Origin: Gammaproteobacteria bacterium
GTDB taxonomy: Bacteria; Pseudomonadota; Gammaproteobacteria; JAUZRS01
Length of the DNA: 64,000 nucleotides
Assembly (NCBI GenBank): GCA_030949385.1
Contig: JAUZSP010000006.1
Location: 64,121 to 128,120 of the forward strand
Direction: 5' to 3'
In this document: in pieces, positions 1-64,000 of the stretch
How the letters are laid out: every line of letters starts with the position of its first letter
How positions within the stretch are numbered: the stretch's first letter is position 1
Made by a program: the position numbers and the translations under genes
Notes under the pieces: model-generated
Told to the model about the DNA's origin: nothing
Databases searched by the model: none
What the model saw: the letters and a program-made list of their open reading frames with translations, nothing else

Positions 1-111
1 TATTTTATTTTTCATCTCTGCGTTTGAATCCGGTGTGTGACCCGCAGTCTGGTCGGTTGCATTTACGCTTAAGGGCAGGGCTAAGCCTATTAGGGCGATG
101 GTTTTTAACAT
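1..111 (-). CDS. N-terminal fragment of a secreted protein; the gene continues beyond the window start
   Basis: Minus-strand ATG at 111..109 preceded by a GAGGA ribosome-binding site. Translation is MLKTIALIGLALPLSVNATDQ..., which is signal-peptide-like. The frame stays open to position 1. Confidence 0.4.
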   Translation of the reverse strand, partial: MLKTIALIGLALPLSVNATDQTAGHTPDSNAEMKNKI

Positions 112-129
112 GGTTTGTCCTCTGGTTTT

Positions 130-1434
130 TTATGTGATGCGGTTTTTTTCTTCAATCCACTTGGCCATATAATAATGGCTTTTTAGGCTCTGATGGGTAA
201 GCAGAGTGCCAATAAAATTCTGTTGTCGGTGGGCAGCTAAATTGTTTCGAATGGCATTAATCCGAGCAATCAATTCTTCACCCTGTTGCTGGGCGTTGTA
301 ACCTTTCTGAATAATGGAGAAGCCGTTCTGCTGCGCCTGTTGCCAGTGGCTTTCATCCTTATACAGTTTCACCGCCGCCGTGGCAATTTCGGTGGGGTTG
401 TTCGCGACCGAGCCACTCCAAGGCAATCCAGCCGCCATTGCCTCTGCACCGATGGCGGTGGTGACGTTGGGTGTACCGCACTGCATGGCATCAATCAGTT
501 TGCCTTTCTGTCCGGCTCCAAAGCGCAACGGAGCCAAACAGACCCGTGCCTGTTGCATCACTTGATGAGCGTCTTTTGCCCAACCTAAAACATGAAAGCC
601 CTGTTTGGCATTGTGCAACGCCGTGGCCTTGGGGGGAGGGTACGCACCGTAAATGTGCAGCTCGGCTTGGGGCAGCTGTTGTCGAATCCGTGGCCAGATC
701 TGTTCTTTAAGCCACAACACCGCATCCCAGTTGGGTGGGTGGCGAAAATTACCGATGTGGATAAAGTGTTGGCGTTGTGGGTGCTTTGGCAGCCGTTGTC
801 TGTTTTCCAGCGGCGGCAATAAAAACGGCGTGTGGTGCAGCAGTTGAGCAGGCAGAGAAAAATGCTCCGTAAGCAATTTCTGCTCAAATTCCGAAATAAG
901 CAAGGTCAGATCAGAGCGATAAAACGCCGCGATTTCACGTTGGCACATGTCCCGCTGACTCATTTTTTTAAACAGTGATTCGGGATTAATCGCTGCGACG
1001 TGATGATCTTGTTTATTGGTTTTTTCAATTTTTAACTGCGCTTTGAGCTGGTTTTGGCGCACGTCACGCAGGCTGTGCAAATCTTCGCTGTCGATGATGC
1101 GCAGCGCCTCGGGGCACTGTTCCGCCACCCGCCAGCCATACTGCTCTTCTGTAACAAAACGGTCGAACAAAACAATGTGTGGTTGCAGCTGTTGGATAAA
1201 ATCATCAAAGCTGCGGCTGTTAAGCTGAACAGCCTGTTCGGTAACGCCCAAGGTGGTGAGGTCGGTTTTCTGTTCGTTTTGGCTCGCCGCGCTGGCGAAG
1301 GTGATCTGCCAGCCGTGCTGTTGAAACAGCTTGATCAGTTGTAACATGCGACTGCCCGCTGCCGATGAGTTGGGTTCTGGCCAGACGTAGCCGATAATCA
1401 GCAGATGAGTTTTTTGGTGTGAGTTTATGTGCAT
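130..1434 (-). CDS. Glycosyltransferase, GT-B fold (family 1/4-like)
   Basis: 434-aa ORF. The C-terminal region has a GT1-like nucleotide-sugar binding pattern (..GAGQKGKLIDAMQCGTPNV..). Confidence 0.55.
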   Translation of the reverse strand: MHINSHQKTHLLIIGYVWPEPNSSAAGSRMLQLIKLFQQHGWQITFASAASQNEQKTDLTTLGVTEQAVQLNSRSFDDFIQQLQPHIVLFDRFVTEEQYGWRVAEQCPEALRIIDSEDLHSLRDVRQNQLKAQLKIEKTNKQDHHVAAINPESLFKKMSQRDMCQREIAAFYRSDLTLLISEFEQKLLTEHFSLPAQLLHHTPFLLPPLENRQRLPKHPQRQHFIHIGNFRHPPNWDAVLWLKEQIWPRIRQQLPQAELHIYGAYPPPKATALHNAKQGFHVLGWAKDAHQVMQQARVCLAPLRFGAGQKGKLIDAMQCGTPNVTTAIGAEAMAAGLPWSGSVANNPTEIATAAVKLYKDESHWQQAQQNGFSIIQKGYNAQQQGEELIARINAIRNNLAAHRQQNFIGTLLTHQSLKSHYYMAKWIEEKNRIT

Positions 1435-2025
1435 AAATTGGGAGTCGATTATTCATTGGTTACGGTAATTGAGTTGCGCGGCCTTGCCATTGAGGTGAGT
1501 TTTAAACGTATTAAACACCTTCATCTCAGGGTGCGTTCTCCTGAGGGTCGGGTGACGGTCTCGGCTCCTGTGCAGATGCCTTTGGCGGTGGTGCAGCGTT
1601 TTGTGCTCTCCAAATGGCAATGGCTTGAGAAAAAACAGGCTCAATTGGCTGCGCGGCCACGAACCTCCTCAGAGCAATTAAACCGGCAACATCAGCGATG
1701 GGAGCAGCAACGGCAGCGTTTAAAAGTGGAGGTAGGTCGTCTGGTGCAACATTGGCAGCCGATTATGCAGGTTTCGGTGCAGAAGGTCACTCTGCGTCGA
1801 ATGAAAAGCAAATGGGGCAGTTGCACACCAGCCAAGGGCACGATTCGGATTAACCTCGTTTTGGCCGAGCGTTCGCCACAGGTCTTGGAGATGGTGCTGG
1901 TGCATGAGATGGTGCATCTATTGGAGTCCTCTCACAATGCACGTTTTTATGCGTTGATGGATCGTTTTCTGCCCAATTGGCGGCGTTATCAGCAGGAGTT
2001 GGATCAGCCGAACCGAGGCGTGTGA
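1429..2025 (+). CDS. YgjP-like (DUF45/M48 family) zinc metallohydrolase
   Basis: 198 aa with an HEMVHL (HExxH) motif near the C-terminus and a typical YgjP-family N-terminus. It is divergent from, and slightly overlaps, the glycosyltransferase start. Confidence 0.6.
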   Translation: MHKLGVDYSLVTVIELRGLAIEVSFKRIKHLHLRVRSPEGRVTVSAPVQMPLAVVQRFVLSKWQWLEKKQAQLAARPRTSSEQLNRQHQRWEQQRQRLKVEVGRLVQHWQPIMQVSVQKVTLRRMKSKWGSCTPAKGTIRINLVLAERSPQVLEMVLVHEMVHLLESSHNARFYALMDRFLPNWRRYQQELDQPNRGV

Positions 2026-2102
2026 GCAACTATTTTAGCCAAAGTTGAATTTAAGGTTTGACTGGGCGGTAAAGTAGTGGCAGTATTCGCTCCGCTCGAC
2101 GC

Positions 2103-2179
2103 AGGCGCGTAGCTCAGTTGGTTAGAGCACCACCTTGACATGGTGGGGGTCGTTGGTTCGAATCCAATCGCGCCTACCA
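2103..2179 (+). tRNA. tRNA-Val (anticodon GAC)
   Basis: Cloverleaf read by eye. Acceptor stem AGGCGCG/CGCGCCT, D-arm GCTCAGTTGGTTAGAGC, anticodon stem CCACC/GGTGG with loop TTGACAT, T-arm GGTTCGAATCC, then CCA. Very close to E. coli tRNA-Val(GAC). Confidence 0.9.
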
Positions 2180-2209
2180 ACATAGATTTGAGAGATCAAA
2201 TCGCAAAAA

Positions 2210-2245
2210 GCCCCAGTATGAATTTATTCATCTGGGGCTTTTTTG
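2210..2245. terminator. Bidirectional Rho-independent terminator between tRNA-Val and the convergent DUF423 gene
   Basis: Stem GCCCCAG ... CTGGGGC with a 15-nt loop, followed by TTTTTT, and preceded by AAAAA on the other strand. Confidence 0.7.
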
Positions 2246-2278
2246 TGGGTTTTAGTCTGTTATGTCAGGTTAGAGTGT

Positions 2279-2653
2279 TTACTTTTCCACTCGCCACTGG
2301 CTCCAAGTCAAGCTTCCCCAGCCGACTAAAAACGCCAAGCCTCCCAGCGGGGTAATGGCTCCCAGCCAGCGCATTTGGGTGATGGCCATCAGATACAAGC
2401 TGCCGGAAAACAGCAGCACACCGATGATCATGCTGTAAGCGGCCAGTTTCAGTTTGGCTTGTGGTTGCAGTTGCATCAGCAGTCCGATCAAAATCAATCC
2501 CAAAGCGTGAAACATGTGGTAGCTCACGCCGGTTTGATACCAACCTTTGGCTTCAGGGGTGAGCAGCGGTTTGAGGGCGTGTGCGCCAAAGGCACCGATG
2601 GCAACGGCCAACAGCGCCAAGAGTGCGCCGAGGCCAATAAAACGTCTGGACAT
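2279..2653 (-). CDS. DUF423 family inner-membrane protein (YgdD-like)
   Basis: 124 aa with four predicted TM helices. Sequence (GAFGAH..MFHALGLI..) is typical of DUF423. Confidence 0.6.
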   Translation of the reverse strand: MSRRFIGLGALLALLAVAIGAFGAHALKPLLTPEAKGWYQTGVSYHMFHALGLILIGLLMQLQPQAKLKLAAYSMIIGVLLFSGSLYLMAITQMRWLGAITPLGGLAFLVGWGSLTWSQWRVEK

Positions 2654-2717
2654 AAGAGAGTCTCTGGATTAAAAATAGCTCTCATTCTAGCGCAACGAAC
2701 TAAAAAAGGGGTCTGTT

Positions 2718-3203
2718 ATGCCATCGTTTGATGTGGTTTCTGAAGTGGATATGCACGAATTGGCCAACGCGGTTGATCAAACCAGCCGTGAAATCGGCAC
2801 CCGTTACGATTTTAAGGGCAGCAGCGCCAAGGTTGAGTTAAACGACAAGCAGGTGACGATCATCGCCGACGGTGATTTTCAAGCCCGTCAAATTCACCCG
2901 ATGCTCTACCAAAAATTGACCAAACGGGGTCTGGAAGCGGGCTGTCTGGAAGAGGGTAAAATCGAAACCGTGGGCAAAGGCGTGCGCCAATATCTGACGG
3001 TGCAGGCGGGGATTGAAACCGATACGGCAAAAAAGATTGTGAAAATGATCAAAACCAGCAAAATCAAAGTGCAAGCGGCAATTCAGAGCGAGCAGGTGCG
3101 GGTGACGGGCAAAAAGCGCGACGATCTGCAACAGGTGATGGCGCTGTTGCGTGGGGCGGAAGGTTTGGGGCTGCCGTTGCAGTTTAAGAATTTTCGAGAT
3201 TAG
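2718..3203 (+). CDS. yajQ: YajQ family (UPF0234) nucleotide / cyclic-di-GMP-binding protein
   Basis: 161 aa starting MPSFDVVSEVD...DFKGS, which is characteristic of YajQ. AGGGG-like RBS upstream. Confidence 0.75.
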   Translation: MPSFDVVSEVDMHELANAVDQTSREIGTRYDFKGSSAKVELNDKQVTIIADGDFQARQIHPMLYQKLTKRGLEAGCLEEGKIETVGKGVRQYLTVQAGIETDTAKKIVKMIKTSKIKVQAAIQSEQVRVTGKKRDDLQQVMALLRGAEGLGLPLQFKNFRD

Positions 3204-3322
3204 CAGAAGGGAAAACGTGCGTTGTTTGGGTTGGACATTCTTGGCCTTCCTCGGTACAGTTTGGCCACTGCAAAAAAGGTTGAAACAGCCCTTTTCCGAG
3301 CCATCAAACAGAGACGAGAATC

Positions 3323-4507
3323 GTGTTGAAAATCACCTTATCAAGCCGTGTTGAACGCATTAAACCCTCACCCACCCTGACCATCAGTGCCTTGGCGGCG
3401 CAATTGAAGGCGCAGGGGCGGGACATCATCAGTCTGGGGACAGGCGAGCCGGATTTTGATACGCCGGATCATGTAAAACAAGCTGCCATTGAGGCCATCA
3501 ATGCCGGTTTTACCAAATACACCAATGTGGACGGCACGCCTGAGCTGAAGCAGGCGATCATTGATAAGTTTGCCCGCGACAACGGTTTTCACTTTGATCT
3601 CGAAGAGGTGTTGGTCTCTTGTGGTGGCAAACAGAGCTTTTTTAATCTGACCCAAGCGTTGCTGAACCACGAGGATGAGGTGATTATTCCCGCCCCGTAT
3701 TGGGTCTCTTACCCCGATATGGTCAAGCTGGCGGGAGGGTCGCCGGTGATCGTACACGGCACGCAAGCGCAGGGCTTTAAAATCACCCCGCACCAATTGG
3801 AAAGCGCCATCACCGAGCGTACGCGCCTGTTTGTGATCAACAGCCCTTCCAATCCTTCGGGGGTCTGTTACAGCTTGGCGGAATTGAAGGCGCTCGGCGA
3901 TGTGCTGGCGCAACACGCGAATATCCTCATTGCCACTGATGACATGTACGAGCATATTTTGTGGAAAAAAGGCTCTTTTTGTAACATTCTCAACGCCTGC
4001 CCTGAGTTGAAAAGCCGTATTTTGGTGCTCAACGGGGTCTCGAAAGCTTACGCCATGACCGGTTGGCGCATTGGTTACGCGGCGGGGCCGAGCTACATTA
4101 TTCAGGCGATGAAAAAAGTGCAGTCGCAGAGCACCTCCAATCCTGCCTCCATCTCACAGGTGGCGGCGCAAGCGGCATTGGAAGGCGATCAGCACTGCCT
4201 TGACCCGATGGTTGAGGCTTTTAAAGAGCGCCATGATTTTGTATTGGAAAAATTAAATCAGATTTCCGGCATCAGCTGCTTGCCCAGTGACGGTACTTTT
4301 TATGCGTTTCCCAATGTGGAGGCGGTGATCAAACGCTTGAAACTGAAAGACGATGTGGCCCTGACCTCGTACTTACTGGATAAAACCGGCGTGGCGCTGG
4401 TGCCTGGGTCGGCTTTTGGTCTGCAAGGCCACATGCGTCTCTCTTATGCGACGAGTATGGAGATTTTGACCGATGCCTTGGCGCGGATTAAAAAGGCCTT
4501 GGGTTAA
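3323..4507 (+). CDS. Class I PLP-dependent aspartate/aromatic aminotransferase
   Basis: 394 aa. Contains the ..NGVSKAYAMTGWRIGYAAGP.. PLP-lysine region and the IKPSPTL N-terminal motif. Confidence 0.8.
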   Translation: MLKITLSSRVERIKPSPTLTISALAAQLKAQGRDIISLGTGEPDFDTPDHVKQAAIEAINAGFTKYTNVDGTPELKQAIIDKFARDNGFHFDLEEVLVSCGGKQSFFNLTQALLNHEDEVIIPAPYWVSYPDMVKLAGGSPVIVHGTQAQGFKITPHQLESAITERTRLFVINSPSNPSGVCYSLAELKALGDVLAQHANILIATDDMYEHILWKKGSFCNILNACPELKSRILVLNGVSKAYAMTGWRIGYAAGPSYIIQAMKKVQSQSTSNPASISQVAAQAALEGDQHCLDPMVEAFKERHDFVLEKLNQISGISCLPSDGTFYAFPNVEAVIKRLKLKDDVALTSYLLDKTGVALVPGSAFGLQGHMRLSYATSMEILTDALARIKKALG

Positions 4508-4510
4508 ATT

Positions 4511-4858
4511 ATGCTGACGATTTACGGCATTAAAAACTGCGATACGATGAAAAAGGCGCTTAAGTGGCTGACGGAAAACGGCATTGAGCATACTTTTCAT
4601 GACTACCGAAAAGCGGGTCTAACGCGACAGATGTTGCTGGGCTGGGAAGCGCAATTGGGGTGGGCGTTGTTGGTCAATAAACGCGGCACCACTTGGCGCA
4701 AGTTTGATGATGAGGTTAAGCAGAAGATGAACTCAGAAAATTCCATTGACGTGATGCTGGAAAACGAAGCGGTGATCAAACGTCCGCTGCTGGATCTGGG
4801 TGACGGTCGTTTGGAGTTGGGTTTTAAAGCCGAACGTTATGCGGAGCTGTTTTTATGA
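4511..4858 (+). CDS. ArsC/Spx-family protein (YffB-like)
   Basis: 115 aa starting MLTIYGIKNCDTMKKALKWL, with the N-terminal Cys motif of the ArsC/YffB family. Confidence 0.7.
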   Translation: MLTIYGIKNCDTMKKALKWLTENGIEHTFHDYRKAGLTRQMLLGWEAQLGWALLVNKRGTTWRKFDDEVKQKMNSENSIDVMLENEAVIKRPLLDLGDGRLELGFKAERYAELFL

Positions 4859-5169
4859 GCGGTTCAGGTAAGAACATTGCCCAACTGGTTTATATTCTTC
4901 AAGCGGTCTCTTTTCTGCTTGGCATTACCTTTGTGATTGCGGTGGTGATCAATCATCTGAAGCGCGGCGATGTGCGTGGCACGCTCTCTGAGTCTCATTT
5001 CCTTTGGCAGATGCGTACCTTTTGGTGGTCGCTGATCTGGATGGGGGTGGGTTTGATGACGATGTTGATCGGTGGTTGGATGATCGTCTATCTGCTGCCA
5101 TTGTGGATTATTTATCGCATTGTCAGGGGCTGGTTGCGGCTCAACGATGATCGGGAAATGTACGTTTAG
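4855..5169 (+). CDS. Small inner-membrane protein with 2 TM helices
   Basis: 104 aa with two hydrophobic helices. Its start overlaps the upstream stop (ATGA). Confidence 0.45.
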   Translation: MSGSGKNIAQLVYILQAVSFLLGITFVIAVVINHLKRGDVRGTLSESHFLWQMRTFWWSLIWMGVGLMTMLIGGWMIVYLLPLWIIYRIVRGWLRLNDDREMYV

Positions 5170-5226
5170 TGAGCGTTAACGGATCGAGTCAAAAAATTTA
5201 TTTTCTAACCTTTTGAGTTTAAAAAA

Positions 5227-5757
5227 ATGAGTAACGAGAGCGTGTTAAAAAAACAGGCAGCACTGAAAATTGCAGTGATTACGGTCTCCGACAGCCGTAC
5301 CGAAGAGACCGATACCTCTGGTCAAGCGTTGGTGGATCGTTTGCAAGCCGATGGCCATGTTTTGCATGAAAAAGTGATTTTGGCTGACGATCTGTATCTG
5401 CTGCGGGCGCAGTTTTCCGCTTGGATTGCCGATCCTGAGGTGGAGGTGATTTTGACCACCGGCGGTACCGGTGTCAGTGGCCGTGATGTGACACCCGAAG
5501 CGGTGGGGCCTCTGTTTGATAAAGAGATCGTCGGTTTTGGCGAGATGTTTCGTTGGGTCTCTATTGAGGAGATCGGCACCTCCACCATTCAGTCCCGTGC
5601 GTTGGGCGGAGTGGCCAACGGTACGTTGATTTTCTGCCTGCCGGGTTCAACGGGTGCGTGTCGCACCGCGTGGGATAAAATTTTGCGCCATCAATTGGAT
5701 CTGAATCACCGCCCCTGTAACTTTGTTGAATTGCGCGGTCGTTTGACGGAGCGTTGA
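5227..5757 (+). CDS. moaB: Molybdenum cofactor biosynthesis protein B (MoaB/MogA family)
   Basis: 176 aa with the TVSDSR...GGTG motifs of the MogA/MoaB family. Confidence 0.75.
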   Translation: MSNESVLKKQAALKIAVITVSDSRTEETDTSGQALVDRLQADGHVLHEKVILADDLYLLRAQFSAWIADPEVEVILTTGGTGVSGRDVTPEAVGPLFDKEIVGFGEMFRWVSIEEIGTSTIQSRALGGVANGTLIFCLPGSTGACRTAWDKILRHQLDLNHRPCNFVELRGRLTER

Positions 5758-5783
5758 GGGTTTTTATTGTGAATGAAAAAAAA

Positions 5784-7013
5784 ATGGCCAGCGGTTGTGA
5801 TAGCGCAACGGTGTTAAAACCGATTGAAGAGACTTTAGAGCATCTGTTGAGCCAAGCAAAACCAGTGACAGAAATTGAGTGGCTGGCCACTGAAGCGGCT
5901 TTGGGGCGCGTGTTGGCCGAAGATCAGTTGGCGGCGGTGAGTGTACCGGCGTGGGACAACAGCGCGATGGACGGTTACGCCTTGCGTTATGCCGATCTGC
6001 AAGCAGGTAAGCCATTGACGGTGGCGCAACGCATTCCTGCTGGAGCGGTGGGGACGTTTTTAGAATCCGGCACTGCGGCGCGCATTTTTACCGGTGCGCC
6101 GGTACCAGAGGGGGCGGATACGGTGGTGATGCAGGAGCATTGCCAGCGTGACGATGATCTGCTGACTCTGGCTCACGAGGTGGCAAAAGGCGCGAACATT
6201 CGGCGCATCGGTGAAGATGTGCGGCAGGGCGAGGTGATTTTAAACCAAGGGGTAAAGCTCTCTCCGCAGCATTTGGGGCTGGCGGCATCTGTGGGGCTGG
6301 CTAAAATGCCGGTGTATCGTCGTCTAAAAGTGGCCATTCTTTGTACCGGTGATGAGTTGATTCCGCCGGGTGAACCGCTGGGCGCGGGGCAGATTCACGA
6401 CTCAAACCGTTACACCTTTATCGGTCTGTTGCAGGCGTTGGGCTGTGAAGTGATTGATCTGGGACGGGTGGCCGATGATTTTGTTGCCACCCAAGAGGCG
6501 CTTTCTGAGGCGGCGGCAAAAGCCGATCTGGTGCTGGCCAGCGGTGGGGTTTCCGTGGGTGAGGAGGATCATGTGAAGGCGGCGGTGGAGTCCTTGGGAG
6601 CGCTTTCTTTGTGGCGTGTGGCGATTCGACCAGGAAAACCACTGGCCTTTGGTTTTGTTGGCGAGACTCCTTTTATTGGCGTGCCAGGCAATCCAGTGTC
6701 GTTGTTTGTTACGGTGGCCATTTTGGCGCGACCCTTTATTTTGCGCTGCCAAGGGCGTGATGCGGTGTTGCCTAATTCGTTTTCGGTGCGCTCTGGTTTT
6801 GATTGGTCACGACCGGACAAACGTCGTGAATACATGCGGGTGCGTTTGTACAGCGAGCAGGGGCAACTGACGGCAGAAGCGCATCCAAGCCGCTCTTCTG
6901 GGGTTTTGAGTTCGGTGACCTGGAGTGACGGTTTGGCGATTTTGCCCGAGGGCAAGGCGCATAAAAAAGGCGATTTGTTGGAGTTTATCCCCTTTTCTGA
7001 ATTGCTAAATTAA
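5784..7013 (+). CDS. moeA: Molybdopterin molybdenumtransferase MoeA
   Basis: MoeA/gephyrin E-domain motifs (..ANIRRIGEDV.., GGVSVGEED). The ORF opens at 5754, but the ATG at 5784 better matches MoeA N-termini. Confidence 0.8.
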   Translation: MASGCDSATVLKPIEETLEHLLSQAKPVTEIEWLATEAALGRVLAEDQLAAVSVPAWDNSAMDGYALRYADLQAGKPLTVAQRIPAGAVGTFLESGTAARIFTGAPVPEGADTVVMQEHCQRDDDLLTLAHEVAKGANIRRIGEDVRQGEVILNQGVKLSPQHLGLAASVGLAKMPVYRRLKVAILCTGDELIPPGEPLGAGQIHDSNRYTFIGLLQALGCEVIDLGRVADDFVATQEALSEAAAKADLVLASGGVSVGEEDHVKAAVESLGALSLWRVAIRPGKPLAFGFVGETPFIGVPGNPVSLFVTVAILARPFILRCQGRDAVLPNSFSVRSGFDWSRPDKRREYMRVRLYSEQGQLTAEAHPSRSSGVLSSVTWSDGLAILPEGKAHKKGDLLEFIPFSELLN

Positions 7014-7035
7014 CGTTTTTTGCTGTTGTTAGGCA

Positions 7036-7899
7036 CTAGTGTTTTGGCGCTGATTTGGCCGTTTGATCGTCGGCAGCCAAAAAGAGCTTGGGGTTGATCC
7101 AAGTGCCGTTCAGCCCCACTGACCAGTGCAGATGGGGGCCGGTGACGCGTCCTGTTTGCCCCACCTCGCCAATCTGTTCGCCCTGTTTTACCGTATCCCC
7201 TATTTTGACCTTGATTTTATTCATATGGGCGTAAAAGCTGATCAAGCCTTGGCCGTGCTCTAAAAAGACGCAGTTGCCGTTAAAAAAGAAGTTACCCGCC
7301 TCTACCACTTTGCCATCGGCGGGGGCGTAGATGGGGGTGCCTTCAGCGGCGGCAATGTCCAGCCCGCCATGTGGACGACGAGGCTGTTTATTAAAAAAGC
7401 GTCGCAGACCAAACTGGCTGCTTTCAGGGCCGCTGACGGGGCGAATAAAATCAAAATGGGGTGTCTGGTGGCTCCATTGAAACTTGGCTTTGCCGGAACG
7501 ACGACGCTCTTTTTTGATGCGCTGCATGTCGTTTTTATACGGGTTTACTTTGCGTTTGTTTTTAATCGTCAGATATTGGCTTTCGTATTCATAGGGTTTG
7601 ACTTCAAAGGCGATGCGCTGATTGGTTTTTTTATTTGGCCACTGTACGCTTAGGTGGTGAGTGCCTGGTTTGATGGAGAGAGGCAAACCAATCACCGCTG
7701 ACCAGCTCTGGTCGTCGTTTTTGATTACCATCACTTTGCGCTTAATGTAACGCACATGGGGTTTGCCAGCTTGTTCTGCGGCGAGGGGGATAATGGCAAT
7801 GCCACCCGGTACCGCCGAGGCGGTGGGCAGTTCGTTGGCCAAAGTGAATGCGGGTAGCAGCAATAAAATTAAGAGTTTGTAAAACATAGATCGCTCCAT
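7036..7899 (-). CDS. M23 family metallopeptidase with N-terminal signal peptide
   Basis: 287 aa. Signal peptide, then LytM/M23 catalytic motifs (HxxxD ... GPHLHW). Confidence 0.8.
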   Translation of the reverse strand: MERSMFYKLLILLLLPAFTLANELPTASAVPGGIAIIPLAAEQAGKPHVRYIKRKVMVIKNDDQSWSAVIGLPLSIKPGTHHLSVQWPNKKTNQRIAFEVKPYEYESQYLTIKNKRKVNPYKNDMQRIKKERRRSGKAKFQWSHQTPHFDFIRPVSGPESSQFGLRRFFNKQPRRPHGGLDIAAAEGTPIYAPADGKVVEAGNFFFNGNCVFLEHGQGLISFYAHMNKIKVKIGDTVKQGEQIGEVGQTGRVTGPHLHWSVGLNGTWINPKLFLAADDQTAKSAPKH

Positions 7900-7904
7900 G
7901 AAGG

Positions 7905-8639
7905 TTAGGTTGGGGTGTTGGTGCGCAGTTGTGCCACAAACAGGCTGGTGGCTCCGGCCACCGAGACCGGCATGGCGATTAAATTAACAAAAGGCAAGGT
8001 GGTAAAAAAGAGCGCACTGCTGCCAAACGTGAGTGACATCAGACGCTGTTTTTTTAAGGCAGCACGCTGTTGTTTAAAGTCGATATTGTGGTTGCCCATC
8101 GGGTAGTCGGCGTACTCCAGTGTCAGCATCCAGGCGCTGAAAATAAACCAGACAAAGGGGGCAATGAGATTGACCCCAGGGATTAAAAACAGCAGTAAAA
8201 TGGGCAGCATACGCAGCAAAATATAGATCAGTTTTTTTATCTCACCGACAACGCTCTCTACAATCAGAGTGACTAAATTTTGTCCTTCGGAAGGCGGTTT
8301 TCTGCCTGTGAGGTGATACTCCACCTGTTCTGATAACAGGGCATTAAAGGGTGCGGCGACTAGATTGGCAAACAGAATAAAAACGTAACTGCTGATCAAC
8401 AGAAGGCTAATGGCAAACAGCCCCCAAATCAGGGAGCGTAACCACTCGATTTGCAACCAACTGGGCAATAGGCTTTCAACCCAGCCGCTGAGGTATTCGG
8501 AACCTGACCAAATCATCCATGAGAAGAGCAATACGTTAATCAGCAAGGGGATAATGACATAAGGCCGAACACTCGGCTTGGTGATGAGGCTAAAACCACG
8601 CATAAAATGTCCAAAACCTGAAAGGCTGCCGCTGAGCAT
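7905..8639 (-). CDS. cysZ: Sulfate transporter CysZ (EI24-like membrane protein)
   Basis: 244-aa polytopic membrane protein. The N-terminus GFSLITKPSVRPYVIIPLLINVLLF parallels E. coli CysZ. Confidence 0.65.
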   Translation of the reverse strand: MLSGSLSGFGHFMRGFSLITKPSVRPYVIIPLLINVLLFSWMIWSGSEYLSGWVESLLPSWLQIEWLRSLIWGLFAISLLLISSYVFILFANLVAAPFNALLSEQVEYHLTGRKPPSEGQNLVTLIVESVVGEIKKLIYILLRMLPILLLFLIPGVNLIAPFVWFIFSAWMLTLEYADYPMGNHNIDFKQQRAALKKQRLMSLTFGSSALFFTTLPFVNLIAMPVSVAGATSLFVAQLRTNTPT

Positions 8640-8680
8640 TGCTGTTCTCCGTTGTATGAAAGAAGATTGATAAATAAGGT

Positions 8681-10000
8681 TTAGGGTTGAAGATGACCGG
8701 CTGCGATTTTGGCGCTGCCGTAGGCTGCTTCAACCTGCGTTGAGAGCCGTAAAGGAACGTGCAGTGCGCGTTCGCGCAAGGTCTGCCACGCTGGATTAAT
8801 GGCTCCACCGCCTGCGCTGTAAATCTGGTGGGGGTAGGGTGCTCCCAATTGGGCTAAAAGTCGATAACCTTGCGCTTCAATGCGGCTCAAACCTTCTAAG
8901 ATGGCCTGTAAAAAGTGCTGCTGATTATCAGGGCGCGGTGAGAGCTGGGGCATTAAATCCGGGTTGGCAAGGGGAAAACGTTCGCCTTTTGAGGGCAGCG
9001 GGTAGTAGTGTAACCCGCTGGGTTTGCTGAGATCTATATTCTGGCTGAGGCGGATGAGTTCGTCGTCACTAAAAAACTGCTTAAGCACCCCAGCGCCGCT
9101 GTTGGACGCACCGCCCGCGAGCCAAAGATCACCCAGTCGATGGCTGTAGATGCCATGTTGTGGAGAAAAAAGAGGAGCAGGGGTGATGACTTTTAACACG
9201 GTGGTACTGCCCAAGGAGGTGACGGCATCGCCAATTTTGTGCGCGCCGCTGGCGATAAAGGCGGCGATGCTGTCGGTGGTGCCGCTGATGATCTGGGTGC
9301 TGTGATGCAGGCCAAACTGCTTGGTAATTTCAATTTTTGCAGTGCCAATGACGGTGCCAACGGGCGTGACCTTGGGCAGTGTCTGCAATTCAATGGGAAG
9401 CTGTTTTAACCACTCGGGCCAGCGACCGGTGATGGGGTCGTATCCTAATTTTAGGGCGTTGTTTTCATCGCTGTAGATGACGTTGCCGCTTAATTTGGCG
9501 GCGATCCAGTCCGCTTGGTGCAGTGCTTTGAAGGCGCGGTGGGGAATTCTGCTTTGCAGCGTCAGCAGTTTGGCTAGGCTACTGCTGGTGCCGTGAGCGG
9601 CGCTGTTTTTTGGGGCGTATTGGTGGATGAGCTGTGCGGCGGTGGCGTTGTCGCTGTGGTGGTACATCAGCGCGGGGGTGAGGGGGGTGCCATCCAGCGC
9701 ACTGAGCAGCAGGGTTGAGGAGGTGCCATCAACGGTAATGGCGCGGATGCGCTGAGCATCAACCTGTTGGAAAAGGTCGTACAGCAGTTGCTGTACGGTG
9801 TGCCACCAGATTAATGGATCTTGTTCCTCTTGTTGCTCTAAGGCCGCAGGCCAAGGCTGTTTTAAAAAAATCTGTTGTTGGCCTTGGCTGTCAATGACCG
9901 AGGCGCGACAGCCGGAAGTACCTAAATCCAGCCCCAGATAGAGCGCTTCTGAGTGGGGTTTTAGGGGCATGGGCGGGCTGCTCTCAAGATAGGAAAGCAA
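8681..10000 (-). CDS. FGGY-family carbohydrate kinase
   Basis: 439 aa with the N-terminal LGLDLGTSGCRA FGGY motif and C-terminal FGGY-like region. Confidence 0.65.
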   Translation of the reverse strand: MLSYLESSPPMPLKPHSEALYLGLDLGTSGCRASVIDSQGQQQIFLKQPWPAALEQQEEQDPLIWWHTVQQLLYDLFQQVDAQRIRAITVDGTSSTLLLSALDGTPLTPALMYHHSDNATAAQLIHQYAPKNSAAHGTSSSLAKLLTLQSRIPHRAFKALHQADWIAAKLSGNVIYSDENNALKLGYDPITGRWPEWLKQLPIELQTLPKVTPVGTVIGTAKIEITKQFGLHHSTQIISGTTDSIAAFIASGAHKIGDAVTSLGSTTVLKVITPAPLFSPQHGIYSHRLGDLWLAGGASNSGAGVLKQFFSDDELIRLSQNIDLSKPSGLHYYPLPSKGERFPLANPDLMPQLSPRPDNQQHFLQAILEGLSRIEAQGYRLLAQLGAPYPHQIYSAGGGAINPAWQTLRERALHVPLRLSTQVEAAYGSAKIAAGHLQP

Positions 10001-10022
10001 TGATTATAACACTCTGTGGAGG

Positions 10023-11261
10023 TTATAGGATCAGCATGGCCGCCACGGTCAGTGCCAGTAGGGCGATGATGCCGATTAAGATGGGGGTGAGATTTTTATT
10101 CTGTACGCCATTGCCGTTATTTGCCGCTGTGTTTGTTTTGGCTCGGTTGTTGAGCGCGGTTTTAAAGGTTTCAATCTCTTTGAAGCGTCTCATGCCTTGC
10201 GGTTGCAGTGCCTTGTCAATGGCATCGCAAAAGTGTTGGTTTAGATCGCTGCGTACGTTGTGTAGCGGAACGGCGATCTCTCTGGGTGGTGAGCCGGTGG
10301 CCATTTCATAAGCAATGGCTGCTAGAGAGTATTGATCGCTTTGCAGGGTGGCTGTTGAGGCATTGAGTCTCTGTTCGGGGGCTTTATAAAAAAGGGCTTT
10401 TTTGCTTGAACTGCTGGAGTTGATGCGGGCAAAACCGGACAGCTTGCTGTTGTTATGCACATCCAGCCAGATGTTTTTCGGGCTGATGTCACCGTGACTG
10501 CCCTGCTGGTGGACGTAACTGAGTGCGTCACAGAGGGGGTTGATGATCTCCAGTACTTCATTTTCTTGAAAGGGACTGTTCTGCTTTTGGCGTTGTGCGA
10601 TCAGTTTGCGCAGGCTTTTACCCTGCGATACTTCCATGCTGGCGTAGGTTAAATTTTGTTCGTGCTGAGCATCATAGATGTGCACTATGTTTTCATGTTG
10701 CAGTTCACTGGCGCGTTGAGCACTGTGAAAAAAGCTGACTTTGTCGCCGTCACTGACGTTGGGGTTCAAGACTCTGATGGCGATGTTTTCTCCGCGCCTG
10801 CTGTCACGCGCCAGATACAACTCGGATACTCGATCCTGGGAGAGAAAGGCTTTAATGCTGTAACGTTGGTAAGCCAATGTTTGCCCAACGGTAAGGTTTT
10901 TTCCAGCCGACTTTACGCTCGCTTTTTGTGTGCGTCGTTGAGTCGCGGGGGGCTGATTTTCGGTTAGGACAAAATCGAGTTTATGTGCGCGTTTAGGGCG
11001 CTTTTTGGGTGTGTGTTTTGTGTCTGTGCGTTGGCGGCGAATGTTGGCCAGAGCTTCGGCAATGTCGGGAGAGTCTCCGATGATGGTCTCGTCCAGATCT
11101 AGGCTGCTTTCTGCTGCTGGAGCGATTTTTCGGCTCGTTTTAGGTTGTGCTTTTCCATGGCGTATGTTGTTAAGAGCCGCTTCCAAATCTTGTGATTGTT
11201 GGCCAATAAGGGTTTCATCTAACTCTAAATCGATGTCTCCCTGTTTTGAGATTTTGTGCAT
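10023..11261 (-). CDS. Tail-anchored protein with a degenerate Ser/Thr protein-kinase-like domain
   Basis: 412 aa. Two N-terminal copies of a roughly 25-aa LDLDETxIGxxxxDxxEALxNIRxxR repeat. A kinase-like core with several degenerate motifs: no GxGxxG loop, VAIK lysine replaced (IAIRVL), HGD in place of HRD, SGFAR in place of DFG; the APE motif is retained. A single C-terminal TM helix (ILIGIIALLALTVAAMLIL). Confidence 0.6.
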   Translation of the reverse strand: MHKISKQGDIDLELDETLIGQQSQDLEAALNNIRHGKAQPKTSRKIAPAAESSLDLDETIIGDSPDIAEALANIRRQRTDTKHTPKKRPKRAHKLDFVLTENQPPATQRRTQKASVKSAGKNLTVGQTLAYQRYSIKAFLSQDRVSELYLARDSRRGENIAIRVLNPNVSDGDKVSFFHSAQRASELQHENIVHIYDAQHEQNLTYASMEVSQGKSLRKLIAQRQKQNSPFQENEVLEIINPLCDALSYVHQQGSHGDISPKNIWLDVHNNSKLSGFARINSSSSSKKALFYKAPEQRLNASTATLQSDQYSLAAIAYEMATGSPPREIAVPLHNVRSDLNQHFCDAIDKALQPQGMRRFKEIETFKTALNNRAKTNTAANNGNGVQNKNLTPILIGIIALLALTVAAMLIL

Positions 11262-11382
11262 AGCAGTTCCTGGCTAGGTCGATGTCTTGTGCTCATTCTC
11301 ACCCCGTGATCTTAAAAAATTCGGATTTGATTCATTAACAGCAAAGGTTAGGTTAAACGGTACTGTTTTGCTGATAAAAGTT

Positions 11383-11408
11383 GGCATTATTAATGCCTTG
11401 TTTTTTGT
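11383..11408 (+). promoter_or_regulatory. Perfect 7-1-7 palindrome GGCATTAtTAATGCC followed by a T-tract, in the divergent promoter region
   Basis: Seen directly in the sequence, 37 bp upstream of the ORF start at 11444. It could be an operator or a leader hairpin. Confidence 0.35.
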
Positions 11409-11443
11409 GCGTGTTAAATAATTGACTTGGGGAAAGTATAACA

Positions 11444-11806
11444 ATGAGTACACACGACGAGATAGATAAAGCCATTTCAGCACACGGCATGTGGAAACAT
11501 AAATTACGCAAAGCGATTGATTGCGGCGTATGTGATTCGACTCCTGACCGAGTCACGATGGATAACAACTGCGCCTTTGGCAAGTGGTTGCATGAGCGCA
11601 TTGATGCCCATGATAAGGGGTCTTCCTATTACAGTGAAATCGTTGATTTACACGCACAGTTTCATCGGGAAGCGGGGGCAATATTGGGTTTGGTATTAGA
11701 AGGTGATAACGCGGCTGCCAGTAGCCGAATGACTCTGACCAGTACCTTTTCCACTCTGTCGGGCAATTTGACTCGCACCATGAAGGCGTGGCAAACAACT
11801 CTTTGA
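11444..11806 (+). CDS. Stand-alone chemoreceptor zinc-binding (CZB) domain protein
   Basis: 120 aa with the H..C(A)FGKWL..H zinc-binding signature of CZB domains. Confidence 0.65.
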   Translation: MSTHDEIDKAISAHGMWKHKLRKAIDCGVCDSTPDRVTMDNNCAFGKWLHERIDAHDKGSSYYSEIVDLHAQFHREAGAILGLVLEGDNAAASSRMTLTSTFSTLSGNLTRTMKAWQTTL

Positions 11807-11850
11807 GAGTGATCTCTGTCCTTTTTTGTGAACAGAAAGTGAGCGATTTT

Positions 11851-12417
11851 TTATTCTTGCTCCAATAAAAGTGTGTTGTCTTTGGGCAGCGCCATCGTTT
11901 CAAGCTCGCTGGGGGCAGCGAGGGCAAAGCGTTGCTCGATGCTCTGTTGCAATTGTTGCATTTGGGATTCGACCAGTGTGTGGCTCTGTTCGTAGATGAG
12001 GGTTTTGGCTGTTAGGGAGGAGTCTATTAGGCTTTTTTGGCGTTGCTGTAAGGCATCCAATTGGCTTCGTTGGTAGTCGAAATTGCGGGTAATATCTTGT
12101 TCAATGGCTTTGCTGAACAGAGTGTGTGCGCTGCTTCCTTCTGGATGGGCATCCAGTTGTGCGGCTAGAGAGGGCAGTTTGTTTTGCATGTAGTTGTCGT
12201 TTTCTTCGATGAGCGAGGCGCTCATTTTTTCGTAATGCAGGTCGATTTTTTGGATCAGTTCCAGAGAACCGTGTTCGATCATTTGGAGGCGTTCTTGTGC
12301 CAGTTGATTGACGGTTTTGACCAGTTGAATCATTGAGTTTTGCAGTGCTTCTGCGCCTCTGAACTTGGCTTCTAGCAAGGCGGCTTCCATGCGTGTGTTG
12401 AACTCGATGAGCTCCAT
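11851..12417 (-). CDS. Coiled-coil hypothetical protein, possibly the C-terminal part of the upstream giant gene
   Basis: 188 aa, Q/E/L-rich. The upstream reading frame stays open across two A7 tracts toward the 642-aa ORF. Confidence 0.5.
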   Translation of the reverse strand: MELIEFNTRMEAALLEAKFRGAEALQNSMIQLVKTVNQLAQERLQMIEHGSLELIQKIDLHYEKMSASLIEENDNYMQNKLPSLAAQLDAHPEGSSAHTLFSKAIEQDITRNFDYQRSQLDALQQRQKSLIDSSLTAKTLIYEQSHTLVESQMQQLQQSIEQRFALAAPSELETMALPKDNTLLLEQE

Positions 12418-12629
12418 CTGCGTCTCTTTGTGCAGTTTTATTTTTTTCGATGCCCAATTCGGCCAGTTTTACCTTGTCGGGTTCATAAATTGTATGGCTG
12501 CTACTGCTGTGGCTGCTGGTGTTGCTGCTAAAGAGATCGCCGACGGTGCTGAGAGCGCCGGTAAAAATATCACCTACTGTGCTAAAAAAATCCCATGTTG
12601 ATCTTCCTTCTGTTTGAGGTCTGTTTGCC

Positions 12630-14558
12630 CTAAGCGGCGTTTGAGGTGAGGCTTTTTTTCATTTTATAGAGCAGTTGATTGAACTCTTTATTGCGCTGTT
12701 GCCGAGCGTTTGAGAATGCAAGGCTGTCTTGTAACAGGCTTTCTAGGGTCTGCTTTTCCAGTTCGCGGAATTTGTTAAGGATGAGGGTGCTCTGTTGGCT
12801 GGGTTGTTCAGTCAGGCTGCTGGCGCGGCTGAGGGTGTGTTGCAGCCAGCTTTCAGCCCATTGGTAGAAGGTTTCTTTGTGGCTGCTGTTTTCCAGCGCA
12901 AAGAGGCCTTTTTCCAGCTCAAGTTGCAGGGTGTGGGTCAGTTCGGTGCGTTTGATTTCCAGATCCAGTTGTTCAGCGTGTTTGCCGCTGCCGTTGAGGT
13001 CACACGCTTGGTGGATTTGTAAGCGTTCGATGGTGAGCAGGTGTTGCATCTGGTCTCGATGGGATTGCAGGGCGGTGAAGAGGGGGGCGGCTGCGTCGCA
13101 ATGCAGTTGTTCGTTTAAGAGCAGCTCCATCAGCGTTTGTAGTTTGGTTTCCAGTTTGGCGTGAAAATCGAGCCATTCTTGTTGCCAGACGGTTGTGAGG
13201 TCATGGTCGATCAGTTCCTCTTGGCAACGCTGTTGAAAATCGGGCAGGTGCTGGGTTTGACGCTGTTGGCTCTGTTTTAACCAGGCTTGATGCTGTTCGA
13301 TGAGCAGTGTGACGCTGTTTTGGTGTTGGCTGTACCAGTCGATTTTTTGCCGTTGTTCATCGATCAATTGAATGCTGTAATCGGCGACCACTTCAAATCT
13401 TGGGCAAGGTTGCTGTTGCAGTTCATAAAGAGCATTCAGTGGGTTTTTTTCGATCTGTTGCAGTTTGTGCTGTAGCTGAGTGACATCGTCTTGCAGTGCG
13501 GCCAATTTTTTTTCTGTGCTGTGCAGTTTAAAATCAAGGTGTTGCTGTAAAAAACGTTGTCGTGGGGCGCAGTCGTCGGGCAGTTCTGCGGGTGCTTGTT
13601 GCAGTTGTTGGTTGATGTGGTGCAGTTCTGCGAAGAGTTGGGGGTGATCTGTTTGTGCGCTTAAAAGATCGTTGTTTAAGTCATTCAGCCAGCGTTGCAA
13701 ACCTGCTGCGTAGGCGCTGGGGGTTGCGTCAATTTCGGTGCTGGAGTAGTGCTGTTTGCGTTCGCTGTGGTTGAGGCCGTTGAAAGGGGTGGTGTTGTTG
13801 ATGTCTTCGATCTGCTGTTCAAGTTGATCCTGTTGTTGTTCCAATTGAAATATCTGCATGCATTGCTGATAGGTTTGCTGGAGTTGTTCGGTTTTTTCGC
13901 CTTCAAATTCCAGCTGCCACTGTTGCTCGGTAAAAAACATGAGTCGTTTTTGGGTGTAGGTTTCTACAGCCTCTTTAGATTGATCGTGCTCTTGTGGTGG
14001 AGTGAAATTTAGATCGGCGAAGGCAAGATGACAGAGAAAGAGATAAGGGAGGTCGATTGCTAGTGGGTTGTCTGTTGTGAAGTTTGTGATATCCATATAG
14101 CCCGTTTCGGTAACGAGGTGAGAGTAAGATTGACCGTTTTTTTGTTGGAGTCTGGGGTCATCACTGATTAAAAAAGTCTTCGTCAAAAAAGGCAGTGTTT
14201 TATCTTCTAATGCAAAGCGCAGTTGTGCGGCGGTAGGAAGTTGCCATGTATCGCGGTTATCTAGGGTGATTGTTTTCAGATTAGTTTGGTGTGGCTGTTT
14301 TTCTATGTAGGCCTTTTCCAGTTCAGGCATATTATGTTTCTTTAAATTAGGCCAAAGCAGACCTCTGTGGCTGTCAAAAATAATGTCAGGGTGGTTGCCT
14401 ATGAACCACCAGCGTTGCTCGTGAATGCGTTCTAGCAGTGATTCGAGGTTGTCGTCGTCAATGTCGTTGAGATTGTCCAGCGTGTTTTTGATTTCAGCGA
14501 GCTGTTGTTGCAATTGATTTTTTTGAGTTTTGTTCGGCTGGGATGGGCTGGATGACAC
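12630..14558 (-). CDS. Large Q-rich coiled-coil hypothetical protein
   Basis: 642 aa with no recognisable catalytic motifs. Extended heptad-like Q/L/E-rich regions. Confidence 0.6.
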   Translation of the reverse strand: MSSSPSQPNKTQKNQLQQQLAEIKNTLDNLNDIDDDNLESLLERIHEQRWWFIGNHPDIIFDSHRGLLWPNLKKHNMPELEKAYIEKQPHQTNLKTITLDNRDTWQLPTAAQLRFALEDKTLPFLTKTFLISDDPRLQQKNGQSYSHLVTETGYMDITNFTTDNPLAIDLPYLFLCHLAFADLNFTPPQEHDQSKEAVETYTQKRLMFFTEQQWQLEFEGEKTEQLQQTYQQCMQIFQLEQQQDQLEQQIEDINNTTPFNGLNHSERKQHYSSTEIDATPSAYAAGLQRWLNDLNNDLLSAQTDHPQLFAELHHINQQLQQAPAELPDDCAPRQRFLQQHLDFKLHSTEKKLAALQDDVTQLQHKLQQIEKNPLNALYELQQQPCPRFEVVADYSIQLIDEQRQKIDWYSQHQNSVTLLIEQHQAWLKQSQQRQTQHLPDFQQRCQEELIDHDLTTVWQQEWLDFHAKLETKLQTLMELLLNEQLHCDAAAPLFTALQSHRDQMQHLLTIERLQIHQACDLNGSGKHAEQLDLEIKRTELTHTLQLELEKGLFALENSSHKETFYQWAESWLQHTLSRASSLTEQPSQQSTLILNKFRELEKQTLESLLQDSLAFSNARQQRNKEFNQLLYKMKKSLTSNAA

Positions 14559-14729
14559 GGTATTGCTCCTTCAAGGCGGGGTACTGGGCTAAGGCGGGCC
14601 AGTTTAACGGATTTTACTTTGTACTGACAAGCGGGCTAGGAAACAACATCTCTGTTGTGGGTGTGTAGATGGGACATTTTAAGGGAGGAAAAAACGCAGG
14701 GCAGAGTGATCTCTGCCCTTTTTCTTGGC

Positions 14730-16406
14730 TTATTTTCGTGCAGCTTTGTAATGGTTGATCAAACCGTTAGTGGAGCTGTCGTGGCTGCTGACCGGTTGGT
14801 TGTCTTGCAGCTCGGGCTGGATGTGTTGCGCCAATTGCTTGCCCAGCTCCACGCCCCATTGATCGTAGGAGTTGATGTTCCAGATGATGCCTTGGACAAA
14901 AATTTTCTGTTCATAAAGGGCGATTAACATCCCCAAGGTGCTGGGGGTAATCTGATTGCACATAATGGAATTGCTCGGACGGTTTCCAGGGAAAATTTTG
15001 TGCTGTAGCAGAGCTTGGATTTGCTCTTCTTTCAGACCGTCGGCCTCTAACTCGGCGCGCACCTCGGTGGCCTCTTTGCCCACCATCAAGGCTTCACTCT
15101 GAGCAAAAAAGTTGGAGAGCAAAATGGCGTGTTGCTCGCCGATGGGGTTGAGGCTGTTGGCAGGGGCGATAAAATCGGCGGGAATCAGGCGGGTGCCTTG
15201 GTGCAGCAGTTGATAATAGGCGTGTTGGCCATTGGTGCCCGGACTGCCCCAAATGATCGGGCCGGTGTCGTAATCGACGGGGTTGCCCTCGCGGTCGGTG
15301 CGCTTGCCGTTGCTCTCCATGTCGCCTTGCTGAAAGTAGTCGGCAAAGTAGCGTAAATATTGGTCGTAGGGCAGCAGGACGTGGCTTTGTGCGCCAAAAA
15401 AATTGATGTGCCAGACCCCGATCAGCGCCAGAATGACTGGCATATTCTGCTCCAGCGGAGCGTTGCGAAAATGTTCGTCCATTTGGTGTGCGCCATCGAG
15501 CAGCTCTTCAAACTGATCCATGCCAAGATTGAGGGCGATGCTCAGACCCACCGACGACCAGAGCGAGTAACGCCCTCCCACCCAGTCCCAGAACTCAAAT
15601 ACGCAGTCGGAGTTGATGCCAAATTTTGCTGTGGCTTCTAAATTGGTGCTGACGGCAACAAAGTGTTTGGCTAGATGCTGTTCTTCTTTGGCGCTGGCCA
15701 AAAACCAGTCGCGCACCGCGTGGGCGTTGGTGAGGGTTTCCTGAGTGGTGAAGGTTTTGGAGACCACCACCACTAAGGTGGTGGCGGGATTGAGGTTTTT
15801 TAGGGTCTCGCTGACGTGGGTGCCGTCCACATTGGAGACAAAGTGAATTTTGGGGCCTTGGGCGTAATGTTTCAGCGCTTCGCAGACCATCAAGGGGCCA
15901 AGGTCGGAGCCGCCGATGCCGATGTTGATCACATCGGTGATGGTTTGGCCGCTGTAACCTAACCACTCGCCGCTGCGAACTTGATCGGTGAAGTGGCGCA
16001 TCTGCTGCAAGACTCGTTTTACATCGGGCATCACATCCTTGCCATCGACAAAAACCGGGCGGTTACTGCGGTTGCGCAGGGCGCTGTGCAGCACGGCGCG
16101 TTGCTCGGTGTTGTTGATTTTATCGCCGCTGAATTGGCGTTCAATCCAAGCAGGAACATCGCGCTCTTGGGCTAAGGCCAGCAATTTGTCGAGGGTGTTG
16201 CTGGTGATGCGGTTTTTGGAAAAATCCAACAGCAGTTCATCAAAGGTGAGAGAGAATTTTTCAAACCGTTGGGGATCTTGGGCAAACAGCTCGCGTAGGG
16301 TGAGTGATTCGATGTCGCTTTTGTGTTGAGCGAGCGCCTGCCAAGCGGGGCTTTGTGTGAGTTTGGGCATGGTGACGGATTCTCTGCTGTTAGGAAATTT
16401 TTTCAT
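14730..16406 (-). CDS. pgi: Glucose-6-phosphate isomerase
   Basis: 558 aa, PGI family throughout (..[11 protein letters not shown].., ..[20 protein letters not shown]..). Confidence 0.9.
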
Positions 16407-16551
16407 GTTTTAGCACACTGGTCATCAAACGGAAAGAGTGCGGTATTTTATTTGTGAATGACGTACAATTTGCGCGCCTAGATTGGCTCCTTTTTGTTGC
16501 TGTCAAAGCCGTCCACCTTCCATTTAAAACCGCTGGGGAAAAGTGTAACGA

Positions 16552-18014
16552 TGCGTATTTTATTTGTTGCCAGTGAAGTTCATCCGTTGATTAAAACCGG
16601 TGGTTTGGCCGATGTTGCCGGTCATTTGCCTCCGGCGCTGCTGGCGCAAGGTGAAGAGATTCGGATTGTGATGCCCGCCTATCGTGCCGCACTGCAAGGA
16701 TTAGAGCAGATTGAGGTGGTGGCGGAGTTGTTTCTATTGGGAGCAGCCCAGCCGGTAGAAATTTTGCAAAGCATCTTGCCGGGTACGGCGGTGCCGATCT
16801 ATTTGGTTCGTTGTCCACAATATTTTGATCGTGAGGGCGGTCCTTATGCCGACAGCGAGGGCAATGATTGGACGGACAACGCGGCTCGTTTTACCCTTTT
16901 TGCCCGTGCAGTGGTTGAGTTGGCGCAAAATCGAGCGGCTTTGGAATGGCAGCCGGATTTGGTGCATTGCAATGATTGGCAGACAGGGTTGGTGCCCGCG
17001 CTGCTCAAATGTGAGGCCGTTGCGCCGAAAACGTTGTTTACCATTCATAATTTGGCTTATCAGGGATTGTTCTCTTGGCAGAGCTTCCAATCGTTGCAGT
17101 TACCCCGTGATCTTTGGGGGTGGAGGCAATGGAGTTTTACGGCAACTTTTCTTTTATGAAAGGCGGCTTGGTTTATGCCGATCACCTCTCTACGGTTAGT
17201 CCTCAATACGCTGAGGAAATTTTAACCCCAGAGTACGGTTACGGTTTGGAAGGGTTGCTGAGCAGTCGTGCTGGATGATCTGTCGGGCATTTTGAATGGA
17301 GTGGAGTATGAGATATGGAACCCAGAGCACGATGAAGCCATTGCGGTTAATTACGGTGTGGATAGTTTGGCGCTGAAGTCCGAAAACAAACGTGCGTTGC
17401 AGCGTGAGTACCGTCTTGATGAAGAGCCAGATAAACCGCTGATTGTCTATGTGGGGCGTTTGGCGGATCAAAAAGGGGTGGATCTGATTCTGTCGGGATT
17501 GCCGTCGATGGTGGAGCACTTGGGAATGCAGGTGCTGCTGCTGGGCAGCGGTCGGCGTGACCTTGAAGAGGCGTTGTGGGTCGTGGGGGATCGTTATCCT
17601 GGACAAGTGGCGACCTATGTGGGTTTCAGTGAAGATCGAGTGCATCGCATTAAAGCAGGAGCGGATATGTTCCTGATGCCGTCTCGGTTTGAGCCTTGCG
17701 GTCTGAATCAGATTTACAGCTTGCGTTACGGGGCAGTGCCGATTGTGCGAGCGGTCGGCGGGTTGGTGGACACGGTGGTGGATGCGTCTCCTGATGCAGT
17801 GGAGAAGGGCGTTGCAACGGGTTTTCACTTCGGCTCTGCCAATGCCGGTGATATGTTGTATTGCGTGGGACGCGCGTGCGAGCTTTACCGTGATAAACCA
17901 AATTTATGGCGTAACTTGATGCTGAATGGCATGCAGCAGGATTTCAGTTGGCAGCAGGGTGCCAAGCATTATTGCGATTTGTATCGCCGGATTGTGAGTC
18001 AGAAAAAAGCATAA
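16552..18014 (+). pseudogene. glgA: Glycogen synthase glgA interrupted by two frameshifts (or assembly indels)
   Basis: N-terminus MRILFVASEVHPLIKTGGLADV (KTGGL motif) in one frame. The middle segment [31 protein letters not shown] is in a second frame, after the G5 run at 17116-17120. The C-terminal part (..LSGILNG..EPCGLNQIY..) is in a third frame from about 17271. Confidence 0.75.
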
Positions 18015-18113
18015 TGGTAGTAATTTGGTGGAAAACGTGTTGTATTTGGCATTCAATTGCAAAGGTTATAAGGGGGAGGGAACTGGCTAGGATGGGTTAA
18101 GTGTTGTTTTGAA

Positions 18114-18911
18114 TTGTTTTTTTGCGTTAAGACCAAGGGGTTTGCAGTGAATTTATTTCAGCTTCCGTTACTTGTTTTTTTGATCGTGGCTTTGCCGTTG
18201 ATGAGTGCTTGTTCCACCACCTCTTCCAGCAGTGGCGCACGCAGTTTAGATGCTAAGGCATTGAGTGGTTTGACCGCCGATGCCAAAGCGGGAAGAGAGC
18301 GTATTAAGCAAGATGCCCTATTGGCTCAGGTGAGTTCCAATGGCTCATTAACGGTGGACAGCAGCACCGCGCAGCTGTTGGCAAAAGCCGCTAGCAGCAA
18401 GAGAGAGATGTACCGTATTGGGGTAGATGATCAAATTCAGATCACGGTCAGAGGCAACCCTGACTTGGATGTGACGGTGCCGGTGCGCCCCGATGGAAAA
18501 ATATCCATGCCGTTGGTAGGAGATATTTTGGTGGGAGGGCGAACCCCTAAAGAGGTCTCTAAAATCATCTCAAATTATTTGGCAAAGTATGTGAGAAACC
18601 CCAGTGCAACGGTGATTATGACCCAGCTGCGCAGTCATGAATATCTGCGCCGAGTGAGAATCACCGGCGCTGTAACCAGCCCTTCTTCCATGCCCTACCG
18701 TGGTGGCATGACGGTATTGGATGCGGTGCTGGCCTCCGGTGGGGTGAATGAATTTGCGGCTCCAAACAAAACCAAGCTGTATCGTAAAATTGACGGTGTG
18801 CAGCACGTCAGTGAGATTCATCTTGATGATATTTTGAAAAAAGGCGAAATGGCGAGCAACATTGCCTTGGCTCCGGGAGACATTGTGACCATCCCTGAAC
18901 GACTTTTTTAA
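18114..18911 (+). CDS. Periplasmic polysaccharide export protein (Wza/EpsA-like, Poly_export + SLBB domains), lipoprotein
   Basis: Lipobox LPLMSAC; the likely start is the GTG at 18146. Poly_export-like core (..RIGVDDQIQITV..DGKISMPLVGDILVGG..). Confidence 0.7.
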   Translation: MFFCVKTKGFAVNLFQLPLLVFLIVALPLMSACSTTSSSSGARSLDAKALSGLTADAKAGRERIKQDALLAQVSSNGSLTVDSSTAQLLAKAASSKREMYRIGVDDQIQITVRGNPDLDVTVPVRPDGKISMPLVGDILVGGRTPKEVSKIISNYLAKYVRNPSATVIMTQLRSHEYLRRVRITGAVTSPSSMPYRGGMTVLDAVLASGGVNEFAAPNKTKLYRKIDGVQHVSEIHLDDILKKGEMASNIALAPGDIVTIPERLF

Positions 18912-19471
18912 GCTTCTCGAACGTAAGCGTATTGCCAAGGCGTTTGGTTGAGCGCGTGTAGTGCATCCAGTAACGCTTGGCTAGGGATGGCTTCGTGAGG
19001 GTGAATGTTTAAAACTTCGATGACACTTCTACCGAAGGCAGCCTGCTTTCGCCAGTTCCATTCCCACGGGGCTGAGGTTTTTTCACAGACGCTGCATGAC
19101 CACCGTTGAGTTTGATCTTTGTGCCACTGCTGTAGATCCGTTTGCCATGTTGGATGGGCTTTTCGGCAGTGTGGGCAGCGAGGTGCTGTGCTCATGCTAT
19201 CCACGGCGCTGTAATAGTGATTTTTTTGTTGCGGCAGATGAATCGCGCAGTAGGTTTGATCGGCTTTCGCTTCTTCTGGTTGCAGGGCGATAAACGGAGA
19301 GCAGCCAACAAAGGTCAGTTGTTCCATAAATCGTTCACCTGAGCGGTAGTGATCGTCTCTGTTTGGCAGAGGATCGGCCATGAGTTGCAGCTGTTGCAGT
19401 GTCCCGATTAAGACGTTGTTGGAGGCTTGCCACTCGATGTGGTTGGAAAACAGGATCAGTTTGGCATTCAT
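18908..19471 (-). CDS. Hypothetical protein with two CxxC pairs (zinc-ribbon-like)
   Basis: 187 aa containing CPHC...CSVC. Its start overlaps the stop of the upstream REC-domain gene (ATGA), which suggests translational coupling. Confidence 0.5.
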   Translation of the reverse strand: MNAKLILFSNHIEWQASNNVLIGTLQQLQLMADPLPNRDDHYRSGERFMEQLTFVGCSPFIALQPEEAKADQTYCAIHLPQQKNHYYSAVDSMSTAPRCPHCRKAHPTWQTDLQQWHKDQTQRWSCSVCEKTSAPWEWNWRKQAAFGRSVIEVLNIHPHEAIPSQALLDALHALNQTPWQYAYVREA

Positions 19472-20931
19472 GGTTTAGTGCTGATGAGTGTGAACTCGAC
19501 TCGGTTATTGAGAGCAGCGATGTTATTCCATTGTCCTGCGCTTGTTAAGCGGGCTGGGTCGGGATAGGCCGCCCGTGGCGCATTATTGCCAATGGGCTGT
19601 ATTTCCAATGTGACTAGGCCGCCTTGCAGCAGAGGAGAGTGGTTAACAAATTCTGTAAACGCGGGGCTTTGACGTTGACTGAGTTTGATTGATTCCGAGA
19701 GGCTCTGTTGTTGAAAGTCACACTGCTCCATTTTCATGTTTTCTGCAGCGAGAATTTGTTTTCCTTGTTTGTTTTTGCGTAGGCAAAATTCACCGGTATG
19801 AACTTTTAGTATGATCACACCTTGAAAGCGTAAAATGGCCAAGCGTGAGAGTAAGGTTTTGAGCTGTTGTAAACGTGGGTCGTTCAGTGCTAACTCAGCG
19901 TATTGATAAGCACCGTTTTGGTTCAGAGACCACTGAAAGGTTTGTAGCCAGCGTTCGTTGAGAGTTTTGAGTTCTTCGATTTCGTTGGTCAGTAACGTAG
20001 TTTCATTGTCTGTGCTGATGTCTGTTTTGCTGGCAAGAGGGTGTTGTAAAACCTCATTGAGCAGCTTTTCTACGCGAACTGTTTCGGCGTTATTGTGTTG
20101 TGCCAGCTGATAAAACCAGAGCGCTGGGGCGATCATAAGAAGAATCAAAAGCAAACCTTTGAAGAGGTTTTTACTGCTTTTGTTGTTGCTTATCTTGTGA
20201 GAGCCGGTTTTTAACATAGGCGCTTGCACCAGTTCATCGACTACTTTGCGGGCGATGGTTTGGCTGCTCTCTTGAATCTCTTGGCGAATTTTTTGTCGTT
20301 CTTCCACCATTAGACGAGCAAACCAAGCTCTTAATTGGCGTTGCCGTTGTGCTTCGGCGTTGTCGTTATTGCTGTTTTTAGAGGATGTTGCAACGGGTCT
20401 GGCATTGTTGCTTTTCAGTTCGGCATGACGTTTCTCAAAGGGAGTGGCGCTGGGTTTTGGAATGGGGACTTTGCTTTGGTTTTGATGGGTGGGTTGTTTT
20501 TGTACTGGCGAGTGTCCTTTGTTATTCTCCAGCAGTCCTAAACGGTTAAGGGTTTTTCCCAGCTCGGCATGGTAGATCTGTTTGGGCAGCACGCCAATCG
20601 CGCCCAAGGCACGTGCCTGACTTAGATAGACTTCTCCCTCCTTGGAGGTGTACATCATAATGGGGATTTTAGCGGTTCTAGGGTCGTTTTTGATTGCTTT
20701 TATGGCTTGAAAACCGTCCATACCCGGCATCATGTGATCCATAAAGATCACATCGGGTCGGGTGTGGCAGAGGTAGCTGAGAGCCGCTTCGGCAGACTCA
20801 GCGGTGTCAACCTGTAAACCTTGTTTTTCCAACTGTTTACGCAGTGCCAGACGCGCCGATTTGGCATCGTCAACCACCAGAGCGAGTTTCTCGACTTGAT
20901 TGACTGTTTTATGGATGGGAGGTTGGCTCAT
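19468..20931 (-). CDS. Response-regulator receiver (REC) domain protein with a central TM helix and a C-terminal extracytoplasmic domain of unknown function
   Basis: The N-terminal roughly 120 aa has REC motifs (VVDD...phospho-acceptor D in VIFMDHMMPGMDG ... K). A basic/Q-rich linker follows, then the hydrophobic helix LLLILLMIAPALWFY, then a roughly 210-aa C-terminal domain with no known motif. Confidence 0.65.
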   Translation of the reverse strand: MSQPPIHKTVNQVEKLALVVDDAKSARLALRKQLEKQGLQVDTAESAEAALSYLCHTRPDVIFMDHMMPGMDGFQAIKAIKNDPRTAKIPIMMYTSKEGEVYLSQARALGAIGVLPKQIYHAELGKTLNRLGLLENNKGHSPVQKQPTHQNQSKVPIPKPSATPFEKRHAELKSNNARPVATSSKNSNNDNAEAQRQRQLRAWFARLMVEERQKIRQEIQESSQTIARKVVDELVQAPMLKTGSHKISNNKSSKNLFKGLLLILLMIAPALWFYQLAQHNNAETVRVEKLLNEVLQHPLASKTDISTDNETTLLTNEIEELKTLNERWLQTFQWSLNQNGAYQYAELALNDPRLQQLKTLLSRLAILRFQGVIILKVHTGEFCLRKNKQGKQILAAENMKMEQCDFQQQSLSESIKLSQRQSPAFTEFVNHSPLLQGGLVTLEIQPIGNNAPRAAYPDPARLTSAGQWNNIAALNNRVEFTLISTKP

Positions 20932-21159
20932 TAGAGCAGTATCCTAAAGTAATGTCTGGTTGATCGGGTTGTCCGAATATTCGTTATTATTAGCGAGTTG
21001 AAGCCTATTTTTTGCTAAATTGCCCACGAAAATGACATTTTGTGAACAATCATCTTAACTATTTCCTATTTTTGTTGACGTTGTGGCTCACAATTTGTCC
21101 AGTTTGGCAGCAGATATACGTTTGAATTTTGCGATTTTTCTATAAGGAAACGTAGTTTT

Positions 21160-21840
21160 ATGGGGTTGTTAAAAAAAGAAGCGGTGGTGATGTTGTCCGG
21201 TGGTTTGGATTCGGCCACCACGTTGGCTTACGCCCTAGATGCCGGTTTTGATTGTTACGCCTTGAGCTTTTTTTACGGTCAGAAGCACCGTTCTGAGCTG
21301 GTGGCGGCCAGTCGAATTGCTGAGTCAATGAGGGTCAAAGAGCATCGGGTGGTTGAGATTGGTCTGGGTGCGTTTGGTGGTTCGGCTTTGACCGATGAGA
21401 ACTTGTCCGTACCGACCGAGCCTCAAGAAGGGATTCCAATTACTTATGTGCCTGCTCGTAACACGATTTTTCTCTCTTATGCTTTGGGCTGGGCGGAAGT
21501 GCTGGGCGTCGGAGATATTTTTCTGGGTGTGAATGCGGTGGACTACTCCGGTTACCCTGACTGTCGCCCCGAATATTTGGCCGCCTTTGAGACGATGGCC
21601 AATTTGGCCACCAAACAGGGGGTTGAAGGGCAAGGGTTTAAAATTCACGCGCCGCTGATTGACTTGAGTAAGGCGGCTATTATTGAGTTGGGAGTGTCAT
21701 TGGGGGTGGATTATCGCCAGACGGTCTCTTGTTACATGGCGGATGAATTAGGCCGAGCCTGTGGCCGTTGTGACTCGTGTCGTTTGCGACGCGAAGGTTT
21801 TGCACAGGCTGGGATTGATGATCTTACTCGCTATCGCTGA
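21160..21840 (+). CDS. queC: 7-cyano-7-deazaguanine synthase
   Basis: Begins with the PP-loop SGGLDS motif ([11 protein letters not shown]) and ends with the CxxC..CxxC zinc site typical of QueC. Confidence 0.9.
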
Positions 21841-21957
21841 TTTTAACTTAAGTTTTTTTAAGCTAACTGTTTTCTGATTAATGGTTATAGTGGTCGTTTT
21901 TTCACTATTTACAATAATCAATGGGTTTTGTGAATCCATCGTTATTTAAAGGGGGCA

Positions 21958-23184
21958 GTGATGGAATTTGATCTTTTCAGTCAGATGTTGGTCTGGGCGT
22001 TTGTTTTGGCGGTCATTTTAGGTGTGGTGGCGAATAAAACCAGTTTTTGCACCATGGGTGCGGTATCCGATTGGGTCAATATGGGTGATAAAAGCCGCAT
22101 GCGCTCTTGGTTGTTGGCCATTGCAACCGCCATTATGGCGGTCATGTTGATGGAGTGGCTGGAGCTGGTGGATATGTCCTTGACCACCAGTAATGAAACC
22201 TCTAATCCTCCTTATCGGGTCAGTAACTTTGTTTGGTTGCGTTACCTTGTCGGTGGGTTGATTTTTGGTGTTGGTATGACCTTGGGCAGCGGTTGTGGCA
22301 ATAAAACCTTGCTGCGTTTGGGAGCCGGTAACGGCAAGTCTATTGTGGTGCTGTTGGCGATCAGTGCCGCAGCCTCTTTAATGATGTTCACCAGCATTGA
22401 TTACGATCTGTTTTTGAGCTGGATGACCCCTTTGGCGGTTAACTTTACTGATTACGGCATCCATGATCAGTCTGTGGGTTCCATTGTTGAAGGTGTTGTG
22501 GGGGCTGAGCCGGATTCTCAATTAAATCTAATCGTTGCTGCCCTGATTGGGCTGGGTCTGTTTTGCTGTATTTTTAAATCCGCAGAGTTTCGTGCTAACC
22601 GAGAGTTGATTGTGGCTGGGTTGTTGGTTGGGTTGTTGGTTGCATTGGCGTGGTGGGTGACGGCAGGTGCGTTAGGACAGCAGTTGTTAGAAGAAGCTGA
22701 TTTTATGGATGTGCGTCCTTATGCGTTGGGTGCCCAGTCTTTTACTTTTGTGGCACCAACAGCACACGCCTATCAATACATCGAACAGGGTTTTGATCGC
22801 AGTTATGTGAGCTTTGGTTTGGTGGCGGCTTTGGGCGTCATCTGTGGTTCTTTTGTCTACGCGCTGTTTTCTGGTACCTTCCGTTTTGAGTGGTTTGTGA
22901 ACTGGAAAGATTTTCGTATGCACTTGGTGGGCGGTCTGTTAATGGGCGTTGGTGGAGTGTTGGCCATGGGCTGTACCATTGGTCAGGCGGTCACGGGTGC
23001 ATCGACTCTGGCTTTGGGGTCTTTTGTGGCCTTTGCCGCCATCGTGCTTGGCAGTGCGTTGAGTATGAAGTACCAGTATTACAAAATGTTATACGATGAT
23101 GCGACGGTTTTGGATGCGTTTGTAACCGCTCTGGTAGAGTTGCGTTTATTGCCGAAAAAACTGCGACGTTTGGAGGCTTTATAG
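21958..23184 (+). CDS. YeeE/YedE family sulfur-compound (thiosulfate) transporter
   Basis: 408-aa polytopic membrane protein with two-fold internal repeats carrying the conserved Cys motifs (GSGCG ... GCTIGQ). Confidence 0.7.
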   Translation: MMEFDLFSQMLVWAFVLAVILGVVANKTSFCTMGAVSDWVNMGDKSRMRSWLLAIATAIMAVMLMEWLELVDMSLTTSNETSNPPYRVSNFVWLRYLVGGLIFGVGMTLGSGCGNKTLLRLGAGNGKSIVVLLAISAAASLMMFTSIDYDLFLSWMTPLAVNFTDYGIHDQSVGSIVEGVVGAEPDSQLNLIVAALIGLGLFCCIFKSAEFRANRELIVAGLLVGLLVALAWWVTAGALGQQLLEEADFMDVRPYALGAQSFTFVAPTAHAYQYIEQGFDRSYVSFGLVAALGVICGSFVYALFSGTFRFEWFVNWKDFRMHLVGGLLMGVGGVLAMGCTIGQAVTGASTLALGSFVAFAAIVLGSALSMKYQYYKMLYDDATVLDAFVTALVELRLLPKKLRRLEAL

Positions 23185-23287
23185 GGATTTTAACCCTTGT
23201 TAATAAGGCCTATAAAAAAGGCTTGCGTTAAATTTTTATTAGGGTAATATACGCGGCCTCACCCCAGCGGTGAGGTAGTTTCAAGCA

Positions 23288-23363
23288 GGGCCGTTAGCTC
23301 AGTTGGTAGAGCATCTGACTTTTAATTAGGTGGTCGAAGGTTCGAATCCTTCACGTCCCACCA
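23288..23363 (+). tRNA. tRNA-Lys (anticodon UUU)
   Basis: Cloverleaf by eye: GGGCCGTTAGCTCAGTTGGTAGAGCATCTGACTTTTAATTAGGTGGTCGAAGGTTCGAATCCTTCACGTCCCACCA, very close to E. coli tRNA-Lys. Anticodon loop CTTTTAA. Confidence 0.9.
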
Positions 23364-23370
23364 TATTTTT
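23318..23370 (+). repeat. attL: 53-bp direct repeat, the 3' half of tRNA-Lys plus 7 nt
   Basis: ACTTTTAATTAGGTGGTCGAAGGTTCGAATCCTTCACGTCCCACCATATTTTT; a second copy is at 30921-30973. Confidence 0.85.
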
Positions 23371-23731
23371 CAAAGACTTAGCAAAACTCACCTCTCCACA
23401 AATCTTCCCGTGGGACACTGGTGGGGCACTTCCAAATCAAACACCAGCACAATGACATTCATTTTTGTTGTTATTTTTTCGTGCGTGCGTGTTTATCAAT
23501 TCAATCTTCGGCAATCGCCACCAGCAAAAAAAGAATATTGAACCTAAATTGCCCCCTTTTCGCGGTCAACTGCCCCATGAGTGCCCCATAGACTACTTTT
23601 GTGTTTATAAATTATTGTTTTGTATAGATATTATTTAATAGATCACCTGATTATATATCAGGTGTTGCTGTTTTTTGTGGTTTGTCTTACTCTATTCCCC
23701 ATTGTTCACGGTTGTTTTATGAGGGAAGGAT

Positions 23732-24799
23732 ATGGCCAGCATTGAGAAGCGCACCAGCAAAGAGGGAGTGGTCTCCTATCGGGTCAAAGTGAGGTTGAAA
23801 GGCTACCCAATACAAACGGCCTCTTTTGAACGGCGTACCGATGCCAAAAAGTGGGCGCAGCAAACAGAGGTCGCCATTAGGGAAGGGCGACACTTCAAAA
23901 CCCGAGAGGCCAAACGGCATACTTTTAATGAGCTGGTGAAGCGGTACATAAAAGAGGTGGTGCCACGCAAGCCCAAAGCGGGGGCATACGATCACAGTTA
24001 CCAACTCAGGTGGTGGGCTGATCAAATCGGGGATTGTGTGTTGGCGGACGTTACAGCGGCTTTACTGACAGAGACGCGGGACAAACTGGCCAATATACCC
24101 ACAGTGAATGGGCAGAGGGCAGCCGCTACGGTGAACCGCTATCTTGCCTCTGCAAGCCATGCGTTTACGGTTGCGGTGAAAGAGTGGGGATGGCTGGAAG
24201 ATTCGCCCATGCGGAACGTGAGTAAGTTTAAGGAGCCACGGGGACGGGTGCGCTATTTGAGTGAAGAAGAGCGGCCTAGGTTTCTTGCTGCTTGCCGAGA
24301 GAGCAGTAATCCATACCTGTACCCCGTTGTTGTTCTGGCACTCTCCACCGGAGCGAGAAAGATGGAGATATGTTCCCTTTCTTGGGCGGCCATCGACCTT
24401 AAGCGTGATGCTCCACAGATCGTTTTACATGAAACAAAGAACGGTGAGCGGCGTGTTTTGCCCCTAACAGGCCATGCTTTGGAGCTGGTGCGTGATTTGG
24501 CCAAAGTTCGGCGCATTGATACCCCGTTGCTTTTTCCGAGCTTGAAGAATCCCAGTAAGCCGATGGGCATTAGAGCGCCGTTTCTCAGAGCGTTGGCAAA
24601 GGCTGAAATAGAAGATTTTCACTTCCATGATTTGAGACACAGCGCGGCCAGTTATCTGGCCATGGACGGTGCCAGCATGGCGGAGATAGCGGAGGTTCTA
24701 GGGCATAAAACCCTACAGATGGTGAAACGCTACAGCCACCTTTCAGATGCACACACGGCCAGTGTGGTGGCTTCCATGAATGCCAAGATTTTTGGATAA
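23732..24799 (+). CDS. int: Tyrosine recombinase / phage-type integrase
   Basis: 355 aa. The C-terminal catalytic region has ..HDLRHSAASYLAMDG..LGHKT..MVKRYSH (R...HxxR...Y). The gene sits immediately 3' of the tRNA. Confidence 0.85.
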   Translation: MASIEKRTSKEGVVSYRVKVRLKGYPIQTASFERRTDAKKWAQQTEVAIREGRHFKTREAKRHTFNELVKRYIKEVVPRKPKAGAYDHSYQLRWWADQIGDCVLADVTAALLTETRDKLANIPTVNGQRAAATVNRYLASASHAFTVAVKEWGWLEDSPMRNVSKFKEPRGRVRYLSEEERPRFLAACRESSNPYLYPVVVLALSTGARKMEICSLSWAAIDLKRDAPQIVLHETKNGERRVLPLTGHALELVRDLAKVRRIDTPLLFPSLKNPSKPMGIRAPFLRALAKAEIEDFHFHDLRHSAASYLAMDGASMAEIAEVLGHKTLQMVKRYSHLSDAHTASVVASMNAKIFG

Positions 24800-25051
24800 G
24801 CCTCATTAAGGAAAAAATGCTAATGGCTACGGATAAAAATAAAAATGACCCGTTAGAAAGCCCCATTCTTTGTAGGGGCATGATTCATTACGCGGGGGGA
24901 AAACCCAGAAGCGGCTCAGAATTTATACCTCTTAGCTTCTGAAAAATTAAAGCGTTCTGAATCATTACCATCTAGCTTATCCGAATGGCTTGGGGAGATA
25001 TTAGAGAACTTAGCCTTCTGTGATAGGGAGAATAGGGGAGCAATCCGAAAG

Positions 25052-25384
25052 GTGGTGAAGTTGAATGCTAAAAATGGGGGGCAAAGAAAAAATAGTGAAC
25101 TAGGGTCAAAGATCGCCCGTATACAACATCAACATAAATGCAGTGTTTTAGGTGCTTTAGAGATTGAGGCAGAACAAAATCTCAATGAAGAAGGCAAACA
25201 ATCCGATCATAAAGACCTTCCAGTTGATACTTTACACAAAGCATTTTATAACAAAAATAATACACATCGAGAGGATTGCCGCTTTGTTAAAGCGGTATTA
25301 GAGCAAAAGACCCCATATCATTTCAGAGTGAAAAAAATTCTTTCAATTCTTCAACAAATCGCGATTAAAAAAACAATGGAATAA
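25052..25384 (+). CDS. Hypothetical protein in an AT-rich stretch of the island
   Basis: 110-aa ORF. The local AT-richness departs from the chromosomal composition. Confidence 0.35.
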   Translation: MVKLNAKNGGQRKNSELGSKIARIQHQHKCSVLGALEIEAEQNLNEEGKQSDHKDLPVDTLHKAFYNKNNTHREDCRFVKAVLEQKTPYHFRVKKILSILQQIAIKKTME

Positions 25385-25485
25385 GGGTGTCAGGTTTCTT
25401 CTATTTTTACTAGACAGGCATTTAGCCATACTCCAGCACAACACGGCATAAGCCGCGTTATTTTTAATAATTACTGGAGCTTTAA

Positions 25486-25722
25486 ATGGAACATAGAAGT
25501 TTTTTAACCGTCCCTCAATTCAGCGTTAAACATCCCGCTTTTACCCAATCAAGCCTAAGAGGCTTAATCTTCAACGCCAAAAGTCGGCAGAGCAGCCAAG
25601 GGATGATTGAAGGCAACGGCTTAGCCCCTGCCATTATTCGCATTGGTCGCAAAGTCTTAATTGATGAAGAGAAGTTTTTGGCTTGGGTGGACAACCACCA
25701 GCAAAACGGCCAAGCGGCATAA
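25486..25722 (+). CDS. alpA: AlpA-family phage transcriptional regulator / excisionase-like HTH protein
   Basis: 78 aa. TVPQFSVKH...IRIGRKVLIDEEKFLAWV matches the AlpA/MerR-type HTH of prophage CP4-57-like regulators. Confidence 0.65.
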   Translation: MEHRSFLTVPQFSVKHPAFTQSSLRGLIFNAKSRQSSQGMIEGNGLAPAIIRIGRKVLIDEEKFLAWVDNHQQNGQAA

Positions 25723-25730
25723 GGGGGAAG

Positions 25731-26105
25731 ATGATGAATAAAAAACTGCCAAAGGATGGGGTTGCAACTCCACCCAGTGACCGGCACAACATCACAGTAC
25801 AGCGACTGAACCCCGAGTTTATCCCGCCACGGCTTGATGATAAAGAGGTTATTTCTGGTGCAGTCCATACCACGCTGGCCGGTTTCCCAAACATTGACCC
25901 CAAGGTAGTGCGGTACTACTCCAAAAAGCTGGCCTCTGTTGGCTGGAAGTTGGCGGCTTACGTTTGGAGTGAAGGTACAAAAGGCATTATTAGGATGCCG
26001 GTGGGGACTGAACCCTCTCCCTCTTTGCTGGTGGAGAAATACGGGCTGTTTCGAGGGCGGTTAGAGGCAGAGCTTTTAGGCTCCCAGAATGGAGGTCATA
26101 TCTAA
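25731..26105 (+). CDS. Hypothetical protein on the island
   Basis: ATG at 25731 preceded by AAGGGGGAAG, giving a 125-aa ORF. No recognisable motif. Confidence 0.4.
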   Translation: MMNKKLPKDGVATPPSDRHNITVQRLNPEFIPPRLDDKEVISGAVHTTLAGFPNIDPKVVRYYSKKLASVGWKLAAYVWSEGTKGIIRMPVGTEPSPSLLVEKYGLFRGRLEAELLGSQNGGHI

Positions 26106-26130
26106 TGGTTAATAGATTACTTACCTTGCC

Positions 26131-26375
26131 TTGTCACACTGCCACGCTTAAAAAACCATTTACAAAGCACCTCATATTTATAGGGATTTTAAATAGTATT
26201 AATGTGAGGTGTGATGATTTTCAGAGTGATTTTTTTCACTTTGCTGTTAAAAGGTGGCGTGACAGGCGTGACGGCGTGACAGATCAAAAAAATATATTAA
26301 TTATCAATAGGATAGGTGTGTTTTTGAGTGTCACGCTACGGGTGTGCCACGCCGTGACAGGCGTGACAGATTGCG
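26131..26375. repeat. Left copy of an imperfect inverted repeat of about 245 bp that contains GCGTGACRG iterons and an AT-rich spacer (origin-like)
   Basis: About 90% identical to the reverse complement of 29861-30098. Contains 3 tandem 9-mers GCGTGACAG/GCGTGACGG/CGTGACAGA at 26257-26283, an AT-rich 40 bp, then an inverted TGTCACGC and two more GCGTGACAG copies. Confidence 0.8.
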
Positions 26376-26762
26376 CGATAAGGGGCTTGCTGTTCTGTGT
26401 TAGAGAAGTTTCTGCCGCTTATAAAGGGGCGCGAGCTGGAGCCGTTGCAGAAGTTTTTGCCGCTTATAAAAAGGGAAAGGGGTTGACCACCCGCACTGTG
26501 AAGCCCTATCCTTGCCGTTCCTCTGCACAATCAGAGGACGGGGTTCGCAACCCGAGCAATACCAAGCCGCACCAGCACCGGCCTCAAACCGTGCTTTTTT
26601 TGTGTAAGTCCGTTTGTTCTTTATGGCGGATTGTGTGGGGCAGCTTTCGGGCTGGCCGGTTCCCTTGGTTTCCGGTAGTGCGAACCCCATACAATCTGCC
26701 ACCCTTAAACCGCTTCGTAACGGTCGGTGGCAGCTTCCTAAATTACCAAGGAGCTTGTCATT

Positions 26763-27005
26763 ATGCTTAACTTATCCCCTCCCAATCCGTCTACCCGTTG
26801 CAGTCACGCGCCTGTTGAGGTGGTGGTTTATACGGTCTGTGTTACGTCTCTTTCTCGTTCTGGTGGGCGTACCACGCGCCCTGTATCGCGTTATTTCTCT
26901 TCCCGTATTGGCGCGTTTACCTCCTTTGATCCAGACCCCGACTACTTGGCGTGGTATCACGATCTGCTTTTGCTGGATTCCGCTTTGGCAGGGGGTGGCC
27001 TGTGA
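26763..27005 (+). CDS. Small ORF that may be translationally coupled to the primase gene
   Basis: 80-aa ORF whose TGA (27003-27005) overlaps a candidate GTG start of the primase frame (ctGTGAag). No motif recognised. Confidence 0.25.
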   Translation: MLNLSPPNPSTRCSHAPVEVVVYTVCVTSLSRSGGRTTRPVSRYFSSRIGAFTSFDPDPDYLAWYHDLLLLDSALAGGGL

Positions 27006-29173
27006 AGCAGAAAATAGACTTTCAAGCCATCAACCAATCGGCCATAAACAATGCGGTAAGTGTGCTTAACCATTATCTTCCTGATGGGACAAGCAGTGGC
27101 GGTGAGTACACGGCGTTAAACCCAACACGGGAAGACAGTAAAAAGGGCAGCTTTTCGGTTAACACCCAAAGTGGCCGGTGGTCTGACTTTGCCACAGAGG
27201 ATAAAGGTGGGGATCTGATAAGCCTGATAGCCTACCTAAACGGCACTAAACAGGGTGCAGCGGCCAAAGAGTTGTCCCAGTTTTTGGGGCTGTCAGAGGT
27301 CAACCACAGCAGCCAAAAGAAAACCGCCACGGTGGCGCAATCGAGCAAGCACCCCCCCGCTGAATGGGCACCTTGTTTGCCGGTTCCCAACGATGCACCC
27401 GCACCTCATGAGGAACATTCCCGTTTTGGTAAACCGTCAGGCCGTTGGGTCTATCGGGATGAACAAGGGGCGGTGCTGTTTTATATGTACCGTTTTGAGC
27501 AAGAGGGCAAAAAGAAGAGCTACGCGCCGTTGAGTTACGGCAATTATGGCGCGGGGTGTTTGCACTGGAAGTGGAAGGGTATTCCAGCACCCCGCCCCCT
27601 CTATCATCTTGACCAACTGGCAGCCAAGCCAAAGGCCAAGGTGGTGATCTGTGAGGGTGAAAAAGCAGCGGATGCCGCTCAATACCTTTTGCCGGATTGG
27701 GTCGCCGTTACCCCACCCAATGGGGCGCAATCACCGGATAAGGCCAATTGGTCGCCCTTAAAAGGTCGGGATGTGATGATTTGGCCAGACAATGACAAAG
27801 CCGGTGCCGCGTTTGCGGATCGGGTCAAGGCGCTGGTGGAGGGTGTCGGGGTTAAGTCGGTCGCTTTGTTGGTGGTGCCGTTTGCCTTTGGTCTCGATGG
27901 TGACGGCCTTAAGCCCGTGGCCGGTGATGGCTTTGCAGAGAAGTGGGACGCGGCGGACGCAGAGGCCGAAGGCTGGCAGCCAATGCACCTTAAACAGTTG
28001 ATCCAAAAAGCGGAGTGTGTGCGGGTGACTGCCCTCTCTGTCACGGTGAAGAGGGAAGGCAGAAAGAGACCGATTAAGGGTTCAACCTTTGGCCATAACT
28101 TCAAAGTGAAAGAGAGCGGTGTGTGGTTTCATCCACCATCAGAAGACCAACAGGACGCACCTAAGCCCATATTGATTTGTGACCGGCTGATGGTGAGTGC
28201 CAGAACACGGGACACGCACGGCGAAAGCCACGGGCGGCTGTTGGAATTTGTAGATTCAGACGGTGTACCGCACCAGTGGGCGATGCCTATGGAGATGCTG
28301 GCCGGTGATGGCTTGGAGGTCAGAAAGCGGTTGATGTCCCAAGGTTTAAGTGTGGCGCAGAGCCGCAAATCACGGGATCTGTTGGGCATGTACATACAGA
28401 CGCAACAACCGAAAGACAAGGCGCTCTGTGTGGATCGTATCGGCTGGCATGGTGGGGCATTTGTTTTGCCTGACAAGGTGCTGGGACAGAAAGAGGGTGA
28501 TCGGGTGTTGTTGCAGGCTCCAAGAAGAGAAGACCCTGTGTTCTCTCAAAAAGGCAGCCTTGCAGAGTGGCGGCAGCAGATAGCGGCGTTGTGTCTGGGC
28601 AATTCACGTTTGCTGTTTGCGGTCAGTTTGGGTTTTGCTGCCAGTGTGTTGAAGCCGTTAATGGAAGAGTCGGGCGGTTTTAATATTCGTGGTGCCAGTT
28701 CTACCGGAAAAAGTACGGCGCTACGGGTGGCGTGCAGTGTGTGGGGTGGAGCCAATCGGATGCAGCGGTGGAGAGCCACCGGTAACGGCCTTGAAGGGGT
28801 GGCCTCGATGCACAACGATACCCTTTTGTGCTTGGATGAATTGGGGCAGGTTGAACCACGGGAAGCGGGTGAAATTGCCTACATGCTGGCCAACGGTGCC
28901 GGTAAGCAGCGCAGCCGAAGGGATGGCAGCAGTGCAGCGGTAAAAGAGTGGCGGCTGTTGTTTCTTTCAGCCGGTGAGGTGGGTTTAGCGGAACAGATGC
29001 GCCAAGGCGGTAAGCGGGTCATGGCCGGTCAAGCGGTGCGAATGGTGGATATTCCAGCGGATGCGGGGCGTGGCTTGGGGTTATTTGAAGACGTTGAACG
29101 GCCACCGTTCTGGCGGCCATCTTTCAAAGGCGTTATCGGCTGCCACCCAAAAGGCTTACGGTACAGCAGGTGA
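26951..29173 (+). CDS. Phage/plasmid primase-helicase: N-terminal zinc-binding-like region, Toprim domain, P-loop (DUF927 / SF3-like) NTPase
   Basis: 740 aa. Toprim motifs (VVICEGEKAAD ... DNDKAG). Walker A GASSTGKST and Walker B LLCLDELG. The protein appears to continue in another frame at 29061-29789, implying a frameshift. Confidence 0.75.
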   Translation: MVSRSAFAGFRFGRGWPVKQKIDFQAINQSAINNAVSVLNHYLPDGTSSGGEYTALNPTREDSKKGSFSVNTQSGRWSDFATEDKGGDLISLIAYLNGTKQGAAAKELSQFLGLSEVNHSSQKKTATVAQSSKHPPAEWAPCLPVPNDAPAPHEEHSRFGKPSGRWVYRDEQGAVLFYMYRFEQEGKKKSYAPLSYGNYGAGCLHWKWKGIPAPRPLYHLDQLAAKPKAKVVICEGEKAADAAQYLLPDWVAVTPPNGAQSPDKANWSPLKGRDVMIWPDNDKAGAAFADRVKALVEGVGVKSVALLVVPFAFGLDGDGLKPVAGDGFAEKWDAADAEAEGWQPMHLKQLIQKAECVRVTALSVTVKREGRKRPIKGSTFGHNFKVKESGVWFHPPSEDQQDAPKPILICDRLMVSARTRDTHGESHGRLLEFVDSDGVPHQWAMPMEMLAGDGLEVRKRLMSQGLSVAQSRKSRDLLGMYIQTQQPKDKALCVDRIGWHGGAFVLPDKVLGQKEGDRVLLQAPRREDPVFSQKGSLAEWRQQIAALCLGNSRLLFAVSLGFAASVLKPLMEESGGFNIRGASSTGKSTALRVACSVWGGANRMQRWRATGNGLEGVASMHNDTLLCLDELGQVEPREAGEIAYMLANGAGKQRSRRDGSSAAVKEWRLLFLSAGEVGLAEQMRQGGKRVMAGQAVRMVDIPADAGRGLGLFEDVERPPFWRPSFKGVIGCHPKGLRYSR

Positions 29174-29789
29174 GGCGTTTATTAATGGCTTGTTGCCCTT
29201 GGGTGATCTGGTGCCCGTTGTTGAGGGGTTACAGGCGGACTTCCTTAAGGGTCTGCTTCCAGATGAAGCCGATGGTCAGGTTCACCGTGTGGCGGGTCGT
29301 TTTGCGTTGGTGGCGGCGGCGGGTGAGCTGGCCACTCGATTTAAGATCACCGGCTGGCCAACAGGTGAGGCCAGTAAGGGAGTAAAGAGCTGCTTTAACG
29401 ATTGGTTAAAAGAGCGCGGCGGTCACGGAGCACAGGAAGAGAGAGAGGCTTTAAAACAGGTTCGCCACTTTATCGAGGTTCACGGGGAGTCGCGGTTCTC
29501 TCCTTGGGTGCAAGATGAGCGATACCGCAGCACCAGCAACCGAGCGGGTTTCCGTAAGCACTTGGAGGGTGGCGGGGTGGAGTATTACATTTTGAGAGAA
29601 AGCTTTAAGCGTGACGTGTGTGACGGCTTGGATTGGCGTTTTGTTGTCGAAGTCTTGAAAAAACACGAATGGCTTGTTCTGGATTCAAAAGGGGGAGCGA
29701 CACGCCCCGAACGCTTGCCAGAAGGAGGCCGTCAGCGGTGTTACCGTTTAAAAATTCCTGAGCTGGTGGAGATGCGCGCAGTTTCATAG
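29061..29789 (+). pseudogene. Frameshifted C-terminal continuation of the primase-helicase (DUF927 C-terminal region)
   Basis: The frame is open from 29061 and overlaps the end of the 740-aa ORF. The sequence ..AGRFALVAAAGELATRFKITGWPTGEA.. resembles the conserved C-terminal part of DUF927 primase-helicases. The frame switch lies near 29100-29125. Confidence 0.55.
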
Positions 29790-29860
29790 GGTTATGTTGG
29801 ATTGGTTCGACGGGACTTAAAAGCGGCTATTTGGCCGTTTTTTTGTGCCCATGACAAAAT

Positions 29861-30098
29861 CTGTCACGCCTGTCACGCCGTGACACACCCGTAGCGTGAC
29901 AGCCAAAATAGCATATAACATATTGATATTAAATAAGTTATTTGGATCTGTCACGCCGTCACGCCTGTCACGACACCTTTTAGCAGCAAAGTGAAAAAAC
30001 CAATCTGAAAATCCTCACACCTCACATAAATACTATTTAAAATCCCTGTAAATATGAGATGCTTTGAAAATGGTTTTTTATGTGTGGCAGTGTGACAA
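29861..30098. repeat. Right, inverted copy of the roughly 245-bp iteron-containing repeat
   Basis: Reverse complement aligns with 26131-26375 at about 90% identity. TGTCACGCC iterons at 29861-29902 and 29948-29972 flank an AT-rich spacer. Confidence 0.8.
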
Positions 30099-30202
30099 AT
30101 AAACTGCTTTAAGGTACTAGGTAGGGAATTTGGTTTGCGGGTAATTCGAACCCCGCTTAGACGTTATTTACCACCTTATTCAAAATAAACGGGTTCGGGG
30201 CA

Positions 30203-30451
30203 TTAGCCTACCTTGCGGATTTCTTCACGAATAACGCGGCGTAGAACAGCCTCTAATGGTTCTTTGCCCTCTACGCTTTGGATGTGTTGTTGTAGGGCTG
30301 CATTAATCAGTGATTGATAGTTACCACCACCGGCCACTTGATCCCGAAACCATTGCACCACGTCACTGTCAAGACGGATGGTGATTCGTTCCTTATTGCT
30401 TTGGATCACAGCGCCCCGTTGGGCGTTATTGAAGTCGTAATGTTCTCTCAT
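30203..30451 (-). CDS. brnA: BrnA antitoxin (RHH/DUF4415) of a type II toxin-antitoxin pair
   Basis: 82 aa. ..ERITIRLDSDVVQWF..GGNYQSLINAAL.. matches the BrnA family. It starts 4 bp after the brnT stop. Confidence 0.7.
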   Translation of the reverse strand: MREHYDFNNAQRGAVIQSNKERITIRLDSDVVQWFRDQVAGGGNYQSLINAALQQHIQSVEGKEPLEAVLRRVIREEIRKVG

Positions 30452-30454
30452 GGC

Positions 30455-30727
30455 TTAGCCCTCGTACTGTTTGCGTTCTTGCCTATTGGCCTTTCTGGCA
30501 GAGATGATGCGGATAACATCCCCTATTTTGTGCAGGTTTACCACCAGCAAAACACGCCCTTGAAAATCCATGCCAAGCGTTAAGAGGCGCGCCTCTTGGT
30601 GGTTGTGATCTGGGTCGGTTTGGGTCAGTGCCATATCATCGTAAAAGACTCCCACCGCATCGGCAAAATCCACACCGTGCTTATTTAGGTTGGTGTGGCG
30701 TTTGTTTTCATCCCATTCAAAGTTCAT
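30455..30727 (-). CDS. brnT: BrnT ribonuclease toxin (DUF497)
   Basis: 90 aa. MNFEWDENKRHTNLNKHGVDFADAVGVFYDD matches the canonical BrnT N-terminus. Confidence 0.75.
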   Translation of the reverse strand: MNFEWDENKRHTNLNKHGVDFADAVGVFYDDMALTQTDPDHNHQEARLLTLGMDFQGRVLLVVNLHKIGDVIRIISARKANRQERKQYEG

Positions 30728-30920
30728 GGGTTGAGTGTATGCCGGTTGTGCATACAGTCAAGTATCCTTTAGATGGGGTGGTGTTACTGCCCTGTGGGGC
30801 ACTCATGGGACACTAGACCAGCAAAAACAGGGGTAAACGTGAACAAGTGGAAACAATGGGTTGCCATTAACTTATTGATTTAATTCTTTTTTTATTGTTC
30901 TTGGTTGTTCTGGATTATTC

Positions 30921-30973
30921 GTTGTTCGAAACTTTTAATTAGGTGGTCGAAGGTTCGAATCCTTCACGGCCCA
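30921..30973 (+). repeat. attR: second copy of the 53-bp tRNA-Lys 3'-half repeat
   Basis: ACTTTTAATTAGGTGGTCGAAGGTTCGAATCCTTCACGGCCCACCATATTTTT; 52/53 identical to 23318-23370. Confidence 0.85.
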
Positions 30974-31071
30974 CCATATTTTTAAACGCTGTTCTTAGCG
31001 TTGATTCTTTCATTTTATTTTGCCTTAATAGGCTACCTTTCCGGTACGATCATTGACTCACTTTTTTATCT

Positions 31072-31782
31072 GTGGAGTTATCATGTCTCGTCCAAAAAAA
31101 TCTTCCTAGTTTACCATCGGCAGAAGAGGCTTTATCTGGCAGAGATCAAGCCCTCATTGTTGATGATGCGCATTTTGTGCATGGCCACACTTTAACAGCA
31201 CCTTTTCCTGAGCAGATGCAGCTGGCGATGTTTGGTTTGGGCTGTTTTTGGGGGGCTGAAAAACGCTTTTGGCAAGAGCTCGGTGTGTTCAGTACCGCTG
31301 TGGGTTATGCCGCTGGCCACACTAAAAATCCGACCTATCATGAGGTGTGCAGTGGAGCTACGGCGCACAACGAAGTGGTGCAGGTGGTGTTTGATCCAGA
31401 ACAGCTCTCTTACCAGCGTCTGCTGGAGCTGTTTTGGACGGGGCATAATCCCACTCAAGGTGATCGCCAAGGTAACGATGTGGGTAGCCAATATCGTTCT
31501 GGAATTTACTGTTTTAATGCTGATCAGCAGGCTTTAGCGGAAGCTTCAAAACAGCGTTATCAGGATGCCTTGTCTTCACAGGGGTTGGCTGAAATTACCA
31601 CTGAAATCATTCCAGCACCGCTTTTTTATTATGCAGAGTCCTATCATCAGCAGTACTTGGCAAAAAATCCGCAGGGTTATTGTGGTTTGGGGGGGGTGTG
31701 GCGTCGATTTTCCGCAGTAATACCGTTCAATACTTCGGACAGTTTTAGAGAGAAAAAGATAGGAACCACAGGCGGATTCTGA
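31072..31782 (+). CDS. msrA: Peptide methionine sulfoxide reductase MsrA, with its C-terminus altered by an IS insertion
   Basis: FGLGCFWGAE active-site motif and alignment to E. coli MsrA throughout. The last roughly 19 codons are read from IS sequence starting at 31727. Confidence 0.85.
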   Translation: MELSCLVQKNLPSLPSAEEALSGRDQALIVDDAHFVHGHTLTAPFPEQMQLAMFGLGCFWGAEKRFWQELGVFSTAVGYAAGHTKNPTYHEVCSGATAHNEVVQVVFDPEQLSYQRLLELFWTGHNPTQGDRQGNDVGSQYRSGIYCFNADQQALAEASKQRYQDALSSQGLAEITTEIIPAPLFYYAESYHQQYLAKNPQGYCGLGGVWRRFSAVIPFNTSDSFREKKIGTTGGF

Positions 31783-33046
31783 GAAAATAGAGTTCTCAAA
31801 AAACGACAATCAAAGAAGGCCGCCCGTGGAATCCATAGTAGAATCGGTTTTACTCTCCATGTCCAGTGTTAAAAAACCACAACGTCTTTTTCTCTCAGCT
31901 CTGTTTTCCGCATTGATGGTTTTTCAAGGGAAAGCCACTTTTCGTAATTTGAGTCGTTACAGTTCGTTGCATGAAAAACGTCTGTCGCGTTGGTTTCGAC
32001 GTTCATTTGATTTTGCACAATTCAACAGACGCCTACTTCAAAAAGGGCTGCCACAAAAGCACGATCAAATTGCCGCCATTGATGCCAGCTTTATGAAAAA
32101 AAGTGGTCAGAAAACAGCAGGGTTGGGTTGGTTTTACAACGGCGCTTTGGGGCAAGCCATGGTGGGGTTGGAGTTGTCGTTGGTTTGCCGAATTGATCTT
32201 CAAAGTCGAACCGCTTACGCGCTGGAGGCTCGCCAAACGTTGGACTCGGAACAGAAAGAGGGTGAGAGCCGAGTGGACTGCTACGCGAAACAGGTTTGTG
32301 ACCTTGCCTGTGATCTTCAAGCGCAAGGCATTCGCTACCTTACCGCAGACGCCTACTACAGCAAGGTGAAGTTTGTCGATGCGGTCTGTTCAGATGACTT
32401 ACACCTGATTGGAAAGCTGCGTTCAGATGCCAACCTAAGCTGGTATTTTGAGGGCGAGTACGGTGGCAAAGGACGTCCTAAAACGTACGATGGTAAAGTC
32501 AATTTCCAAACGGAGCTGTCCCGTTTTGATGCGTGTGGCGTAATGGATAAGGGGGTATCGATTTACAGCGCCGTGGTTCACTCGTGTTGTTTCAAACGGA
32601 AAATCCGTGTGGTGCTGCTGCGATGGGAGCAGAAGACAAAAGTCCGTTCGGCTCTGCTGTTTTCTACGGATTCGGAGTTGGCTCCAGAAAAGATTGTCGA
32701 ATATTACACCGCTCGTTTTCAGATTGAATTTTTGTTTCGTGAAGCTAAGCAACATACGGGTTTAATGGATTGCCAAGCGCGTTGCCCAGAGGCCATTCAA
32801 ACTCATATTAATGCCTCGTTCACCGCACTGAATTTATTGAAGCTGGAAGACCGTAAGGACAAGAGCAACCCTGAGCCTTCGGTGATTTCGATTGCCTCGT
32901 GGCGACGTAAGAAATTCAATCAATATTTGATGAAAATACTTTTTGACAAGTTAGGTTTGGAGAGATCTTGTCAAAAAGTCGAGGCGGTTTACCATGAGCT
33001 GAGTGAGTATGGGGCTATTCAGGTTTAAAACTGTCCGAAGTATTGA
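31727..33046 (+). mobile_element. IS701-like insertion sequence (IS4 superfamily), 1320 bp
   Basis: 21-bp perfect terminal inverted repeats TCAATACTTCGGACAGTTTTA (31727-31747 and 33026-33046). A 4-bp direct duplication CCGT at 31723-31726 and 33047-33050. A single transposase ORF. Confidence 0.75.
31826..33028 (+). CDS. DDE transposase (IS701/IS4-like)
   Basis: 400 aa with a DDE_Tnp_1-like organisation (..AIDASFMKKSG.. ... DAYY ... EFLFREAKQHTG). It lies between the inverted repeats. Confidence 0.65.
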   Translation: MESIVESVLLSMSSVKKPQRLFLSALFSALMVFQGKATFRNLSRYSSLHEKRLSRWFRRSFDFAQFNRRLLQKGLPQKHDQIAAIDASFMKKSGQKTAGLGWFYNGALGQAMVGLELSLVCRIDLQSRTAYALEARQTLDSEQKEGESRVDCYAKQVCDLACDLQAQGIRYLTADAYYSKVKFVDAVCSDDLHLIGKLRSDANLSWYFEGEYGGKGRPKTYDGKVNFQTELSRFDACGVMDKGVSIYSAVVHSCCFKRKIRVVLLRWEQKTKVRSALLFSTDSELAPEKIVEYYTARFQIEFLFREAKQHTGLMDCQARCPEAIQTHINASFTALNLLKLEDRKDKSNPEPSVISIASWRRKKFNQYLMKILFDKLGLERSCQKVEAVYHELSEYGAIQV

Positions 33047-33298
33047 CCGTTGATAATCTGATAAATGTGACAAACCATCTGGTACGACTTATTTTTATGC
33101 TTGGATGAAGGGCGCTCTCTGGGCTAGTCTTTATGCTTTAGAAGTTTTAAGGCCGTCGTAAGGTAGAGTGGTTTACTCTACTTAATTCAGTTTTTTGCAA
33201 CTTCTATCCAGTGTGGCGTTAGGATAAACCTCTGTAGGTTTGTGCTGTAATAGATTGAATCATCTATATAAATAGAAATTCAGTTTTGGATAGATTGC

Positions 33299-34078
33299 AT
33301 GGAGTGCGTTTTAATGATTGATGAGGCTTTGGCGTTTCGTCTGGGTCAGGAAAGCCCCGGTTTTTACGGCAAAATTCCCGTTAGGGGTGATTTTGTGTCG
33401 CGCCGCTTGGCGCAGCATTTTGTTGAACCTTGGGATCATTGGTTGCAAGAGTCTTTGCTCTCCAGTCAGGAGCAGTTGGCGGATGACTGGTTGGATGTCT
33501 ACCTGACCAGCCCTGTGTGGCGTTTTGTGATGACCAAAGGGGTCTGTGGTTCTCTGCCGTGGGCGGGAGTGGTGATGCCGAGTGTGGATCGAATGGGGCG
33601 TTATTTTCCTTTCACCCTTGCGACTCCGTTGGCCGAAGGGGTGAATCCGTTTCGAATGATGCAGTCGGGAGGGGCGTGGTACGCACAAGCAGAAACCTTG
33701 GCGCTTTCCAGCCTCCGCGAAGGCTTTGAACTGGAAGAGTTTGACCAGCAATTGAAACGTTTACGAGTGCCGAAAAGTGCCGCTAAAGAGACGGTACACA
33801 ACGGCATAATGGGGGTTTCGTCCGCTTGGCATATCTCATTAGCGGCACCGTCGAGTTTGGCGGGTGCTTGTTCTGAGTTGGCAAATCAGGCTCTGGAAGA
33901 GCTTTATTTTGGCTACAGCCTCTGGTGGAGCCACGGTTCCGAGCAGGTGGAACCTTCTTTTTTAGTATGTCAGGGATTACCCCCGACAACAGGCTTTGCA
34001 GCCATGTTGGGAGGAGACTGGGAAAATGCAGATTGGCAGAAGAGAAGCGTTACCTCTGCCCACGGTGATGGATTTTGA
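33299..34078 (+). CDS. tagF: TagF (DUF2094) type VI secretion-associated protein
   Basis: 259 aa. GFYGKIPVRGDFVSRRLAQHFVEPWDHWLQESL is close to the P. aeruginosa TagF N-terminus (WYGKLPSLGDFVSRRLP..FV.PWD.WLQ). ..SVDRMGRYFPF.. is also conserved. Confidence 0.7.
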   Translation: MECVLMIDEALAFRLGQESPGFYGKIPVRGDFVSRRLAQHFVEPWDHWLQESLLSSQEQLADDWLDVYLTSPVWRFVMTKGVCGSLPWAGVVMPSVDRMGRYFPFTLATPLAEGVNPFRMMQSGGAWYAQAETLALSSLREGFELEEFDQQLKRLRVPKSAAKETVHNGIMGVSSAWHISLAAPSSLAGACSELANQALEELYFGYSLWWSHGSEQVEPSFLVCQGLPPTTGFAAMLGGDWENADWQKRSVTSAHGDGF

Positions 34079-34859
34079 CGGTGGTGAATTAGGTTTGTAC
34101 TGGAACTCAGCCGCTATCACCCACATGGGAAAGGTTAGAAATAATAATGAGGACGCTTATTTGGAGCGTCCAGAAGTGGGTTTGTGGGTGGTTGCTGATG
34201 GCATGGGTGGTCACGCCTACGGTGAATTGGCCAGTCAATGGATTGTGGAGTCACTGCAAAGCCTAGAACCGCCGTTGGGATTCGGTGCTTATGTCCGTGA
34301 GGTAAAACGTGCCCTGTTGGGAGTAAATGAGCGTCTGTTGGCAGAGGCGCAGCGCCGAGGTAAAACAACCATTGGCAGTACGGTGGTTGTGTTGCTGGCG
34401 TGGCGTCAGTATTGTGTTTATCTGTGGGCCGGAGACAGCCGAGCGTATTTGTTGCGCAACAAACGTTTGCGTTCTTTGACTTGGGATCACGGTCCACTGG
34501 AAGAGTTTGTTGCTCGCGGTTTGGTGAGTCGTGAAGAGTCCGACAGTTATGTGGATTCCAATGCCATCACTCGAGCGGTGGGAGCGTCTAAGCGGTTGGA
34601 GTTGGATTGCCATATTCAGGCCGTTTGCCGAGGCGATGTTTTTTTACTCTGTAGTGACGGTCTCTATCGAGAGATTGAAAACGCGGAGATTGAAGCGTTG
34701 TTGAATCAAGGTTCACCCCAAGAGAGTGCGGAGGCTTTGGTGACCTTGGCACTCTCTCGTGGCGCGCGAGATAATGTGACGGTCGTGGTGGCTGCTGCTG
34801 GCAGTGGCCGGGGGTTGCAGACCGTAGAGCGCTCTAACGTGATTGATTTTGCGATGTGA
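34068..34859 (+). CDS. pppA: PP2C-family Ser/Thr protein phosphatase (PppA-like)
   Basis: The ATG at 34068 overlaps the tagF stop (ATGGATTTTGA). PP2C motifs: ..VADGMGGHAYGELAS.., ..GSTVVVLLA.., ..AGDSRAYL.., ..LLCSDGL... Confidence 0.75.
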   Translation: MDFDGGELGLYWNSAAITHMGKVRNNNEDAYLERPEVGLWVVADGMGGHAYGELASQWIVESLQSLEPPLGFGAYVREVKRALLGVNERLLAEAQRRGKTTIGSTVVVLLAWRQYCVYLWAGDSRAYLLRNKRLRSLTWDHGPLEEFVARGLVSREESDSYVDSNAITRAVGASKRLELDCHIQAVCRGDVFLLCSDGLYREIENAEIEALLNQGSPQESAEALVTLALSRGARDNVTVVVAAAGSGRGLQTVERSNVIDFAM

Positions 34860-34886
34860 TTAATCGCTGATTGATGAGCAAAAAAA

Positions 34887-34917
34887 GCCGAGATCGAATG
34901 ATCTCGGCTTTTTTTTT
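34887..34917. terminator. Strong bidirectional Rho-independent terminator
   Basis: AAAAAAA-GCCGAGATC-gaat-GATCTCGGC-TTTTTTTTT. A perfect 9-bp stem flanked by A7 and T9. Confidence 0.85.
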
Positions 34918-35017
34918 GGCTGAACATCTCTGATGTTCTCTTAGCTGCCGTGGCGGTTTGCTGGCGGGAAATCTGGTTGTATACTGCTGCGCTCCCCCTT
35001 CTCTTGGAAACGGATTC

Positions 35018-37208
35018 ATGCAACAACTGCAACAGATCGAAGCCATCGAAAAACGTCTTTGGAAAGCAGCCGATACCTTGCGCTCCAACTCCGAACTGGC
35101 GAGCAACGAATATTTTATGCCGGTGATGGGGTTGGTGTTTTTGCGTCACGCTTACAGCCGTTTTCTTGCGGTCAAGGCTGAGATTGAGAAAACCCTGCCC
35201 AGTCGGGGTGGAAAAACTCGTGCATTAAGCAAAGATGATTTTGCTGGTCGGGGGGGCGATTTTTCTCCGTGAAGAGGCGCAGTTTGATTATTTGGTGGCG
35301 CTGAGTGATGAAGTTGATTGTACGCAAGCGGTCATTGCGGCGATGAACTCCATTGAGGAGGATTACACGGGGCTAAAGAAGCAGTTACCAAAAGAGGAGT
35401 ATCAAGGGATCTCCAGTGAGGTGGTGCGGCAGTTGTTGCGCAGTCTCAACCCAGAAGAGTTAAAGCAGGCCGATGGGGATATTTTTGGCCGTATCTATGA
35501 GTACTTCTTGACTCAGTTTGCTGACCAGGGGGCGCACGATGGCGGTGAGTTTTTTACTCCGATCTCTTTGGTGCAGATGATCGTTAATGTGATCGAGCCT
35601 CATAAGGGCAAAATTTTAGACCCTGCCTGTGGTTCTGGTGGCATGTTTGTGCAGAGTGCACATTTTGTCGATCAGCAGAAAAAGGAGTCTCATGATGCCT
35701 TGACCTTTTACGGTCATGAGAAAAACCCCACCACAACCCGTTTGGCGAAGATGAATCTACGGGTGCATGGTCTGGAAGGCGAGGTTGCTGGGGGCAGTGA
35801 GGCGATCACCTACTACAATGACCCGCATGATTTGGTGGGCGATGTTGATTTTGTGATGGCCAACCCGCCTTTCAATGTGGATGAGGTGGATGCGAGCAAA
35901 ATTGAAACGGATGCACGCCTGCCGTTCGGTTTGGCAGGAGTAAATAAAGGCGGCAAGGTTTCTAACGGTAATTACCTTTGGATTTCCTATTTTTACAGCT
36001 ACCTGAATGAGACAGGCCGTGCGGGGTTTGTGATGTCGTCGCAATCGTCCAGTGCTGGAGGGGCTGAGGCAAAGGTGCGTCAAGCGTTGATTGAGACCGG
36101 CCATGTGGATCTGATGATTGACATCCGTTCTAACTTTTTCTACACCCGTTCGGTGCCCTGTCAGCTCTGGTTTTTGAATAAGGGCAAGCCTGAGGCGCAT
36201 AAAGATAAGGTGTTGATGATTGATGCGCGGCAGGTTTACCGTCAAGTGACGCGCAAGATTTACGACTTTAGCCCTGAGCAGTTGGCCAATTTAAACAGCA
36301 TTGTTTGGCTTTATCGCGGTGAGTCTGGGCGGTTTATTGAGTTGGTGCAGAGTCACATTCAGAAGGCGCTGGATCATGCGTGGCTTGCCTTTGCTCTGGA
36401 GTATGAAGAGGAGGTGGTTGTTGAGAAAGGCGGTTCGAAAGAGATCAAGATCGTTGAATATAATCCAATTTTTGTCTCGGTTGAGTTGTTGCAGAAGATT
36501 GAGAAGGCCATTACGCCTTTCTATAAGCAGCAAACCGCCGCGCTACAAGAGGACTTAAAAGCGTTTTCGGACAAAGTGGTTCTGCTGAGTGCGGAGAGTA
36601 AAACCTTTGAGGCGCTGGTGGATCAGGTCACGAAACAGTGGGGAGCTGGCACCTTTAAGACGGCGAAGTCGTTAAACAAGCTGATCGCTGATGGGGGTAA
36701 GGTGGCGCAGTTGGCGGAGCGCAGTCGTGATTTTATGGCTGAGTTGGAGTCGGTTTGTAAAGCGTCGAACGGTCTGTTTGAGAACGCTGAGAAGGTGTTA
36801 AAGGCGAAGAAGGTCAAGAAAAGTAAGCTTTGGGATCGGGTGGCCTTGCTCAGTGGCAAGGAGAGTTTAAAAAAACGCTTGGAGAGGATGCGAGGGGATG
36901 CGGTGGAGCAGTTGAAGCAGGTGAGCTATTTTCATCAGCAGGCGTTGTGGTTGTTGAGCCGTTTCCCTGAGGCGAAGTTGGTGGATGTGGCAGGGCTGGT
37001 GAGGTTGGTGGATCAAACGGAGCTGGCGGCGAATGATTGGAGCCTGACCCCGGGGCGTTATGTGGGGGTGGCGGCTGAGGAAGAGGAAGAAGGATTTGAT
37101 TTTGCCGTGAGCCTGCGGGAGATTCACCGTGAGTTGGAGGGGTTAAATAAAGAAGCGGTAACGCTGGCTGAAAAAATAGCCCAGAACTTTAAGGGGCTGG
37201 GGGTATGA
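35018..37208 (+). pseudogene. hsdM: Type I restriction-modification DNA methyltransferase subunit HsdM, frameshifted in a G7 tract (possible phase-variable tract or an assembly error)
   Basis: N-terminus MQQLQQIEAIEKRLWKAADTLR (HsdM N-terminal domain) in one frame up to ..KDDFAGRGG. The main body (..LDPACGSGGMF.. and the NPPF motif) is in the +1 frame from 35235. The switch falls exactly in GGGGGGG at 35250-35256. Confidence 0.8.
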
Positions 37209-38392
37209 GCTTTTTTTTAACCACAATAAAGGATGTGTCGCTTGGTGTATATGATGGTCCGCACGCAACGCCTAAAGTGTCAACCTCTGGTCATGTTTTT
37301 TTAGGGATTAAGAATGTGACATCTCAAGGCAGGCTTGATTTGTCTAAAATAAAATATGTATCGAAAGAAGAATACTCTAAGTGGATAATAAGGGTAAAGC
37401 CTCAATGTGGAGATGTGGTATTTTCTTATGAAGCTACCTTGCATAGATATGCAATTATTCCTAAAGGGTTTGAAGGGTGTTTGGGGCGTCGCATGGGACT
37501 GATAAGGCCAGATCCAAAAAAAATAAATTCACGTTTTCTTCATTACTATTTTCTATCTCCACAATGGCAAAAATATGCAGATACAAAGGTGATTGTAGGA
37601 GCAACAGTGAGTAGGTTTTCTATAAAAGATTTTCCTGATTTTTTGCTTAATATACCCTCGCTAGAGATACAGAAAGTAATTTCTACAGTGTTGTCTCAAT
37701 ACGACGATCTTATAGAAAACAACCGTCGCCGCATTCAATTGCTAGAAGAGTCCGCCCGTTTGCTCTACAAAGAGTGGTTTGTGCATCTGCGCTTTCCTGG
37801 TCATGAGCAGGTTAAAGTTGTTGATGGTGTGCCGGAGGGGTGGGTTAAGAAAAATCTTTTTGAAGTAAGTAGGGTGACATACGGTTTTTCATTTAAGTCA
37901 ACCCTGTTTTCTGGTGATGCTATTGGGCTTCCTGTTGTTAGGATAAGAAATATTCCCTCCCGTGTATCTAAGGTATTTACCATTGAAGAAGCCCCTGAAG
38001 AAAAATTATTAGAAAATGGAGATTTTTTAATTGGTATGGATGGTGATTTCCATATGAATTATTGGTGTGGTGGAAAAGCATGGTTGAACCAACGGGTTGT
38101 TAGAGTTCTTGGGGCTAATGGTGTGAGTACGGGGTTTGTAAAGCAGGCAATTGAAAAGCCTATTTTTGATTTCAATAGAGTTATTACTGGAACCACAGTG
38201 CGACATCTTGGGGCAAAGCACCTAAAAATGATTGATTTTTTTATTCCTGATGATGATGTGTTGAATAAGGCGAATGACTATTTTGAAGATGTTCGTATTC
38301 AAGTTGTTTGTCTATTTCAGAAAATTAAAAAACTTGAGCAAGCCCGAGATATTTTATTGCCTCGTTTGATGAGCGGAGAGCTGGTGGTATGA
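37205..38392 (+). CDS. hsdS: Type I R-M specificity subunit HsdS
   Basis: 395 aa with two target-recognition-domain halves and conserved central and C-terminal coiled repeats (..LLEESARLLYKEWFVHLRFPGHE.., ..LEQARDILLPRLMSGEL). AT-rich like typical hsdS. The start overlaps the hsdM stop. Confidence 0.8.
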   Translation: MSFFLTTIKDVSLGVYDGPHATPKVSTSGHVFLGIKNVTSQGRLDLSKIKYVSKEEYSKWIIRVKPQCGDVVFSYEATLHRYAIIPKGFEGCLGRRMGLIRPDPKKINSRFLHYYFLSPQWQKYADTKVIVGATVSRFSIKDFPDFLLNIPSLEIQKVISTVLSQYDDLIENNRRRIQLLEESARLLYKEWFVHLRFPGHEQVKVVDGVPEGWVKKNLFEVSRVTYGFSFKSTLFSGDAIGLPVVRIRNIPSRVSKVFTIEEAPEEKLLENGDFLIGMDGDFHMNYWCGGKAWLNQRVVRVLGANGVSTGFVKQAIEKPIFDFNRVITGTTVRHLGAKHLKMIDFFIPDDDVLNKANDYFEDVRIQVVCLFQKIKKLEQARDILLPRLMSGELVV

Positions 38393-41300
38393 GTGGCATG
38401 ACCGAAGATACGCTGGTGCAACAGACCACCGCCGACTACCTGCGTGACGCACTGGCGTGGGACGAATCCCTCTACGCCATGCAGGAAACACTCGGCACAG
38501 ACGGCACCCTCGGACGCGAAAGCGAAAAAGAGATCATCCTCAGCCGCTACCTCAGCCAAACCCTCATCCGACTCAACCCAAACCTGCCCGACGAAGCCTA
38601 CCAAAACGCCCTGCAACAGATCATCAGCGTCAACAGCAGCCAAAGCCTCGCCGCGATCAACCAAGAAAAAGACCGACTCTACAAACAGGGCGTAGCGGTC
38701 AACTACCGCGACAAAAAAGGCCAACGCCAGCAGAAAACCCTCCGCATCTTCGACTTTGAACAAGCCGACAACAACCACTTTTTAATCGTGCGCGAACTCT
38801 GGATCAAAGGCGACGTGTACCGCCGCCGCGCCGATTTGGTGGGCTTCGTCAACGGCATCCCGCTGATTTTTATGGAAGTGAAAAACCTGCACCGAAGCGT
38901 TAAAGCCGCCTACGAAGAGAACCTCTCAGACTACCGAGACAAAGACGTTATCCCACATCTTTTTCACCACAACGCCGTGGTGATCTTAGGCAACGGAATC
39001 GAGGCTAAAATCGGCTCCCACTCCTCAAAGTACGAACACTTCAGCGAATGGAAACGGCTGGACGAAGAGGAGAGCGGAGCGGTGGCAATGGAGACCCTAC
39101 TCAAAGGGGTCTGTGGCAAAAGAAACTTTCTCGACCTGTTTGAAAACTACATCATCTTTGACGACTCCAGCGGCAAAACAGTCAAAATCATCGCCCGCAA
39201 CCACCAATTTCTCGGCGTGAACCGTGCCCTTGACGCAGTGAAAAAGCGTCGGTCACTGCAAGGCAAGCTCGGGGTCTTTTGGCACACCCAAGGTTCGGGG
39301 AAATCCTACTCGATCCTCTTCTTTGCCAAAAAAATCCGCCGTAAACTGGGCGGAAACTACACCTTTTTGCTGCTCACCGACCGCGACGATCTCGACAATC
39401 AGCTCTACAAAACCTTTGCCGGAGCGGGGCTGGTGAATCACGACCGCGACCCCTGCCGCGCCAACAGCGGCAAACACCTCGATGAACTGCTTGGTCAGCA
39501 GAAAGCCTTTATCTTTACCCTGATTCAGAAATTCAGCACCGCAGAGATGCGCGGCTCGCAACGGGACGACATCATCGTCATTACCGATGAAGCGCACCGC
39601 ACCCAGTACGGCACTCTGGCGCTGAATCTGCGCAACGCCCTGCCTAACGCCTGTTTCATCGGCTTTACCGGCACCCCGCTGTTGAAAGAGGATCAGATCA
39701 CCCGCCAAGTGTTTGGCGATTACATCTCCACCTACGACTTTCAACGAGCCGTGGAAGATCAAGCCACCGTGCCACTCTTCTACGATGCACGGGGTGAGGC
39801 GCTACGTCTTGAGGGAAAGGGGGGCGATGAGAACGGTGGTTCGGTGGCGGAACCGAATGGGTTGAACAAAAAAATCAGCGCAAAACTGGCTGAGATGGAT
39901 GTGGAGGATCTGGACGTTCAGCGGCGCTTAGAGCGCGAATTAAAGCGCGCTTATCACATCGTCACCGCCAGCAGCCGTCTGGAGCAGATCGCCGATGATT
40001 TTGTCGAGCATTACAGCGCAGGCTGGCAAAACGGCAAAGCAATGCTGGTCTGCATTGATAAAGTGACCTGTGTGCGGATGTACGATTTGATCAAGGAGCG
40101 TTGGCAGCAGCATCAGGTGGCACTGAGCAAGCGACTTACCAGCGAGACAGCGGATGAGCAGGAGATGATCTTTCGTGAGCGCCAACTGACGTGGATGCAA
40201 GAGACCCAGATGGCGGTGGTGGTGAGCGAGGAGCAGGGCGAGGTAGAGAAATTTCGCCATTGGGATCTGGACATCCTTCCCCATCGTAAATTGATTAAAG
40301 AGGGCTTTCAGGAGGGCAAGGGGCGGTTAAAGCTGGAAGAGGCGTTCAAGCGTGAAGAGCACCCTTTCCGTGTGGCGATTGTCTGCGCCATGTGGTTGAC
40401 GGGGTTTGATGTGCCGAGTTTATCAACTCTTTATCTGGATAAACCGCTGAAAGCCCACTCCTTGATGCAGGCCATCGCCCGTGCCAACCGAGTCGCTGAG
40501 GGTAAAAATAACGGTTTGATTGTGGATTACTGCGGCATTTTGAAGAATTTACGCCAAGCCTTGGCGGACTTTGGGGGTGCTGCGAATGGCAGTTCTGTCC
40601 CTGACCCGGTGCGACCCAACAAAGAACTGCTGGCAACGCTGGCCGAGTCCATTGCAGCGGTCAAAACCTTTTTGAATCAGCGGGGCTTTGAGCTAACAAA
40701 GATCACCGAGGATGTTGGTTTTGCGCGTAATCAAGCCATTATGGAGGCCAAAGAGGCGGTCAATGAAAATAATCGGAGCAGAAAAACCTATGAAGTGATG
40801 GCGCGTGAGGTGGTGAAAAAATTCAAAGCCTGCATCACGCTGCGCCCCGAAGTGAATGCGTATCGGCTGGATCGGGATGCCATTCACATCATCTACAAAT
40901 CGCTGCAACGGGATCGAGAGACGGCAGACATCAGCCAGATTATGAGGGCGCTGCACAAGCTGGTGGATGAGTCGGTGTTGGTGGAAGAGCGCACCGTGCG
41001 CGAAGCGCGGGTCTACGATATGAGCAAAATTGATTTTGAGCGTTTGCGAGCGGAGTTTGCTCAGCAGGCGCAGAAAAAAACCGTGGTGCTTAATTTGAGT
41101 GATGTCTTGGCGAAACAGCTGAATAAATTGGTGCAGCAGAATCCGTTGCGAACCGATTTTCAAACGCATTTTGAAGCGGTGGTGGCGCGTTACAACGATG
41201 AAAAAGAGCATCTCGCCATTGAGCAGACCTTTGATGAGTTGTTGAATTTTATGCAGGAGTTGGGGCAGGAGGAGGCGCGGGCGCTGCGCGAGGGCTTGGA

Positions 41301-41611
41301 TCAGGAGAGTTTGGCCTTGTTTGATCTGCTGAACAAACCGGAGTTAAGTAAAAAAAGAGATCAAGACCATCAAGCGGGTGGCAACGGAGCTGTTAAAAGA
41401 TGTGAAAAAGGAGCTGGTCACGATTCAGCACTGGCAAGAGAAAGGGCGCGCTCGGGCGGCGATCAAACAGGGTATTTATGACCACCTGTACGATGACAAA
41501 ACGGGCTTGCCAGAGAGCTACGAAGTGGAGGAGATTGGTTTGTTAGCCGATGAACTGTTCAGTCATATTTATCGTGTGTACCCCACTTTACCCTCACCGG
41601 TTTATGGTTAA
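38389..41611 (+). pseudogene. hsdR: Type I R-M endonuclease subunit HsdR, frameshifted at an A7 tract near the C-terminus
   Basis: The 1030-aa ORF carries SF2 helicase motifs (..TQGSGKS.., DEAH in ITDEAHRTQYG, ..QAIARANR..). The final roughly 75 aa (..VATELLKDVKKELVTIQHWQEK..) are in the -1 frame as ORF 41378-41611. Removing one A from AAAAAAA at 41350-41356 restores ..LSKKEIKTIKRVATELL... Confidence 0.8.
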
Positions 41612-41618
41612 GCTGAGG

Positions 41619-42420
41619 TTATGAGCCAGACTCCCGCTGCTGTTTCAACACCTGCAACATGGCGTGAAAGACCTTTGGCCCTGCGGCTAAAATATCACCG
41701 CTTTCCAGATACTGATCTCCGCCAGAAAGGTCGGTTACAATGCCACCCGCTTCACGGATCAGCAGCGCACCGGCAGCGATGTCCCAACTGTGCAAACCCA
41801 TCTCCCAAAAACCATCAATGCGACCGGCGGCCAGATAGGCCAGATCCAGAGCGGCAGAGCCTGGGCGACGAATGCCAGCGGTTTTGGTCAAGAAGGTGCG
41901 AAATACTTTCAGGTATTCGTCCAGATCTTTGGCTTGATCGTCACGGTACGGAAAGCCTGTTCCCAGTAACGCACCTTCCAGACCACGGCGTTTGCTGACC
42001 CGAAGACGGCGGTTGTTGAGCGAGGCTCCGCCGCCACGAGTGGCGGTGAACAGCTCTTGGCTGATGGGGTTGTAGATCACCGCTTGTTCTAAGCGACCTT
42101 CGTATTTGAGTGCAATGGAAACCGCAAACTGCGGAAAACCGTGCAGAAAATTGGTGGTGCCATCGAGAGGGTCGATGATCCACTGATGACGGCCATCGCC
42201 TGCAGTGCTCACCGGACTCTTCGGCTAAAATGCCGTGTTGTGGATAGGTCTTGAGCAGAGTGCGTATAATCTCCGCTTCGGCTTGACGATCCACTTCGCT
42301 GACGAAGTCGTTGCGCTGTTTGGTTTCGATGGCGAGGGTGTCGATTCTGTCCACATTACGGGCGATCAGATTGCCTGCGGAGCGTGCCGCACGGACGGCG
42401 ATATTGAGCATGGGATGCAT
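41619..42420 (-). pseudogene. suhB: Inositol-1-monophosphatase SuhB split by a frameshift
   Basis: N-terminal part [17 protein letters not shown]...ILAEESGE (41941-42420) and C-terminal part ..[17 protein letters not shown]...WDIAAG.. (41619-42212) are in different frames. The switch is near 42205-42213; about 2 nt appear to be missing. Confidence 0.75.
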
Positions 42421-42539
42421 CGGCTTGGGTCTTTATTTGGGCTAAAAAATGGTCACAGAGGATAGCAGAGAACGGGTGTTTTGAGTATGAAAATATGCTG
42501 ACCTGCGTACGGTTTTGATTCTTTTAAGGAGAAGTTGAT

Positions 42540-43271
42540 TTGAATTTGAGTAAGGTGCGGATGGTCTTGATCGCCACTTCCCATGCGGGCAACATCGGTG
42601 CGGCGGCACGGGCGATGAAAAACATGGGCTTGGAGCGCCTTTATTTGGTGGCTCCCCGCGATTTTCCCAGCGAGGAGGCGTTGGTACGGGCTTCAGGGGC
42701 GACGGATGTTTTAGATCAAGCCGTGGTCTGTGACTCTTTGGCAGAGGCGTTGCAGGGCGTGGGTGTGGTGTACGGCAGCAGCGCACGGCAGCGCACGCTG
42801 GCGTGGCCTGAGGTGGATGTACGCGGTTGTGCGGAGCAGGTGAGTGAGGTCACTTTGCAGGATGAGGTGGCGATTGTTTTTGGCCGTGAGCGCATTGGTT
42901 TGACCAACGAGGAGTTGCAGCTCTGCCACACGTTGTTGCACATTCCGACCAACCCCGATTACAGCTCCCTGAATGTGGCTTCGGCGGTGCAGGTGGTGGC
43001 TTATGAGTTGAGAATGGCCTTTTTGAGTTCGGAGTCCGCCCCCGTTGTGGAACCCGTTGCGGCGGATGCCTTGGCTAGAGCGGAGGAGATGGCGCATTTT
43101 TACACTCATCTTGAGCAGACCTTGGTTGAGCTTGAGTTTCTTGATCCAAAGAACCCGCGTCAGTTGATGCCGCGTTTGCAGCGTTTTTTTCATCGCAGCC
43201 AGCCGACGCAGTTGGAGTTGGGCATGTTGCGTGGCATTTTGAGTGCGGCACTAAAAAAGAAAAAAGCATGA
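42540..43271 (+). CDS. trmJ: tRNA (cytidine/uridine-2'-O)-methyltransferase TrmJ (SpoU/TrmH family)
   Basis: 243 aa. The N-terminus VRMVLIATSHAGNIGAAARAMKNMGL parallels E. coli TrmJ. Conserved suhB-trmJ-isc synteny. Confidence 0.8.
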   Translation: MNLSKVRMVLIATSHAGNIGAAARAMKNMGLERLYLVAPRDFPSEEALVRASGATDVLDQAVVCDSLAEALQGVGVVYGSSARQRTLAWPEVDVRGCAEQVSEVTLQDEVAIVFGRERIGLTNEELQLCHTLLHIPTNPDYSSLNVASAVQVVAYELRMAFLSSESAPVVEPVAADALARAEEMAHFYTHLEQTLVELEFLDPKNPRQLMPRLQRFFHRSQPTQLELGMLRGILSAALKKKKA

Positions 43272-43344
43272 AGGGCTGTTATTTGCTGAATCTGGCACTA
43301 TAATACTTGAGTAAATTACTCGGTTATAACACTTAGGGTTTGTT

Positions 43345-44196
43345 ATGTTTAAACGCTTGCGTGAGGATATCCACTGTGTTTTTGATCGTGATCCGGCATC
43401 GCGGCATACGTGGGAAATTTTAACCACTTATCCTGGGGTGCATGCGGTATTGATTCACCGCGTGAGCCACTGGCTGTGGGGGAAGGGGTTGAAGTGGTTG
43501 GCGCGTGCGCTGTCGCATTTGGCGCGTTTTCTGACCGGCATTGAGATTCATCCTGGAGCTACTTTGGGACGACGGGTCTTTATTGACCACGGCATGGGGG
43601 TGGTGATCGGTGAGACCGCAGAGGTGCATGATGATGTGACACTTTATCAGGGGGTGACCTTAGGTGGCACCTCGTGGAACAAAGGCAAACGCCATCCGAC
43701 CCTAGAAAAAGGGGTGGTGGTAGGAGCCGGTGCCAAAGTCTTGGGGCCGATCACCTTGTCGGCTGGGGTTAAGGTGGGTTCTAATGCAGTGGTGGTTAAA
43801 GACGTGGAGGCCAACGCGACGGTGGTGGGTATTCCTGGAAGAGTGGTTAAAAAGAAAACACCACCGCCACCACTGCCGAAACACCGTGAGGAGATTGCCC
43901 GAAAAATGGGCTTTGATGCCTACGGCGTGAGCAAAGACATGCCCGACCCTGTGGCCACGGCAATGAACTGTATGCTGGATCATATTCATGCCATGGATCG
44001 TAAAATGGAGGCGATGTGCGGTGCCTTGAAGGCAATGGGCTTGGAAGATCCTGCCATCAACCTTAAGGAGCTGGAGGCCTGTGATATCGGTTTTTGTGAC
44101 AAAGAGGACGATTGCGGCCAGAGTGAGAAGTGTCTGCAAAAAGCGGAGTTGCGTGCCGCGAAAGAGACAGAGCGTACACTTTTGAAGAATAGTTGA
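43345..44196 (+). CDS. cysE: Serine O-acetyltransferase (short N-terminus, about 110-aa Cys-rich C-terminal extension)
   Basis: Left-handed beta-helix hexapeptide repeats ([36 protein letters not shown]..). The C-terminal tail carries several Cys residues. Confidence 0.75.
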
Positions 44197-44251
44197 CTAA
44201 AACCGTCGGGTATGGAAAGATGCGCGCCATATTGGGTCAGAAGAGAGCGGC

Positions 44252-44740
44252 ATGAGATTAACAACCAAAGGCCGCTACGCGGTAACCGCGATGTTGGATT
44301 TAGCGTTGCACGGTGGAGAAGGGCCGATGACTTTGGCGGATATTTCCAGTCGTCAGAGGATCTCGCTTTCGTATCTGGAGCAGCTCTTTTCCAAACTGCG
44401 TAAAAACGGTTTGGTGCTCAGTACCCGTGGCCCAGGTGGCGGGTACAGCCTCAGTAAACCGGTGCACGAGATTGCCATTGCCAGCATTATTGAGGCGGTG
44501 GATGAGAAAGTGGATGCGACCCGTTGCGGTGGTCTGGCTAACTGCCACGATCAGCAACGTTGTTTGACCCACGATCTCTGGATGTCTCTGAGCGAGCAGA
44601 TTCACGGTTTTTTAGCCGGTATCAGCTTAGGGGATTTAATCGAAAAGCAATCTGTCCAAGAAGTGATGGAGCGCCAAGAGAAAGATTGTTTAGAGGCGCT
44701 GACGGTTTCAAATCAGCAGCGGGTCGAGATTGTCTCTTAA
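44252..44740 (+). CDS. iscR: Fe-S cluster assembly transcriptional regulator IscR (Rrf2 family)
   Basis: [20 protein letters not shown] Rrf2 HTH and the three cluster-ligand Cys residues. First gene of the isc operon. Confidence 0.9.
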
Positions 44741-44803
44741 GATCGTGTGACGCTCTTAAGGGTTAACGAATTATTGAATGAAATTTGAGTGAGCATGAGC
44801 AAT

Positions 44804-46018
44804 ATGAAACTACCGATTTATTTAGATTACTCCGCAACCACGCCTGTTGATGAGCGTGTTGCTGAGAAGATGTCTGCTTATTTGACCCGTGACGGTCACT
44901 TCGGCAATCCTGCTTCACGTTCTCATCCCTTTGGTTGGGAGGCAGAATCGGCGGTTGACGAAGCGCGTGCTCATGTGGCGGCTTTGATCGGTGCAGACAG
45001 TAAAGAGATTGTCTGGACCTCTGGTGCTACGGAATCCGATAACTTGGCGATCAAAGGTGTGGCGCACTTTTACAAGAAAAAAGGCCGTCATATTGTGACC
45101 GTCAAAACCGAGCACAAAGCGGTGTTGGATCCCTGTCGTCAATTGGAACGTGATGGATATGAAATCACCTATTTGGTTCCTGAAACCGACGGTATGGTGG
45201 ATTTGGCCAAACTGGAAGCAGCGCTGCGCGAGGACACCATTTTGGTTTCCATTATGCACGTCAACAACGAAATTGGTGTGATTCAAGACATTGCGGCCAT
45301 TGGTAAAATGACCCGCGAACGTAAAATTTTGTTGCACGTGGATGCGGCTCAGAGCGCAGGTAAAGTGGAGATTGATGTCAATGCGATGAACGTTGATTTG
45401 CTTTCGCTTTCCGCTCATAAAATTTACGGCCCTAAAGGCATGGGCGCGCTCTACGTGCGTCGTAAACCTCGAGTACGTCTGGAAGCGATGATGCACGGCG
45501 GCGGTCACGAACGGGGTATGCGTTCTGGTACCTTGGCGACTCATCAAATTGTTGGCATGGGTGAAGCGTTCCGCATTGCTAAAGAAGAGATGGTTGCCGA
45601 GAATAAAAGTCTGGCTAAATTGCGTGATCGTCTGCTGGACGGTTTTAAAGACATGGAAGAGGTCTACATCAACGGCAATATGGAACATCGCATCGCCGGT
45701 AATCTGAACATCAGTTTTAACTTTGTTGAAGGCGAGAGCCTGATGATGGCAATGAAAGATTTTGCTGTCTCTTCTGGTTCGGCTTGTACTTCGGCTTCCT
45801 TGGAACCCTCTTATGTGTTGCGTGCTTTGGGGCGTTCTGACGAGCTGGCACACAGCTCGATCCGTTTCACCATCGGTCGTTACACCACCGCAGAAGAGAT
45901 TGATTACACCATTGGCCAAGTGCGCGATGCGGTGAATCGTCTGCGTGAATTGTCACCGTTGTGGGACATGTACCAAGAAGGTATTGATCTTGACAGCGTG
46001 CAGTGGGCGGCGCATTAA
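44804..46018 (+). CDS. iscS: Cysteine desulfurase IscS
   Basis: [17 protein letters not shown]-terminus and the [13 protein letters not shown]-lysine motif. Other in-frame ATGs exist upstream at 44789 and 44795. Confidence 0.9.
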
Positions 46019-46077
46019 ATTAGAGACTGGGCATCGTTAGATGCTTAATGAACCTTGATTGCACTTAGGAGAACGAC

Positions 46078-46458
46078 ATGGCTTACAGCGAAAAAGTATT
46101 AGATCATTACGAAAACCCACGTAACGTGGGTGCCTTTGATAAAAACGACAGCAGTGTTGGTACCGGCATGGTCGGCGCACCTGCTTGTGGTGATGTGATG
46201 AAGTTGCAGATCAAAGTGGGCGCGGATGGCATCATCGAAGACGCTAAATTTAAAACCTACGGTTGTGGTTCTGCCATCGCCTCTTCGTCCTTGGTGACGG
46301 AGTGGGTGAAGGGTAAAACCTTAGAAGAAGCGTCTACGATTAAAAACAGCGATATTGCTGAAGAGCTGGCTTTACCACCAGTGAAAATTCACTGTTCGGT
46401 ACTGGCTGAAGACGCGATTGCCGCAGCGATTGCAGATCTGAAACAGAAACAGTCTTAA
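46078..46458 (+). CDS. iscU: Fe-S cluster scaffold IscU
   Basis: 126 aa containing GAPACGDVMKL and LPPVK motifs. Confidence 0.9.
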   Translation: MAYSEKVLDHYENPRNVGAFDKNDSSVGTGMVGAPACGDVMKLQIKVGADGIIEDAKFKTYGCGSAIASSSLVTEWVKGKTLEEASTIKNSDIAEELALPPVKIHCSVLAEDAIAAAIADLKQKQS

Positions 46459-46491
46459 AAACGGCACTTACTTCCGAAAAGGAGCTTTGTT

Positions 46492-46815
46492 ATGGCAGTA
46501 ACCTTGACTGAGGCGGCAGCAGGCCGAGTAAAAGATTTTTTGCAAAAACGCGGTGCAGCTGCGGGTTTGCGTCTCGGAGTGCGCACCACCGGTTGTTCTG
46601 GAATGGCCTATGTATTGGAATTTGCCGATGAGGTCAGTCCCGATGACGAAGTGTTTGAAGATGCCGGTGTACGGGTGATCATTGACAAAAAAAGCTTGGT
46701 GTACCTTGATGGTACCGAGCTGGATTTTGCTAAAGAGGGCTTGAACGAAGGTTTTAAGTTCAATAACCCCAATGTCAAAGACGAATGCGGCTGCGGCGAA
46801 AGTTTTACCGTTTAA
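46492..46815 (+). CDS. iscA: Fe-S cluster insertion protein IscA (A-type carrier)
   Basis: 107 aa ending with the CGCGESF motif. Confidence 0.9.
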
Positions 46816-46900
46816 ACATTTGTTTTACCGTTGAGATAAAAAAACGCTCTGCCTTGGCTGGGCGTTTTTTCTGTACAGGCATTAAAAAAAGGGGGTTAAG

Positions 46901-47440
46901 GTGCAGTTGGATTTTTCCAAAGACTATTTTGAGCTGTTCTCTCTGCCGGTCTCGTTTGATCTGGATCAAGGGATGTTGGCGGCGCGCTTTCAGGAGTTGC
47001 AACGTCTGTTGCACCCCGACCGGTTTGCCTCAGCCAGTGAGCAAGAACGGCGCTTCTCCATGCAGGGCGCAACCTTGGTTAATGAAGCGTTTCAGACCCT
47101 TAAAGACCCCTTGACCCGTGCCACGTATCTGCTGAGTTTGCAGGGTGTTTCGTTGGACAACGAAAGCGATACGCAGATGGATATGGCATTTTTGATGCAG
47201 CAGATGGAGCTGCGTGAAGCGTTGGATGAGGTGCGTGAGAAGGATGATCCTCTGCAAGCGACGGCGGACGTGCTGGATGAAATCGCGGTTTTGTCGCGCA
47301 GCTGTTTTGCTTCTTTAGGAACGCACTTGCACGCGCAGGCGTGGTCAGAGGCGCGCGATTGGGTGCGCAAATTACAGTTTTTACGCAAACTTCGAGAGAG
47401 CGCCGTGGCGCTGGAGTTGGCCTTGGAAGATGAGTTATAA
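46901..47440 (+). CDS. hscB: Co-chaperone HscB (J-domain protein)
   Basis: GTG start. Begins DYFELF, has an HPD motif (LHPDRF) and an HscB C-terminal helical domain. Confidence 0.85.
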   Translation: MQLDFSKDYFELFSLPVSFDLDQGMLAARFQELQRLLHPDRFASASEQERRFSMQGATLVNEAFQTLKDPLTRATYLLSLQGVSLDNESDTQMDMAFLMQQMELREALDEVREKDDPLQATADVLDEIAVLSRSCFASLGTHLHAQAWSEARDWVRKLQFLRKLRESAVALELALEDEL

Positions 47441-47454
47441 CGCGAGTTTGAATT

Positions 47455-49326
47455 ATGGCCCTATTACAAATTTCTGAGCCTGGACAATCCACGGCACCGC
47501 ATCAACACCGTTTGGCGGTGGGGATCGATTTAGGCACCACCAACTCCTTGGTGGCCAGTGTGCGCAGCGGCGTGGCCGAAGTGTTGCCCAGCAGCGAGGG
47601 TGAGTTGATTTTGCCTTCGGTGGTGCGTTATTTGGCTGATGGCTCTCGTCAGGTGGGACGTGAAGCGCGTGATAACGCCGCTGCTGACCCACACAACAGC
47701 ATCAGTTCGGTGAAACGGTTTATGGGGCGTTCTTTGGCGGAGGTGTTGGCGATTGAGAGCAATTCACCGTACCGTTTTGTTGAGGGTGAAGGTTCGGTGC
47801 CACGGATTCAGACGGCCTGTGCCAAGGTCACTCCAGTGGAAGTCTCGGCGGAGATTTTAAGCCTGCTGCGCAAACAGGCGGAAGCGACTTTGGGCGGTGA
47901 TCTGGTGGGGGCGGTGATCACCGTACCGGCCTATTTTGATGACGCTCAGCGTCAAGCGACCAAAGACGCGGCGCGTCTGGCGGATGTGCATGTGCTGCGT
48001 CTGCTCAACGAACCCACCGCAGCGGCCATTGCCTATGGCTTGGACGAAGCCGCTGAAGGGGTGGTGGCGATTTTTGATCTCGGTGGCGGTACCTTTGATA
48101 TTTCCATTTTGCGCTTGAATCGCGGCGTGTTTGAGGTTTTGGCCACCGCCGGTGACACGGCTCTGGGTGGCGATGACATAGATCGTTTGCTGGCTGAGTG
48201 GATGAAACAGCAGGCTGGAATTGAGGTGAAAGACAATCACGGTTTGAATCGCCACATTTTGGATCAGGCGCGGGCAGCCAAAGAGTTGCTGAGCGAATGT
48301 GATGAGGTGGTGGTAGAGATTGAAGATTCTGAATACGAATGGCAGGGCTTGTTGAGCCGTGAGACCTTCAATGAGCTGATTGAACCGTTGATTAAAAAGA
48401 CCTTGTCACCTTGTCGTCGTGCGCTGCGCGATGCCGATGTCAGCCGCGATGAGATCGCTGCGGTGGTGATGGTGGGCGGTTCAACTCGGGTGCCTCTGGT
48501 GCGCGATAACGTCAGTGACTTTTTCAAACGTGAGGTTTTGACTCACATCGACCCTGATCGAGTGGTGGCCATCGGTGCGGCATTGCAAGCCGATGTGTTG
48601 GCGGGCAACAAAGCCGACGGTGAAATGCTGTTGCTGGATGTGAATCCGCTCTCGTTGGGCATTGAGACCATGGGCGGTTTGGTGGAAAAGATCATCGCCC
48701 GTAACACGACTATTCCTACTGCGCGAGGGCAAGAGTTCACCACGTATCAAGACGGTCAAACGGCAATGGCGCTGCATGTATTACAGGGTGAACGAGAGTT
48801 GGTTTCTGATTGTCGTTCACTGGCGCGTTTTGAATTGCGCGGTTTTCCGCCGATGGTGGCCGGTGCGGCGCGCATTAAAGTCACCTTACAAGTGGATGCG
48901 GATGGCCTGTTGAACGTGACGGCTACGGAGTTGACCAGCGGTGTGCAGGCGAGCATTGAGGTCAAACCTTCGTACGGCTTGCAGGATCAAGAGATCGAGC
49001 AGATGTTGCGCGATTCGATGGATTACGCCCAAGCGGACAAAGACGCGCGCAGCTTACGTGAGCAGCAGGTGGAGGCGCAGCGGGTGATTGAAGCCTTGGA
49101 TGCGGCTCTGGCCAGTGACGGCGATGATTTTCTTCAGGCCGATGAGTTGAGTCAGATTCAGACCGCCCGAGCCGCTGTGCTGGCGGTGGCTGAGGCGGAC
49201 GATCATCTGGCCATTAAGAGTGCGATTAAACGATTAGAGCAGTGCAGTGAAGCCTATGTGGCACGTCGCATGAACGCCAGCGTACGTAAAGCGATGGCGG
49301 GGCATAATTTAAATGAATACGAATGA
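47455..49326 (+). CDS. hscA: Fe-S cluster chaperone HscA (Hsp70 family)
   Basis: 623 aa. GIDLGTTNS and DLGGGTFD Hsp70 ATPase motifs. Confidence 0.9.
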
Positions 49327-49358
49327 TAGGCAGCCTACGCTGCTGCGGAGCATATAAA

Positions 49359-49697
49359 ATGACACAAATTATTTTTTTACCCCATGAAGAGATCTGTCCT
49401 GAAGGGGCGATGTTTGAAGTGGAGCCAGGTATCACCATTTGTGATGCGGCGTTGGCCAACGGCATTGAGATTGAACACGCTTGTGAAAAATCCTGTGCCT
49501 GCACCACCTGCCACGTTCATGTGCGTGAAGGCGGTGAGTCACTGTCAGAGAACACCGAGTTGGAAGACGACCTGTTAGACAAGGCGTGGGGCTTAGATCC
49601 TGACTCCCGCTTGAGTTGTCAGGTGGTGGTGGGTGAGGAAAATTTGGTGGTCGAGCTGCCAAAATACACCATTAATATGGTCTCTGAGCACGGTTAA
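49359..49697 (+). CDS. fdx: ISC-type [2Fe-2S] ferredoxin
   Basis: MTQIIFLPHEEICPEG N-terminus and the Cys ligands C..C.TCHV...C, adrenodoxin-type. Confidence 0.85.
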   Translation: MTQIIFLPHEEICPEGAMFEVEPGITICDAALANGIEIEHACEKSCACTTCHVHVREGGESLSENTELEDDLLDKAWGLDPDSRLSCQVVVGEENLVVELPKYTINMVSEHG

Positions 49698-49712
49698 GAG
49701 AGGAGCGTTGAC

Positions 49713-49913
49713 ATGGAATTAAAGTGGACCGATGTACTGGACATTGCCATTGAACTGGATGAGGCGCACCCCGATGTGGATCCGCGTTACATCCGTTTTA
49801 CCGATTTACACGCATGGGTGACGGCGTTGGACAATTTTGATGATGACCCCGAACGTTCCAATGAAAAAATCTTGGAAGCGATTCAAGGCACATGGATTGA
49901 AGAGAAAGAGTAG
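49713..49913 (+). CDS. iscX: IscX (YfhJ) Fe-S assembly accessory protein
   Basis: 66 aa. MELKWTDVLDIAIEL..DPRYIRFTDLHAWV matches the IscX family. Confidence 0.85.
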   Translation: MELKWTDVLDIAIELDEAHPDVDPRYIRFTDLHAWVTALDNFDDDPERSNEKILEAIQGTWIEEKE

Positions 49914-50013
49914 ATAAATTTTATCTATAGGGTCTTTAAATGGGGCAATAAGCCGCGTACCATCGCGTTTTTTTAGTGTTTCTTTTTATTTAAAGACCTT
50001 GGAGTAATTGATT

Positions 50014-50442
50014 GTGGCAATTGAACGTACTTTTTCCATTGTAAAACCCGATGCAGTAGCCAAAAACGTCATTGGGCAGATTTACAGCCGGTTTGAATCT
50101 GCTGGCTTGTCCGTGGTGGCCTCTAAAATGCTGCAATTGAGTCAAGCGCAAGCGGAAGGCTTTTACGCCGTACACAAAGAGCGGCCTTTCTTCGCGGACT
50201 TGGTCTCTTTTATGATTTCAGGACCGGTGATGATGCAGGTGTTGGAAGGTGAAAACGCGATTGTCAAAAACCGCGAGTTGATGGGTGCAACCAACCCTAA
50301 AGACGCGGCTGCCGGTACCATTCGGGCTGATTTTGCCGATAGTCTGGATGAAAATGCGGTGCACGGTTCCGATGCTCCTGAAACCGCTGCGGTTGAAATC
50401 GCCTATTTCTTCCCTGAAGGTGTGTGTGAACGAATCCGCTAA
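50014..50442 (+). CDS. ndk: Nucleoside diphosphate kinase
   Basis: (M)[14 protein letters not shown]...catalytic His in NAVHGSD. The GTG at 50014 fits Ndk N-termini better than the TTG at 50008. Confidence 0.85.
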
Positions 50443-51532
50443 ACTCAACCTGCTGGACTTAGACCAGCAGGCTCTGAAAGAATTTTTCGCCCAGTTGGGC
50501 GAAAAACCCTTCCGTACCGCTCAAGTGATGCGCTGGATTTACCACCAAGGGGTGGTTGATTACGACAGCATGACCGATTTGAGCAACAAGCTGCGTGAGC
50601 GACTCAAAGCCGATACGGAATTGGCTCTGCCCGAAGTGACTCAAGAACAAATTTCAACCGATGGCACGACCAAGTGGCTGTTTGATCTCGACAGTGGCAA
50701 CGGCATTGAGTCGGTGTTTATCCCTGAAACGTCTCGCGGTACCTTGTGCATCTCTTCTCAGGTTGGGTGTGCTCTGGATTGCTCTTTTTGTGCCACGGCA
50801 CGGCAAGGGTTTAATCGTAATCTTTCCACCGCTGAAATTGTCGGCCAAATTTGGCAAGCTAATCGGCGTTTGGGCGGCGGCATCGCAGGCAGTCGGCGCA
50901 TCACCAATATCGTCCTGATGGGGATGGGTGAGCCGCTGCTGAACTACAAAAACTTGATCCCTGCACTGAAACTGATGATGCACGATCAAGCGTTTGGTTT
51001 TGGTAAACGGCGCGTGACCGTGAGCACGGCGGGGGTGGTTCCGGCGATGGATCGTCTCAAGGACGATGTGGACGTCAGTTTGGCGGTTTCTTTGCATGCG
51101 CCTGTGGATGAGCTGCGTGATGGGTTGGTGCCATTGAACAAAAAATATCCGATTGAAGAGCTAATGGCGGCGTGCAAACGTTTTGTGGCCACCGACCGTA
51201 AAAAACACATTACCTTTGAGTATGTGATGCTGGCAGGGGTGAACGACTCCGATGCCGAGGCGCGGGCGTTGATTCAGTGTCTGCGTGGTGTGTCGGCTAA
51301 AATCAATTTGATCCCTTTCAATACCTTTGAGGGCAACGGCTATCACTGCTCCAGCCAGAAGCGCATTGATCGTTTCCGCGATATTTTGTACAAAGGCGGT
51401 TTGCATACCGTGACGCGTAAAACCCGAGGTGAAGACATTGATGCGGCCTGTGGTCAGTTGGCAGGTAAGGTTGCGGATCGCAGTCGGCGTGAGGTGAAAT
51501 TTGTTCAACCTCGGTTTGGAGAGCAGGGTTGA
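50426..51532 (+). CDS. rlmN: 23S rRNA (adenine2503-C2)-methyltransferase RlmN (radical SAM)
   Basis: Radical-SAM CALDCSFC motif and an N-terminus ..[35 protein letters not shown].. parallel to E. coli RlmN. Probable GTG start that overlaps the ndk stop. Confidence 0.85.
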
Positions 51533-52284
51533 GAGGCGTATTTCTGCTTCTGTTGATTCTGTTTTTGCAGGCCTGTTCTGCTTCTGCGCCGCGTACCCCA
51601 CTGGTTTCTAAGAATAAAGCCGCTAATTTTAATGCCCAGTTGGGAGCCAGTTATCTGCATCGTGGTAATTTGACTCAAGCCAAATACAAATTAGAAAAGG
51701 CGCTGGAGCAAGATGCCAATAACGTTACTGCCAACAGCACTTATGCGCTGTTTCAGGCGCGTTTGGGTAAGGTGAAAGAGGCCGATCGTTACTTTCGTAA
51801 GGCGCTGCGTCTGAGTAAAAACAACGCTGATATTTTAAACAATTACGGCACGTTTTTATGTCAGCAAAAACAGCCACGAGAGGCAGAGAAGCGTTTTTTA
51901 GCGGCGGCTAAAGATTTGCTTTATCAGACCCCCGAATACGCTTACACCAATGCGGGCATTTGTGCGTTGGATCATCGTCAGTTTCGTCAAGCGAAGCAGT
52001 ATTTGAAGAAGGCGCTCAGTCTCAACCCTCGTTTTGGTTCGGCCTTGAGGAATATGGCGGACCTTTATCAGCAGAAACGCCGTTATCGTCAGGCCTTGGT
52101 TTACTTGCAACGGTATCACAAATATTATACTGAGAGTCCCGCGACGTTATTGATGTCGATTAAGATCTATCGGGGCTTGAGAAATGCACAACAGGCCAAT
52201 GCGTTTACGGCTAAATTGCGCCGTCAGTTTCCAAATTCTGCTGAAACAGAGTCGATAATGAATAAACGCTCGATTTTGCCTTAA
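51529..52284 (+). CDS. pilF: TPR-repeat lipoprotein PilF/PilW (type IV pilus biogenesis/stability)
   Basis: Lipobox LFLQAC and multiple TPR units. Conserved position after rlmN, as in Pseudomonas. TTG start. Confidence 0.7.
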
Positions 52285-52377
52285 ATTTTCCTGTCAGCGT
52301 TGTTATAGTAACGCTGTGTTAGGCTCTGCTTGTGGTATTGGTTTTTTCATTCGCACCTCTTTAACCGGAATATTTGT

Positions 52378-53721
52378 ATGAAAGATTATGATTCTGAAGC
52401 ATTTGATGGTGATTCTCTGAATTCAGCACCTCTGGGGCAGCGTCTGCGCAGCGCACGTGAAGGAACGGGATTAGGAATTGAGGAAGTTGCCAGTCTATTA
52501 AACCTGGAAGAGTCCTTGATTCGTGCCTTAGAAGATGAAGATTACGAGGTACTGCCTTCGCCTATTTTCATTCGTGGCTATTTGAGAGCGTACGCCAAGT
52601 TGTTGCGCTTGGATGGCAATGAGCTAATCGAAGTGTACGGCGTACAGAGCGGCGGTATGGATCCTGATTTAGCCACCAACAGCCAGAACGGTGGTTCTAC
52701 TGCTGCTGGTTTTCCAATGGCTTGGTTGGCGGGGGGTACGGTCACTATTTTGTTGCTGGTGGTCGTCGGTTGGTGGTTTATGTCAGCTGAAGATACTGCG
52801 CCACAGATGAGTCAAGATGAATCTCTCTCTTCGGAAGTGGTGGCAGAGATGCCCACCGATTCTAATGCCATTGCGCTACCACAACAGCCAAAAATGACTC
52901 AAACCGTGGCAGCTAAAGTCGGGTCAAAAGTTGAGCCAAAACCGGTTGTCGAAGCGATGGCGGAATCCGCGCCGAAACCTGAGCAGGGTACTTCAGATGT
53001 GTTATTGGCTATTGAGGCTGCTAAGGCACCCACGCTAGAACAGACAGATATGGGCGCTGTTCTGAGTGAGAAAAATTCAGTAACGGAACATCGTAACCTA
53101 CAGTCTGCCGTTGAGACCATGTTGGAAGAACGGCAGTGGGCACAAAACGACGGTTCTAGCAGTGAACGCAGCGTATTGGCGGCACCGGTTGCGGAACCGG
53201 CTGATTCACAGGTGGCTCAAGGTGTATTATCCTCGATTCAAAACGCGATTGTGGTCGATCAGGCCGATGCAGTTGTGGTGGTTGAGAGTGACGCTCAGGT
53301 GGAGCAGGACGTTGCAGCGGTCAATAAAAAGGTGGTTACGGCGCTCAGTCGTGTGGATTCAAGCGCTGAAACAGCGATCAGTAGCGTTGAAAGTGGTAAA
53401 AAATCAGCTGTGGTTCAAAACCTGTCGAAGTTGAATGTGGGGCCTGTGGCTCCCAGCGGCAGCGATGTTCTGTTGCTTAGCAGCACGGGTGACTCTTGGG
53501 CCGAGGTATTTGATGCCAACGGTTATCGTCTGTTGTACGACATGTTGAAAGTGGATCGTAGCAAACGTTTACAAGGCAGCGCACCCTTTAAGGTCTTTTT
53601 GGGCAACTCGCCTCTGGTTACGCTGAGCCTGAATGACACAGCAATGATTCAAAAATCCTTTAACCGTAAAAATAATACCGCCCGCTTTGTAGTGGACGTT
53701 AAGGGTGTTCGCAGGCGGTAG
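52378..53721 (+). CDS. rodZ: Cytoskeleton protein RodZ (XRE HTH + TM + C-terminal DUF4115)
   Basis: ..LGQRLRSAREGTGLGIEEVASLLNL.. HTH, a single TM helix (TVTILLLVVVGWWF), and a C-terminal beta-rich domain. The ORF is open from 52330 but MKDYD at 52378 is the likely start. Confidence 0.8.
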   Translation: MKDYDSEAFDGDSLNSAPLGQRLRSAREGTGLGIEEVASLLNLEESLIRALEDEDYEVLPSPIFIRGYLRAYAKLLRLDGNELIEVYGVQSGGMDPDLATNSQNGGSTAAGFPMAWLAGGTVTILLLVVVGWWFMSAEDTAPQMSQDESLSSEVVAEMPTDSNAIALPQQPKMTQTVAAKVGSKVEPKPVVEAMAESAPKPEQGTSDVLLAIEAAKAPTLEQTDMGAVLSEKNSVTEHRNLQSAVETMLEERQWAQNDGSSSERSVLAAPVAEPADSQVAQGVLSSIQNAIVVDQADAVVVVESDAQVEQDVAAVNKKVVTALSRVDSSAETAISSVESGKKSAVVQNLSKLNVGPVAPSGSDVLLLSSTGDSWAEVFDANGYRLLYDMLKVDRSKRLQGSAPFKVFLGNSPLVTLSLNDTAMIQKSFNRKNNTARFVVDVKGVRRR

Positions 53722-53786
53722 TTTCGCTGCTCTGCTCTTAGGTGTATATTTGCCGCCTTTGCTAACACCTAAGTAATTTTTTCTCT

Positions 53787-55064
53787 ATGGCTAAAGGTAT
53801 CACTCGTATTCGGGGTATGCATGACATTACCCCGCAACAAACCCCTCAATGGCAACAACTGGAACAGAGTCTGCGAACTCTGATGAAGGCCTATGGTTAC
53901 GATGAAATTCGTATGCCGATTGTGGAAAAAACCGATCTCTTTTGTCGTTCAATCGGTGAAGTCACCGATATTGTTGAAAAAGAGATGTACACCTTTCCAG
54001 ACCGTAACGGTGATCTGCTGACCTTGCGTCCAGAGGGTACCGCCAGTTGTGTGCGTGCCGGTATTGAACAAGGTCTGTTGCACAATCAGGTGCAGCGTCT
54101 CTGGTATCAGGGGCCGATGTTTCGCCACGAACGCCCCCAAAAAGGCCGTTATCGCCAATTTCATCAATTTGGCGTGGAGTGTTACGGTTTAGCTGGGGCT
54201 GACAGCGATGCCGAACTGATTCTGATGAGCGCCCGTCTTTGGTCAGAATTGGGCATTGCTGATGCCGTGCAATTGGAGTTGAACTCCTTGGGTAATCAGG
54301 TCTCGCGTTTGGCCTATCGGGATCAATTGGTTGCGTATCTTAACGACTGTCGTCAAGAGTTGGACGAAGACAGTCTGCGTCGTTTAGAGAGTAACCCTCT
54401 GCGCATTTTGGACAGCAAAAATCCCCAGACACAGACACTGTTAAAAAACGCCCCCAAACTCAGCGAAACCCTAGATCAAGCCTCGCAAGATCACATGGGG
54501 TTGTTGTGCGATATTTTGGATAGGGGTGGGGTGAACTACCACTTGAATGAACGTTTAGTGCGTGGTTTGGATTATTACTGTTTGACCGTGTTTGAATGGG
54601 TGACGGATCGACTCGGTGCGCAAGGCACCGTCTGTGCGGGTGGCCGTTATGACGGTCTGGTGCAGCAGTTGGGTGGCCGCTCGACTCCGGCGGTGGGTTT
54701 TGCCATGGGTTTGGAGCGTCTGCTCTCTTTAATGGAAGAGATGGACAGTCTCTCTGTCGCAGAGAGGCCGCACCTCTATTTGACCCTGATGGGCGAGCAG
54801 GCACAGCGTGAGGGTTTGTTGTTGGCGGAACGCTTGCGTGATGCCCTGCCTAAGCTGCGTCTGTTAACCCACTGTGGCGGCGGCAGCGTCAAAAGCCAAT
54901 TTAAAAAGGCCGATAAAAGCGGTGCTGAATACGCACTGGTGTTGGCTGATACCGAGCTTGAACAGGGTGTCATTGCGCTTAAACCTTTGCGGGATAAGGG
55001 TGAGCAGCAAAGTTTCCGTGAAGCGCAGTTGATCAGTGAATTGATGCTGCGTTTTGGTTGGTAA
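53787..55064 (+). CDS. hisS: Histidine--tRNA ligase
   Basis: [20 protein letters not shown]-terminus, class II motifs and a C-terminal anticodon-binding domain. Confidence 0.9.
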
Positions 55065-55110
55065 AAATCTTTTTGATAATGTCATTCAATGAATGTGAGA
55101 GGAGCCGCTG

Positions 55111-55764
55111 ATGGCGATGTATGAAACCGAAGAAGAGCAGATTGAAGCGTTAAAAAAGTGGTGGGCTGATAACGGTCGAGCGGTGATGTTGGGTCTGTTA
55201 TTGGGGGTCGCTTTGATTCTCGGTTGGCGTTTTTGGGGTGATCATCAGCGTACTCAAGCAGAAGAAGCGTCCAGCCTGTATGAGAGCTTGATTGAGGGTA
55301 TGGGGGCTGAGTCTGATGCCGCCGCGTTGTTGTCTTTGCAGACGCAGTTGGGGCGTGATTACGCCGATACGCCGTACGCGTCTTTGGCGGCACTGGCGAT
55401 GGCAAAACTGTACGTTTCTCAACATGACCTGAAAGCGGCGCAGCGCCAACTGAGTTGGGTGCTGGAAAATGAGGCTGATGAAAACCTGGGTCAGGTGGCT
55501 CGTTTGCGCTTAGGGCGTATTTTGTTGGCTGTGGGTGAAAAAGAGAAGGCTCTCACGTTGGCCAAAGCGCCTTACGCAGAGGCTTTTTTGGCTGATGTAG
55601 CAGAGTTGCAAGGCGATGCCTTACTGGCTTTGGGACGTTTAGATGAGGCACGGCTGGCGTATCAAGAGGCGCTGTCTGCACCGATGGCGATTGGCGATCG
55701 GCAGGGATTGCAGATGAAGTACGATGATTTGAAAGGAGTTCAGGCTGCGGATTCAGCGTCATGA
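55111..55764 (+). CDS. yfgM: YfgM-like membrane-anchored TPR protein (ancillary SecYEG-associated)
   Basis: N-terminus ..TEEEQIEALKKWWADNGRAVMLGLLLGVALILGW.. (signal-anchor) then a TPR-like domain. Conserved position between hisS and bamB. Confidence 0.75.
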   Translation: MAMYETEEEQIEALKKWWADNGRAVMLGLLLGVALILGWRFWGDHQRTQAEEASSLYESLIEGMGAESDAAALLSLQTQLGRDYADTPYASLAALAMAKLYVSQHDLKAAQRQLSWVLENEADENLGQVARLRLGRILLAVGEKEKALTLAKAPYAEAFLADVAELQGDALLALGRLDEARLAYQEALSAPMAIGDRQGLQMKYDDLKGVQAADSAS

Positions 55765-56900
55765 AGTGGTTCTCTGCCTTGTTGTTGGTGTTCCTCGCCG
55801 GTTGTGCCAATGAGCCGATTAATCCGCCATCGGCGTTGTTGAAATTGGAGCCTAAAGTCGGTTTTAAACTGCTCTGGAGTGCGGAGGCGGGTTCGGCAAT
55901 CAATAAAAAATTCATTCGTCTTAATCCGTATGCCAGCGGTGATCGTCTTTTTACTGCGGTACCCAGTGGTCGAGTTACTGCTTTTGATCGCATGACGGGC
56001 AAGCTGATGTGGCGGGTGGATTTAAATGTGCCGTTGTCGGCGGGTGTTGGCGGAGGTGAAGGCGCGCTTTATGTGGCCAGCCAAGACGGGGTGGTGATTG
56101 CCCTTGATCCAAAGCAGGGCGCTGAGTTGTGGCGGGTGTCGTTAAATAACGAAGTACTCTCAGCCCCAGTGCCGAGTTTAGGCCGAGTGATTGTACGCAC
56201 GGTGGATGGCAGTATTTTGGCGCTGAAAGCGGAGTCGGGCGGGGTGATTTGGCGTTACAGTCAGCCAGTACCCCCGTTGACGCTGCGTGGCACCAGCCGA
56301 CCGGTGCCGGTTGCCGGTGGTCTGGTCAGTGCGCTGGATAACGGCAAAGTGATCGCTTTGGATCTGGAGCAGGGGCGGCCGTTTTGGGAGACCGTGGTCT
56401 CACGTTCGCAAGGGATTTCCGAGCTGGATCGCTTGGTGGATCTGGATGCTGAGTTGTTGGTTGAGAAAGGGCTGATTTTTGTGGCCGGTTATCAGGGTAA
56501 TTTGGCTCTGCTCTCTTTGGAGCAAGGACAAATTTTATGGTCTAAAGCCTTTTCCACCAGCACCGGTATGGCGTTTAAGGCTGAAAAGTTGTTTATTAAC
56601 AGTGATCAGGATGAAATTTCGGCGTTAAATGCACGGGATGGCAGGGTTGTTTGGCAGCAAGATAAACTTAAATTCCGTCAGTTGACTGCGCCGGTACTTA
56701 TTGGTGACAGTTTGGCGGTTGCTGACGCAGAGGGTTACCTGCATTTGTTGTCTCTCGCCGATGGCCGTCTGTTGGCGCGTTATAAGTTTGATGACTACGG
56801 CCTGCTGATTACACCGCTGGTGGTGGGAGAGACTCTGTATGTGCAGACTCGAGCCGGAACCGTATATGCGTTAAATCTGACAAAATTGGCCAAACCTTAG
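55761..56900 (+). CDS. bamB: Outer-membrane protein assembly factor BamB (PQQ-repeat lipoprotein)
   Basis: Lipobox LLVFLAGCA and repeated PQQ-like beta-propeller blades. Conserved position before der. Confidence 0.85.
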   Translation: MKWFSALLLVFLAGCANEPINPPSALLKLEPKVGFKLLWSAEAGSAINKKFIRLNPYASGDRLFTAVPSGRVTAFDRMTGKLMWRVDLNVPLSAGVGGGEGALYVASQDGVVIALDPKQGAELWRVSLNNEVLSAPVPSLGRVIVRTVDGSILALKAESGGVIWRYSQPVPPLTLRGTSRPVPVAGGLVSALDNGKVIALDLEQGRPFWETVVSRSQGISELDRLVDLDAELLVEKGLIFVAGYQGNLALLSLEQGQILWSKAFSTSTGMAFKAEKLFINSDQDEISALNARDGRVVWQQDKLKFRQLTAPVLIGDSLAVADAEGYLHLLSLADGRLLARYKFDDYGLLITPLVVGETLYVQTRAGTVYALNLTKLAKP

Positions 56901-56938
56901 TTGGCTGACATCGGCAAAATTGCTTCTTTCCGCTGCAA

Positions 56939-58417
56939 GTGTTAAAAATCCTGCTAAGTGGTATTGAGAATGGGGTTCAACTCCATTACGGACAGGATGG
57001 GCGAAGAGAGGCGGGTATGGTTTACGGTAAGCTGAGAAATTTTGAATATTTTTTGGCCTCGGTGTTTCTGATTTTAGGTCTGTTGATGGCGGTGCCTTAT
57101 GTTTGGGGTGTCGTTTTTGAATCTAAATTTCGGCACGAAGTGACGCAGCTTGGTGAACGTCTGCATACCAAGGTGACGGTGCTTAATTATCAGCGTGGCT
57201 GGTTAAGAAGCCGTGCGGTGAGTCGCGTTGAGCTGCCTTACACGACGAATGCATTGCTGTTTGTGCATGAGATCAATCATGGTCCCTTGGAGCTGGAGAT
57301 GTTGGCGCAGGGGAAAAACCCTTGGTTGGCGGCTTTGGTGCGCACCGAACTGCCCGAGCAGCTGAGCATGGAGGGAGTTCAAGCGTTCAGTTCCGTGGAT
57401 GGCAGTTATTTTAAAGCCTTTACTCGAGTGCATCTGGACGGAGAGCTGGATACCCATTTCTCTCTGCCGCACTTGCAAGCCGAATTGCACAATTTGCCTG
57501 TGCAGCGCTTTTCGGCTTCTTCTCTGCGCGGTCATTTTGTTTATAACCCCGAGCAAAAACGAATTTATGGCAATTTGGATCTGCCGAGAATTAAGTTAGA
57601 AGGTGCGCAGATGAGTTTGCGCCTGCGCCATCTGCACTTTGAGACGGATCAGAAGAAGGGTGAAGGCGAGCTCTATTTTGGCGGTTCTCAGTTGAAAGTG
57701 GCGGCTCTGGATTGGCAGGGCTGGGGTCGTCCACTGAAAGTGGATCAGTTGGAGCTGCGCAGTATGAATGCGGAAAATCAGCAAGAGGCGTTCAGTCAGA
57801 TCGCGCTGAGTTCGAAGTCGGTGCAGACCCTGTTAGGCAACTATTCCAGTACTGAGTTTGATCTCAGTTTGCGTCATTTGGATACCCCTGGAGTGGCACA
57901 GGTGATCAATAACCTGCGTCATTATCCCTATTACGACACGGATGAGTTGCCTTTGGCGAGTCGTGATCGTGTTTGGCAGAGCCAAGTGTCACCAGTATTA
58001 AGCCTGTTGCGCAACAGTGAGTTGGAATTGTCGCGTTTTTATATGAAGCAGGGTGATGACGAGGTCAGTGCTTGGATGCGGGCGAAAATGCCAAGCTTGA
58101 CCTACGGCGATTGGGAGGCGGGAGAGTTTCCATTGCAAGCTTTGGAAGTTGAGCTGGAACTCTCTCTGTCAGAGCAGTTGATGGTGAGTTTGTTCAGAGA
58201 GCAGGCGCGGCGGATGTTGGGTAATACCCAGCGCTTTGTGGCCATGAAAGGTTTGAAGGCGGCAGAAAAAGAGCCCTATGTGCGTAAATCCGCTGAATCT
58301 CAGCTGAATAACCTGCTCAGGCAAAACTACCTTGCGTTTGAAGAGGGCAGTTATCGTTTGAAGCTTTCTCTTAAAGAGGGACATTTTTACCTCAACGACC
58401 ATCCATTGAATCCGTAA
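56939..58417 (+). CDS. DUF945 (YdgA/YihF-like) family membrane-anchored protein
   Basis: About 490 aa with an N-terminal TM helix; the true start may be the ATG near 57017 (MVYGKL...). No catalytic motifs. Family assignment is tentative. Confidence 0.45.
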   Translation: MLKILLSGIENGVQLHYGQDGRREAGMVYGKLRNFEYFLASVFLILGLLMAVPYVWGVVFESKFRHEVTQLGERLHTKVTVLNYQRGWLRSRAVSRVELPYTTNALLFVHEINHGPLELEMLAQGKNPWLAALVRTELPEQLSMEGVQAFSSVDGSYFKAFTRVHLDGELDTHFSLPHLQAELHNLPVQRFSASSLRGHFVYNPEQKRIYGNLDLPRIKLEGAQMSLRLRHLHFETDQKKGEGELYFGGSQLKVAALDWQGWGRPLKVDQLELRSMNAENQQEAFSQIALSSKSVQTLLGNYSSTEFDLSLRHLDTPGVAQVINNLRHYPYYDTDELPLASRDRVWQSQVSPVLSLLRNSELELSRFYMKQGDDEVSAWMRAKMPSLTYGDWEAGEFPLQALEVELELSLSEQLMVSLFREQARRMLGNTQRFVAMKGLKAAEKEPYVRKSAESQLNNLLRQNYLAFEEGSYRLKLSLKEGHFYLNDHPLNP

Positions 58418-58528
58418 TACTTCCTTCATTCTCTGGGTGCTATTTTTTTTACGCGCTTTTTTGCATCGTGCGATAATGCCCGCCTGATAAAAAATTCACC
58501 TATCCCGTTCGTTGTGCAGAGAGTCCCC

Positions 58529-59944
58529 ATGAAACCTGTTATTGCTTTGGTCGGTCGCCCCAATGTGGGCAAATCCACCCTGTTTAATAAACTCACCCGC
58601 AGTCGTGATGCCTTGGTAGCGGATCTGCCGGGGTTGACCCGTGACCGTCAGTACGGCGATGGTAAAGTCGGCGAGAGGGCGTTTATCGTTGTTGATACGG
58701 GTGGTTTAAGCGGCGCAAAAGAGGCTTTGGATGTGCGCATGGAGCAACAGACCCAGCTGGCCATTTCGGAAGCCAATGTGGTGCTGTTTATGGTGGATGC
58801 CCGCGCGGGTTTGATGCCGGCTGATGTGAACATTGCTGATCAGCTGCGTCGCGATGGAAAATCGGTTTTTTTGGTGGTTAATAAAGTAGATGGCTTGGAC
58901 ATCGAGCAGGCCAAAAGTGACTTTTACAGCCTTGGTTTGGGGCAGTCTTTGGCCATTGCAGCGTCGCACGGTCGGGGGGTTAATCGCCTGATCGAGACGG
59001 TGCTGGACGAGCAGGCTGAACAGGAAGAGATTGACGAGGGTCAAGAGGCGGCGGAACGCACTTTGAAGGTGGCGGTGGTGGGTCGCCCTAATGTGGGTAA
59101 GTCTACTTTGATTAACCGCTTTTTGGGCGAAGAACGGGTGGTGGCTTTTGACCGTCCGGGTACCACTCGCGACAGCGTTTTTATTCCCTTTGAAAAAGCC
59201 GGTCAGGCCTACACGTTGATTGATACCGCCGGTGTGCGGCGGCGCGGTAAAGTCAAAGAAGTGGTGGAAAAGTTCAGTGTGATCAAAACCTTGCAGGCGA
59301 TTGATGCCAGCAACGTGGTGATTATGATGATGGACGCCAGTCAAGGCATTGCCGATCAAGATTTGAGCCTGTTGGGTTATATTTTAGACAGCGGTCGTGC
59401 CTTGGTGGTGGCGATCAATAAATGGGATGATTTGAGCCGAGACCAAAAAGATCAGATTAAAAAGGATCTGGATTGGCGTTTGGGGTTCCTTAAATTTGCC
59501 AAGGTGCATCAGGTCTCGGCCAAACGCGGTACGGGGGTGGGTAAATTGCTCGGTTCGGTCAATCAGGCCTATCGAGCGGCGATGAAAGATCTTTCTACGC
59601 CGGAGTTAACGCGCCAGTTACAGCAGGCGCTGTTGGCGCATCAACCGCCGCTGTTTCGGGGGCGGCGGATCAAGTTGCGTTACGCCCATCAAGGAGGAGT
59701 GAATCCGCCATTGATTGTGATTCATGGCAACCAGACCGACAGTTTGCCTGGGGTCTATAAACGCTATCTGGCCAACTATTTTCAGGAAGCCTTTAAACTG
59801 TTCGGTACGCCTTTGAGATTGGAATTTCGTACTGCCGAGAATCCGTTTGCGGGGCGACGTACACCCCCCCCAAAAACCAAGAGCAGTAAGGAACTGAATC
59901 GCAAGCCGAAACTGTTGGCCAAACAGAAAGCGCGTCGTCGTTAG
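58529..59944 (+). CDS. der: Ribosome-associated GTPase Der (EngA), tandem GTPase domains + KH-like domain
   Basis: [20 protein letters not shown] and a second [10 protein letters not shown]-loop. Basic C-terminal tail. Confidence 0.9.
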
Positions 59945-62325
59945 GCGCTTTTTTGTTCGGGCTTGCTTTTATGAAGCTGCTGTTGCAGCAGTTGCTCGAT
60001 GGCGTTGGCGGGTTTGGGACGACTGAAAAGATAGCCCTGATATTCGTGACAGCCGTTTTGCTCCAAAAAGGCCAGTTGTTCGGGGGTTTCTACCCCTTCG
60101 GCAATGACTTTTAGATCCAGGCTTTTGGCCATTGCCAAAATGGCCTGAATAATGGCTTGGTCATTTTTGTCGTGCTGGATGTCGGCTACAAAGGATTGGT
60201 CGATTTTTAGGCTATCAAAGGCAAACTGTTTCAGGTAGCTGAGGCTGGAGTAACCGGTGCCAAAATCGTCAATGGAGATGGTAACACCGACTTTTTTGAT
60301 TGCTTTGAGCTGGCGGCGGTTTTTTTCTGGGTAGCGCATCAGGGTGTTTTCGGTCAGCTCCAGTTCCAAATTTTTTGGCTCAATGTCGTACTGGGTGAGC
60401 AGGCGTGTGAGGCGCTCAGGCAGTTTGGGGTCGGCCAGTTGCAAGGGCGAGAGGTTGACCGCCACGGTGAGGTTTTGAATGCCCTGTTGTGACCAGTGGT
60501 GCAGCTGTTGACAGGCTTGCTCCAAAACCCAAGCTCCGATAGGAGTGATCAGGCCTTCGTTTTCGGCGGTATCAATAAACTGGTTTGGAGAAATGTAGCC
60601 TTTCTGTGGGTGTTTCCAGCGCAGGAGTGCTTCTAGGCCGGTGATCTGACCGCTGCTGAGATTGACTTTGGGTTGGTAATAAATTTGGAACTGCTTCTCT
60701 TCCAAGGCCAGACGCAGATCACGGGCGAGGGTCAGACGCGCCATCATCTCATCGTTTAATTGCTGGGTATGGAACTGAAAATGGTTGCGCCCCTGCTGTT
60801 TGGCTTGGTACATGGCGGTGTCGGCATTTTTGATCAACTCATCCACGTTGTTGCCGTCTTTGCTTGAGAGGCTGATGCCGATGCTGATGCCGTAATGTAG
60901 GGTGTGCTCCAAAATATGCGCAGGTTTGGCAATCTCGTTTAACAGCTGGTTGGCTAAGTTGACCACTTCCGCTTCGTCTTTTATCTCTGGCAGTAAAATA
61001 ATAAATTCATCACCGCCGTAACGCGCCACCGTATCACCGGCTCTGGCGCACTGTTGCAGTCGTTTGGCTGTTTCCAGCAGTAGGGCATCGCCTACGGGAT
61101 GGCCGAGACTGTCATTGATGTATTTAAAGCGATCCAGATCGATAAACAGCACGGCGGTTTGATGTTGGCACCGTTGTGCTTGTGCCAGTGCCTGTTCGAG
61201 GTGATCTTCAAACAGCAGGCGGTTGGGCAGTCCTGTGAGGCTGTCGTGAGTGGCTTGGTGAGCTAAGGTCTGTTCGTAGTTTTTTTGCTGGTCAATGATG
61301 TGCGTGAGCAGAGTGTTTTTATGTGCCAAGGTATGGGCGTGTTGAGAAGCGCTGAAGAGGTACCAGCTGAGTAAAAGAGTAATGATCAGCCCTGAAATTA
61401 AAATAATCCAATGAGTTGGGGGGAGTTGAGTTACAAAATAGCCTTGGGCTGGGGTGGCAATGATGTTCCAAAACTGTGAACCAACGCTGATCTTACCTTG
61501 ATAACGTAAGCTGGAGGGGGCGTGAATAAGGCTTTCTTTTGAGTGAGATGTACTCAATTTGCGCGAGCGGTGAAAATGTAAGGGGGTCGCATTTGGGCTG
61601 ATCTCGCCGTGATACAGGCCGAGATTGATGCCGCTGGGAGTCAGGCCTGACAGAGCTTGTTTTACCAGATGGTGCGGATTCAACAAAGCGACTAAATAAT
61701 CGCTCTCCAGTTGGGGGGATTCTGTGTCTGAGTGGTAGAGAATTTTTTGATAGATAAACAGAAGGTTGTTTTGACTGCGTTGCTCTTGCAGGCTAAAAAA
61801 TCCGAGGTCTGAATTATTTTTCCGCACCTTCGTCAGCTCCATTGTCAGCTGTACCATGACCTCGGGAGTTAACTTACCTTGATCGTTGAGCAGAGGCAGA
61901 GAGGTGTCTGTTTGCCGCTTGTTTTGGAGTGTGCTGGGATACCAGATCACCTGTTGCCAGACAGGGTGATTGTGGACAAAGTGGGTGCTGAACTGTTGTA
62001 AGGGGTTCAATAGCGGTGGTTTAGAGGCCTCTAAAAAGGCACTTACGGCGTGAAACAGTTCTAAGTCACGCATTAATTGGCGTTTGATGGTGGTGATACG
62101 ATCTTTAGCGCCTTTAACAAAACTGTTTTCTTGTGCTTCCAGAACCGTATGACGGTTCCACTGTTCTACTTGAACAGCGGTCATCAGGCTTAGGCTGCTG
62201 CCAATGAGCAATATAAGCAGGCTTGGTATGTGTTGTCGTAGTCGAGATAGGATGGGGGTGATCAGGATATTCATTCTTTTGCCTCGGTCACCTTCAGATT
62301 TTAAAAACGGCTCCGATTTTAACAC
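59941..62325 (-). CDS. Membrane sensor with periplasmic domain, GGDEF (diguanylate cyclase) and EAL (phosphodiesterase) domains
   Basis: GGDEF motif in ..[12 protein letters not shown]... EAL signatures in the C-terminal domain ([28 protein letters not shown]). Two TM segments flank an N-terminal periplasmic region. Confidence 0.8.
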
Positions 62326-62423
62326 AGTGAGCTAACAAAATTTATTGGTGTAAATATTGTAGTGGCTGTTGCAAGAATACGGTTTGTCTGTTTGCAGCGT
62401 GAGTGGTCAAGGGAGCGGGAAGC

Positions 62424-64000
62424 ATGGCGTGGATAAAAAATGTCTCGGTGAAATACAAGATTTGGTTCAGTTTCATTTTGGTGCTGCTCGGCTTGGTGTG
62501 GCAAGGGGTCAATTCGGTCAATAGCCTGTCTACGGTGCAGTCCAGCATCAATGTGGTGGTGGAGGAGCTGCAACCGACAATGGTGCTTTCGATGCGTTTG
62601 GAGTACCAATTGCAAGCGGCGGTCAGCTCTTTGGCGTTGTACCTACTGAGCAAAGAAGAGATCCATAAAACCGAGTATCAAAATCGTCTGCACGAGCTGG
62701 ATATGACCCTTAATACAATCAACAGTCTGGCCATTGAGAGCGGTAATCTGCAAGAGCAGCGTTTTTTAGAGGAATTGGGTGAAAGCCTCAAAACCTTTAA
62801 GAGTTATAAAGAAGGCATGTTGGCGTTGGCGGAGGACGAAGCCAGCAACATCAGTGCGATGGTGTACGCCAGTGAACACATCAATTCTCGGGTGAAAGAG
62901 ATCAGCAACATTCTCAATCAGATGGTGCGCTCTGAAGATGAAGAAGAGGCCAGTGAAGAGCGCAAACAGCTGCTTTTGGATGTCAGCGAATTACGTTACG
63001 CTTGGTCGAATGTGGTCAATGAAATCCGTCTGTTTCTGGCTTTTCGCACTCAAATTGCGTTGGATAATTTGACGCTCTACTCACAGCAAGTGGAGAACAT
63101 GCTCAGTAAAGTGGCGCAATACGGTGATGCGTTGACGTTTGATCAAGTGGACGGTTTGACCGAGTTACAACCCATTTTGCACGATTTTGCTCAACATTGG
63201 GCTATTTTGACCGAGATTCACGGCAGTGATCGCTGGCGACGTGATGCCTATTTGATCAAAACCGAAATTACACCCTTGATTACAAAAATAAAACGCAATT
63301 TAAATAGGCATTTGGGCAAACAGCGACACGCCATGCGTTTGGCCAATCGAGGCGTGAATACCCTCTATCGCAGTGAACGTCAGCACTATATTTTTATTAC
63401 CTTTATCGCTTTGTTTTTGGTGGCGTTGTTGGCTTGGTGGCTGTCGCGTAACATCACCAAACCCTTGGCCGAAGCGGTTATTTTTACCCAAAAAATTGCG
63501 GCGGGTAAGCTGGATAACAAAACCAAATACCGTTCTAAAGATGAGATGGGGCAGTTGTTAAGCGCTTTGGCACAAATGCAGCGTCAGCTCTCTGAGCGTA
63601 TTCAAAGCGAAGCTAAAATTTCTGCCATCAATGCTCGGGTGAAAACGGCGCTGGACAGCGTCAGTGCTAATGTGATGATGGCCGATGGCAAGAACAACAT
63701 TATCTACATCAACGATTCTGCCCGTCGCATGTTTCAGCAAGCAGCAGAAGAGATTAGGCAACATCTGCCTGAATTTGATATTGAGTCGGCACTGAGTTTG
63801 AATTTAGTCGAACTGTTTCCCGACTCAAACGACTTGCACAGCACCTTAAATGACCTCAAGCAGCAGAAAAAATACGAGCTGTTATTGGGGCAATGTACTT
63901 TGAACTTTATTGCCAACCCGGTTTTTGATGAGCACGGTAAACGAGTGGGAACGGTGCTTGAGTGGCAAAATCGTACTCTGGAGATCAGCATTGAGAAGGA
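62424..64000 (+). CDS. Sensor protein, 5' part only: double-TM periplasmic sensing domain, HAMP, PAS; runs off the window end
   Basis: The frame stays open from the ATG at 62424 to the window end. Hand translation MAWIKNVSVKYKIWFSFILVLLGLVW..., a second TM (FITFIALFLVALLAWW), a HAMP-like ITKPLAEAVIFTQKIAAGKLD, then PAS-like ..ALDSVSANVMMADGKNNIIYINDSARRMF... It is not in the supplied ORF track because no stop codon is reached. Confidence 0.6.
   Translation, partial: MAWIKNVSVKYKIWFSFILVLLGLVWQGVNSVNSLSTVQSSINVVVEELQPTMVLSMRLEYQLQAAVSSLALYLLSKEEIHKTEYQNRLHELDMTLNTINSLAIESGNLQEQRFLEELGESLKTFKSYKEGMLALAEDEASNISAMVYASEHINSRVKEISNILNQMVRSEDEEEASEERKQLLLDVSELRYAWSNVVNEIRLFLAFRTQIALDNLTLYSQQVENMLSKVAQYGDALTFDQVDGLTELQPILHDFAQHWAILTEIHGSDRWRRDAYLIKTEITPLITKIKRNLNRHLGKQRHAMRLANRGVNTLYRSERQHYIFITFIALFLVALLAWWLSRNITKPLAEAVIFTQKIAAGKLDNKTKYRSKDEMGQLLSALAQMQRQLSERIQSEAKISAINARVKTALDSVSANVMMADGKNNIIYINDSARRMFQQAAEEIRQHLPEFDIESALSLNLVELFPDSNDLHSTLNDLKQQKKYELLLGQCTLNFIANPVFDEHGKRVGTVLEWQNRTLEISIEK

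Follow-up and report, generated by a model that had tools for sequence, protein, structure and literature searches.

The gene on the minus strand at positions 10023..11261 of the window, the 64,000-nucleotide stretch of contig JAUZSP010000006.1 that was analysed, very probably encodes a maintained, membrane-anchored pseudokinase that is predicted to be non-catalytic. On balance, we lean towards a fuller explanation in which this tail-anchored protein arose from receptor kinases and partners its active paralogues. The gene was taken from the open reading frame list and its Pkinase match, and it comprises 412 codons and a stop (10023-10025). Its ATG start is preceded by a Shine-Dalgarno sequence, AGGA, lying 6 nt upstream (11268..11271, minus strand), and the same sequence was read at loci L001, L002, and L006. 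The 412-aa product was 100% identical to the NCBI MAG protein MDQ7075020.1.

We found that Pfam PF00069 (Pkinase) matched residues 145-342 with E=6.2e-23 (82 bits against a cut-off of 31.7), and the top PDB sequence match was M. tuberculosis PknB (E=5.8e-20). In the AF2 model, a confident kinase domain (pLDDT >90) stands between a disordered N-terminus and a terminal transmembrane (TM) helix, and the best Foldseek matches of the model were PknB, Stk1, PknI, and PknA (target TM 0.72-0.88). The HMM match, the PknB alignment, and the predicted structure thus agree with the initial annotation that the protein has a Hanks-type (eukaryotic-like) kinase fold, which is predicted with confidence. The domain was delimited to aa 126-372 (10146..10886, minus strand), including a lead-in segment GQTLAYQRY, from Pfam, the alignments, AF2, Foldseek, and a dN/dS of 0.066-0.084. 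Weak Pfam matches (UTP15_C, DUF2824) and NCBIfam matches (MADS6, LanL, PglW) lay far under their cut-offs and were rejected as generic kinase similarity or noise.

The catalytic motifs were placed by three independent alignments, a HMMER pairwise alignment to PknB and MAFFT alignments of 10 and 225 sequences, which agreed on one register; no mis-registration restores the Lys or the DFG Asp. In place of the Gly-rich loop, which had been reported as absent, a degenerate SQDRVS (aa 141-146; 10824..10841, minus strand) aligns to PknB GFGGMS, and the first two Gly columns of this loop contain Gly in 183/220 and 211/220 of the other kinases in the 225-sequence alignment. The VAVK segment has become IAIR, with codon AGA (10773..10775, minus strand) placing Arg163 in the column of the beta3 (VAIK) Lys, as had also been proposed. 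A Lys-to-Arg change at this position is a standard kinase-dead mutation. Two losses missing from the initial annotation were noted as well, the alphaC Glu being replaced by S180 and the catalytic-loop Lys by S260. The DFG motif is replaced by S-G-F-A (aa 275-278; 10428..10439, minus strand), with Gly276 for the Asp and Ala278 for the Gly; the earlier reading of SGFAR for DFG was right, with the detail that G276, not S275, fills the Asp column. For the 220 other kinases of the 225-sequence alignment, the same columns contain Lys in 211, Glu in 213, and Asp in 214. The claim that HGD replaces HRD (aa 256-258; 10488..10496, minus strand; three alignments) held in part: the Arg is lost, but HGD alone does not abolish the catalytic base because Asp258 is kept. 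Also kept are N263, the APE motif (E296), as had been stated, the alphaF D309, and the subdomain XI R359, and the activation loop, rich in Ser, lacks about 12 residues relative to that of PknB.

Considered as a Hanks kinase, the protein is thus missing the Gly-rich loop, the beta3 Lys, the alphaC Glu, and the DFG Asp, all of which belong to the criteria for competence, while the catalytic Asp of HRD and the catalytic-loop Asn are both there (D258, N263). The sequence definition of a pseudokinase is the lack of at least one of VAIK-Lys, HRD-Asp, and DFG-Asp (bacterial STK atlas, bioRxiv 10.1101/2025.01.12.632604). Two of these three residues are missing in all five known orthologues (five sequence clusters), in which all of the catalytic-motif substitutions were invariant. 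The reading frame was unbroken in every lineage, and the dN/dS in the N-terminal repeats was 0.13-0.26, with dS reaching up to 1.6. The invariance of the substitutions and the kinase-domain dN/dS of about 0.07 therefore argue for a maintained, non-catalytic protein.

Because Asp258 and Asn263 are strictly kept, and the nucleotide pocket contains Arg144 and Arg163, the protein might bind nucleotide in some non-canonical way. The protein could be an atypical, ligand-competent kinase fold in which Arg163 and Arg144 bind ATP or a different nucleotide without any metal, with Asp258 and Asn263 providing weak or unusual catalysis or with the nucleotide controlling a conformational switch. The HxD Asp, catalytic-loop Asn, APE motif, alphaF Asp, and subdomain XI Arg, all invariant in the orthologues, are consistent with this, and AF3 models in the literature point to ATP binding by the K-to-R families ActPs2 and DYD, with an arginine-based, ULK4-like mode suggested for DLHK (PMC12599244). 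However, four elements have gone together here: every glycine of the Gly-loop, the Lys of beta3, the Glu of alphaC, and the Asp of DFG. DYD keeps an Asp at the DFG position, and the second Asp of its motif pairs with the beta3 Arg, where the window protein has G-F-A. We consider nucleotide binding of this kind unlikely.

The regions flanking the pseudokinase domain were then characterized. The two acidic repeats reported ahead of the domain, each of about 27 aa, self-align at a score of 66, compared to 20.5 ± 4.1 for shuffled sequences (0/2000 as high). Repeat 1 (aa 9-35; 11157..11237, minus strand; self-alignment and AF2) consists of the acidic motif DIDLELDETLIG and a short helix, DLEAALNNIR, which AF2 places at residues 24-35 with low pLDDT. 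In repeat 2 (aa 51-78; 11028..11111, minus strand; self-alignment, AF2, and conservation), the motif SSLDLDETIIG is followed by the helix PDIAEALANIRRQR. Both T17 in repeat 1 and T59 in repeat 2 are invariant. A basic linker (aa 79-125; 10887..11027, minus strand) with a calculated net charge of +9, pLDDT <50, and an invariant LDFVLTEN connects the repeats to the kinase domain. At the other end, the single C-terminal TM helix of the initial annotation (aa 391-412; 10026..10091, minus strand) was recovered by both Kyte-Doolittle analysis (19-residue maximum of 3.0 at 394-412) and AF2 (helix 392-411), and the protein ends at L412 with zero residues beyond the segment. This is the sole hydrophobic segment of a protein without an N-terminal signal or any other Pfam domain, and by sequence and model the protein fits the criteria for a tail-anchored membrane protein, its insertion being predicted. 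An inactive scaffold or sensor tethered to the membrane had been suggested. The tail-anchored scaffold is the best supported part, with inactivity predicted, and the sensor reading is unsupported because there is no ectodomain at all.

Downstream of the pseudokinase gene lies an FGGY-family sugar kinase gene (8681..9973, minus strand; Pfam FGGY_N and FGGY_C), separated by about 50 nt with the ATG at 9973 as start codon or by 22 nt with the TTG at 10000. The two genes are probably co-transcribed, since the terminator scan recorded no terminator-like site between them. When the FGGY neighbour was used as a query, both as a single sequence and as a three-sequence alignment, two metagenome scans found no relatives. 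The order pseudokinase-FGGY-CysZ(EI24)-M23, on one strand, was the same in L001-L004, and control of cell-wall enzymes by Hanks kinases is common in other phyla. The pseudokinase could therefore be a membrane regulator of its own operon, acting on the FGGY sugar kinase, CysZ, and the M23 peptidase, and such a role would be tied to carbon-storage or envelope functions because the cluster adjoins pgi and glgA. The downstream genes, however, have unrelated housekeeping functions, and the region from glgA through pgi and beyond is collinear in closely related genomes, so that the conserved order is non-specific evidence. An operon-bound role thus appears improbable.

On the opposite strand, a stand-alone CZB gene (11444..11806, plus strand; Pfam CZB E=5e-11, above the gathering score) is divergent from the pseudokinase gene across a 182-bp intergenic region, as the initial annotation had described. 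The same layout was found in L001, and from this arrangement the two products could be envisaged as a zinc-responsive signalling pair. The neighbourhood is not conserved, though: CZB is absent at L002, L003, L004, and L006, loci with pgi immediately ahead of the pseudokinase gene and with that gene and the upstream blocks unbroken. The adjacency is true but carries little functional weight, and a zinc-responsive pair is very improbable.

Two non-coding blocks were recovered by comparing the loci. The first, directly upstream of the gene (11262..11333, minus strand), has about 92% identity between lineages with a coding dS of 1.2-1.6 and is likely a promoter or 5'UTR; the sigma70 scan gave no convincing promoter for the pseudokinase gene, and no Rfam family matched 9900-11900 at E<=1. 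The second (11380..11415, not assigned to a strand) contains the palindrome GGCATTAATAATGCC (11383-11397), a candidate operator, and was found at all pseudokinase loci with retrieved upstream DNA (the window, L001-L004, and L006), including those that lack CZB. That the gene is a functionless, decaying kinase remnant, or that its degenerate motifs are an alignment artefact, as the loss of several catalytic residues and the long branch of the family might suggest, has a negligible probability given an omega of about 0.07 at dS up to 1.6, a frame unbroken everywhere, invariant substitutions in one register across three independent alignments, and a conserved ribosome-binding site and upstream region.

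We sought relatives of the pseudokinase exhaustively among 1.84 billion representatives with HMMER, and one family cluster (883 bits) was recovered, followed by generic kinases at no more than 282 bits. The family is one small clade of uncultured sulfur-oxidising Gammaproteobacteria, with sequences known only from uncultured vent or sediment MAGs. It forms a long branch inside the active FGE-sulfatase/TM kinases, with a stem branch of 0.30 and a root-to-tip distance of about 0.74, compared to 0.64 ± 0.03 in the active relatives (NJ tree). The tree did not resolve the active sister subgroup, and the long branch joins at the family base, a placement that is probably due to long-branch attraction; the naming of a closest relative therefore rests on pairwise scores. 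By these, the active kinase P0072 has 38% identity over 270 aa of the kinase region with distinctive segments in common, and the active P0160 has 29% identity over 387 aa, the N-terminal region included. Queried by itself, the N-terminal 129-aa segment matched nothing, not even the parent proteins, which was taken as an index limitation rather than an absence.

The active relatives have a Pkinase and FGE-sulfatase architecture, and many are annotated as 'bifunctional serine/threonine-protein kinase/formylglycine-generating enzyme'. Matched by description (TM and FGE-sulfatase), their family is apparently 'Proteo1' of the bacterial STK atlas, a proteobacterial family with C-terminal TM, FGE-sulfatase, or DUF4384 architectures and family-specific constraints (bioRxiv 10.1101/2025.01.12.632604). 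The pseudokinase would have descended from such gammaproteobacterial receptor kinases, whose parent architecture would run from an N-terminal helical domain through acidic Thr motifs, the kinase, a TM helix, and a coiled coil to an FGE-sulfatase ectodomain. The parental N-terminal domain and everything past the TM helix would have been lost, together with the Gly-loop, the beta3 Lys, the alphaC Glu, the catalytic-loop Lys, and the DFG Asp, and the protein has since been retained under strong purifying selection.

The same MAGs encode a soluble kinase of about 500 aa, and at least one MAG also encodes a 1103-aa receptor kinase, both of them intact. This co-occurrence was established through sister MAGs: assembly JAUZRS01 holds L005 and L008, all three paralogues are in CAZTQX01 (L006, L009, and L011), L003 and L010 share read set SRR5189950, and MDQ7075020.1 and MDQ7075572.1 are nearby accessions under one MAG name. 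Only a handful of closely related MAGs are involved, so both co-occurrence and synteny are statistically weak. The three paralogues lie on different contigs and are not neighbours, and the paralogue loci, examined for signs of co-regulation, lacked the upstream palindrome and conserved block. The soluble, P0160-type proteins have no TM segment and end in an amphipathic basic peptide with a muH of 0.59-0.68, compared to 0.45 for the MinD membrane-targeting sequence.

An acidic motif, D-x-[DN]-[EK]-T-hydrophobic-hydrophobic-G, is common to the pseudokinase and both active paralogue groups. By regular expression on the 322 retrieved proteins, it was matched 48 times in 284 pre-kinase regions (1.3 ± 1.2 expected), and all 48 matches fell in the pseudokinase, P0160-type, and P0072-type groups. 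It is similar to the lead-in strand, L-x-x-G-Q-T-L, that precedes the kinase domain in this family. FHA domains commonly read the +3 position, and the retrieved loci showed no FHA-domain gene. The T6SS threonine-phosphorylation pathway (PpkA/PppA/Fha/TagF), in which the kinase gene accompanies those for a PP2C phosphatase, an FHA protein, and the T6SS core, was also considered and rejected: TagF_N and PP2C ORFs occur in the window, 22 kb from the pseudokinase gene and beside a transposase and a type I R-M system, with no FHA or T6SS core gene seen near the pseudokinase. At PknA-dependent phospho-Thr sites of M. tuberculosis, acidic residues are enriched at -1 and -3 to -6 and hydrophobic residues at +3 (PMC7164672). 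The pseudokinase motif differs from these sites in having Gly or Ala at +3.

The preferred reading, that of a tail-anchored pseudokinase partnering active paralogues, would hold the cytoplasmic body of the protein at the inner membrane by its C-terminal anchor. There it would act jointly with the paralogues of the same genomes (the ~500-aa kinase and, in at least one MAG, the 1103-aa kinase). The active kinases may recognise the two acidic motifs as phospho-acceptor or docking sites, and the unbroken fold could offer a membrane-fixed binding platform, whether as scaffold, allosteric partner, or decoy. We infer the lack of catalysis, the phosphorylation of T17 and T59, and any physical interaction with the paralogues; the role is most likely that of a membrane scaffold, regulator, or substrate for them. 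That the acidic motif is the means of this partnership is a tentative proposal. Rather more doubtful is a lineage-specific, three-paralogue Ser/Thr module in which the FGE-sulfatase receptor kinase, a peripheral soluble kinase, and the tail-anchored pseudokinase are wired by the shared motif. In such a module, the previously undescribed motif would be a trans-phosphorylation or strand-docking site, and the pseudokinase would recruit or gate the active kinases at the membrane.

Bacterial pseudokinases are largely unexplored experimentally, and seven families have been catalogued (2025 review, PMC12599244). Going by the published defining motifs and architectures of these families (ActPs1-3, GLW, CP1, DYD, DLHK), the window protein fits none of the seven. 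The DYD pseudokinases are similarly membrane-associated, with Arg for the beta3 Lys (R163 here), no alphaC Glu (S180 here), and a kept HRD Asp, but they are actinobacterial and firmicute proteins with D-Y-D for DFG (PMC12599244), whereas G-F-A without an Asp was found here in a gammaproteobacterial MAG. GLW proteins have G-L-W for HRD and poly-Leu/Trp for the beta3 Lys (PMC12599244), in contrast to HGD and IAIR. ActPs2 is actinobacterial and defined by the K-to-R change, an Asn for the HRD Asp, a DFG deletion, and large insertions (PMC12599244). Only the K-to-R change is common to both, the window protein keeping Asp258 and having no insertions and a shortened activation loop. CP1 and DLHK are cytosolic proteins without TM segments, fused to COG3899 and to DEAD-like helicase/DNA2 domains, respectively (PMC12599244), unlike a protein with a terminal TM helix and no further Pfam domain.

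The best sequence neighbourhood is that of canonical Hanks kinases of Proteobacteria that have a C-terminal TM, an FGE-sulfatase domain, or both, and that include P0072. The lead-in GQ[TS]L..GRY, the ENIW continuation of the catalytic loop, the DQY[AS]LA alphaF motif, the TM helix after the kinase domain, and a gammaproteobacterial host are common to both; however, these kinases keep all catalytic residues and their periplasmic domains, while the pseudokinase is degenerate and ends inside the membrane. Tail-anchored S. coelicolor PkaB/SCO2973 and SCO3860 also lack a signal peptide and have one C-terminal TM, which suffices for membrane targeting (PMC3087755). They are active actinobacterial kinases, in contrast to a degenerate protein with nothing past the helix. 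No sequence relationship to YukC/EssB of the type VIIb secretion system was detected, nor does the pseudokinase have a T7SS context, and EssB also has an extracellular domain. YukC/EssB is likewise a pseudokinase anchored in a bacterial membrane, and its role is structural rather than catalytic (PMC9600267).

A pseudokinase paralogue of an active kinase and a tail-anchored STK are each already established, so no new kind of system is proposed, and the reach of the findings is limited to five sequence clusters, all from uncultured vent or sediment MAGs. Within this scope, the family would show a pseudokinase that emerged independently and recently out of a canonical family of proteobacterial receptor kinases, with the active parents still in the same genome. 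It would be a compact natural case of a bacterial receptor kinase stripped to a membrane scaffold, predicted to be non-catalytic, and the shared short motif provides a concrete handle on cross-talk between kinase and pseudokinase. The closest solved structures are the kinase domains of M. tuberculosis PknB and PknI, which have the same fold at 24-27% identity, although PknB is fully active and has PASTA ectodomains. It was also noted, by eye, that the position of PknB L33 in the back-to-back dimer interface is Arg in both the pseudokinase and P0160.

The 412-aa product of the minus-strand ORF at 10023..11261 (ATG start, AGGA at 6-nt spacing), here called the pseudokinase, was matched by Pfam Pkinase over residues 145-342 (E=6.2e-23, 82 bits; cut-off 31.7), and M. 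tuberculosis PknB was its top solved relative by sequence (E=5.8e-20). The AF2 model, from an input alignment of 69 sequences, reached pLDDT >90 over residues ~120-380, with a mostly disordered N-terminus, in which helices 24-35 and 65-78 are of low confidence, and with residues 392-411 forming a terminal helix. Foldseek against the PDB matched PknB, S. aureus Stk1/PknB, PknI and PknA (target TM 0.72-0.88). An identical NCBI MAG protein (MDQ7075020.1) bears no annotation beyond 'serine/threonine-protein kinase [Gammaproteobacteria bacterium]', and a six-frame phmmer search found no second Hanks-type kinase encoded in the 64-kb window.

The motif register was taken from a HMMER pairwise alignment, a 10-sequence MAFFT alignment and a 225-sequence MAFFT alignment, which are independent and agree. 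Compared to PknB, the Gly-rich loop GFGGMS is replaced by SQDRVS, VAVK of the beta3 strand by IAIR (R163), the alphaC Glu by S180 and the metal-binding DFG by G276-F-A, while the Ser-rich activation loop is ~12 residues shorter than the full-length PknB loop. The catalytic loop HRDVKPAN reads HGDISPKN, keeping D258 and N263 and losing the HRD Arg and the loop Lys; the APE Glu, alphaF Asp and subdomain XI Arg are also kept (E296, D309 and R359). The corresponding columns in other kinases of the 225-sequence alignment held K in 211/220, E in 213/220 and D in 214/220. The fold searches and concordant alignments confirmed the degenerate motifs described in the initial annotation, with two adjustments. 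SGFAR does replace DFG, with G276 and not S275 holding the Asp column; HGD does lose the Arg of HRD, but this change alone spares the catalytic base, and the argument for inactivity is therefore founded on the ATP- and metal-binding elements. The substitutions were invariant in 5/5 orthologues, except for S/T at position 180, and the protein thus combines a kinase fold with the loss of the canonical ATP- and Mg-binding residues, a state that is conserved.

Ahead of the kinase domain, residues ~9-35 and ~51-78 gave a local self-alignment score of 66, against 20.5±4.1 in shuffles (0/2000 reaching 66), which bears out the two acidic repeats seen earlier as a genuine duplication. In each repeat an acidic Thr motif (DIDLELDETLIG in the first, SSLDLDETIIG in the second) precedes a short helix whose last residues are NIR; a basic linker follows (aa 79-125, charge +9) with an invariant LDFVLTEN. 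A variable Asn/Thr-rich linker joins the kinase domain to segment 391-412 (Kyte-Doolittle 3.0), where the protein ends. Because signal peptide and ectodomain are both lacking, a tail-anchored topology is predicted, with the last 22 residues as the anchor; the single C-terminal TM helix first proposed thus holds, matching the terminal AF2 helix. Such topology is already documented in bacterial Ser/Thr kinases, e.g. PkaB (PMC3087755). A sensor role, also suggested initially, found no support, there being no ectodomain.

A few matches in the exhaustive search extended into the N-terminal region, among them P0072 and P0160. P0072 (1103 aa) has an intact kinase (GxGxxG, VALK, HRD and DFG all present) and five acidic Thr motif copies, and also carries a TM helix, a coiled coil and, C-terminally, an FGE-sulfatase domain. 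Over 270 aa of kinase region it was 38% identical to the query and had distinctive segments in common with it. P0160 (505 aa), whose kinase is likewise intact, has two motif copies and no TM segment, and its alignment with the query spans 387 aa, N-terminus included; its C-terminus is an amphipathic basic peptide (muH 0.59-0.68 vs 0.45 for the MinD membrane-targeting sequence). A motif-core regex gave 48 matches in 284 pre-kinase regions (1.3±1.2 expected), all confined to the pseudokinase, P0160-type and P0072-type groups. In assembly JAUZRS01 the pseudokinase (L005) is accompanied by a P0160-type kinase (L008); in CAZTQX01, where the pseudokinase is at L006, all three groups are represented, with a P0160-type kinase at L009 and the 1103-aa receptor kinase at L011. 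A further orthologue locus (L003) and paralogue locus (L010) both derive from read set SRR5189950, and the query and P0160 have nearby accessions and one MAG name. Judged by the regex counts, the N-terminal motif is non-random and common to the pseudokinase and the two active paralogues whose genomes it shares.

The wider P0160 family comprises gammaproteobacterial kinases, many of which bear a bifunctional kinase/FGE annotation, a profile that fits how the bacterial STK atlas describes 'Proteo1'. By eye, the acidic motif LELDETLIG resembles the family's pre-kinase lead-in (LELNQTLINGRY in P0160, LTVGQTLAYQRY in the query). Many active relatives (P0072, P0160, P0096, P0154, P0162 and ~50 other retrieved kinases) share a conserved N-terminal helix, xEAL.vLGL...AS...i..AY, which recalls J-domain helices I-II with no HPD motif seen; this domain had no match in Pfam and is absent from the pseudokinase. 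Directly upstream of the active ~500-aa paralogue lies a cluster (L008 1-7610, L009 96-6271) of Fer4/Pyr_redox, NrfD, CbiA-type and IscA-like genes, which we take, from domain content, to be dsrL/J/O/P/N/R-like; such a cluster beside the paralogue indicates a sulfur-oxidising gammaproteobacterial host. At L011 8803-9882 (plus strand), a gene for a 359-aa protein that Pfam does not match begins 11 nt past the 1103-aa FGE-sulfatase receptor kinase, and its product may be a partner of that kinase. An unrelated match, P0025 (467 aa), has HGH for HRD and EFG for DFG, keeps the beta3 Lys, carries its TM after the kinase domain and also looks like a pseudokinase.

We propose that the pseudokinase does not phosphorylate and would be a membrane-fixed partner of the active paralogues, as scaffold, allosteric partner or decoy substrate, with its invariant T17 and T59 as putative acceptor or docking sites. 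The membrane scaffold of the initial annotation, predicted to be inactive, is supported. PknA-dependent sites show an upstream acidic preference and a hydrophobic +3 (PMC7164672); the motif, acidic at -1, -2, -4 and -6, recalls the former, whereas its Gly at +3 is a misfit with the latter. The trio and its common motif form a clean, testable hypothesis, limited in reach by a tiny, uncultured clade and by concepts already established. One rival, which appears unlikely, is a nucleotide-binding switch that would operate through R163 and R144 with the retained D258 and N263; reviews propose something similar for ActPs2, DYD and DLHK.

Seven bacterial pseudokinase families have been defined by the atlas and review. 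DYD has K->R and alphaC Glu loss in common with the pseudokinase, but neither its defining D-Y-D motif nor its Gram-positive host is found here. GLW shares a proteobacterial host and C-terminal TM, but has GLW/LLLL in place of HGD/IAIR. CP1 and DLHK are cytosolic multidomain proteins, unlike the pseudokinase, and ActPs1-3 reportedly miss the HRD Asp kept here as D258; ActPs1 and ActPs2 are described as actinobacterial. Given these mismatches, the protein falls in none of the seven and is best described as a small pseudokinase offshoot, independently derived, of a canonical proteobacterial receptor-kinase family.

The pseudokinase gene is followed on its own strand by genes for an FGGY sugar kinase, CysZ and an M23 peptidase. 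For FGGY the probable start codon is the ATG at 9973, ~50 nt past the pseudokinase stop; no terminator-like site lies between the two genes, and the four-gene order is identical in L001-L004. As glgA, pgi and genes beyond are also collinear, this order comes from close relatedness and speaks only weakly for coupling, and a role tied to the FGGY-CysZ-M23 operon appears unlikely. Pairing with the divergent stand-alone CZB zinc-sensor gene (11444..11806, plus strand) is considerably less plausible still: the gene noted initially is real, but its linkage is not conserved, since it was found only in L001 among related loci, and its absence in one lineage leaves it little weight. Between CZB and pgi are a 188-aa gene (11851-12417, minus) and a 642-aa Gln-rich gene (12630-14558, minus), neither with a significant family match; both are specific to the window and absent from L001-L004, which looks like a lineage-specific insertion. 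Glycogen synthase glgA is present as two plus-strand ORFs (16494-17159 with Glyco_transf_5, 17268-18014 with Glycos_transf_1) ~108 nt apart, whereas L001 and L002 each have it as one gene (487-489 aa); the split reflects a frameshift/pseudogene or else an assembly error.

The pseudokinase relatives formed only five 90%-identity clusters among 5.8 billion proteins (75-100% identity), all from uncultured Gammaproteobacteria, e.g. an Arctic Mid-Ocean Ridge MAG. The exhaustive HMMER scan, which covered 1.84 billion representatives, showed the family as one 50% cluster (883 bits); the next matches were generic kinases, none above 282 bits. Nei-Gojobori estimates from four independent coding sequences gave omega of 0.066-0.084 in the kinase domain and 0.13-0.26 in the repeat region, with dS up to 1.6. 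These values mark a strongly constrained protein and not a decaying gene, and make a dead remnant scarcely credible. In the NJ tree, the clade has a long stem (0.30) and a root-to-tip distance of ~0.74 vs 0.64±0.03 in active relatives, consistent with a burst of change once catalysis was lost.

Within the ~180 nt upstream of the pseudokinase, two blocks were conserved far above synonymous sites: a ~72-nt block (11262-11333) abutting the start codon, and 11380-11415, which contains the palindrome GGCATTAATAATGCC at 11383-11397. The conserved DNA recurs at L001 7866-7956, L002 7866-7956 and L006 1887-1977, and neither the palindrome nor the ~72-nt block is present at paralogue loci. Rfam gave no match for either block, and no clear sigma70 promoter was seen in this upstream DNA.

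An apparent genomic island spans ~23732-41481, with a phage-type integrase (23732-24799), a DUF927/Toprim protein (26951-29173), a BrnT/BrnA toxin-antitoxin pair (30203-30727), MsrA (31072-31782), a DDE transposase (31826-33028) and a complete type I R-M system, HsdM/S/R (35235-41481). It also holds a plus-strand TagF_N gene (33299-34078, E=8e-49) overlapping, in a different frame, a plus-strand PP2C phosphatase gene (33996-34859, E=4e-10). No T6SS core genes were seen near the pair in the window, and the two genes resemble a TagF-PppA-type unit from the T6SS threonine-phosphorylation pathway that is orphaned or possibly frameshifted. As a phosphatase, the PP2C may have a bearing on Ser/Thr signalling in the host genome.

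Follow-up and report, generated by a model that had tools for sequence, protein, structure and literature searches.

A candidate orphan response regulator with a receiver domain joined through one transmembrane helix to a predicted periplasmic OmpA-like domain

ORF A (19468..20931, minus strand; 487 amino acids, ATG start), found in a window of 64,000 nucleotides, which is the whole stretch of DNA analysed, codes for a protein in which a receiver domain (REC) is followed by a linker, a juxtamembrane segment, probably helical, one transmembrane (TM) helix, a stalk, and a C-terminal domain, called here X. REC–TM–X is the obligatory unit of a widespread, previously unannotated protein family. The best explanation of these data, held tentatively and at somewhat less than even likelihood, is that ORF A is an orphan single-pass inner-membrane response regulator, in which phosphorylation of REC, probably via dimerisation, controls a periplasmic envelope-binding domain.

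ORF A corresponds to NCBI MDQ7075027.1, whose sole label is "response regulator", and is followed by ORF B (18908..19471, minus strand), coding for a 187-residue "hypothetical protein" (MDQ7075026.1). Convergent to ORF B, with 4 nt shared by the two 3' ends, lies a Poly_export/SLBB gene (18114..18911, plus strand), which scores 191 bits with TIGR03027, above the cutoff of 180, and is the Wza-like neighbour described in an earlier note on this DNA; the other elements of that note were likewise found in their places. The flanking genes in the window are glgA, pgi, and queC. Both ORFs have relatives, at 32–74% identity for ORF A and 33–94% for ORF B, and are therefore real genes and not chance reading frames. 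A scan of the locus for promoters and terminators gave a signal no higher than the shuffled expectation.

The REC domain occupies residues 18–127 (20551..20880, minus strand) and matches Pfam PF00072 with 89 bits (cutoff 30.2). Its pocket is complete, comprising the acidic pair D21/D22, the phospho-acceptor D65, T95, and K117, in accord with the canonical receiver of the earlier note. Among 63 distinct full-length family members, the sample used for all counts of residue conservation and topology, D21/D22 are kept in 62 and D65, T95, and K117 in every one, and by these residues the REC of the family appears fully competent for phosphorylation. The earlier claim that no DNA-binding or enzymatic output accompanies this receiver holds, as Pfam and NCBIfam searches of the rest of ORF A returned no such family; the same two collections revealed no Hpt, HisKA, HAMP, GGDEF, EAL, AAA+, or HTH domain in the protein. 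The NCBIfam PorX model matches weakly, over REC only (43 bits vs. a cutoff of 300), and a PADLOC scan for defence systems, prompted by the presence of ZorB among the fold matches of X described below, gave weak matches confined to REC. No histidine kinase gene adjoins ORF A in the window or its relatives in their loci.

The region between REC and the TM helix (residues 128–255) abounds in N, K, S, and Q. Its first part, a low-complexity linker (residues 128–195; 20347..20550, minus strand), varies in sequence and length across the family, so that in the 63 members REC and the TM helix lie between 41 and 239 residues apart. The second part, a cytoplasmic juxtamembrane segment (residues 196–255; 20167..20346, minus strand), is moderately conserved at about residues 196–235 (RQLRAWFARLMVEERQKIRQEIQE...), also in the distant relative P0005 and in P0019–P0028, and in the 63-member alignment keeps a hydrophobic periodicity at L207, M208, I215, and I219; this stretch is probably helical, while the Lys/Ser-rich tail leading up to the membrane shows no conservation. 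The single TM helix, LFKGLLLILLMIAPALWFYQLA (residues 256–277; 20101..20166, minus strand), has a Kyte–Doolittle (KD) value of 2.03 over 19 residues and carries no acidic residue, D or E being found in the TM segment of only one of the 63 members. Exactly one hydrophobic segment (median KD 2.42) occurs in 63 of 63 proteins. In ORF A four Lys/Arg residues lie within the 15 residues before the helix and two after it, and at the level of the family the positive-inside bias is weak (2.2 vs. 2.0 Lys/Arg). The 210 residues C-terminal to the TM helix, which together with the linker and the helix agree with the layout described before, begin with a putative periplasmic stalk (residues 278–340; 19912..20100, minus strand), modelled by AlphaFold2 (AF2) as helices at fragment residues 2–19 and 30–62, the second with pLDDT of 84–92. 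The C-terminal part carries exactly two cysteines in all 63 members and the cytoplasmic part is Cys-free in 46. We infer an N-in, C-out topology with a periplasmic C383–C404 disulfide.

The X domain proper (residues 341–487; 19471..19911, minus strand) is predicted to have an OmpA/MotB/Pal-like fold, with an insertion of about 35 residues. It carries C383 and C404, both invariant in the 63 members, together with the motifs H.G(E/D)FC and (R)QS..FA.F and, as its tail, WN.IAA.NNRVEF. The AF2 model of the periplasmic fragment (pLDDT 84.9, pTM 0.75) shows the order of elements beta-alpha-beta-[insert]-alpha-beta-alpha-beta and thereby an OmpA-type alpha/beta sandwich of the beta-alpha-beta-alpha-beta-beta type; this order and the NNRVEF tail are colinear with the OmpA-like NRRVE. 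In a Foldseek comparison with the PDB, nearly all matches were of one kind: the top 47 were without exception OmpA/MotB/Pal-type domains or complexes containing them, among them Pal, TagL, MotB, PomB, MotS, ZorB, OprF, OmpA, and YfiB, and all of them were weak (best E 2.7e-3, with probabilities of at most 0.99 and TM-scores on the target of 0.42–0.58). PF00691 did not match X even at E<=10, with 49–89 bits for the controls Pal, P6, OmpA-C, and MotB-C; Pfam and NCBIfam searches with the C-terminal part of ORF A yielded only sub-threshold noise, and PDB profile searches with alignments of 5 and 25 X sequences found no OmpA-like chain. Aligned by hhalign with an OmpA-like profile, X gave P=7.7e-4 with 25 sequences and P=0.039 with 63, the controls spanning P=0.019–0.47; this comparison was dropped as evidence of homology, the broader profile being outdone by an unrelated control (0.019). 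Further OmpA domains sought in the fetched loci to widen the profile were not obtained. Homology of X to OmpA at the sequence level is not demonstrated. The positions aligning with the diaminopimelate-binding Asp and Arg of OmpA are about 75% kept (E/D381 in 47 of 63, R420 in 48 of 63) in an alignment that is unreliable at the residue level. In the model the ligand-binding loop of OmpA is replaced by the insertion with the Cys pair, which, together with the incomplete conservation of the Asp/Arg equivalents, makes peptidoglycan binding by X uncertain. The search for a known cytoplasmic output in the C-terminal part, proposed earlier as a check, found none, and the predicted fold is of a periplasmic type; moreover, the hydrophobic segment preceding it is present throughout the family.

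Of 80 metagenome loci with an X domain, 69 contain complete ORFs, the remaining 11 being cut by contig ends, and in each of the 69 X is fused to REC with a hydrophobic segment (KD 1.5–3.0) between them. The union of a receiver devoid of cytoplasmic output with an extracytoplasmic domain, noticed in the window, is therefore an obligatory architecture; it is also found in P0005 and P0016. Searched with the REC HMM of the family, distant members reach 1e-45 to 1e-65, from which it follows that REC and X have evolved together as a single protein. A metagenome scan with one motif of the family produced 394 matches, and the labels given to family members by PGAP and IMG are merely "response regulator" or "CheY-like chemotaxis protein". 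The high-GC clade also has the fusion: the apparent split in L115 is a single TAA codon where the relatives carry Gln. Separate REC and X genes as two-gene versions were rejected, as the L115 case is a point nonsense codon and the L011 assembly is rich in split genes; a split with a TAATG overlap in L010 is the sole case that may be genuine. The REC–TM–X genes have no conserved neighbour, and with no histidine kinase gene adjacent to them they are considered orphan response regulators. In 14 loci a gene for bactofilin, a cytoskeletal protein, lies convergent and just downstream. No description of a REC–TM–OmpA-like regulator was found in the literature searched; matches in the Desulfovibrio literature were rejected, since they concern separate proteins.

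According to the preferred reading, a kinase would phosphorylate D65 of ORF A, the phosphorylated REC domains would dimerise, and dimerisation would join two TM–stalk–X chains, which might thereby switch the periplasmic domain between forms that bind and do not bind an envelope ligand. The ligand of X would most simply be peptidoglycan, with a periplasmic protein as the alternative. The net effect would be a two-component signal carried from the cytoplasm out to the cell envelope. That the family provides the first response regulator with an output outside the cytoplasm, whose REC switches, through one TM helix, an OmpA-like domain for wall tethering or ligand capture, is a possibility viewed with more doubt than belief; such a phosphorylation-controlled envelope tether would be widespread in marine and sediment Gammaproteobacteria. 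The weak positive-inside bias is among the points against signalling from the inside out. Moreover, the long, variable, low-complexity linker argues against rigid allosteric coupling and fits a merely tethered REC equally well.

The stator subunits MotB, PomB, and MotS, TagL of the T6SS, and ZorB of Zorya, which are peptidoglycan-binding proteins anchored in the inner membrane and the top structural matches to the X model, are laid out in the membrane like ORF A: the N-terminus is cytoplasmic, and a single TM helix leads into a helical linker in the periplasm and a C-terminal OmpA-like fold. In MotB and PomB the periplasmic domain forms dimers and has to stretch out before it can contact the wall, and these two proteins are the nearest mechanistic analogues of ORF A as a switchable tether. 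Unlike this group, ORF A has no detectable PF00691 membership, its cytoplasmic N-terminal part is a full REC and not a short tail, and its binding loop is replaced by the insertion with the Cys pair. A stator of the MotB/TolR/ExbD type was rejected, as there is no protonatable Asp in the TM helix and no MotA-like neighbour: in 86 loci no MotA/PomA/ZorA/TolQ/ExbB-type gene was found among the recurrent neighbours, and those in the window are QueC and the zinc-ribbon gene. The CheY-like proteins and PorX of the T9SS share with ORF A a canonical REC, the lack of a DNA-binding output, and the lack of an adjoining kinase gene; they are soluble and cytoplasmic, whereas members of the ORF A family are inserted in the membrane and are predicted to expose over 200 residues outside the cytoplasm. 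Response regulators are classed by their output as DNA-binding, RNA-binding, enzymatic, protein-binding, or devoid of output, and to our knowledge all these classes act in the cytoplasm. A cytoplasmic module governing a periplasmic output is known in LapD, a c-di-GMP inside-out receptor that controls the periplasmic LapG (PMC3032553, PMC3032545). The likeness of ORF A to LapD, namely a cytoplasmic signal module coupled across the membrane to a periplasmic output, is one of analogy and not of homology: the signal would be phosphorylation of REC instead of c-di-GMP on a degenerate EAL, the HAMP, GGDEF, and EAL domains are missing, one TM helix replaces two, and the periplasmic folds are unrelated.

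If the preferred reading is true, REC–TM–X adds a class of output by which phosphorylation is signalled outward, much as c-di-GMP is by LapD, and a phosphorelay could alter envelope mechanics or anchoring directly, with no need for gene expression, which can be tested. As its members bear no label beyond "response regulator", the family escapes domain-based censuses. Two domain families without an entry in Pfam or NCBIfam are defined by the analysis, namely X and the zinc-ribbon family of about 185 residues to which ORF B belongs.

Another explanation, rather unlikely on the whole, reverses the roles of the two ends of the protein: the OmpA-like domain would be a static cell-wall anchor, e.g., at the pole or septum, and the tethered REC the working part, either a local sink for phosphate or a site at which cytoplasmic partners dock depending on phosphorylation, with no signal crossing the membrane. 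Its logic is that of the polar hub proteins HubP and FimV, in which a wall-binding domain in the periplasm is linked by one TM helix and low-complexity sequence to an interaction region in the cytoplasm, a layout shared by ORF A; however, those proteins use LysM and not an OmpA-like fold, have no REC, and showed no sequence relationship to ORF A in Pfam and NCBIfam searches. The linker of 41–239 low-complexity residues is as expected of a tether, REC is phosphorylation-competent by its residues, the orphan gene has no output-related genes near it, the convergent bactofilin gene of the 14 loci agrees with such a role, and in the clade of the window the translationally coupled zinc-ribbon protein could be the docked partner. 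In contrast, the conservation of the juxtamembrane segment and of the stalk suggests that they do more than tether passively. That REC and X co-evolve strictly is expected under this model and under inside-out signalling alike, and does not discriminate between them.

An outside-in sensor is improbable. In such a protein the periplasmic domain would read the state of the wall or envelope, the candidate cues being peptidoglycan fragments, the width of the periplasm, or a periplasmic protein, and would alter the phosphorylation or dephosphorylation of REC, which would serve as a modulated phosphate sink. The predicted fold is typical of ligand-binding periplasmic domains, the remodelled loop with its invariant Cys pair suggests a family-specific ligand, and REC is both competent by its residues and orphan; nevertheless, with only one membrane pass and a long disordered stretch separating the TM helix from REC, the protein offers a poor path for a periplasmic signal. 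REC domains are not known to take their signal directly from a sensor in the same chain, with no kinase involved, and ORF A itself has neither Hpt nor HisKA.

ORF B appears, from its sequence, to be a cytoplasmic zinc-ribbon protein of a separate, widespread, unannotated family. The core of the ribbon (residues 97–131; 19079..19183, minus strand) comprises the two CxxC pairs noticed before, C99xxC102 and C126xxC129, whose four cysteines recur without exception in an alignment of 59 family members. Searches of Pfam and NCBIfam returned only sub-threshold generic zinc-ribbon matches and a PDB profile search only generic zinc fingers; the structure model is poor (pLDDT 59.7, below 50 at residues 35–92), and the fold search with it was uninformative (best E 0.53). 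A fusion protein of this family, P0124 (461 aa), was set aside, its nonsense-looking N-terminus probably stemming from a mis-called start. The stop codon of ORF A overlaps the start of ORF B as ATGA (19468..19471, minus strand), as the earlier note had observed, and no Shine–Dalgarno-like sequence precedes ORF B, which suggests translational coupling; a terminator-like site between the two genes was not found on the minus strand. The ATGA overlap is kept in L005, L006, and L012, and the A–B overlap altogether in four lineages of 67–94% identity. Co-expression of this kind is what would be expected of a dedicated module, in which the zinc-ribbon protein is an effector or co-factor and the pair regulates the adjacent export gene; a distant ORF B homolog, P0009 in L004, also follows a REC protein, OmpR-like and atypical. 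Such a module is nonetheless highly doubtful. All four close lineages share one and the same gene order (QueC | A B | Poly_export | GlgA | PGI) and therefore represent one event, so that the pairing is confined to the syntenic clade of the window; no partner homolog was found in the stretch fetched at any of 84 distant REC–TM–X loci, and about 20 distant loci of the ORF B family have heterogeneous neighbours and no REC–TM–X gene. The ORF B family is also larger than that of REC–TM–X, with 633 clusters, and nearly always stand-alone. In Thiomargarita (L022) the ORF B homolog directly follows queC, which suggests that REC–TM–X was inserted next to ORF B in the clade of the window. A generic linkage of the partner to REC proteins was rejected, as a REC neighbour occurs in L004 only of about 20 lineages. 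ORF B is thus a clade-specific downstream neighbour and not a conserved component of the ORF A mechanism; only in this clade does it seem to be co-transcribed and translationally coupled with ORF A. The proposed regulation of polysaccharide export through the Wza-like gene fell likewise, since the association is limited to the same clade and Poly_export is not among the recurrent neighbours of REC–TM–X; of the wider idea of an envelope function, plausibility from the OmpA-like fold is retained and support from the neighbours is not. A PEP-CTERM/XrtA exopolysaccharide regulon was rejected as well, only the exporter matching (TIGR03027) and ORF A not being of the PrsR type (REC with sigma-54 AAA+ and HTH).

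The weakest proposal is that ORF A is not a membrane protein at all, with a cytoplasmic output in its C-terminal domain and a hydrophobic stretch that forms a buried helix; the weak positive-inside bias would agree with it, and it is made very improbable by the one segment of about 20 residues kept in position in 63 of 63 members, by the two invariant C-terminal cysteines beside a largely Cys-free cytoplasmic part, and by a predicted fold that matches domains periplasmic in all characterised cases among the matches.

The protein encoded by ORF A (19468..20931, minus strand, 487 aa) carries at residues 18–127 a receiver domain (REC) scoring 89 bits in the Pfam scan (cutoff 30.2), which is a bona fide PF00072 member; the rest of the protein and the whole of its neighbour, ORF B (18908..19471, minus strand, 187 aa), match no curated family in Pfam or NCBIfam. 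The single strongly hydrophobic segment of A comprises residues 256–277 (Kyte–Doolittle value, KD, 2.03), and a Lys-rich stretch and a 128-residue linker rich in N, K, S, and Q lie upstream of it. Every element described in A by an earlier note made before any database search is present—a REC, a linker, one transmembrane (TM) helix, and a large C-terminal part, whose domain is here called X. Also present are the ATGA reported there, in which the A stop codon overlaps the B start codon, and the two CxxC pairs of B (C99xxC102 and C126xxC129), while neither a Shine-Dalgarno-like sequence for B nor a terminator-like site between the two genes is seen. The convergent Wza-like exporter of the note is a Poly_export/SLBB gene (18114..18911) whose product attains the TIGR03027 cutoff, a model for the XrtA/PEP-CTERM exopolysaccharide exporter.

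REC–TM–X is a conserved unit. Queried with A minus its REC, a word index gave only five clusters, one of them a protein 32% identical to A and of equal length and architecture, and a profile of the periplasmic part added 20 further proteins, in none of which is this region annotated. A motif scan of metagenome contigs with the pattern WNx[IV]A[AG][QLA]N[NH]R confirmed 394 relatives, and 80 loci were kept. The X-bearing ORF is cut by contig ends in 11 of these; in the 69 loci where it is complete, REC always stands at the start of the same ORF, and a hydrophobic segment of KD 1.5–3.0 always lies between REC and X, so the proposed joining of a REC via one TM to an extracytoplasmic domain is an architecture common to all complete relatives. 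The proteins are usually 440–460 aa long. A family-specific REC HMM recovers distant members at 1e-45 to 1e-65, indicating that REC and X evolve together. Among apparent split versions, one (L115) owes its split to a single in-frame TAA (L115:1344-1346) where relatives have Gln, due to either nonsense mutation or faulty sequencing; another (L011) belongs to an assembly in which several more genes are split, and L114 is truncated by a contig end. The only candidate for a genuine two-gene version is L010, with a 179-aa REC gene and a TM–X gene whose stop and start overlap in TAATG (L010:7999-8003).

In 63 distinct full-length members D65, T95, and K117 are invariant and D21/D22 are kept in 62, and the receiver domain is competent. 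The TM, the stalk, and X are likewise conserved: each member has exactly one hydrophobic segment (median KD 2.42), with an acidic residue inside it in one member only, and G371, C383, C404, Q421, F425, W468, N469, A472, N475, and R477 of X are invariant. The C-terminal part has exactly two cysteines in all 63 proteins, and the cytoplasmic part has none in 46. An N-in, C-out topology, with a disulfide in the periplasm, is favoured jointly by the distribution of cysteines, by there being one TM, and by the requirement for a phosphodonor in the cytoplasm; the positive-inside bias across the family is weak (2.2 vs 2.0 Lys/Arg).

An AlphaFold2 model of residues 278–487, built from a 25-sequence alignment, is confident (pLDDT 84.9, pTM 0.75); in it a long helix leads into an alpha/beta domain of the order beta-alpha-beta-[insert]-alpha-beta-alpha-beta. 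The best 47 Foldseek matches in the PDB are all OmpA-like peptidoglycan-binding domains or complexes with them, including Pal, TagL, MotB, PomB, MotS, ZorB, OprF, OmpA, AbOmpA, YfiB, and the TssL extension (probability up to 0.99, TM-score on target length 0.42–0.58), at just 10–16% identity and a best E-value of 2.7e-3. PF00691 does not match X even at E<=10, while Pal, P6, OmpA-C, and MotB-C score 49–89 bits, which shows them to be valid controls; nor did profile searches of PDB sequences with X find an OmpA-like chain. An hhalign comparison of X with an OmpA-like profile is colinear across the full domain (P=7.7e-4), and a broader X profile gives P=0.039, a level that an unrelated control also reaches (0.019). 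At the sequence level the relationship is thus not demonstrable; as to PF00691, the sequence of X does not place it in the family, whereas its predicted model has the fold, and for this reason X is termed OmpA-like in predicted fold and is not assigned to the OmpA family. The ligand may be something other than peptidoglycan, given a conservation of only ca. 75% at the candidate equivalents of the diaminopimelate-binding Asp and Arg of OmpA and a remodelled binding loop.

REC–TM–X is an orphan: no conserved operon partner was found across the loci of its relatives, and a histidine kinase is found neither at these loci nor among the larger ORFs of the window. The recurrent neighbours—PEP carboxylase upstream (19 loci), a PAS-GGDEF-EAL protein (9), GshA (9), and saccharopine dehydrogenase (5)—look like lineage-level synteny. 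The same may hold for a convergent bactofilin gene (PF04519, 84 bits; e.g., L042:3657-4094) lying ca. 47 nt downstream at 14 of the metagenome loci L034–L113, a cytoskeletal neighbour that is suggestive in that it fits a wall-anchored protein. Association with the exporter is not conserved, which leaves the polysaccharide role envisaged in the earlier note unsupported.

ORF B is not part of the conserved REC–TM–X unit. By exhaustive profile search its family comprises 633 clusters at 50% identity, of which 234 reach E<=1e-30. Almost all members are stand-alone proteins of 180–200 aa, and since no Pfam or NCBIfam model covering them was found, they form a separate, uncharacterised family. Its signature consists of (F/M)(L/V)GC(S/A)P with an invariant Cys, four invariant zinc-ribbon Cys, (N/D)WR, and EA(V/I)P...W.Y.Y, of which EA(V/I)P is near-invariant in the family alignment; structure prediction of B was of poor quality. 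Adjacency of B to REC–TM–X is confined to the clade of the window (67–94% identity), and because one gene order (QueC / A B / Poly_export / GlgA / PGI) is kept there throughout the neighbourhood, the co-occurrence of the two genes comes down to a single event. A homolog of B is absent from the fetched stretches of all 80 metagenome loci and of L001, L009, L010, and L011, and conversely REC–TM–X is absent from ca. 20 distant loci of the B family, all from gammaproteobacterial MAGs (including Thiomargarita, Thiogranum, and Thiotrichaceae), so the functional pair supposed earlier is not supported. Neighbours at these loci are mixed: an MBL-fold hydrolase (5–6 loci), Glu dehydrogenase, a CPA2 antiporter, Fe-ADH, EpmA-like genes, and MCPs. 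The B homolog of a Thiomargarita MAG (L022:5998-6603) directly follows queC, by 51 nt and on the same strand, and in the clade of the window queC adjoins the A–B pair divergently. This suggests that queC with the B gene is the older arrangement, beside which the REC–TM–X gene landed in the latter clade. At one locus (L004:1753-2999) a distant homolog, P0009, comes immediately after an atypical OmpR-like protein of 216 aa whose REC is weak (36.8 bits); one case in ca. 20 is no evidence of a general link to REC. In the OmpR-like protein the canonical acceptor Asp that closes beta-3 appears to be missing (…DIALVFFRD…).

As to mechanism, the reading tentatively preferred, at somewhat less than an even chance, is that phosphorylated REC controls periplasmic X across the membrane. 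Dimerisation is the usual outcome of REC phosphorylation; modification of D65 would thus induce it, offering the simplest route for information across the membrane in a single-pass protein, and pairing of the stalks would juxtapose two X domains and alter their binding to an envelope ligand. A serious rival, itself on the unlikely side, is a static anchor in which a flexibly tethered REC serves as a localised sink or docking site, and the long and variable REC-to-TM linker (41–239 residues) speaks for it. Considerably less probable is an outside-in sensor, and slightly below it stands the two-gene module of A and B, against which the confinement of their adjacency to one syntenic clade counts. 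That A is not a membrane protein, for which the weak positive-inside bias could be adduced, is very improbable.

MotB and PomB, which are anchored in the inner membrane and carry an OmpA-like domain that binds the wall under conformational control, provide a precedent; unlike MotB, TolR, and ExbD, however, REC–TM–X has neither a TM Asp nor a MotA-like neighbour, and A was rejected as a subunit of this type, as it was as a PrsR-type regulator. Inside-out signalling has a precedent in LapD (PMC3032553, PMC3032545), but the domain content of A is not LapD-like. Family members are publicly annotated as "response regulator" or "CheY-like chemotaxis protein". The literature covered, mostly outside subscription journals, yielded no account of a REC–TM–OmpA-like regulator, so a prior mention is possible; REC–TM–X would give response regulators an output class that is new and extracytoplasmic.

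Elsewhere in the window, a very Gln-rich 642-aa protein (12630-14558, minus strand) without a match in Pfam, NCBIfam, or PADLOC sits between pgi and a 188-aa unannotated ORF. The glgA gene (16551-18014, plus strand) is colinear with that of an intact 489-aa GlgA in a syntenic relative (L005; 76% identity), but the window's copy has three in-frame stop codons within residues ca. 203–236, where the sequence reads as though it had slipped out of frame. The explanation is either misassembly or frameshifts that compensate each other in a pseudogene. Since the sulfur-transport gene and msrA adjoin in L005 and L006, an integrated element of ca. 7–8 kb (within 23288-31000, plus strand) seems to lie at tRNA-Lys (23288-23363, plus strand) between yeeE (21958-23184) and msrA (31072-31782), a stretch that also holds genes for a tyrosine integrase (23732-24799) and a DUF927 primase-like protein (26951-29173), both on the plus strand. 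A Ser/Thr kinase is encoded at 10023-11261. The plus-strand stretch 31826-41481 comprises genes for a DDE transposase (31826-33028) and a TagF_N and PP2C phosphatase pair (33299-34859), together with hsdM (35235-37208), hsdS (37205-38392), and hsdR (38389-41481), which make up a complete type I restriction-modification system.

Follow-up and report, generated by a model that had tools for sequence, protein, structure and literature searches.

An island in the tRNA-Lys gene of an uncultured marine gammaproteobacterium, with a predicted P4/P1-type antisense-RNA immunity region before its primase-helicase gene, is probably a stripped-down phage satellite

The phage parasite P4 (11.6 kb, from an enterobacterial host) integrates at a tRNA gene via a tyrosine integrase and carries the Rfam trio c4-a1b1, isrK and C4, in this order, upstream of its primase-helicase operon. 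Its primase-helicase, alpha, combines a Zn-ribbon/Toprim N-terminus, a P-loop helicase and a C-terminal domain, the cI-alpha operon is bracketed by two clusters of 8-9-mer iterons (ori, and crr directly downstream of alpha), and a long ORF from the upstream regulator gene (8168-8812, minus strand) reads through the immunity region. For the immI operon of P1 and P7 (c4, icd, ant), Citron and Schuster (1990) reportedly described a C4 RNA whose two loops have a1 and b1 as partners on the upstream side and a2 and b2 on the downstream side. In that account the regulated gene is translationally coupled to a small ORF, a2 overlaps the ribosome-binding site of this ORF, and specificity shifts by paired substitutions in loops and targets. 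PICMI (phage-inducible chromosomal minimalist islands, Vibrionaceae) and the marine VEIMEs show that islands with int, alpA and primase but without capsid genes can be satellites. In Gram-negative PICIs (EcCICFT073 type) the plan is int/alpA, an immunity-RNA zone (C4/isrK), a primase with ori downstream and a variable late or accessory zone, and searches with the C4 and isrK profiles pick up relatives of CI and seqA both in P4 and in these PICIs (Mageeney et al. 2023). The authors of SatelliteFinder note that its "Type C" sets (int, AlpA, primase) may be other mobile elements and do not accept them as confident PICIs.

The island studied here lies in the tRNA-Lys gene of an uncultured marine gammaproteobacterium, within a window of 64 kb (the whole stretch of DNA that was analysed); it spans 7.6 kb and is confirmed as a real mobile element (Table 1). 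As the preliminary description had it, tRNA-Lys(UUU) is followed by a tyrosine integrase. The 3' part of the tRNA gene, from 23318 on, belongs to attL, which begins in the anticodon loop and ends 10 nt beyond the tRNA gene. The direct repeat reported earlier is a real pair, unique in the window, but not one of 53 bp at 30921-30973, a placement mis-registered by 10 nt. Across the window its 38-nt core has exactly two occurrences, and 100 shuffles gave none. The tRNA copy at attL has an acceptor-stem mismatch, C4.U69; at this position the attR copy shows G69, as does the related MAG L082. L082 carries at the same tRNA-Lys an integrase 98.6% identical to that of the island. The AT-rich patch noted before was also recovered (GC 0.37 at 25000-25400 vs about 0.45-0.53 in the flanks). 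No empty tRNA-Lys site was found. A metagenome search, suggested at the outset, yielded the same cassette in a 6.4-kb island at tRNA-Leu(CAA) in another metagenome (JGI 3300023313; hereafter L001), and no close relative was found in IMG/VR.

Table 1. Features of the island, with positions in the 64-kb window
Feature	Position	Strand	Evidence
tRNA-Lys(UUU), integration target	23288..23363	+	ARAGORN tRNA-Lys(ttt); Rfam tRNA 69.7 bits
attL direct repeat, 56 nt	23318..23373	+	repeat search, 54/56 identical to attR
tyrosine integrase, 355 aa	23732..24799	+	Phage_integrase PF00589 7e-31; phrog_1 integrase 2e-66
orf110, function not assigned, AT-rich stretch	25052..25384	+	L001 island homologue, 40% identity (tblastn)
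putative excisionase/AlpA-position HTH protein, 78 aa	25486..25722	+	position between int and replication module
orf124, ORFan	25731..26105	+	self match only among 5.8 billion proteins
orf221, long read-through ORF	26105..26770	+	open frame, conserved in L001
left origin-like arm	26131..26373	+	inverted repeat with 29857-30099, 242 nt, 88%; iteron enrichment
direct repeat pair, 27 nt each, spaced by 45 nt, close upstream of immunity promoter	26399..26470	+	repeat search, 89% identity
sigma-70-like promoter TTGACC-18-TATCCT	26483..26512	+	promoter scan; position equivalent to P4 P_LE
leader with seqA/a1b1-like C4 RNA targets (26506-26558), then intrinsic terminator hairpin and T-run (to 26601)	26506..26601	+	
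C4/CI-type antisense immunity RNA	26619..26706	+	Rfam RF01695, 84.5 bits (gathering score 45)
downstream C4 targets b2 and a2	26714..26755	+	complementarity, compensatory changes in window-L001 alignment
orf80, leader ORF in P1 icd position	26763..27005	+	64% identity to L001 87-aa ORF over aligned columns
primase-helicase	27002..29789	+	DUF927 5e-92; interrupted by frameshift
right origin-like arm, inverted copy of left	29857..30099	-	repeat and iteron analysis
brnA, type II toxin-antitoxin pair	30203..30451	-	PF14384 1.6e-12; PHROG antitoxin match
brnT, type II toxin-antitoxin pair	30455..30727	-	PF04365 5.5e-26; PHROG toxin match
attR, partial copy of tRNA-Lys 3' part	30931..30986	+	repeat search, 54/56 identical

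The "non-coding" 590 bp ahead of the primase form, judging from their sequence, a P4/P1-type antisense-RNA immunity region, in which a promoter is accompanied by a seqA/a1b1-like target, a terminator and a C4/CI RNA of full length. The C4 match (E 4e-17) covers model positions 1-87 of 87 and outscores P4's own CI (84.5 bits in the window and 85.2 bits in L001 vs 74.9 bits). Both leader matches are full length, at 40.7 bits for c4-a1b1 and 40.9 bits for isrK, and both stay below the Rfam gathering scores (46.7 and 50, respectively); the isrK match begins at 26519, 7 nt downstream of the promoter. The promoter of L001 is near-identical (TTGACC...TATTCT, one substitution in the -10 hexamer), and the second copy of the 27-nt repeat, partly conserved in L001, may with its partner represent regulator-binding sites. 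The loops of C4 are complementary to two upstream and two downstream sites: b2 is UUCGUA at 26714-26719, and a2, UACCAAGGAGCU at 26744-26755, covers the AAGGAG ribosome-binding site of orf80. Loop a' reads CCCUUGGU in the window and CCCUUUGU in L001 (ribosome-binding-site targets ACCAAGG and AACAAAGG), and loop b' reads UGCGAAC and CUGCUAA (targets GUUCGCA and UUAGCAG). Loops and targets covary between the two elements (n=2 elements only), with duplex energies of -12.7 kcal/mol for cognate and -6.9 for non-cognate pairs.

orf80 gave no match in the HMM profile searches; every indel relative to the 87-aa ORF of L001 is a multiple of 3, and its stop overlaps the primase start (GTGA in the window, ATGA in L001). 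The region is also crossed by orf221, which starts in an overlap with the orf124 stop (TAATG), continues across the left origin arm and the promoter, then the RNA target, the terminator and the C4 gene, and ends 5 nt after the orf80 ATG. Its frame contains 0 stops vs 16 and 16 in the other two frames (in L001 the same frame has 0 vs 14 and 9), the proportion of shuffles as open is about 5e-5, and the product is 44% identical in amino acids to a 227-aa ORF of L001. orf221 may function as an eta-like read-through ORF. With respect to C4, its frame is not that of the read-through ORF of P4.

Iteron-rich regions around the primase had been described, and 8 of the window's 11 GGCGTGAC sites do lie there (2 expected); the supposed two regions are, however, a single 243-bp origin-like unit, 88% identical and duplicated in inverted orientation, which flanks the immunity-replication cassette on both sides. 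The left arm consists of three direct GGCGTGAC(A) iterons, an AT-rich spacer, and one inverted and two direct iterons; the right arm begins 68 nt after the primase stop, in a position equivalent to P4 crr. The GGCGTGACA arms are candidate binding sites of the primase-helicase.

On the left side, the intact, full-length integrase has more than 7900 relatives, in a clade of highly diverse cargo that includes RT-containing and primase-polymerase islands. The designation of the 78-aa HTH protein as an AlpA-like regulator did not hold up: it stays below every HMM threshold (best profile HTH_17, E 0.022), does not match the Phage_AlpA profile and shows no similarity to the AlpA of L001. Its AF2 model (pLDDT 49) has a helix / beta-hairpin / helix secondary structure, and we retain a putative excisionase/AlpA-like assignment because it lies between int and the replication module. 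Neither orf110 (only 3 matches among 1.84 billion representative proteins) nor orf124 has an HMM match in Pfam, PHROGs, NCBIfam or PADLOC. At the right end, the BrnT/BrnA pair is as first described, with a promoter-like site ahead of it (30761-30734, minus strand; promoter scan). The earlier view that capsid, packaging and conjugation genes are absent is upheld: no structural, packaging, conjugation or defence protein of the island was matched in Pfam, PHROGs, NCBIfam or PADLOC. The window contains no prophage, and neither a helper phage nor a cos/pac site or packaging function was identified. A relaxase or an oriT-like or mobilisation protein was likewise not found.

L001 has the inverted origin arms, promoter, a1b1, terminator, C4, leader ORF and DUF927 primase (73% identity) of the window, as well as the read-through ORF and the orf110 homologue. 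It differs in its integrase (405 aa, with an Arm-DNA-bind_3 domain), its tRNA target, a bona fide Phage_AlpA in place of an HTH protein not demonstrably one, the lack of orf124 and brnTA, its C4 specificity, and GGCGTTAC iterons in both arms instead of GGCGTGAC; the changes are compensatory in RNA loops, targets and iterons. Its primase (917 aa) is intact, whereas that of the window is frameshifted.

The primase-helicase shows a weak Zn-ribbon and Toprim, a DUF927 helicase and a C-terminal domain. Of the Toprim plus P-loop enzyme proposed earlier, the DUF927 match and a PHROG "DNA primase/helicase" match over the N-terminal 350 aa stand, but the Pfam Toprim match is weak (E 0.005) and the gene is broken. 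The helicase half is related to a staphylococcal pathogenicity-island protein and to SCCmec Cch; PDB relatives of the enzyme are 8tch ("Pathogenicity island protein", 2e-25) and 5dgk (5e-19). In the DNA alignment a single extra base near 29088-29090 splits the gene: frame 1 stops at 29173 and the C-terminal 230 aa go on in the +1 frame to 29789, so that a 740-aa ORF aligns to residues 1-686 of P0002 and a 242-aa ORF to residues 677-917. The homologues (910-970 aa) are all single ORFs, and NCBI annotates only the 723-aa N-terminal part here. This copy may therefore be unable to replicate, the C-terminal third of the enzyme being detached, unless the insertion is an assembly error. The frameshift, the presence of a toxin-antitoxin pair and the C4.U69 mismatch in the attL tRNA copy could also indicate a decaying, now immobile remnant, in which replication was killed and BrnT/BrnA addiction alone keeps the island. 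We regard this as possible but doubtful, considering the near-identity of the att repeats, the full-length integrase shared with L082, the high score of the C4 RNA, the preservation of orf221, orf80 and both arms, and the chance that a one-base indel in a MAG is an assembly or polishing error; for the ancestral element, it is compatible with the explanation that we prefer.

That explanation, to which we incline, is a site-specific integrative element in tRNA-Lys(UUU) whose core is a portable replication-immunity cassette working like the P4 left operon. With P4 the island has in common the tRNA site and tyrosine integrase, the Rfam trio, in unchanged order, ahead of the primase-helicase operon, the domain order of that enzyme, the two flanking iteron clusters and the read-through ORF. 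Because this control logic is shared with a phage parasite, the island is probably a stripped-down phage satellite. The satellite or integrative element (P4-like or PICI-like) proposed in the preliminary description thus stands in so far as the element is small, integrated at a tRNA gene, equipped with a replication module and a P4-type CI/C4 RNA of its own and free of structural genes, but not as regards membership of the P4-like family. That membership was rejected: psu, sid, delta and epsilon are absent, and the DUF927 helicase (SaPI Rep/Cch type) has no BLASTP similarity to alpha, whose helicase is D5_N/DUF5906/Pox_D5. Furthermore, no cos site is recognisable, and P4 has ori and a crr of 2 x 120-bp direct repeats where the island has a near-identical inverted iteron duplication. 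Unlike in P4, the C4 RNA would mask the ribosome-binding site of a primase-coupled leader ORF, which is the c4-icd-ant layout of P1; the two-loop pairing and the paired loop and target substitutions are likewise as in P1/P7, although there the controlled gene is an antirepressor in a 94-kb plasmid prophage.

With PICMI and VEIMEs the island shares the size (about 6-8 kb), a core of integrase, small HTH regulator and primase, the absence of capsid-remodelling or packaging genes, a marine host and an accessory cargo slot, and it may resemble a minimal satellite of this type in its working. PICMI, however, integrate next to fis, are defined in Vibrionaceae, have a demonstrable AlpA and often iolg overlapping int; the present element instead uses tRNA-Lys, has neither a demonstrable AlpA nor a gene overlapping int, and includes an RNA immunity module. 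It follows the plan of Gram-negative PICIs, with unidirectional genes, but is without a Bro-N protein, a capsid or other late gene, or a redirecting-packaging gene. As a confident PICI it was rejected (the five-component model of SatelliteFinder would give only "Type C"). Two other elements, phiAH14b, a packaged Pseudomonas satellite, and the 10-kb vB_Pae_U10, carry relatives of the DUF927 primase and share the gene order int, regulator, primase.

In the integrated state, a constitutive promoter would make the short leader and C4 RNA. C4 would pair with the leader and the ribosome-binding site, so that transcription ends or orf80 translation is blocked, and with it, by coupling, translation of the primase; replication would therefore be off. 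Upon induction, probably by a helper phage, transcription would start upstream in the HTH-orf124 operon, and translation of orf221 on this transcript, past the terminator and through the C4 region, would override immunity, as eta translation does in P4. The integrase and the HTH protein would excise the circle, and the primase-helicase would bind the two iteron arms, in the way that alpha binds ori and crr in P4, and amplify the element. Lacking capsid and packaging genes, the element would need the full-size capsids of a helper phage in order to spread, as in the concatemer packaging of PICMI/VEIME, and BrnT/BrnA might stabilise the island or abort infection.

It is less probable that the island is no phage satellite but an integrative element able to replicate once excised, spreading by conjugative mobilisation (as an IME with an unrecognised oriT), vesicles or generalised transduction, with the RNA switch as copy-number control only. 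Such an element would agree with the lack of recognised helper-sensing, capsid-redirection or packaging genes (Pfam, PHROG, NCBIfam), the service of DUF927/Cch-type helicases in SCCmec, which is not a satellite, the varied cargo of the integrase clade and the caution of the SatelliteFinder authors. However, mobilisation functions were not found either, the C4/CI and seqA arrangement has so far been described in phages (P1, P7), P4 and Gram-negative PICIs, and the order int, regulator, immunity RNA, primase, accessory zone fits the PICI plan. Finally, a left-end remnant of a larger prophage or PICI with deleted late genes, suggested by the capsid gene or late zone downstream of the primase in Gram-negative PICIs and vB_Pae_U10 (here brnTA only), is very unlikely, because attR is a clean tRNA-derived repeat 200 bp beyond brnT, so that the deletion would have had to be internal and precise, and because the independent and even smaller L001, also free of late genes, ends right after its right arm with its own tRNA-Leu-derived repeat.

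The "non-coding" stretch of about 590 bp before the primase gene is an RNA immunity region. Rfam places a C4 antisense RNA in it, preceded by full-length, sub-threshold matches to the c4-a1b1 target family and to isrK, the latter ending in a hairpin and a T-run, and by a promoter with hexamers 18 nt apart (coordinates and scores of all features are collected in the first table). The P4 immunity region, put through Rfam in the same way, gave a1b1 (44.1 bits), isrK (60.8 bits) and C4 (74.9 bits), likewise in this order and ahead of epsilon-alpha. According to Mageeney et al. 2023 (PMC10111431), relatives of the P4 CI RNA and its seqA target are picked up by the C4 and isrK profiles, which match several Gram-negative PICIs. 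Two 27-nt direct repeats (GTTRSAGAAGTTTYTGCCGCTTATAAA), 45 nt apart, immediately precede the -35 of the immunity promoter and may be an operator or activator site; the L001 island described below keeps only the promoter-proximal copy, partly.

Features of the island and its right flank (window coordinates)
Feature	Coordinates	Strand	Evidence or remark
tRNA-Lys(ttt)	23288-23363		ARAGORN
attL repeat copy	23318-23373		repeat search
Integrase	23732-24799		PF00589 7e-31
orf221	26105-26770		
Left origin-like arm	26131-26373		
27-nt direct repeats	26399-26425, 26444-26470		
Immunity promoter	26483-26512		TTGACC-18-TATCCT
c4-a1b1 target	26506-26558		40.7 bits, full length, sub-threshold
isrK match	26519-26601		40.9 bits, full length, sub-threshold
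C4 antisense RNA	26619-26706		RF01695, clan CL00128; 84.5 bits (gathering 45), E 4e-17, model 1-87/87
Primase-helicase start (GTG)	27002		
Right origin-like arm	29857-30099		
BrnA	30203-30451	minus	PF14384 1.6e-12, 48 bits (cut-off 26.1)
BrnT	30455-30727	minus	PF04365 5.5e-26, 91 bits (cut-off 34.5)
attR repeat copy	30931-30986		repeat search
Variable-looking region	31826-41481		directly right of attR and msrA
DDE transposase	31826-33028		right of attR/msrA
Orphan T6SS-associated TagF_N and PP2C genes	33299-34859		right of attR/msrA
hsdM	35235-37208		type I restriction-modification system, complete
hsdS	37205-38392		same system
hsdR	38389-41481		same system

The closest relative of the primase, P0002, sits on a 42-kb JGI metagenome contig (L001), in an island that adjoins a tRNA-Leu(CAA) gene and has an imperfect 22-nt copy of the tRNA end about 6.4 kb away. 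Its gene order is integrase (405 aa, Arm-DNA-bind_3), a 168-aa ORF, Phage_AlpA, a 227-aa ORF, an 87-aa ORF and the DUF927 primase of 917 aa; Rfam again finds C4 (85.2 bits) with a1b1 and isrK upstream, and the cassette is enclosed by an inverted repeat of 111-126 nt. Three ORFs, orf110, orf221 and orf80, and the primase are common to both islands, and the integrase, the HTH protein (78 aa, at the AlpA position), orf124 and brnTA are not. In both sequences loop a' of the C4 RNA is complementary to the downstream target a2, the ribosome-binding site of orf80, and to the upstream target a1, and loop b' to b1 and b2, with compensatory differences between the window and L001 (n = 2 sequences; second table). 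Simple duplex energies for a' against the ribosome-binding site were -12.7 kcal/mol cognate vs -6.9 non-cognate in the window and -9.9 vs -6.2 in L001, and those for b' against b1 were -19.8 vs -12.3.

RNA and promoter elements compared between the window and the L001 island
Element	Window	L001
-35 / -10 hexamers	TTGACC / TATCCT	TTGACC / TATTCT
C4 loop a'	CCCUUGGU	CCCUUUGU
Target a2 (orf80 ribosome-binding site)	ACCAAGG	AACAAAGG
Upstream target a1	ACCAAG	AACAGAG
C4 loop b'	UGCGAAC	CUGCUAA
Target b1	GUUCGCA	UUAGCAG
Target b2	UUCGUA	UUAGCAG

The indels between orf80 and the 87-aa ORF of L001 have lengths divisible by 3 (33 and 54 nt), and the stop of the small ORF overlaps the primase start in both islands (GTGA in the window, ATGA in L001). 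In the P1 c4-icd-ant system, translation of the regulated gene is coupled to that of a small ORF, whose ribosome-binding site is covered by an antisense RNA. The island has the same layout, but here the regulated gene is a primase-helicase, which is also what CI controls in P4, as C4 would in the island. A C4-specific 25-mer had no matches in IMG/VR, and an orf80 profile gave a single spurious 22-aa match within a 1244-aa ORF there, with no C4 nearby.

The two origin-like arms are 88% identical as reverse complements and represent one unit in inverted duplication, the right arm beginning 68 nt past the primase stop. In each window arm, three GGCGTGAC(A) iterons in direct orientation are separated by about 45 bp of AT-rich spacer from a group of one inverted and two direct iterons. 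Because the L001 arms have the same layout with GGCGTTAC in every copy of both arms, the iterons have changed in step, both on the two sides of the cassette and between the elements (window GGCGTGACA vs L001 GGCGTTACA). The annotated P4 record is arranged similarly: ori (9086-9809) and crr (4291-4590, directly downstream of alpha), both with 8-mer "type 1" repeats, enclose the cI-to-alpha operon. That the 243-bp inverted repeats are transposon ends was rejected, since no transposase lies between them; the initiator-type iterons round an AT-rich core, changing in step in both L001 arms, also count against it.

The start of orf221 (TAATG) overlaps the stop of orf124 and its end lies 5 nt past the ATG of orf80, so that the frame crosses the left arm, the promoter, a1b1, the terminator and C4. 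It contains no stop codons vs 16 and 16 in the other two frames, and its L001 counterpart, which starts at the AlpA stop, none vs 14 and 9; shuffles as open as orf221 occur at about 5e-5, and the inverted right arm, with a 1-nt indel difference, is not open. orf221 is non-randomly open, yet its amino-acid sequence is probably not what selection acts on. P4 has an analogous ORF (8168-8812, minus strand) that overlaps the end of the vis/alpA homologue and crosses seqA and CI. There, termination is prevented when eta is translated, in coupling with the alpA homologue upstream, and transcripts from the late promoter can read through (Mageeney et al. 2023, PMC10111431). Homology of orf221 to P4 Eta was rejected, because its frame relative to C4 differs from that in P4, and we treat the two as analogues only. 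The annotated 221-aa and 227-aa (L001 9065-9748) "hypothetical proteins" share their DNA with an origin arm, a promoter, a terminator and a C4 RNA gene.

The primase-helicase matches DUF927 (5e-92) and, weakly, Toprim in Pfam, is a DNA primase/helicase in PHROGs and is weakly related to the SCCmec Cch helicase in NCBIfam. A profile of 14 homologues led to PDB 8tch ("Pathogenicity island protein", 2e-25) and 5dgk ("Active helicase", 5e-19), and at about 1e-3 to small Toprim proteins. Compared with P4 alpha, the BLASTP match of P0002 was no better than E 0.18, and the Pfam architectures differ (DUF927 vs D5_N/DUF5906/Pox_D5), the alpha type being defined by Zn_Ribbon_Prim, Toprim_3, D5_N, DUF5906 and Pox_D5. 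The packaged Pseudomonas satellite phiAH14b and the 10-kb vB_Pae_U10 also have DUF927-type helicases and share the gene order int, regulator, primase, late zone. The identical NCBI protein ("MAG: Gammaproteobacteria bacterium") has 723 aa and every other homologue 910-970 aa (an exact look-up of the NCBI primase, P0001, returned no record). A 740-aa ORF aligns with residues 1-686 of P0002 at 73% identity and an overlapping 242-aa ORF in the +1 frame with residues 677-917 at 72%; in the DNA alignment to L001 the gene has one extra base in GAAGAC at about 29088-29090. The true start is the GTG, which pairs with Met1 of P0002 and yields the 723-aa product; the annotated 723-aa "DUF927 protein" is a truncated product. 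The insertion is either a genuine mutation or a MAG error, and given the frameshift this copy of the island may be dead.

Among ten tested IMG/VR relatives of the primase (from L002-L024, 34-49% identity) none had a C4 at the Rfam gathering score, and inverted repeats around the primase were absent at 21 more distant IMG/VR primase loci; for these reasons the cassette is specific to the lineage of the window and L001. One distant DUF927 relative in IMG/VR, L007, carries the Rfam int-alpA RNA RF02996 (1216-1285, 62.9 bits) and no C4 module, a case of another non-coding RNA in an island of this type.

As for the remaining genes, only orf110, orf124, orf80 and orf221 lack a family. The first three had no match in Pfam, PHROGs, NCBIfam or PADLOC; orf124 matched only itself among 5.8 billion proteins, and orf110 had 3 matches among 1.84 billion representative proteins, so both are effectively ORFans. 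The 78-aa protein had been described as an AlpA-like regulator, which could not be demonstrated: its best match is HTH_17 at E 0.022, its single-sequence AF2 model is poor (pLDDT 49), and it is assigned to AlpA by position only. The predicted BrnT/BrnA type II toxin-antitoxin system was confirmed in Pfam as adjacent BrnT_toxin and BrnA_antitoxin genes in one operon with a 3-nt gap, and brnTA is all that lies between the primase and attR. Apart from a resemblance of the Toprim domain, PADLOC found no defence system in the island. Capsid, terminase, portal, relaxase and coupling proteins gave no signal in the island in Pfam, PHROG or NCBIfam, and the reported absence of structural or late genes likewise stands, with no structural match in any of these HMM libraries.

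The boundaries agree with site-specific integration into the tRNA gene. The direct repeat is 56 nt long (54/56 identical) and extends from the anticodon loop to 10 nt beyond the tRNA end, and its 38-nt core has exactly two copies in the 64-kb window and none in 100 shuffles. The preliminary description had put the distal copy at 30921-30973; the repeat itself is real but was misplaced by about 10 nt. A tyrosine integrase does adjoin the tRNA att site (tRNA call, direct repeat, PF00589), and the AT-rich patch was recovered as well (GC 0.37 at 25000-25400 vs about 0.45-0.53 in the flanks). These flanks are chromosomal: the left one contains queC and a YeeE/YedE sulphur transporter, the right one msrA; the integration site is the tRNA-Lys between yeeE/yedE and msrA. 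By coordinates the attP junction would join 30930 to 23374 across a single repeat copy, and by sequence attB would join tRNA-Lys directly to CGCTGTTCTTAGCG and msrA. The functional tRNA copy at attL has T69 (window 23356), which gives a C4.U69 mismatch in the acceptor stem, vs G69 in the partial copy at attR (window 30969) and in the tRNA of a related MAG contig (L082, JAUZRS010000165.1); either the element brought a slightly defective 3' half or the mutation occurred afterwards.

With these data the island can be compared to known systems. It resembles P4-like satellites, as had been suggested, in its tRNA att site with a tyrosine integrase and in its CI RNA/seqA immunity in P4 order; immunity of this kind, placed upstream of the primase operon, is a hallmark of P4 but not a SatelliteFinder marker. 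The P4-like model of SatelliteFinder has seven core components (int, psu, delta, sid, alpA, epsilon and alpha), of which the psu-delta-sid operon for capsid size and late-gene control and the helper-derepression gene epsilon are absent (no island ORF matched Psu, Sid, Delta or epsilon in Pfam, PHROG or NCBIfam), while the primase is non-homologous; the island is not a member of the family so defined. The PICI-like alternative holds as far as int and primase are concerned (both by Pfam; the protein at the alpA position has the HTH_17 and pLDDT values noted for it), and fails in that no gene for capsid morphogenesis or packaging redirection is present, so that under the PICI model of five core components the island is at most "Type C" (int, regulator, primase), which the authors of the model regard as ambiguous. 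No prophage was present in the window and no helper phage was identified. PICMIs have a core of int, alpA and prim, are about 6.1 kb long and were shown to be packaged as concatemers in helper capsids (PMC10803314), and the same packaging has been inferred for marine VEIMEs (PMC9618062). The island fits the minimal PICMI core (~6 kb, without capsid remodelling genes) in size and gene content, its AlpA not being demonstrable, but PICMIs integrate next to fis in Vibrionaceae and the island at tRNA-Lys in an uncultured Gammaproteobacterium; by site or host it is not a PICMI. An integrative mobilisable element, the last suggestion, found no support, as no relaxase or Mob family matched in Pfam or NCBIfam, although a cryptic oriT is possible.

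By analogy, the island would work like the immunity and replication core of P4 set in a PICMI-sized island. C4/isrK matches in Gram-negative PICIs and minimal satellites without capsid genes are already known; less usual are an origin duplicated in inverted orientation on both sides of the cassette, C4 coupled directly to leader ORF and primase, and an ORF kept open over origin, promoter, terminator and RNA gene. Around what can be read directly (att sites, integrase, C4 RNA, complementarities, coupled ORFs, duplicated iteron origins, brnTA) the following cycle is proposed, with the island as a hypothetical satellite. In the integrated state a constitutive promoter would produce leader and C4, and C4 pairing together with the leader terminator would hold orf80 and the primase off. 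Upon induction, transcription from upstream, translated through orf221, would override C4 immunity, the integrase and the HTH protein would excise the circle, and the primase-helicase would bind both arms so that the circle replicates; transfer would need the capsids and packaging machinery of a helper phage.

A broader reading, which we offer tentatively and consider rather unlikely to hold, is that the arm, promoter, seqA-like target, terminator, C4, leader ORF, DUF927 primase and second arm form a self-contained, exchangeable replication-plus-immunity cassette that moves between islands with unrelated integrases and tRNA targets, its RNA and iteron specificities co-diversifying into incompatibility or immunity groups; that orf221 is an eta-like anti-immunity ORF translated across origin, promoter, terminator and RNA gene; and that the 6.4-7.6-kb carriers are the smallest satellites with P4 logic, in uncultured marine chemolithotroph-type Gammaproteobacteria, spreading without a capsid-redirecting gene. 

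The finding itself shows that the P4 control logic, an antisense CI/C4 RNA gating a primase-helicase operon between two initiator-binding regions, does not depend on the P4 alpha protein, on Enterobacterales or on capsid-size genes: it recurs in a 3.9-kb cassette with a non-homologous, SaPI Rep/Cch-type helicase, carried by 6.4-7.6-kb islands of uncultured marine bacteria. If they are satellites, the islands would stand beside PICMI and VEIME in showing how small the gene set of a satellite can be. They also provide a compact system for testing the specificity of RNA-based immunity, in which only a few compensating bases separate the window from L001, and the same applies to iteron and initiator specificity.

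Relatives at the tRNA-Lys site were sought in one scan of genome contigs with the YeeE/YedE neighbour, which gave three loci (L082, L083 and L084), and in one metagenome scan with MsrA, which gave only relatives of at most 69% identity from other organisms. None of the three loci or the MsrA matches provided an empty site, because the collections had no genome or metagenome contig that was close enough. L082 comes from the Arctic Mid-Ocean Ridge, and over window 15144-24795 its DNA is 93% identical. Its locus at 8148-10187 shares the tRNA-Lys and has an integrase that is 98.6% identical; it diverges immediately past the integrase stop and the contig ends 530 bp later. Its site is thus occupied too, with at least partly different cargo, and given the unrelated sequence after it, the same integrase travels with different cargo. 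The contig of L083 ends before the tRNA, and L084, from a Granulosicoccaceae MAG that is the nearest named relative at this locus (the host being an uncultured Gammaproteobacterium), is too distant, with a HipA-like gene after the tRNA. In L084 (11380-13355; YeeE 64% identical) the gene after the syntenic tRNA-Lys is not msrA but encodes a 461-aa HTH + HipA_C kinase-toxin-like protein; insertions may recur at the tRNA-Lys locus, making it a hotspot.

The integrase clade is very large (>7900 proteins at E <=1e-40), and the small cargo next to its members varies; a primase-polymerase island and an RT-containing one are among the examples. Two loci have integrases 67-68% identical to that of the window: L166 (5757-11059), with a reverse transcriptase (RVT_1) and a 903-aa protein that may be a defence system, and L167 (10001-15731), with a 646-aa NrS1-1-like primase-polymerase/AAA_25 replication protein. 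The motif CCAGCAMAA has 11 copies in the window vs about 2.9 expected, 7 of them in the island (23444, 23521, 25433, 25698, 26968(-), 30544 and 30818) and three of these less than 200 bp from the att sites; the copies are candidate arm-type sites for the binding of integrase or excisionase. A second motif, GGGGCACT, occurs near both island ends (23423, 23580(-) and 30796). Beyond the variable-looking region to the right of msrA, housekeeping genes follow again (suhB, trmJ-like, iscR, iscS, hscB, hscA and rlmN).

Follow-up and report, generated by a model that had tools for sequence, protein, structure and literature searches.

Why would a primase-helicase gene be enclosed by two long inverted sequences, each laid out like an iteron origin? 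The question is raised by a 64-kb stretch of DNA from a gammaproteobacterium (GCA_030949385.1 JAUZSP010000006.1:64121-128120; the window), in which an earlier note had described inverted repeats of about 245 bp around a replication (rep) module.

A pair of inverted iteron modules

The inverted repeat is present where the note had placed it. A repeat search returned two blocks, 26231-26372/29858-29999 (142 nt, 87%) and 26131-26235/29994-30098 (105 nt, 91%), which form one arm pair with a 1-nt indel between them. Repeat search, alignment and iteron mapping define a left arm at 26131..26373 (+ strand) and a right arm, its mirror image, at 29857..30098 (- strand), both predicted origin modules. 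In global alignment the arms (243 vs 242 nt) have 213 matches and 1 gap, giving 87.7% identity, a slight correction of the roughly 90% claimed before. The right arm starts at 29857/29858 and not at 29861, while its end at 30098 stands. When the upstream flank was compared with the downstream one by BLAST, an inverted match with E = 4.5e-85 emerged, whereas the best match in the direct-orientation control on the same flanks was only 14 nt. The pair is not an assembly artefact, since the arms are 88% and not 100% identical and the same layout recurs in the genomes of cultured isolates (Methylobacillus, Plasticicumulans, and Rhodocyclus).

The GCGTGACRG iterons reported for the arms were also found when the whole window was searched. 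There are 10 sites against 1.16 expected (at least 10 in 0 of 100 shuffles), and nine of them fall inside the arms. With one mismatch allowed, CGTGACAG occurs 23 times per kb in the arms vs 0.58 per kb elsewhere in the window.

The module layout was likewise as claimed. The left arm starts with outer inverted iteron-like words (26131-26146) and an outer tract of 72% AT (26148-26256), followed by an iteron triplet (26257-26282), a 45-nt spacer of 80% AT (26283-26327), an inverted iteron (26328-26337), TACGGGTGTG, a degenerate inverted iteron (26345-26352) and an iteron doublet (26353-26369). The right arm mirrors this with a doublet (29861-29877), degenerate and inverted iterons (29879-29902), a spacer of 80% AT (29903-29947), a triplet (29948-29972) and an outer tract of 70% AT (29973-30081). 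Both arms thus show the iteron order 3-1-2, and each would make a complete module, in which an AT-rich spacer suited to unwinding follows three tandem 8-9-bp iterons and precedes a single inverted iteron and a final pair. When the arms are compared, identity reaches 96% in the triplet and 91% in the flanks but only 69% in the spacer, so that the divergence is concentrated in the spacer and not in the iterons. As the spacer is nevertheless 80% A+T in both arms, its composition rather than its sequence seems to be constrained, as for an unwinding element.

The arms lie within an island at tRNA-Lys

A search for direct repeats showed that the arms lie within a 7.6-kb island integrated at tRNA-Lys, which the earlier note had overlooked. 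The unit of 7,613 bp is bounded by attL (23318-23373, +), a 56-nt direct repeat (96%) that overlaps the tRNA-Lys(UUU) gene (23288-23363, +; ARAGORN, Rfam tRNA), and by attR (30931..30986, +), where 56 nt of the tRNA-Lys 3' end are repeated. Its order is int, left arm, C4/CI immunity RNA, Toprim-DUF927 primase-helicase (frameshifted), right arm and BrnTA. On the excised circle the arm-to-arm distances would be 3,483 and 3,645 bp.

Outside the arms lies a tyrosine integrase (23732..24799, +; Pfam Phage_integrase 7e-31, PHROG integrase 1.9e-66). Between int and the left arm there are three small ORFs (25052-25384, 25486-25722, and 25683-26105, all +) with no Pfam or PHROG matches and no similarity to AlpA or orf168 of the related element L001; AlpA was not detected in the island. 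On the other side, BrnA antitoxin (30203-30451, -; Pfam BrnA 1.6e-12) and BrnT toxin (30455-30727, -; Pfam BrnT 5.5e-26) are cargo outside the arms. No packaging or capsid-remodelling genes and no helper-manipulation genes of the sid/psu/delta/epsilon type were found in the island, whose small ORFs have no Pfam or PHROG matches, and megablast against a phage collection gave no match.

Immunity RNA and leader

The space between the left arm and the primase-helicase contains a C4/CI-type antisense (immunity) RNA of the P4/P1 kind (26619..26706, +; Rfam RF01695), which the earlier note had also missed. It scores 84.5 bits (gathering 45; E 4.5e-16), compared to 74.9 bits for the control, the CI locus of P4. 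Two further Rfam models match the leader below their gathering scores, namely the C4 target a1/b1 (26506-26558, +; 40.7 bits) and isrK (26519-26601, +; 40.9 bits). The same three RNA models score above threshold in the P4 immunity region and in two relatives (L036 and L165). The leader is preceded by a promoter-like site, TTGACC-18-TATCCT (26483-26512, +; promoter scan), and 5' of this, just inside the left arm, by two 27-nt direct repeats (26399-26425 and 26444-26470, +; 89%) that are possibly an operator. A small ORF of 80 aa (26763..27005, +) overlaps the primase start and is by synteny the counterpart of orf87 in L001. A 221-aa ORF that overlaps the immunity RNA (26105-26770) was rejected as a gene, as its six frames score alike and its DNA is 81% identical to L001. 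The arms do surround a rep module as proposed, but the bracketed unit is an operon and not the rep gene alone.

The left arm lies just 5' of this operon and might mainly be an operator for Rep autoregulation of immunity and replication; the right arm would then be the sole origin, and the two would look alike by binding the same protein. The GTGACA of the iteron resembles a -35 hexamer, and both arms contain weak promoter-like matches, 26276-26304 (+) and the mirror 29954-29926 (-). These matches reach only 9/12, however. In most relatives 1.6-5 kb separate the left arm from rep downstream of it, a stretch that holds other genes and an int-alpA RNA, and in six loci both arms are 3' of rep, which makes such a role improbable.

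The primase-helicase

The primase-helicase (Rep; 27002..29789, +; Pfam DUF927 5e-92, Toprim) has a Zn-ribbon-like N-terminus, a Toprim domain, a DUF927 helicase and a C-terminal region with a putative role in origin recognition. Comparison with an intact homolog of 917 aa (P0002) revealed a frameshift that the earlier note had overlooked. One extra base at about 29086-29091 splits the gene into ORFs 26951-29173 and 29061-29789, which are 73% and 72% identical to P0002 across the break, and places the true gene end at 29789. The right arm begins 68 nt past this stop. As the frameshift cuts off the origin-reading region, this copy of the element may at present be incapable of autonomous replication.

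Against PDB profiles, Rep matched SaPIbov1 Rep (8tch, 1.8e-27) and Cch of SCCmec (5dgk, 3.6e-22). The model of the C-terminal region (pLDDT 87.5) matches the folds of both proteins, and the region is thus predicted to fold like the origin-reading end of SaPIbov1 Rep. None of the island ORFs has a Pfam domain of the Rep_3/RepA initiator type.

The two-arm layout among relatives

By a BLAST criterion, 36 of 79 evaluable relatives have an inverted arm pair with one arm just 3' of the gene. The arms flank the gene in 28 of these, both lie downstream in six, and they are adjacent in two. The other 43 of the 79 have no inverted pair near the gene by this criterion, so that not every element needs a second module at a distance. 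An independent k-mer test found a second cluster of the same word in 28 of the 42 loci that have an iteron cluster after the gene, and four "single-cluster" relatives turned out to be two inverted modules 21-61 bp apart. The layout recurs with different iteron words in beta-, gamma-, and alphaproteobacterial elements, and the arm-to-arm content spans 0.5 to 10 kb. For most relatives the distance from the int stop to the left arm is 11-106 nt. The two-arm layout is a family trait, and layout and relatives together support the earlier suggestion of an iteron-origin architecture duplicated in inverted orientation around a replication module. Relatives were also found on 8-17-kb IMG/VR contigs, which is only suggestive for helper-phage transfer.

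The iteron words are element-specific, with CGTGACAG in the window and CGTTACAG in both arms of L001. Arms of the same element are 87-99% identical vs 65-85% for same-side arms of different elements, whose rep genes are 72-84% identical. The comparison shows concerted evolution that keeps the arms of one element alike, and some of this high similarity could stem from gene conversion instead of selection acting on each copy. The remnant reading of the earlier note, taken as an accidental origin duplication that decays neutrally, is contradicted by these comparisons and hardly plausible. As might be expected of a remnant, arm identity is no higher than 88% and this copy of rep has a frameshift. 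Nevertheless, the layout recurs across three proteobacterial classes with different words, the arms are homogeneous within an element, and their divergence sits in the AT spacer and spares the iterons.

The long inverted repeat with unique sequence between could also mark the ends of an invertible segment or a nested mobile sub-element, and one metagenomic contig (L085) ends exactly at its two arms. Such a break is the usual behaviour of an assembler at any repeat. The int gene shares the strand of rep and lies 5' of the left arm in 26 of 26 loci, so no orientation polymorphism is seen, and no target-site duplication was present in 29 loci. Pfam detected neither a transposase nor an invertase in the segment enclosed by the arms, which holds only the RNA, the small ORF and the primase-helicase, and the variable inter-arm content of the relatives argues in the same direction. 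This second reading of the earlier note is thus contradicted as well, and we give it very little credence.

Which protein reads the words can be judged from how they are shared. Iteron sharing correlated with both the Rep C-terminal region and the helicase (rho 0.21-0.22, p <= 5e-4) and not with int (rho 0.09, p 0.15), although these correlations are weak and the pairs non-independent. L007 and L009 share iterons and have Rep C-terminal regions that are 99% identical, while their integrases are only 32% identical. L001 has a Rep that is 73% identical to that of the window. Its integrase is unrelated and it targets another tRNA, yet its iteron differs by one base. The words track the primase-helicase and not the integrase. 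Arm-type sites for Int, or sites for an AlpA/excisionase-type regulator unrelated to replication, would be consistent with the left arm directly following int in many relatives, and P4-type integrases do bind arm-type repeats, which are annotated in P4 (NC_001609). Given the L007/L009 and L001 comparisons, the 0.8-2.8 kb between the arms and the att sites, and the lack of a detectable AlpA in the window, we consider this very unlikely.

Comparison with known replication systems

The closest architectural analogue is satellite phage P4. In both P4 and the island, two same-word iteron clusters flank an operon that ends in the primase-helicase gene. In P4 these are crr (4291-4590), directly 3' of alpha (4636-6969), and the ori iterons (9310-9413; NC_001609). 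The left arm corresponds in position to P4 ori, 5' of the immunity-RNA leader, and the right arm to crr, so that both circles share the order module, leader, C4/CI RNA, primase-helicase, module, att and int. The 3-1-2 pattern of the arms is also that of the experimentally defined P4 ori. The proteins are different: the alpha helicase is of the D5_N/DUF5906/Pox_D5 type and the island Rep of the DUF927 type (Pfam), and hhalign aligned only residues 6-102 (probability 19%), a weak similarity at the N-terminus. As hhalign and Pfam detected no homology to Rep in the helicase and C-terminal domain of alpha, the parallel is one of architecture and not of protein family. P4 crr further consists of two direct 120-bp repeats in a pattern unlike ori, and its inverted matches to ori are no longer than 17-24 nt, whereas the island loci are near-identical inverted copies of a 243-bp module. 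P4 also has sid, psu, delta, and epsilon, which the island lacks, and no cos site was apparent in the island.

In plasmids P1 (incC/incA) and F (incB/incC) the initiator gene is flanked by iterons that all bind one protein. The two iteron loci are known to pair, and the second of them is inhibitory. With the incA iterons of P1 and the incC iterons of F as a model, the right arm could be the sole firing origin and the left arm a site that titrates Rep or handcuffs to limit copy number. An iteron cluster at each side of rep is the classic layout of P1 and F, one iteron word is common to both arms, and the left arm lies ~110 nt 5' of the promoter-like site, where bound Rep could also repress transcription. 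Unlike P1 and F, the island has no Rep_3/RepA-type initiator, and both its loci keep the whole 3-1-2 iteron series together with the AT-rich spacer, which a pure titration site would not need. In some relatives the modules are directly adjacent and form one dyad, like a single cooperative origin, and in P4 the second locus is required and not inhibitory (bioRxiv 10.64898/2026.03.30.715334). We therefore regard negative control by the left arm as unlikely, though less so than the other alternatives.

The SaPIs and other PICIs, the pri-rep-ori replicons of Gram-negative PICIs included, share with the island a self-loading initiator-helicase of the DUF927 type, as the profile and fold matches to SaPIbov1 Rep indicate, and SaPI5 PriRep has a primase fused to the helicase, as seen for the island Rep. 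SaPI origins directly follow rep, and their 6-12 iterons surround an AT-rich centre (PMC9371898). The iterons lie on either side of it, some of them inverted, and are read by a C-terminal winged-helix domain (PMC9371898, PMC6092414, PMC7581432). The right arm, 3' of the stop and with iterons on both sides of its AT spacer, agrees with this position and anatomy. SaPI/PICI elements are, however, described with a single origin, whereas the island has a second complete module 3.5 kb away and inverted. They are regulated by Stl/AlpA and the island by the P4-type C4/CI RNA, and the island differs further in its lack of packaging or capsid-remodelling genes. It is thus a mosaic of P4-type regulation and a SaPI-type helicase.

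Two other groups share single features. The helicase core and C-terminal region of SCCmec Cch are homologous to those of the island Rep (fold TM 0.60 in addition to the profile match), but Cch has no fused Toprim primase. To our knowledge no iteron origin has been defined for it. The PICMIs of Vibrionaceae are very small islands of int, a regulator and a primase with few other genes (PMC10803314), and resemble the island in this tiny gene set; their primases are DUF3987/DUF5906, the family is defined with AlpA and Fis, and iterons or inverted repeats are not mentioned (PMC10803314).

A predicted two-module origin

Of the three readings in the earlier note, a bipartite origin is the one that fits. 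The arms are probably such an origin, of the P4 ori/crr type and composed of two near-identical inverted modules. Both arms would be needed for replication. After excision, the Toprim-DUF927 Rep would bind both modules, reading the iterons via a C-terminal winged-helix region like that of SaPI Rep. The modules would most likely loop together and act as a single origin with dyad symmetry, onto which two opposed helicase hexamers are loaded; P4 needs both ori and crr in cis (GenBank annotation NC_001609; bioRxiv 10.64898/2026.03.30.715334).

A more general version is also conceivable, and we put it forward tentatively. The origin may be a dyad of two inverted half-origins that cooperate from 20 bp to 10 kb apart via Rep looping; P4 crr would be the displaced second half, and elements with unrelated helicases (DUF927 and D5-type) would have acquired or retained the layout. 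If so, an origin can enclose the rep operon, just a small gene, or no gene. The requirement for P4 crr, several kb from ori, has been known for decades, and we know of no clear mechanistic explanation for it. The question of why P4 has two sites would become a testable structural hypothesis of two half-origins with one helicase hexamer each.

Current satellite finders would miss islands of this kind because they have no capsid-hijacking genes. The arm pair offers a simple sequence signature for their origins, and hence for cryptic replicative islands and candidate satellites in environmental Proteobacteria. The relatives provide a natural series of spacings for the same two inverted modules: some pairs are adjacent, others are separated by 0.5-0.9 kb, and still others enclose the rep operon at a distance of 3.5-10 kb.

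Inverted Iteron Arms Flank the Primase-Helicase Gene

The primase-helicase gene (rep) is flanked by two inverted copies of an iteron-bearing sequence, referred to as the left arm (26131–26373, forward strand) and the right arm (29857–30098, reverse strand). The inverted repeat of ≈245 bp reported in the earlier note is real: global alignment of the left arm with the reverse complement of the right gave 213 matches in 243 columns (87.7%) with one gap. A repeat search returned two pieces, 26231–26372/29858–29999 (142 nt, 87%) and 26131–26235/29994–30098 (105 nt, 91%), which form one pair since a single-base indel offsets them. BLAST of the upstream against the downstream flank gave E = 4.5e-85, while the best match in direct orientation, used as a control, was 14 nt.

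Nine of the ten GCGTGACRG occurrences in the window (1.16 expected) lie in the arms, and with one mismatch allowed the density of CGTGACAG in the arms is 40 times that of the rest of the window. The internal layout previously read by eye, with an iteron triplet, an AT-rich spacer, an inverted iteron and two further iterons, was borne out by the iteron maps. Comparison of the two arms gives 96% identity for the iteron triplet, 91% for the flanks and only 69% for the spacer, whose A+T content is nonetheless 80% in each. None of the viral and metagenome contigs searched contained an exact copy of the triplet CGTGACAGGCGTGACGGCGTGACAG.

A promoter-like site at 26483–26512 is preceded by two 27-nt direct repeats (GTTRSAGAAGTTTYTGCCGCTTATAAA; 26399–26425 and 26444–26470) on the inner side of the left arm, and the pair is possibly an operator. 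A single clear copy is seen in L001, a related element.

Host Island and Neighborhood

The last 56 nt of a tRNA-Lys gene (23288–23363) recur at 30931–30986 with 96% identity, so the island unit is 7,613 bp. On the chromosome, a sulphur transporter gene precedes it and msrA follows. The first island gene encodes a tyrosine integrase (int, 23732–24799) and is followed by three small ORFs without assigned function, the left arm, a regulatory region, an 80-aa ORF, the Toprim-DUF927 primase-helicase gene, the right arm and, outside the arms, a BrnT/BrnA type II toxin-antitoxin pair (30203–30727, reverse strand), the sole recognizable cargo. Megablast of 25000–31000 against phage and plasmid collections gave no match, and the small ORFs have no similarity to AlpA or to orf168 of L001. 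The host element is best read as a minimal P4-like island without helper-manipulation genes.

On the excised circle (23374–30930; 7,613 bp) the arms would be spaced by 3,483 and 3,645 bp, almost diametrically opposite. The L001 circle would be less symmetric, by a hand estimate from repeat coordinates, and the near-opposite placement may be a coincidence. Beyond the right island boundary and msrA follow a DDE transposase (31826–33028), TagF and PP2C genes (33299–34859) and a complete type I restriction-modification system (35235–41481); the tRNA-Lys neighborhood looks like a variable region.

Primase-Helicase and Regulatory RNA

Homologs of Rep are 900–970 aa long. The ORF at 26951–29173 covers residues 1–686 of the closest intact homolog (P0002, 917 aa), and the ORF at 29061–29789 corresponds to its residues 677–917 (72% identity). 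One extra base at ≈29086–29091 shifts the frame and detaches the C-terminal, predicted origin-recognition region; joined across this base, the real gene spans ≈27002–29789, which leaves 68 nt between its end and the right arm. The extra base could reflect a real pseudogene or an assembly error in the metagenome-assembled genome. The frameshift parts the helicase from the region predicted to read the origin; should it be real, the island probably depends for its replication on a Rep that is repaired or supplied in trans.

Rep has Pfam DUF927 (5e-92) and Toprim domains, and a profile of 20 homologs matched the SaPIbov1 initiator-helicase (8tch, 1.8e-27) and the SCCmec helicase Cch (5dgk, 3.6e-22). 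The C-terminal 242 aa alone had no sequence match in the PDB. A fold search with the AlphaFold model of this region (pLDDT 87.5) matched 8tch and 5dgk in their C-terminal parts, and next a winged-helix protein in complex with oriT DNA.

Between the left arm and the primase-helicase gene lies a C4 antisense RNA of the P4/P1 (CI) immunity type (26619–26706; 84.5 bits against a gathering score of 45, E 4.5e-16 with Rfam). Sub-threshold matches to the a1/b1 target and to isrK were found just upstream (leader 26506–26601). As a control, the CI immunity locus of phage P4 matched the same C4 and isrK models. A 221-aa ORF over the left arm (26105–26770) is not regarded as a gene, since the six reading frames have similar scores and the ORF encloses the C4 RNA. 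Likewise, 26476–26780 has 81% DNA identity to L001 with no frame of the six scoring above the others, and the gene called across this C4 RNA counterpart in L001 (JGI) was also dismissed. In many relatives with the two-arm layout (L006, L010, L013, L018, L020, L022, L023, and L039), an int-alpA RNA (RF02996) replaces the C4 RNA; the origin layout therefore combines with at least two regulatory modules.

The Two-Arm Layout Is a Family Trait

L001 is the closest relative; its Rep is 73% identical to that of the window, its integrase differs and its insertion site is tRNA-Leu. An inverted repeat of similar kind (9224–9349/12823–12948, 3,473 nt between the arms) surrounds the same module, and the iteron of both arms is CGTTACAG, as against CGTGACAG in the window. 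We screened 79 evaluable loci from genome collections and viral contigs, counting as positive those in which two inverted copies of 60 nt or more occur and one of them lies no further than 1.5 kb past the gene. The second arm was upstream of the gene in 28 loci; both arms were downstream, 0.2–0.9 kb apart, in six; the arms were adjacent in two; and 43 had no such pair. Self-BLAST screens of the relatives revealed no comparable direct repeats. An independent k-mer test found an iteron cluster past the gene in 42 loci, 28 of which had the same 8-mer clustered at a second place, and nearly every copy of the iteron word in a locus sits inside clusters. Several of the 43 negative loci were positive by this test or by iteron-orientation maps, so the true two-arm fraction is roughly one half to two thirds. 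The inverted two-arm layout is thus a trait of the family.

It is scarcely credible that the arms bound an invertible segment or a nested transposon, as the earlier note had also considered. Either reading is contradicted by int, which in 26 of 26 loci shares the orientation of rep and precedes the left arm, by the lack of target-site duplications in the loci examined and by the lack of a transposase or invertase gene between the window arms.

In two loci with both arms downstream (L094, 6288–6871; L039, 9072–9593) the inter-arm segment of 0.5–0.6 kb encodes a conserved Cys-rich small protein with the motifs …FALHPSAVIL…IWIAPPEC…. The ends of an IMG/VR contig of 8,058 bp (L085; 1–131 and 7928–8058) are the two arms themselves, inverted and 99% identical, and hence the assembler broke at the repeat; such breaks may be systematic in assemblies of two-arm elements.

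Arms Stay Alike and Iterons Track Rep

Arms within an element are 87–99% identical, while same-side arms of related elements share 65–85% and their rep genes 72–84%. The duplication is therefore old and its copies have been kept alike; the opposite trend was seen only in a very recent pair (L007/L009). A neutral remnant of a duplicated origin, another option offered earlier, has next to nothing in its favor given this homogeneity within elements and the conserved layout across the family.

The iteron word is specific to each element, with a TGTC/GACA core common to many words. Iteron sharing correlated with how similar the helicase and C-terminal region of Rep are (rho 0.21–0.22, p ≤ 5e-4) and not with integrase similarity (rho 0.09, p 0.15); all p-values are rough as the pairs are non-independent. 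The clearest cases of iterons following Rep rather than int are L007/L009 and the window/L001. As the iterons track Rep and the window has no detectable AlpA, they are very unlikely to be binding sites for integrase or AlpA.

Orientation maps revealed a common module in which a single inverted iteron, with a gap on each side, separates three tandem iterons from two. This 3-1-2 pattern was perfect in 31 of 76 arms when only exact 7-mers were counted, and most others are near-variants. Four loci with a seemingly single large cluster (L038, L077, L035, and L098) have two inverted modules 21–61 bp apart. Two inverted modules are therefore taken to be the rule in the family, at a spacing that runs from ≈20 bp to ≈10 kb. 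One arm could be an origin and the other a negative control locus acting by handcuffing as in P1 or F. This is possible but rather unlikely, because the module is complete in each arm, AT-rich spacer included, and the relatives with adjacent dyads resemble one cooperative origin.

A Probable Bipartite Origin Resembling P4 ori and crr

The arms probably constitute a bipartite origin of the P4 ori/crr type. This option of the earlier note is the best reading in light of the family-wide layout, the maintained arm similarity and the synteny with satellite phage P4. Such an origin would be served by a primase-helicase of the SaPI Rep type (DUF927); we infer that Rep binds the arms, that both are needed and that looping is involved.

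The P4 ori has the same 3-1-2 iteron pattern as the family module. In the P4 record crr lies directly 3′ of alpha, and ori upstream of the CI-RNA/alpha operon, followed by attP and int, which is the gene order of the window on the excised circle. According to the record annotation and a published description, crr is required in cis for P4 replication (bioRxiv 10.64898/2026.03.30.715334). In PMC9942202 it appears solely among the parts of a cosmid design. The series of module separations across the family suggests a concrete explanation for P4 crr. Unlike the window arms, ori and crr share no long inverted repeat, only inverted matches of 17–24 nt. P4 alpha was dismissed as a Rep homolog: there is only a weak N-terminal match, and its helicase and C-terminus have no detectable relation to those of the window Rep.

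In SaPI Reps the iterons are read by a C-terminal winged-helix domain, and the origin directly follows rep, with iterons on both sides of an AT-rich center (PMC9371898; PMC7581432). The right arm of the window fits this description exactly.

"Pseudomonas phage vB_Pae_U10" (L165; PP003922.1, 10,183 bp) has a C4 region and a related primase, but was rejected as support as it has no long inverted repeat or convincing iteron clusters. Though deposited as a complete phage genome, it appears to be an int/C4-RNA/primase island with a P2-type GpN capsid gene after it, and its C4/a1b1/isrK region (2158–2360) is annotated as a protein-coding "excisionase and transcriptional regulator" CDS.
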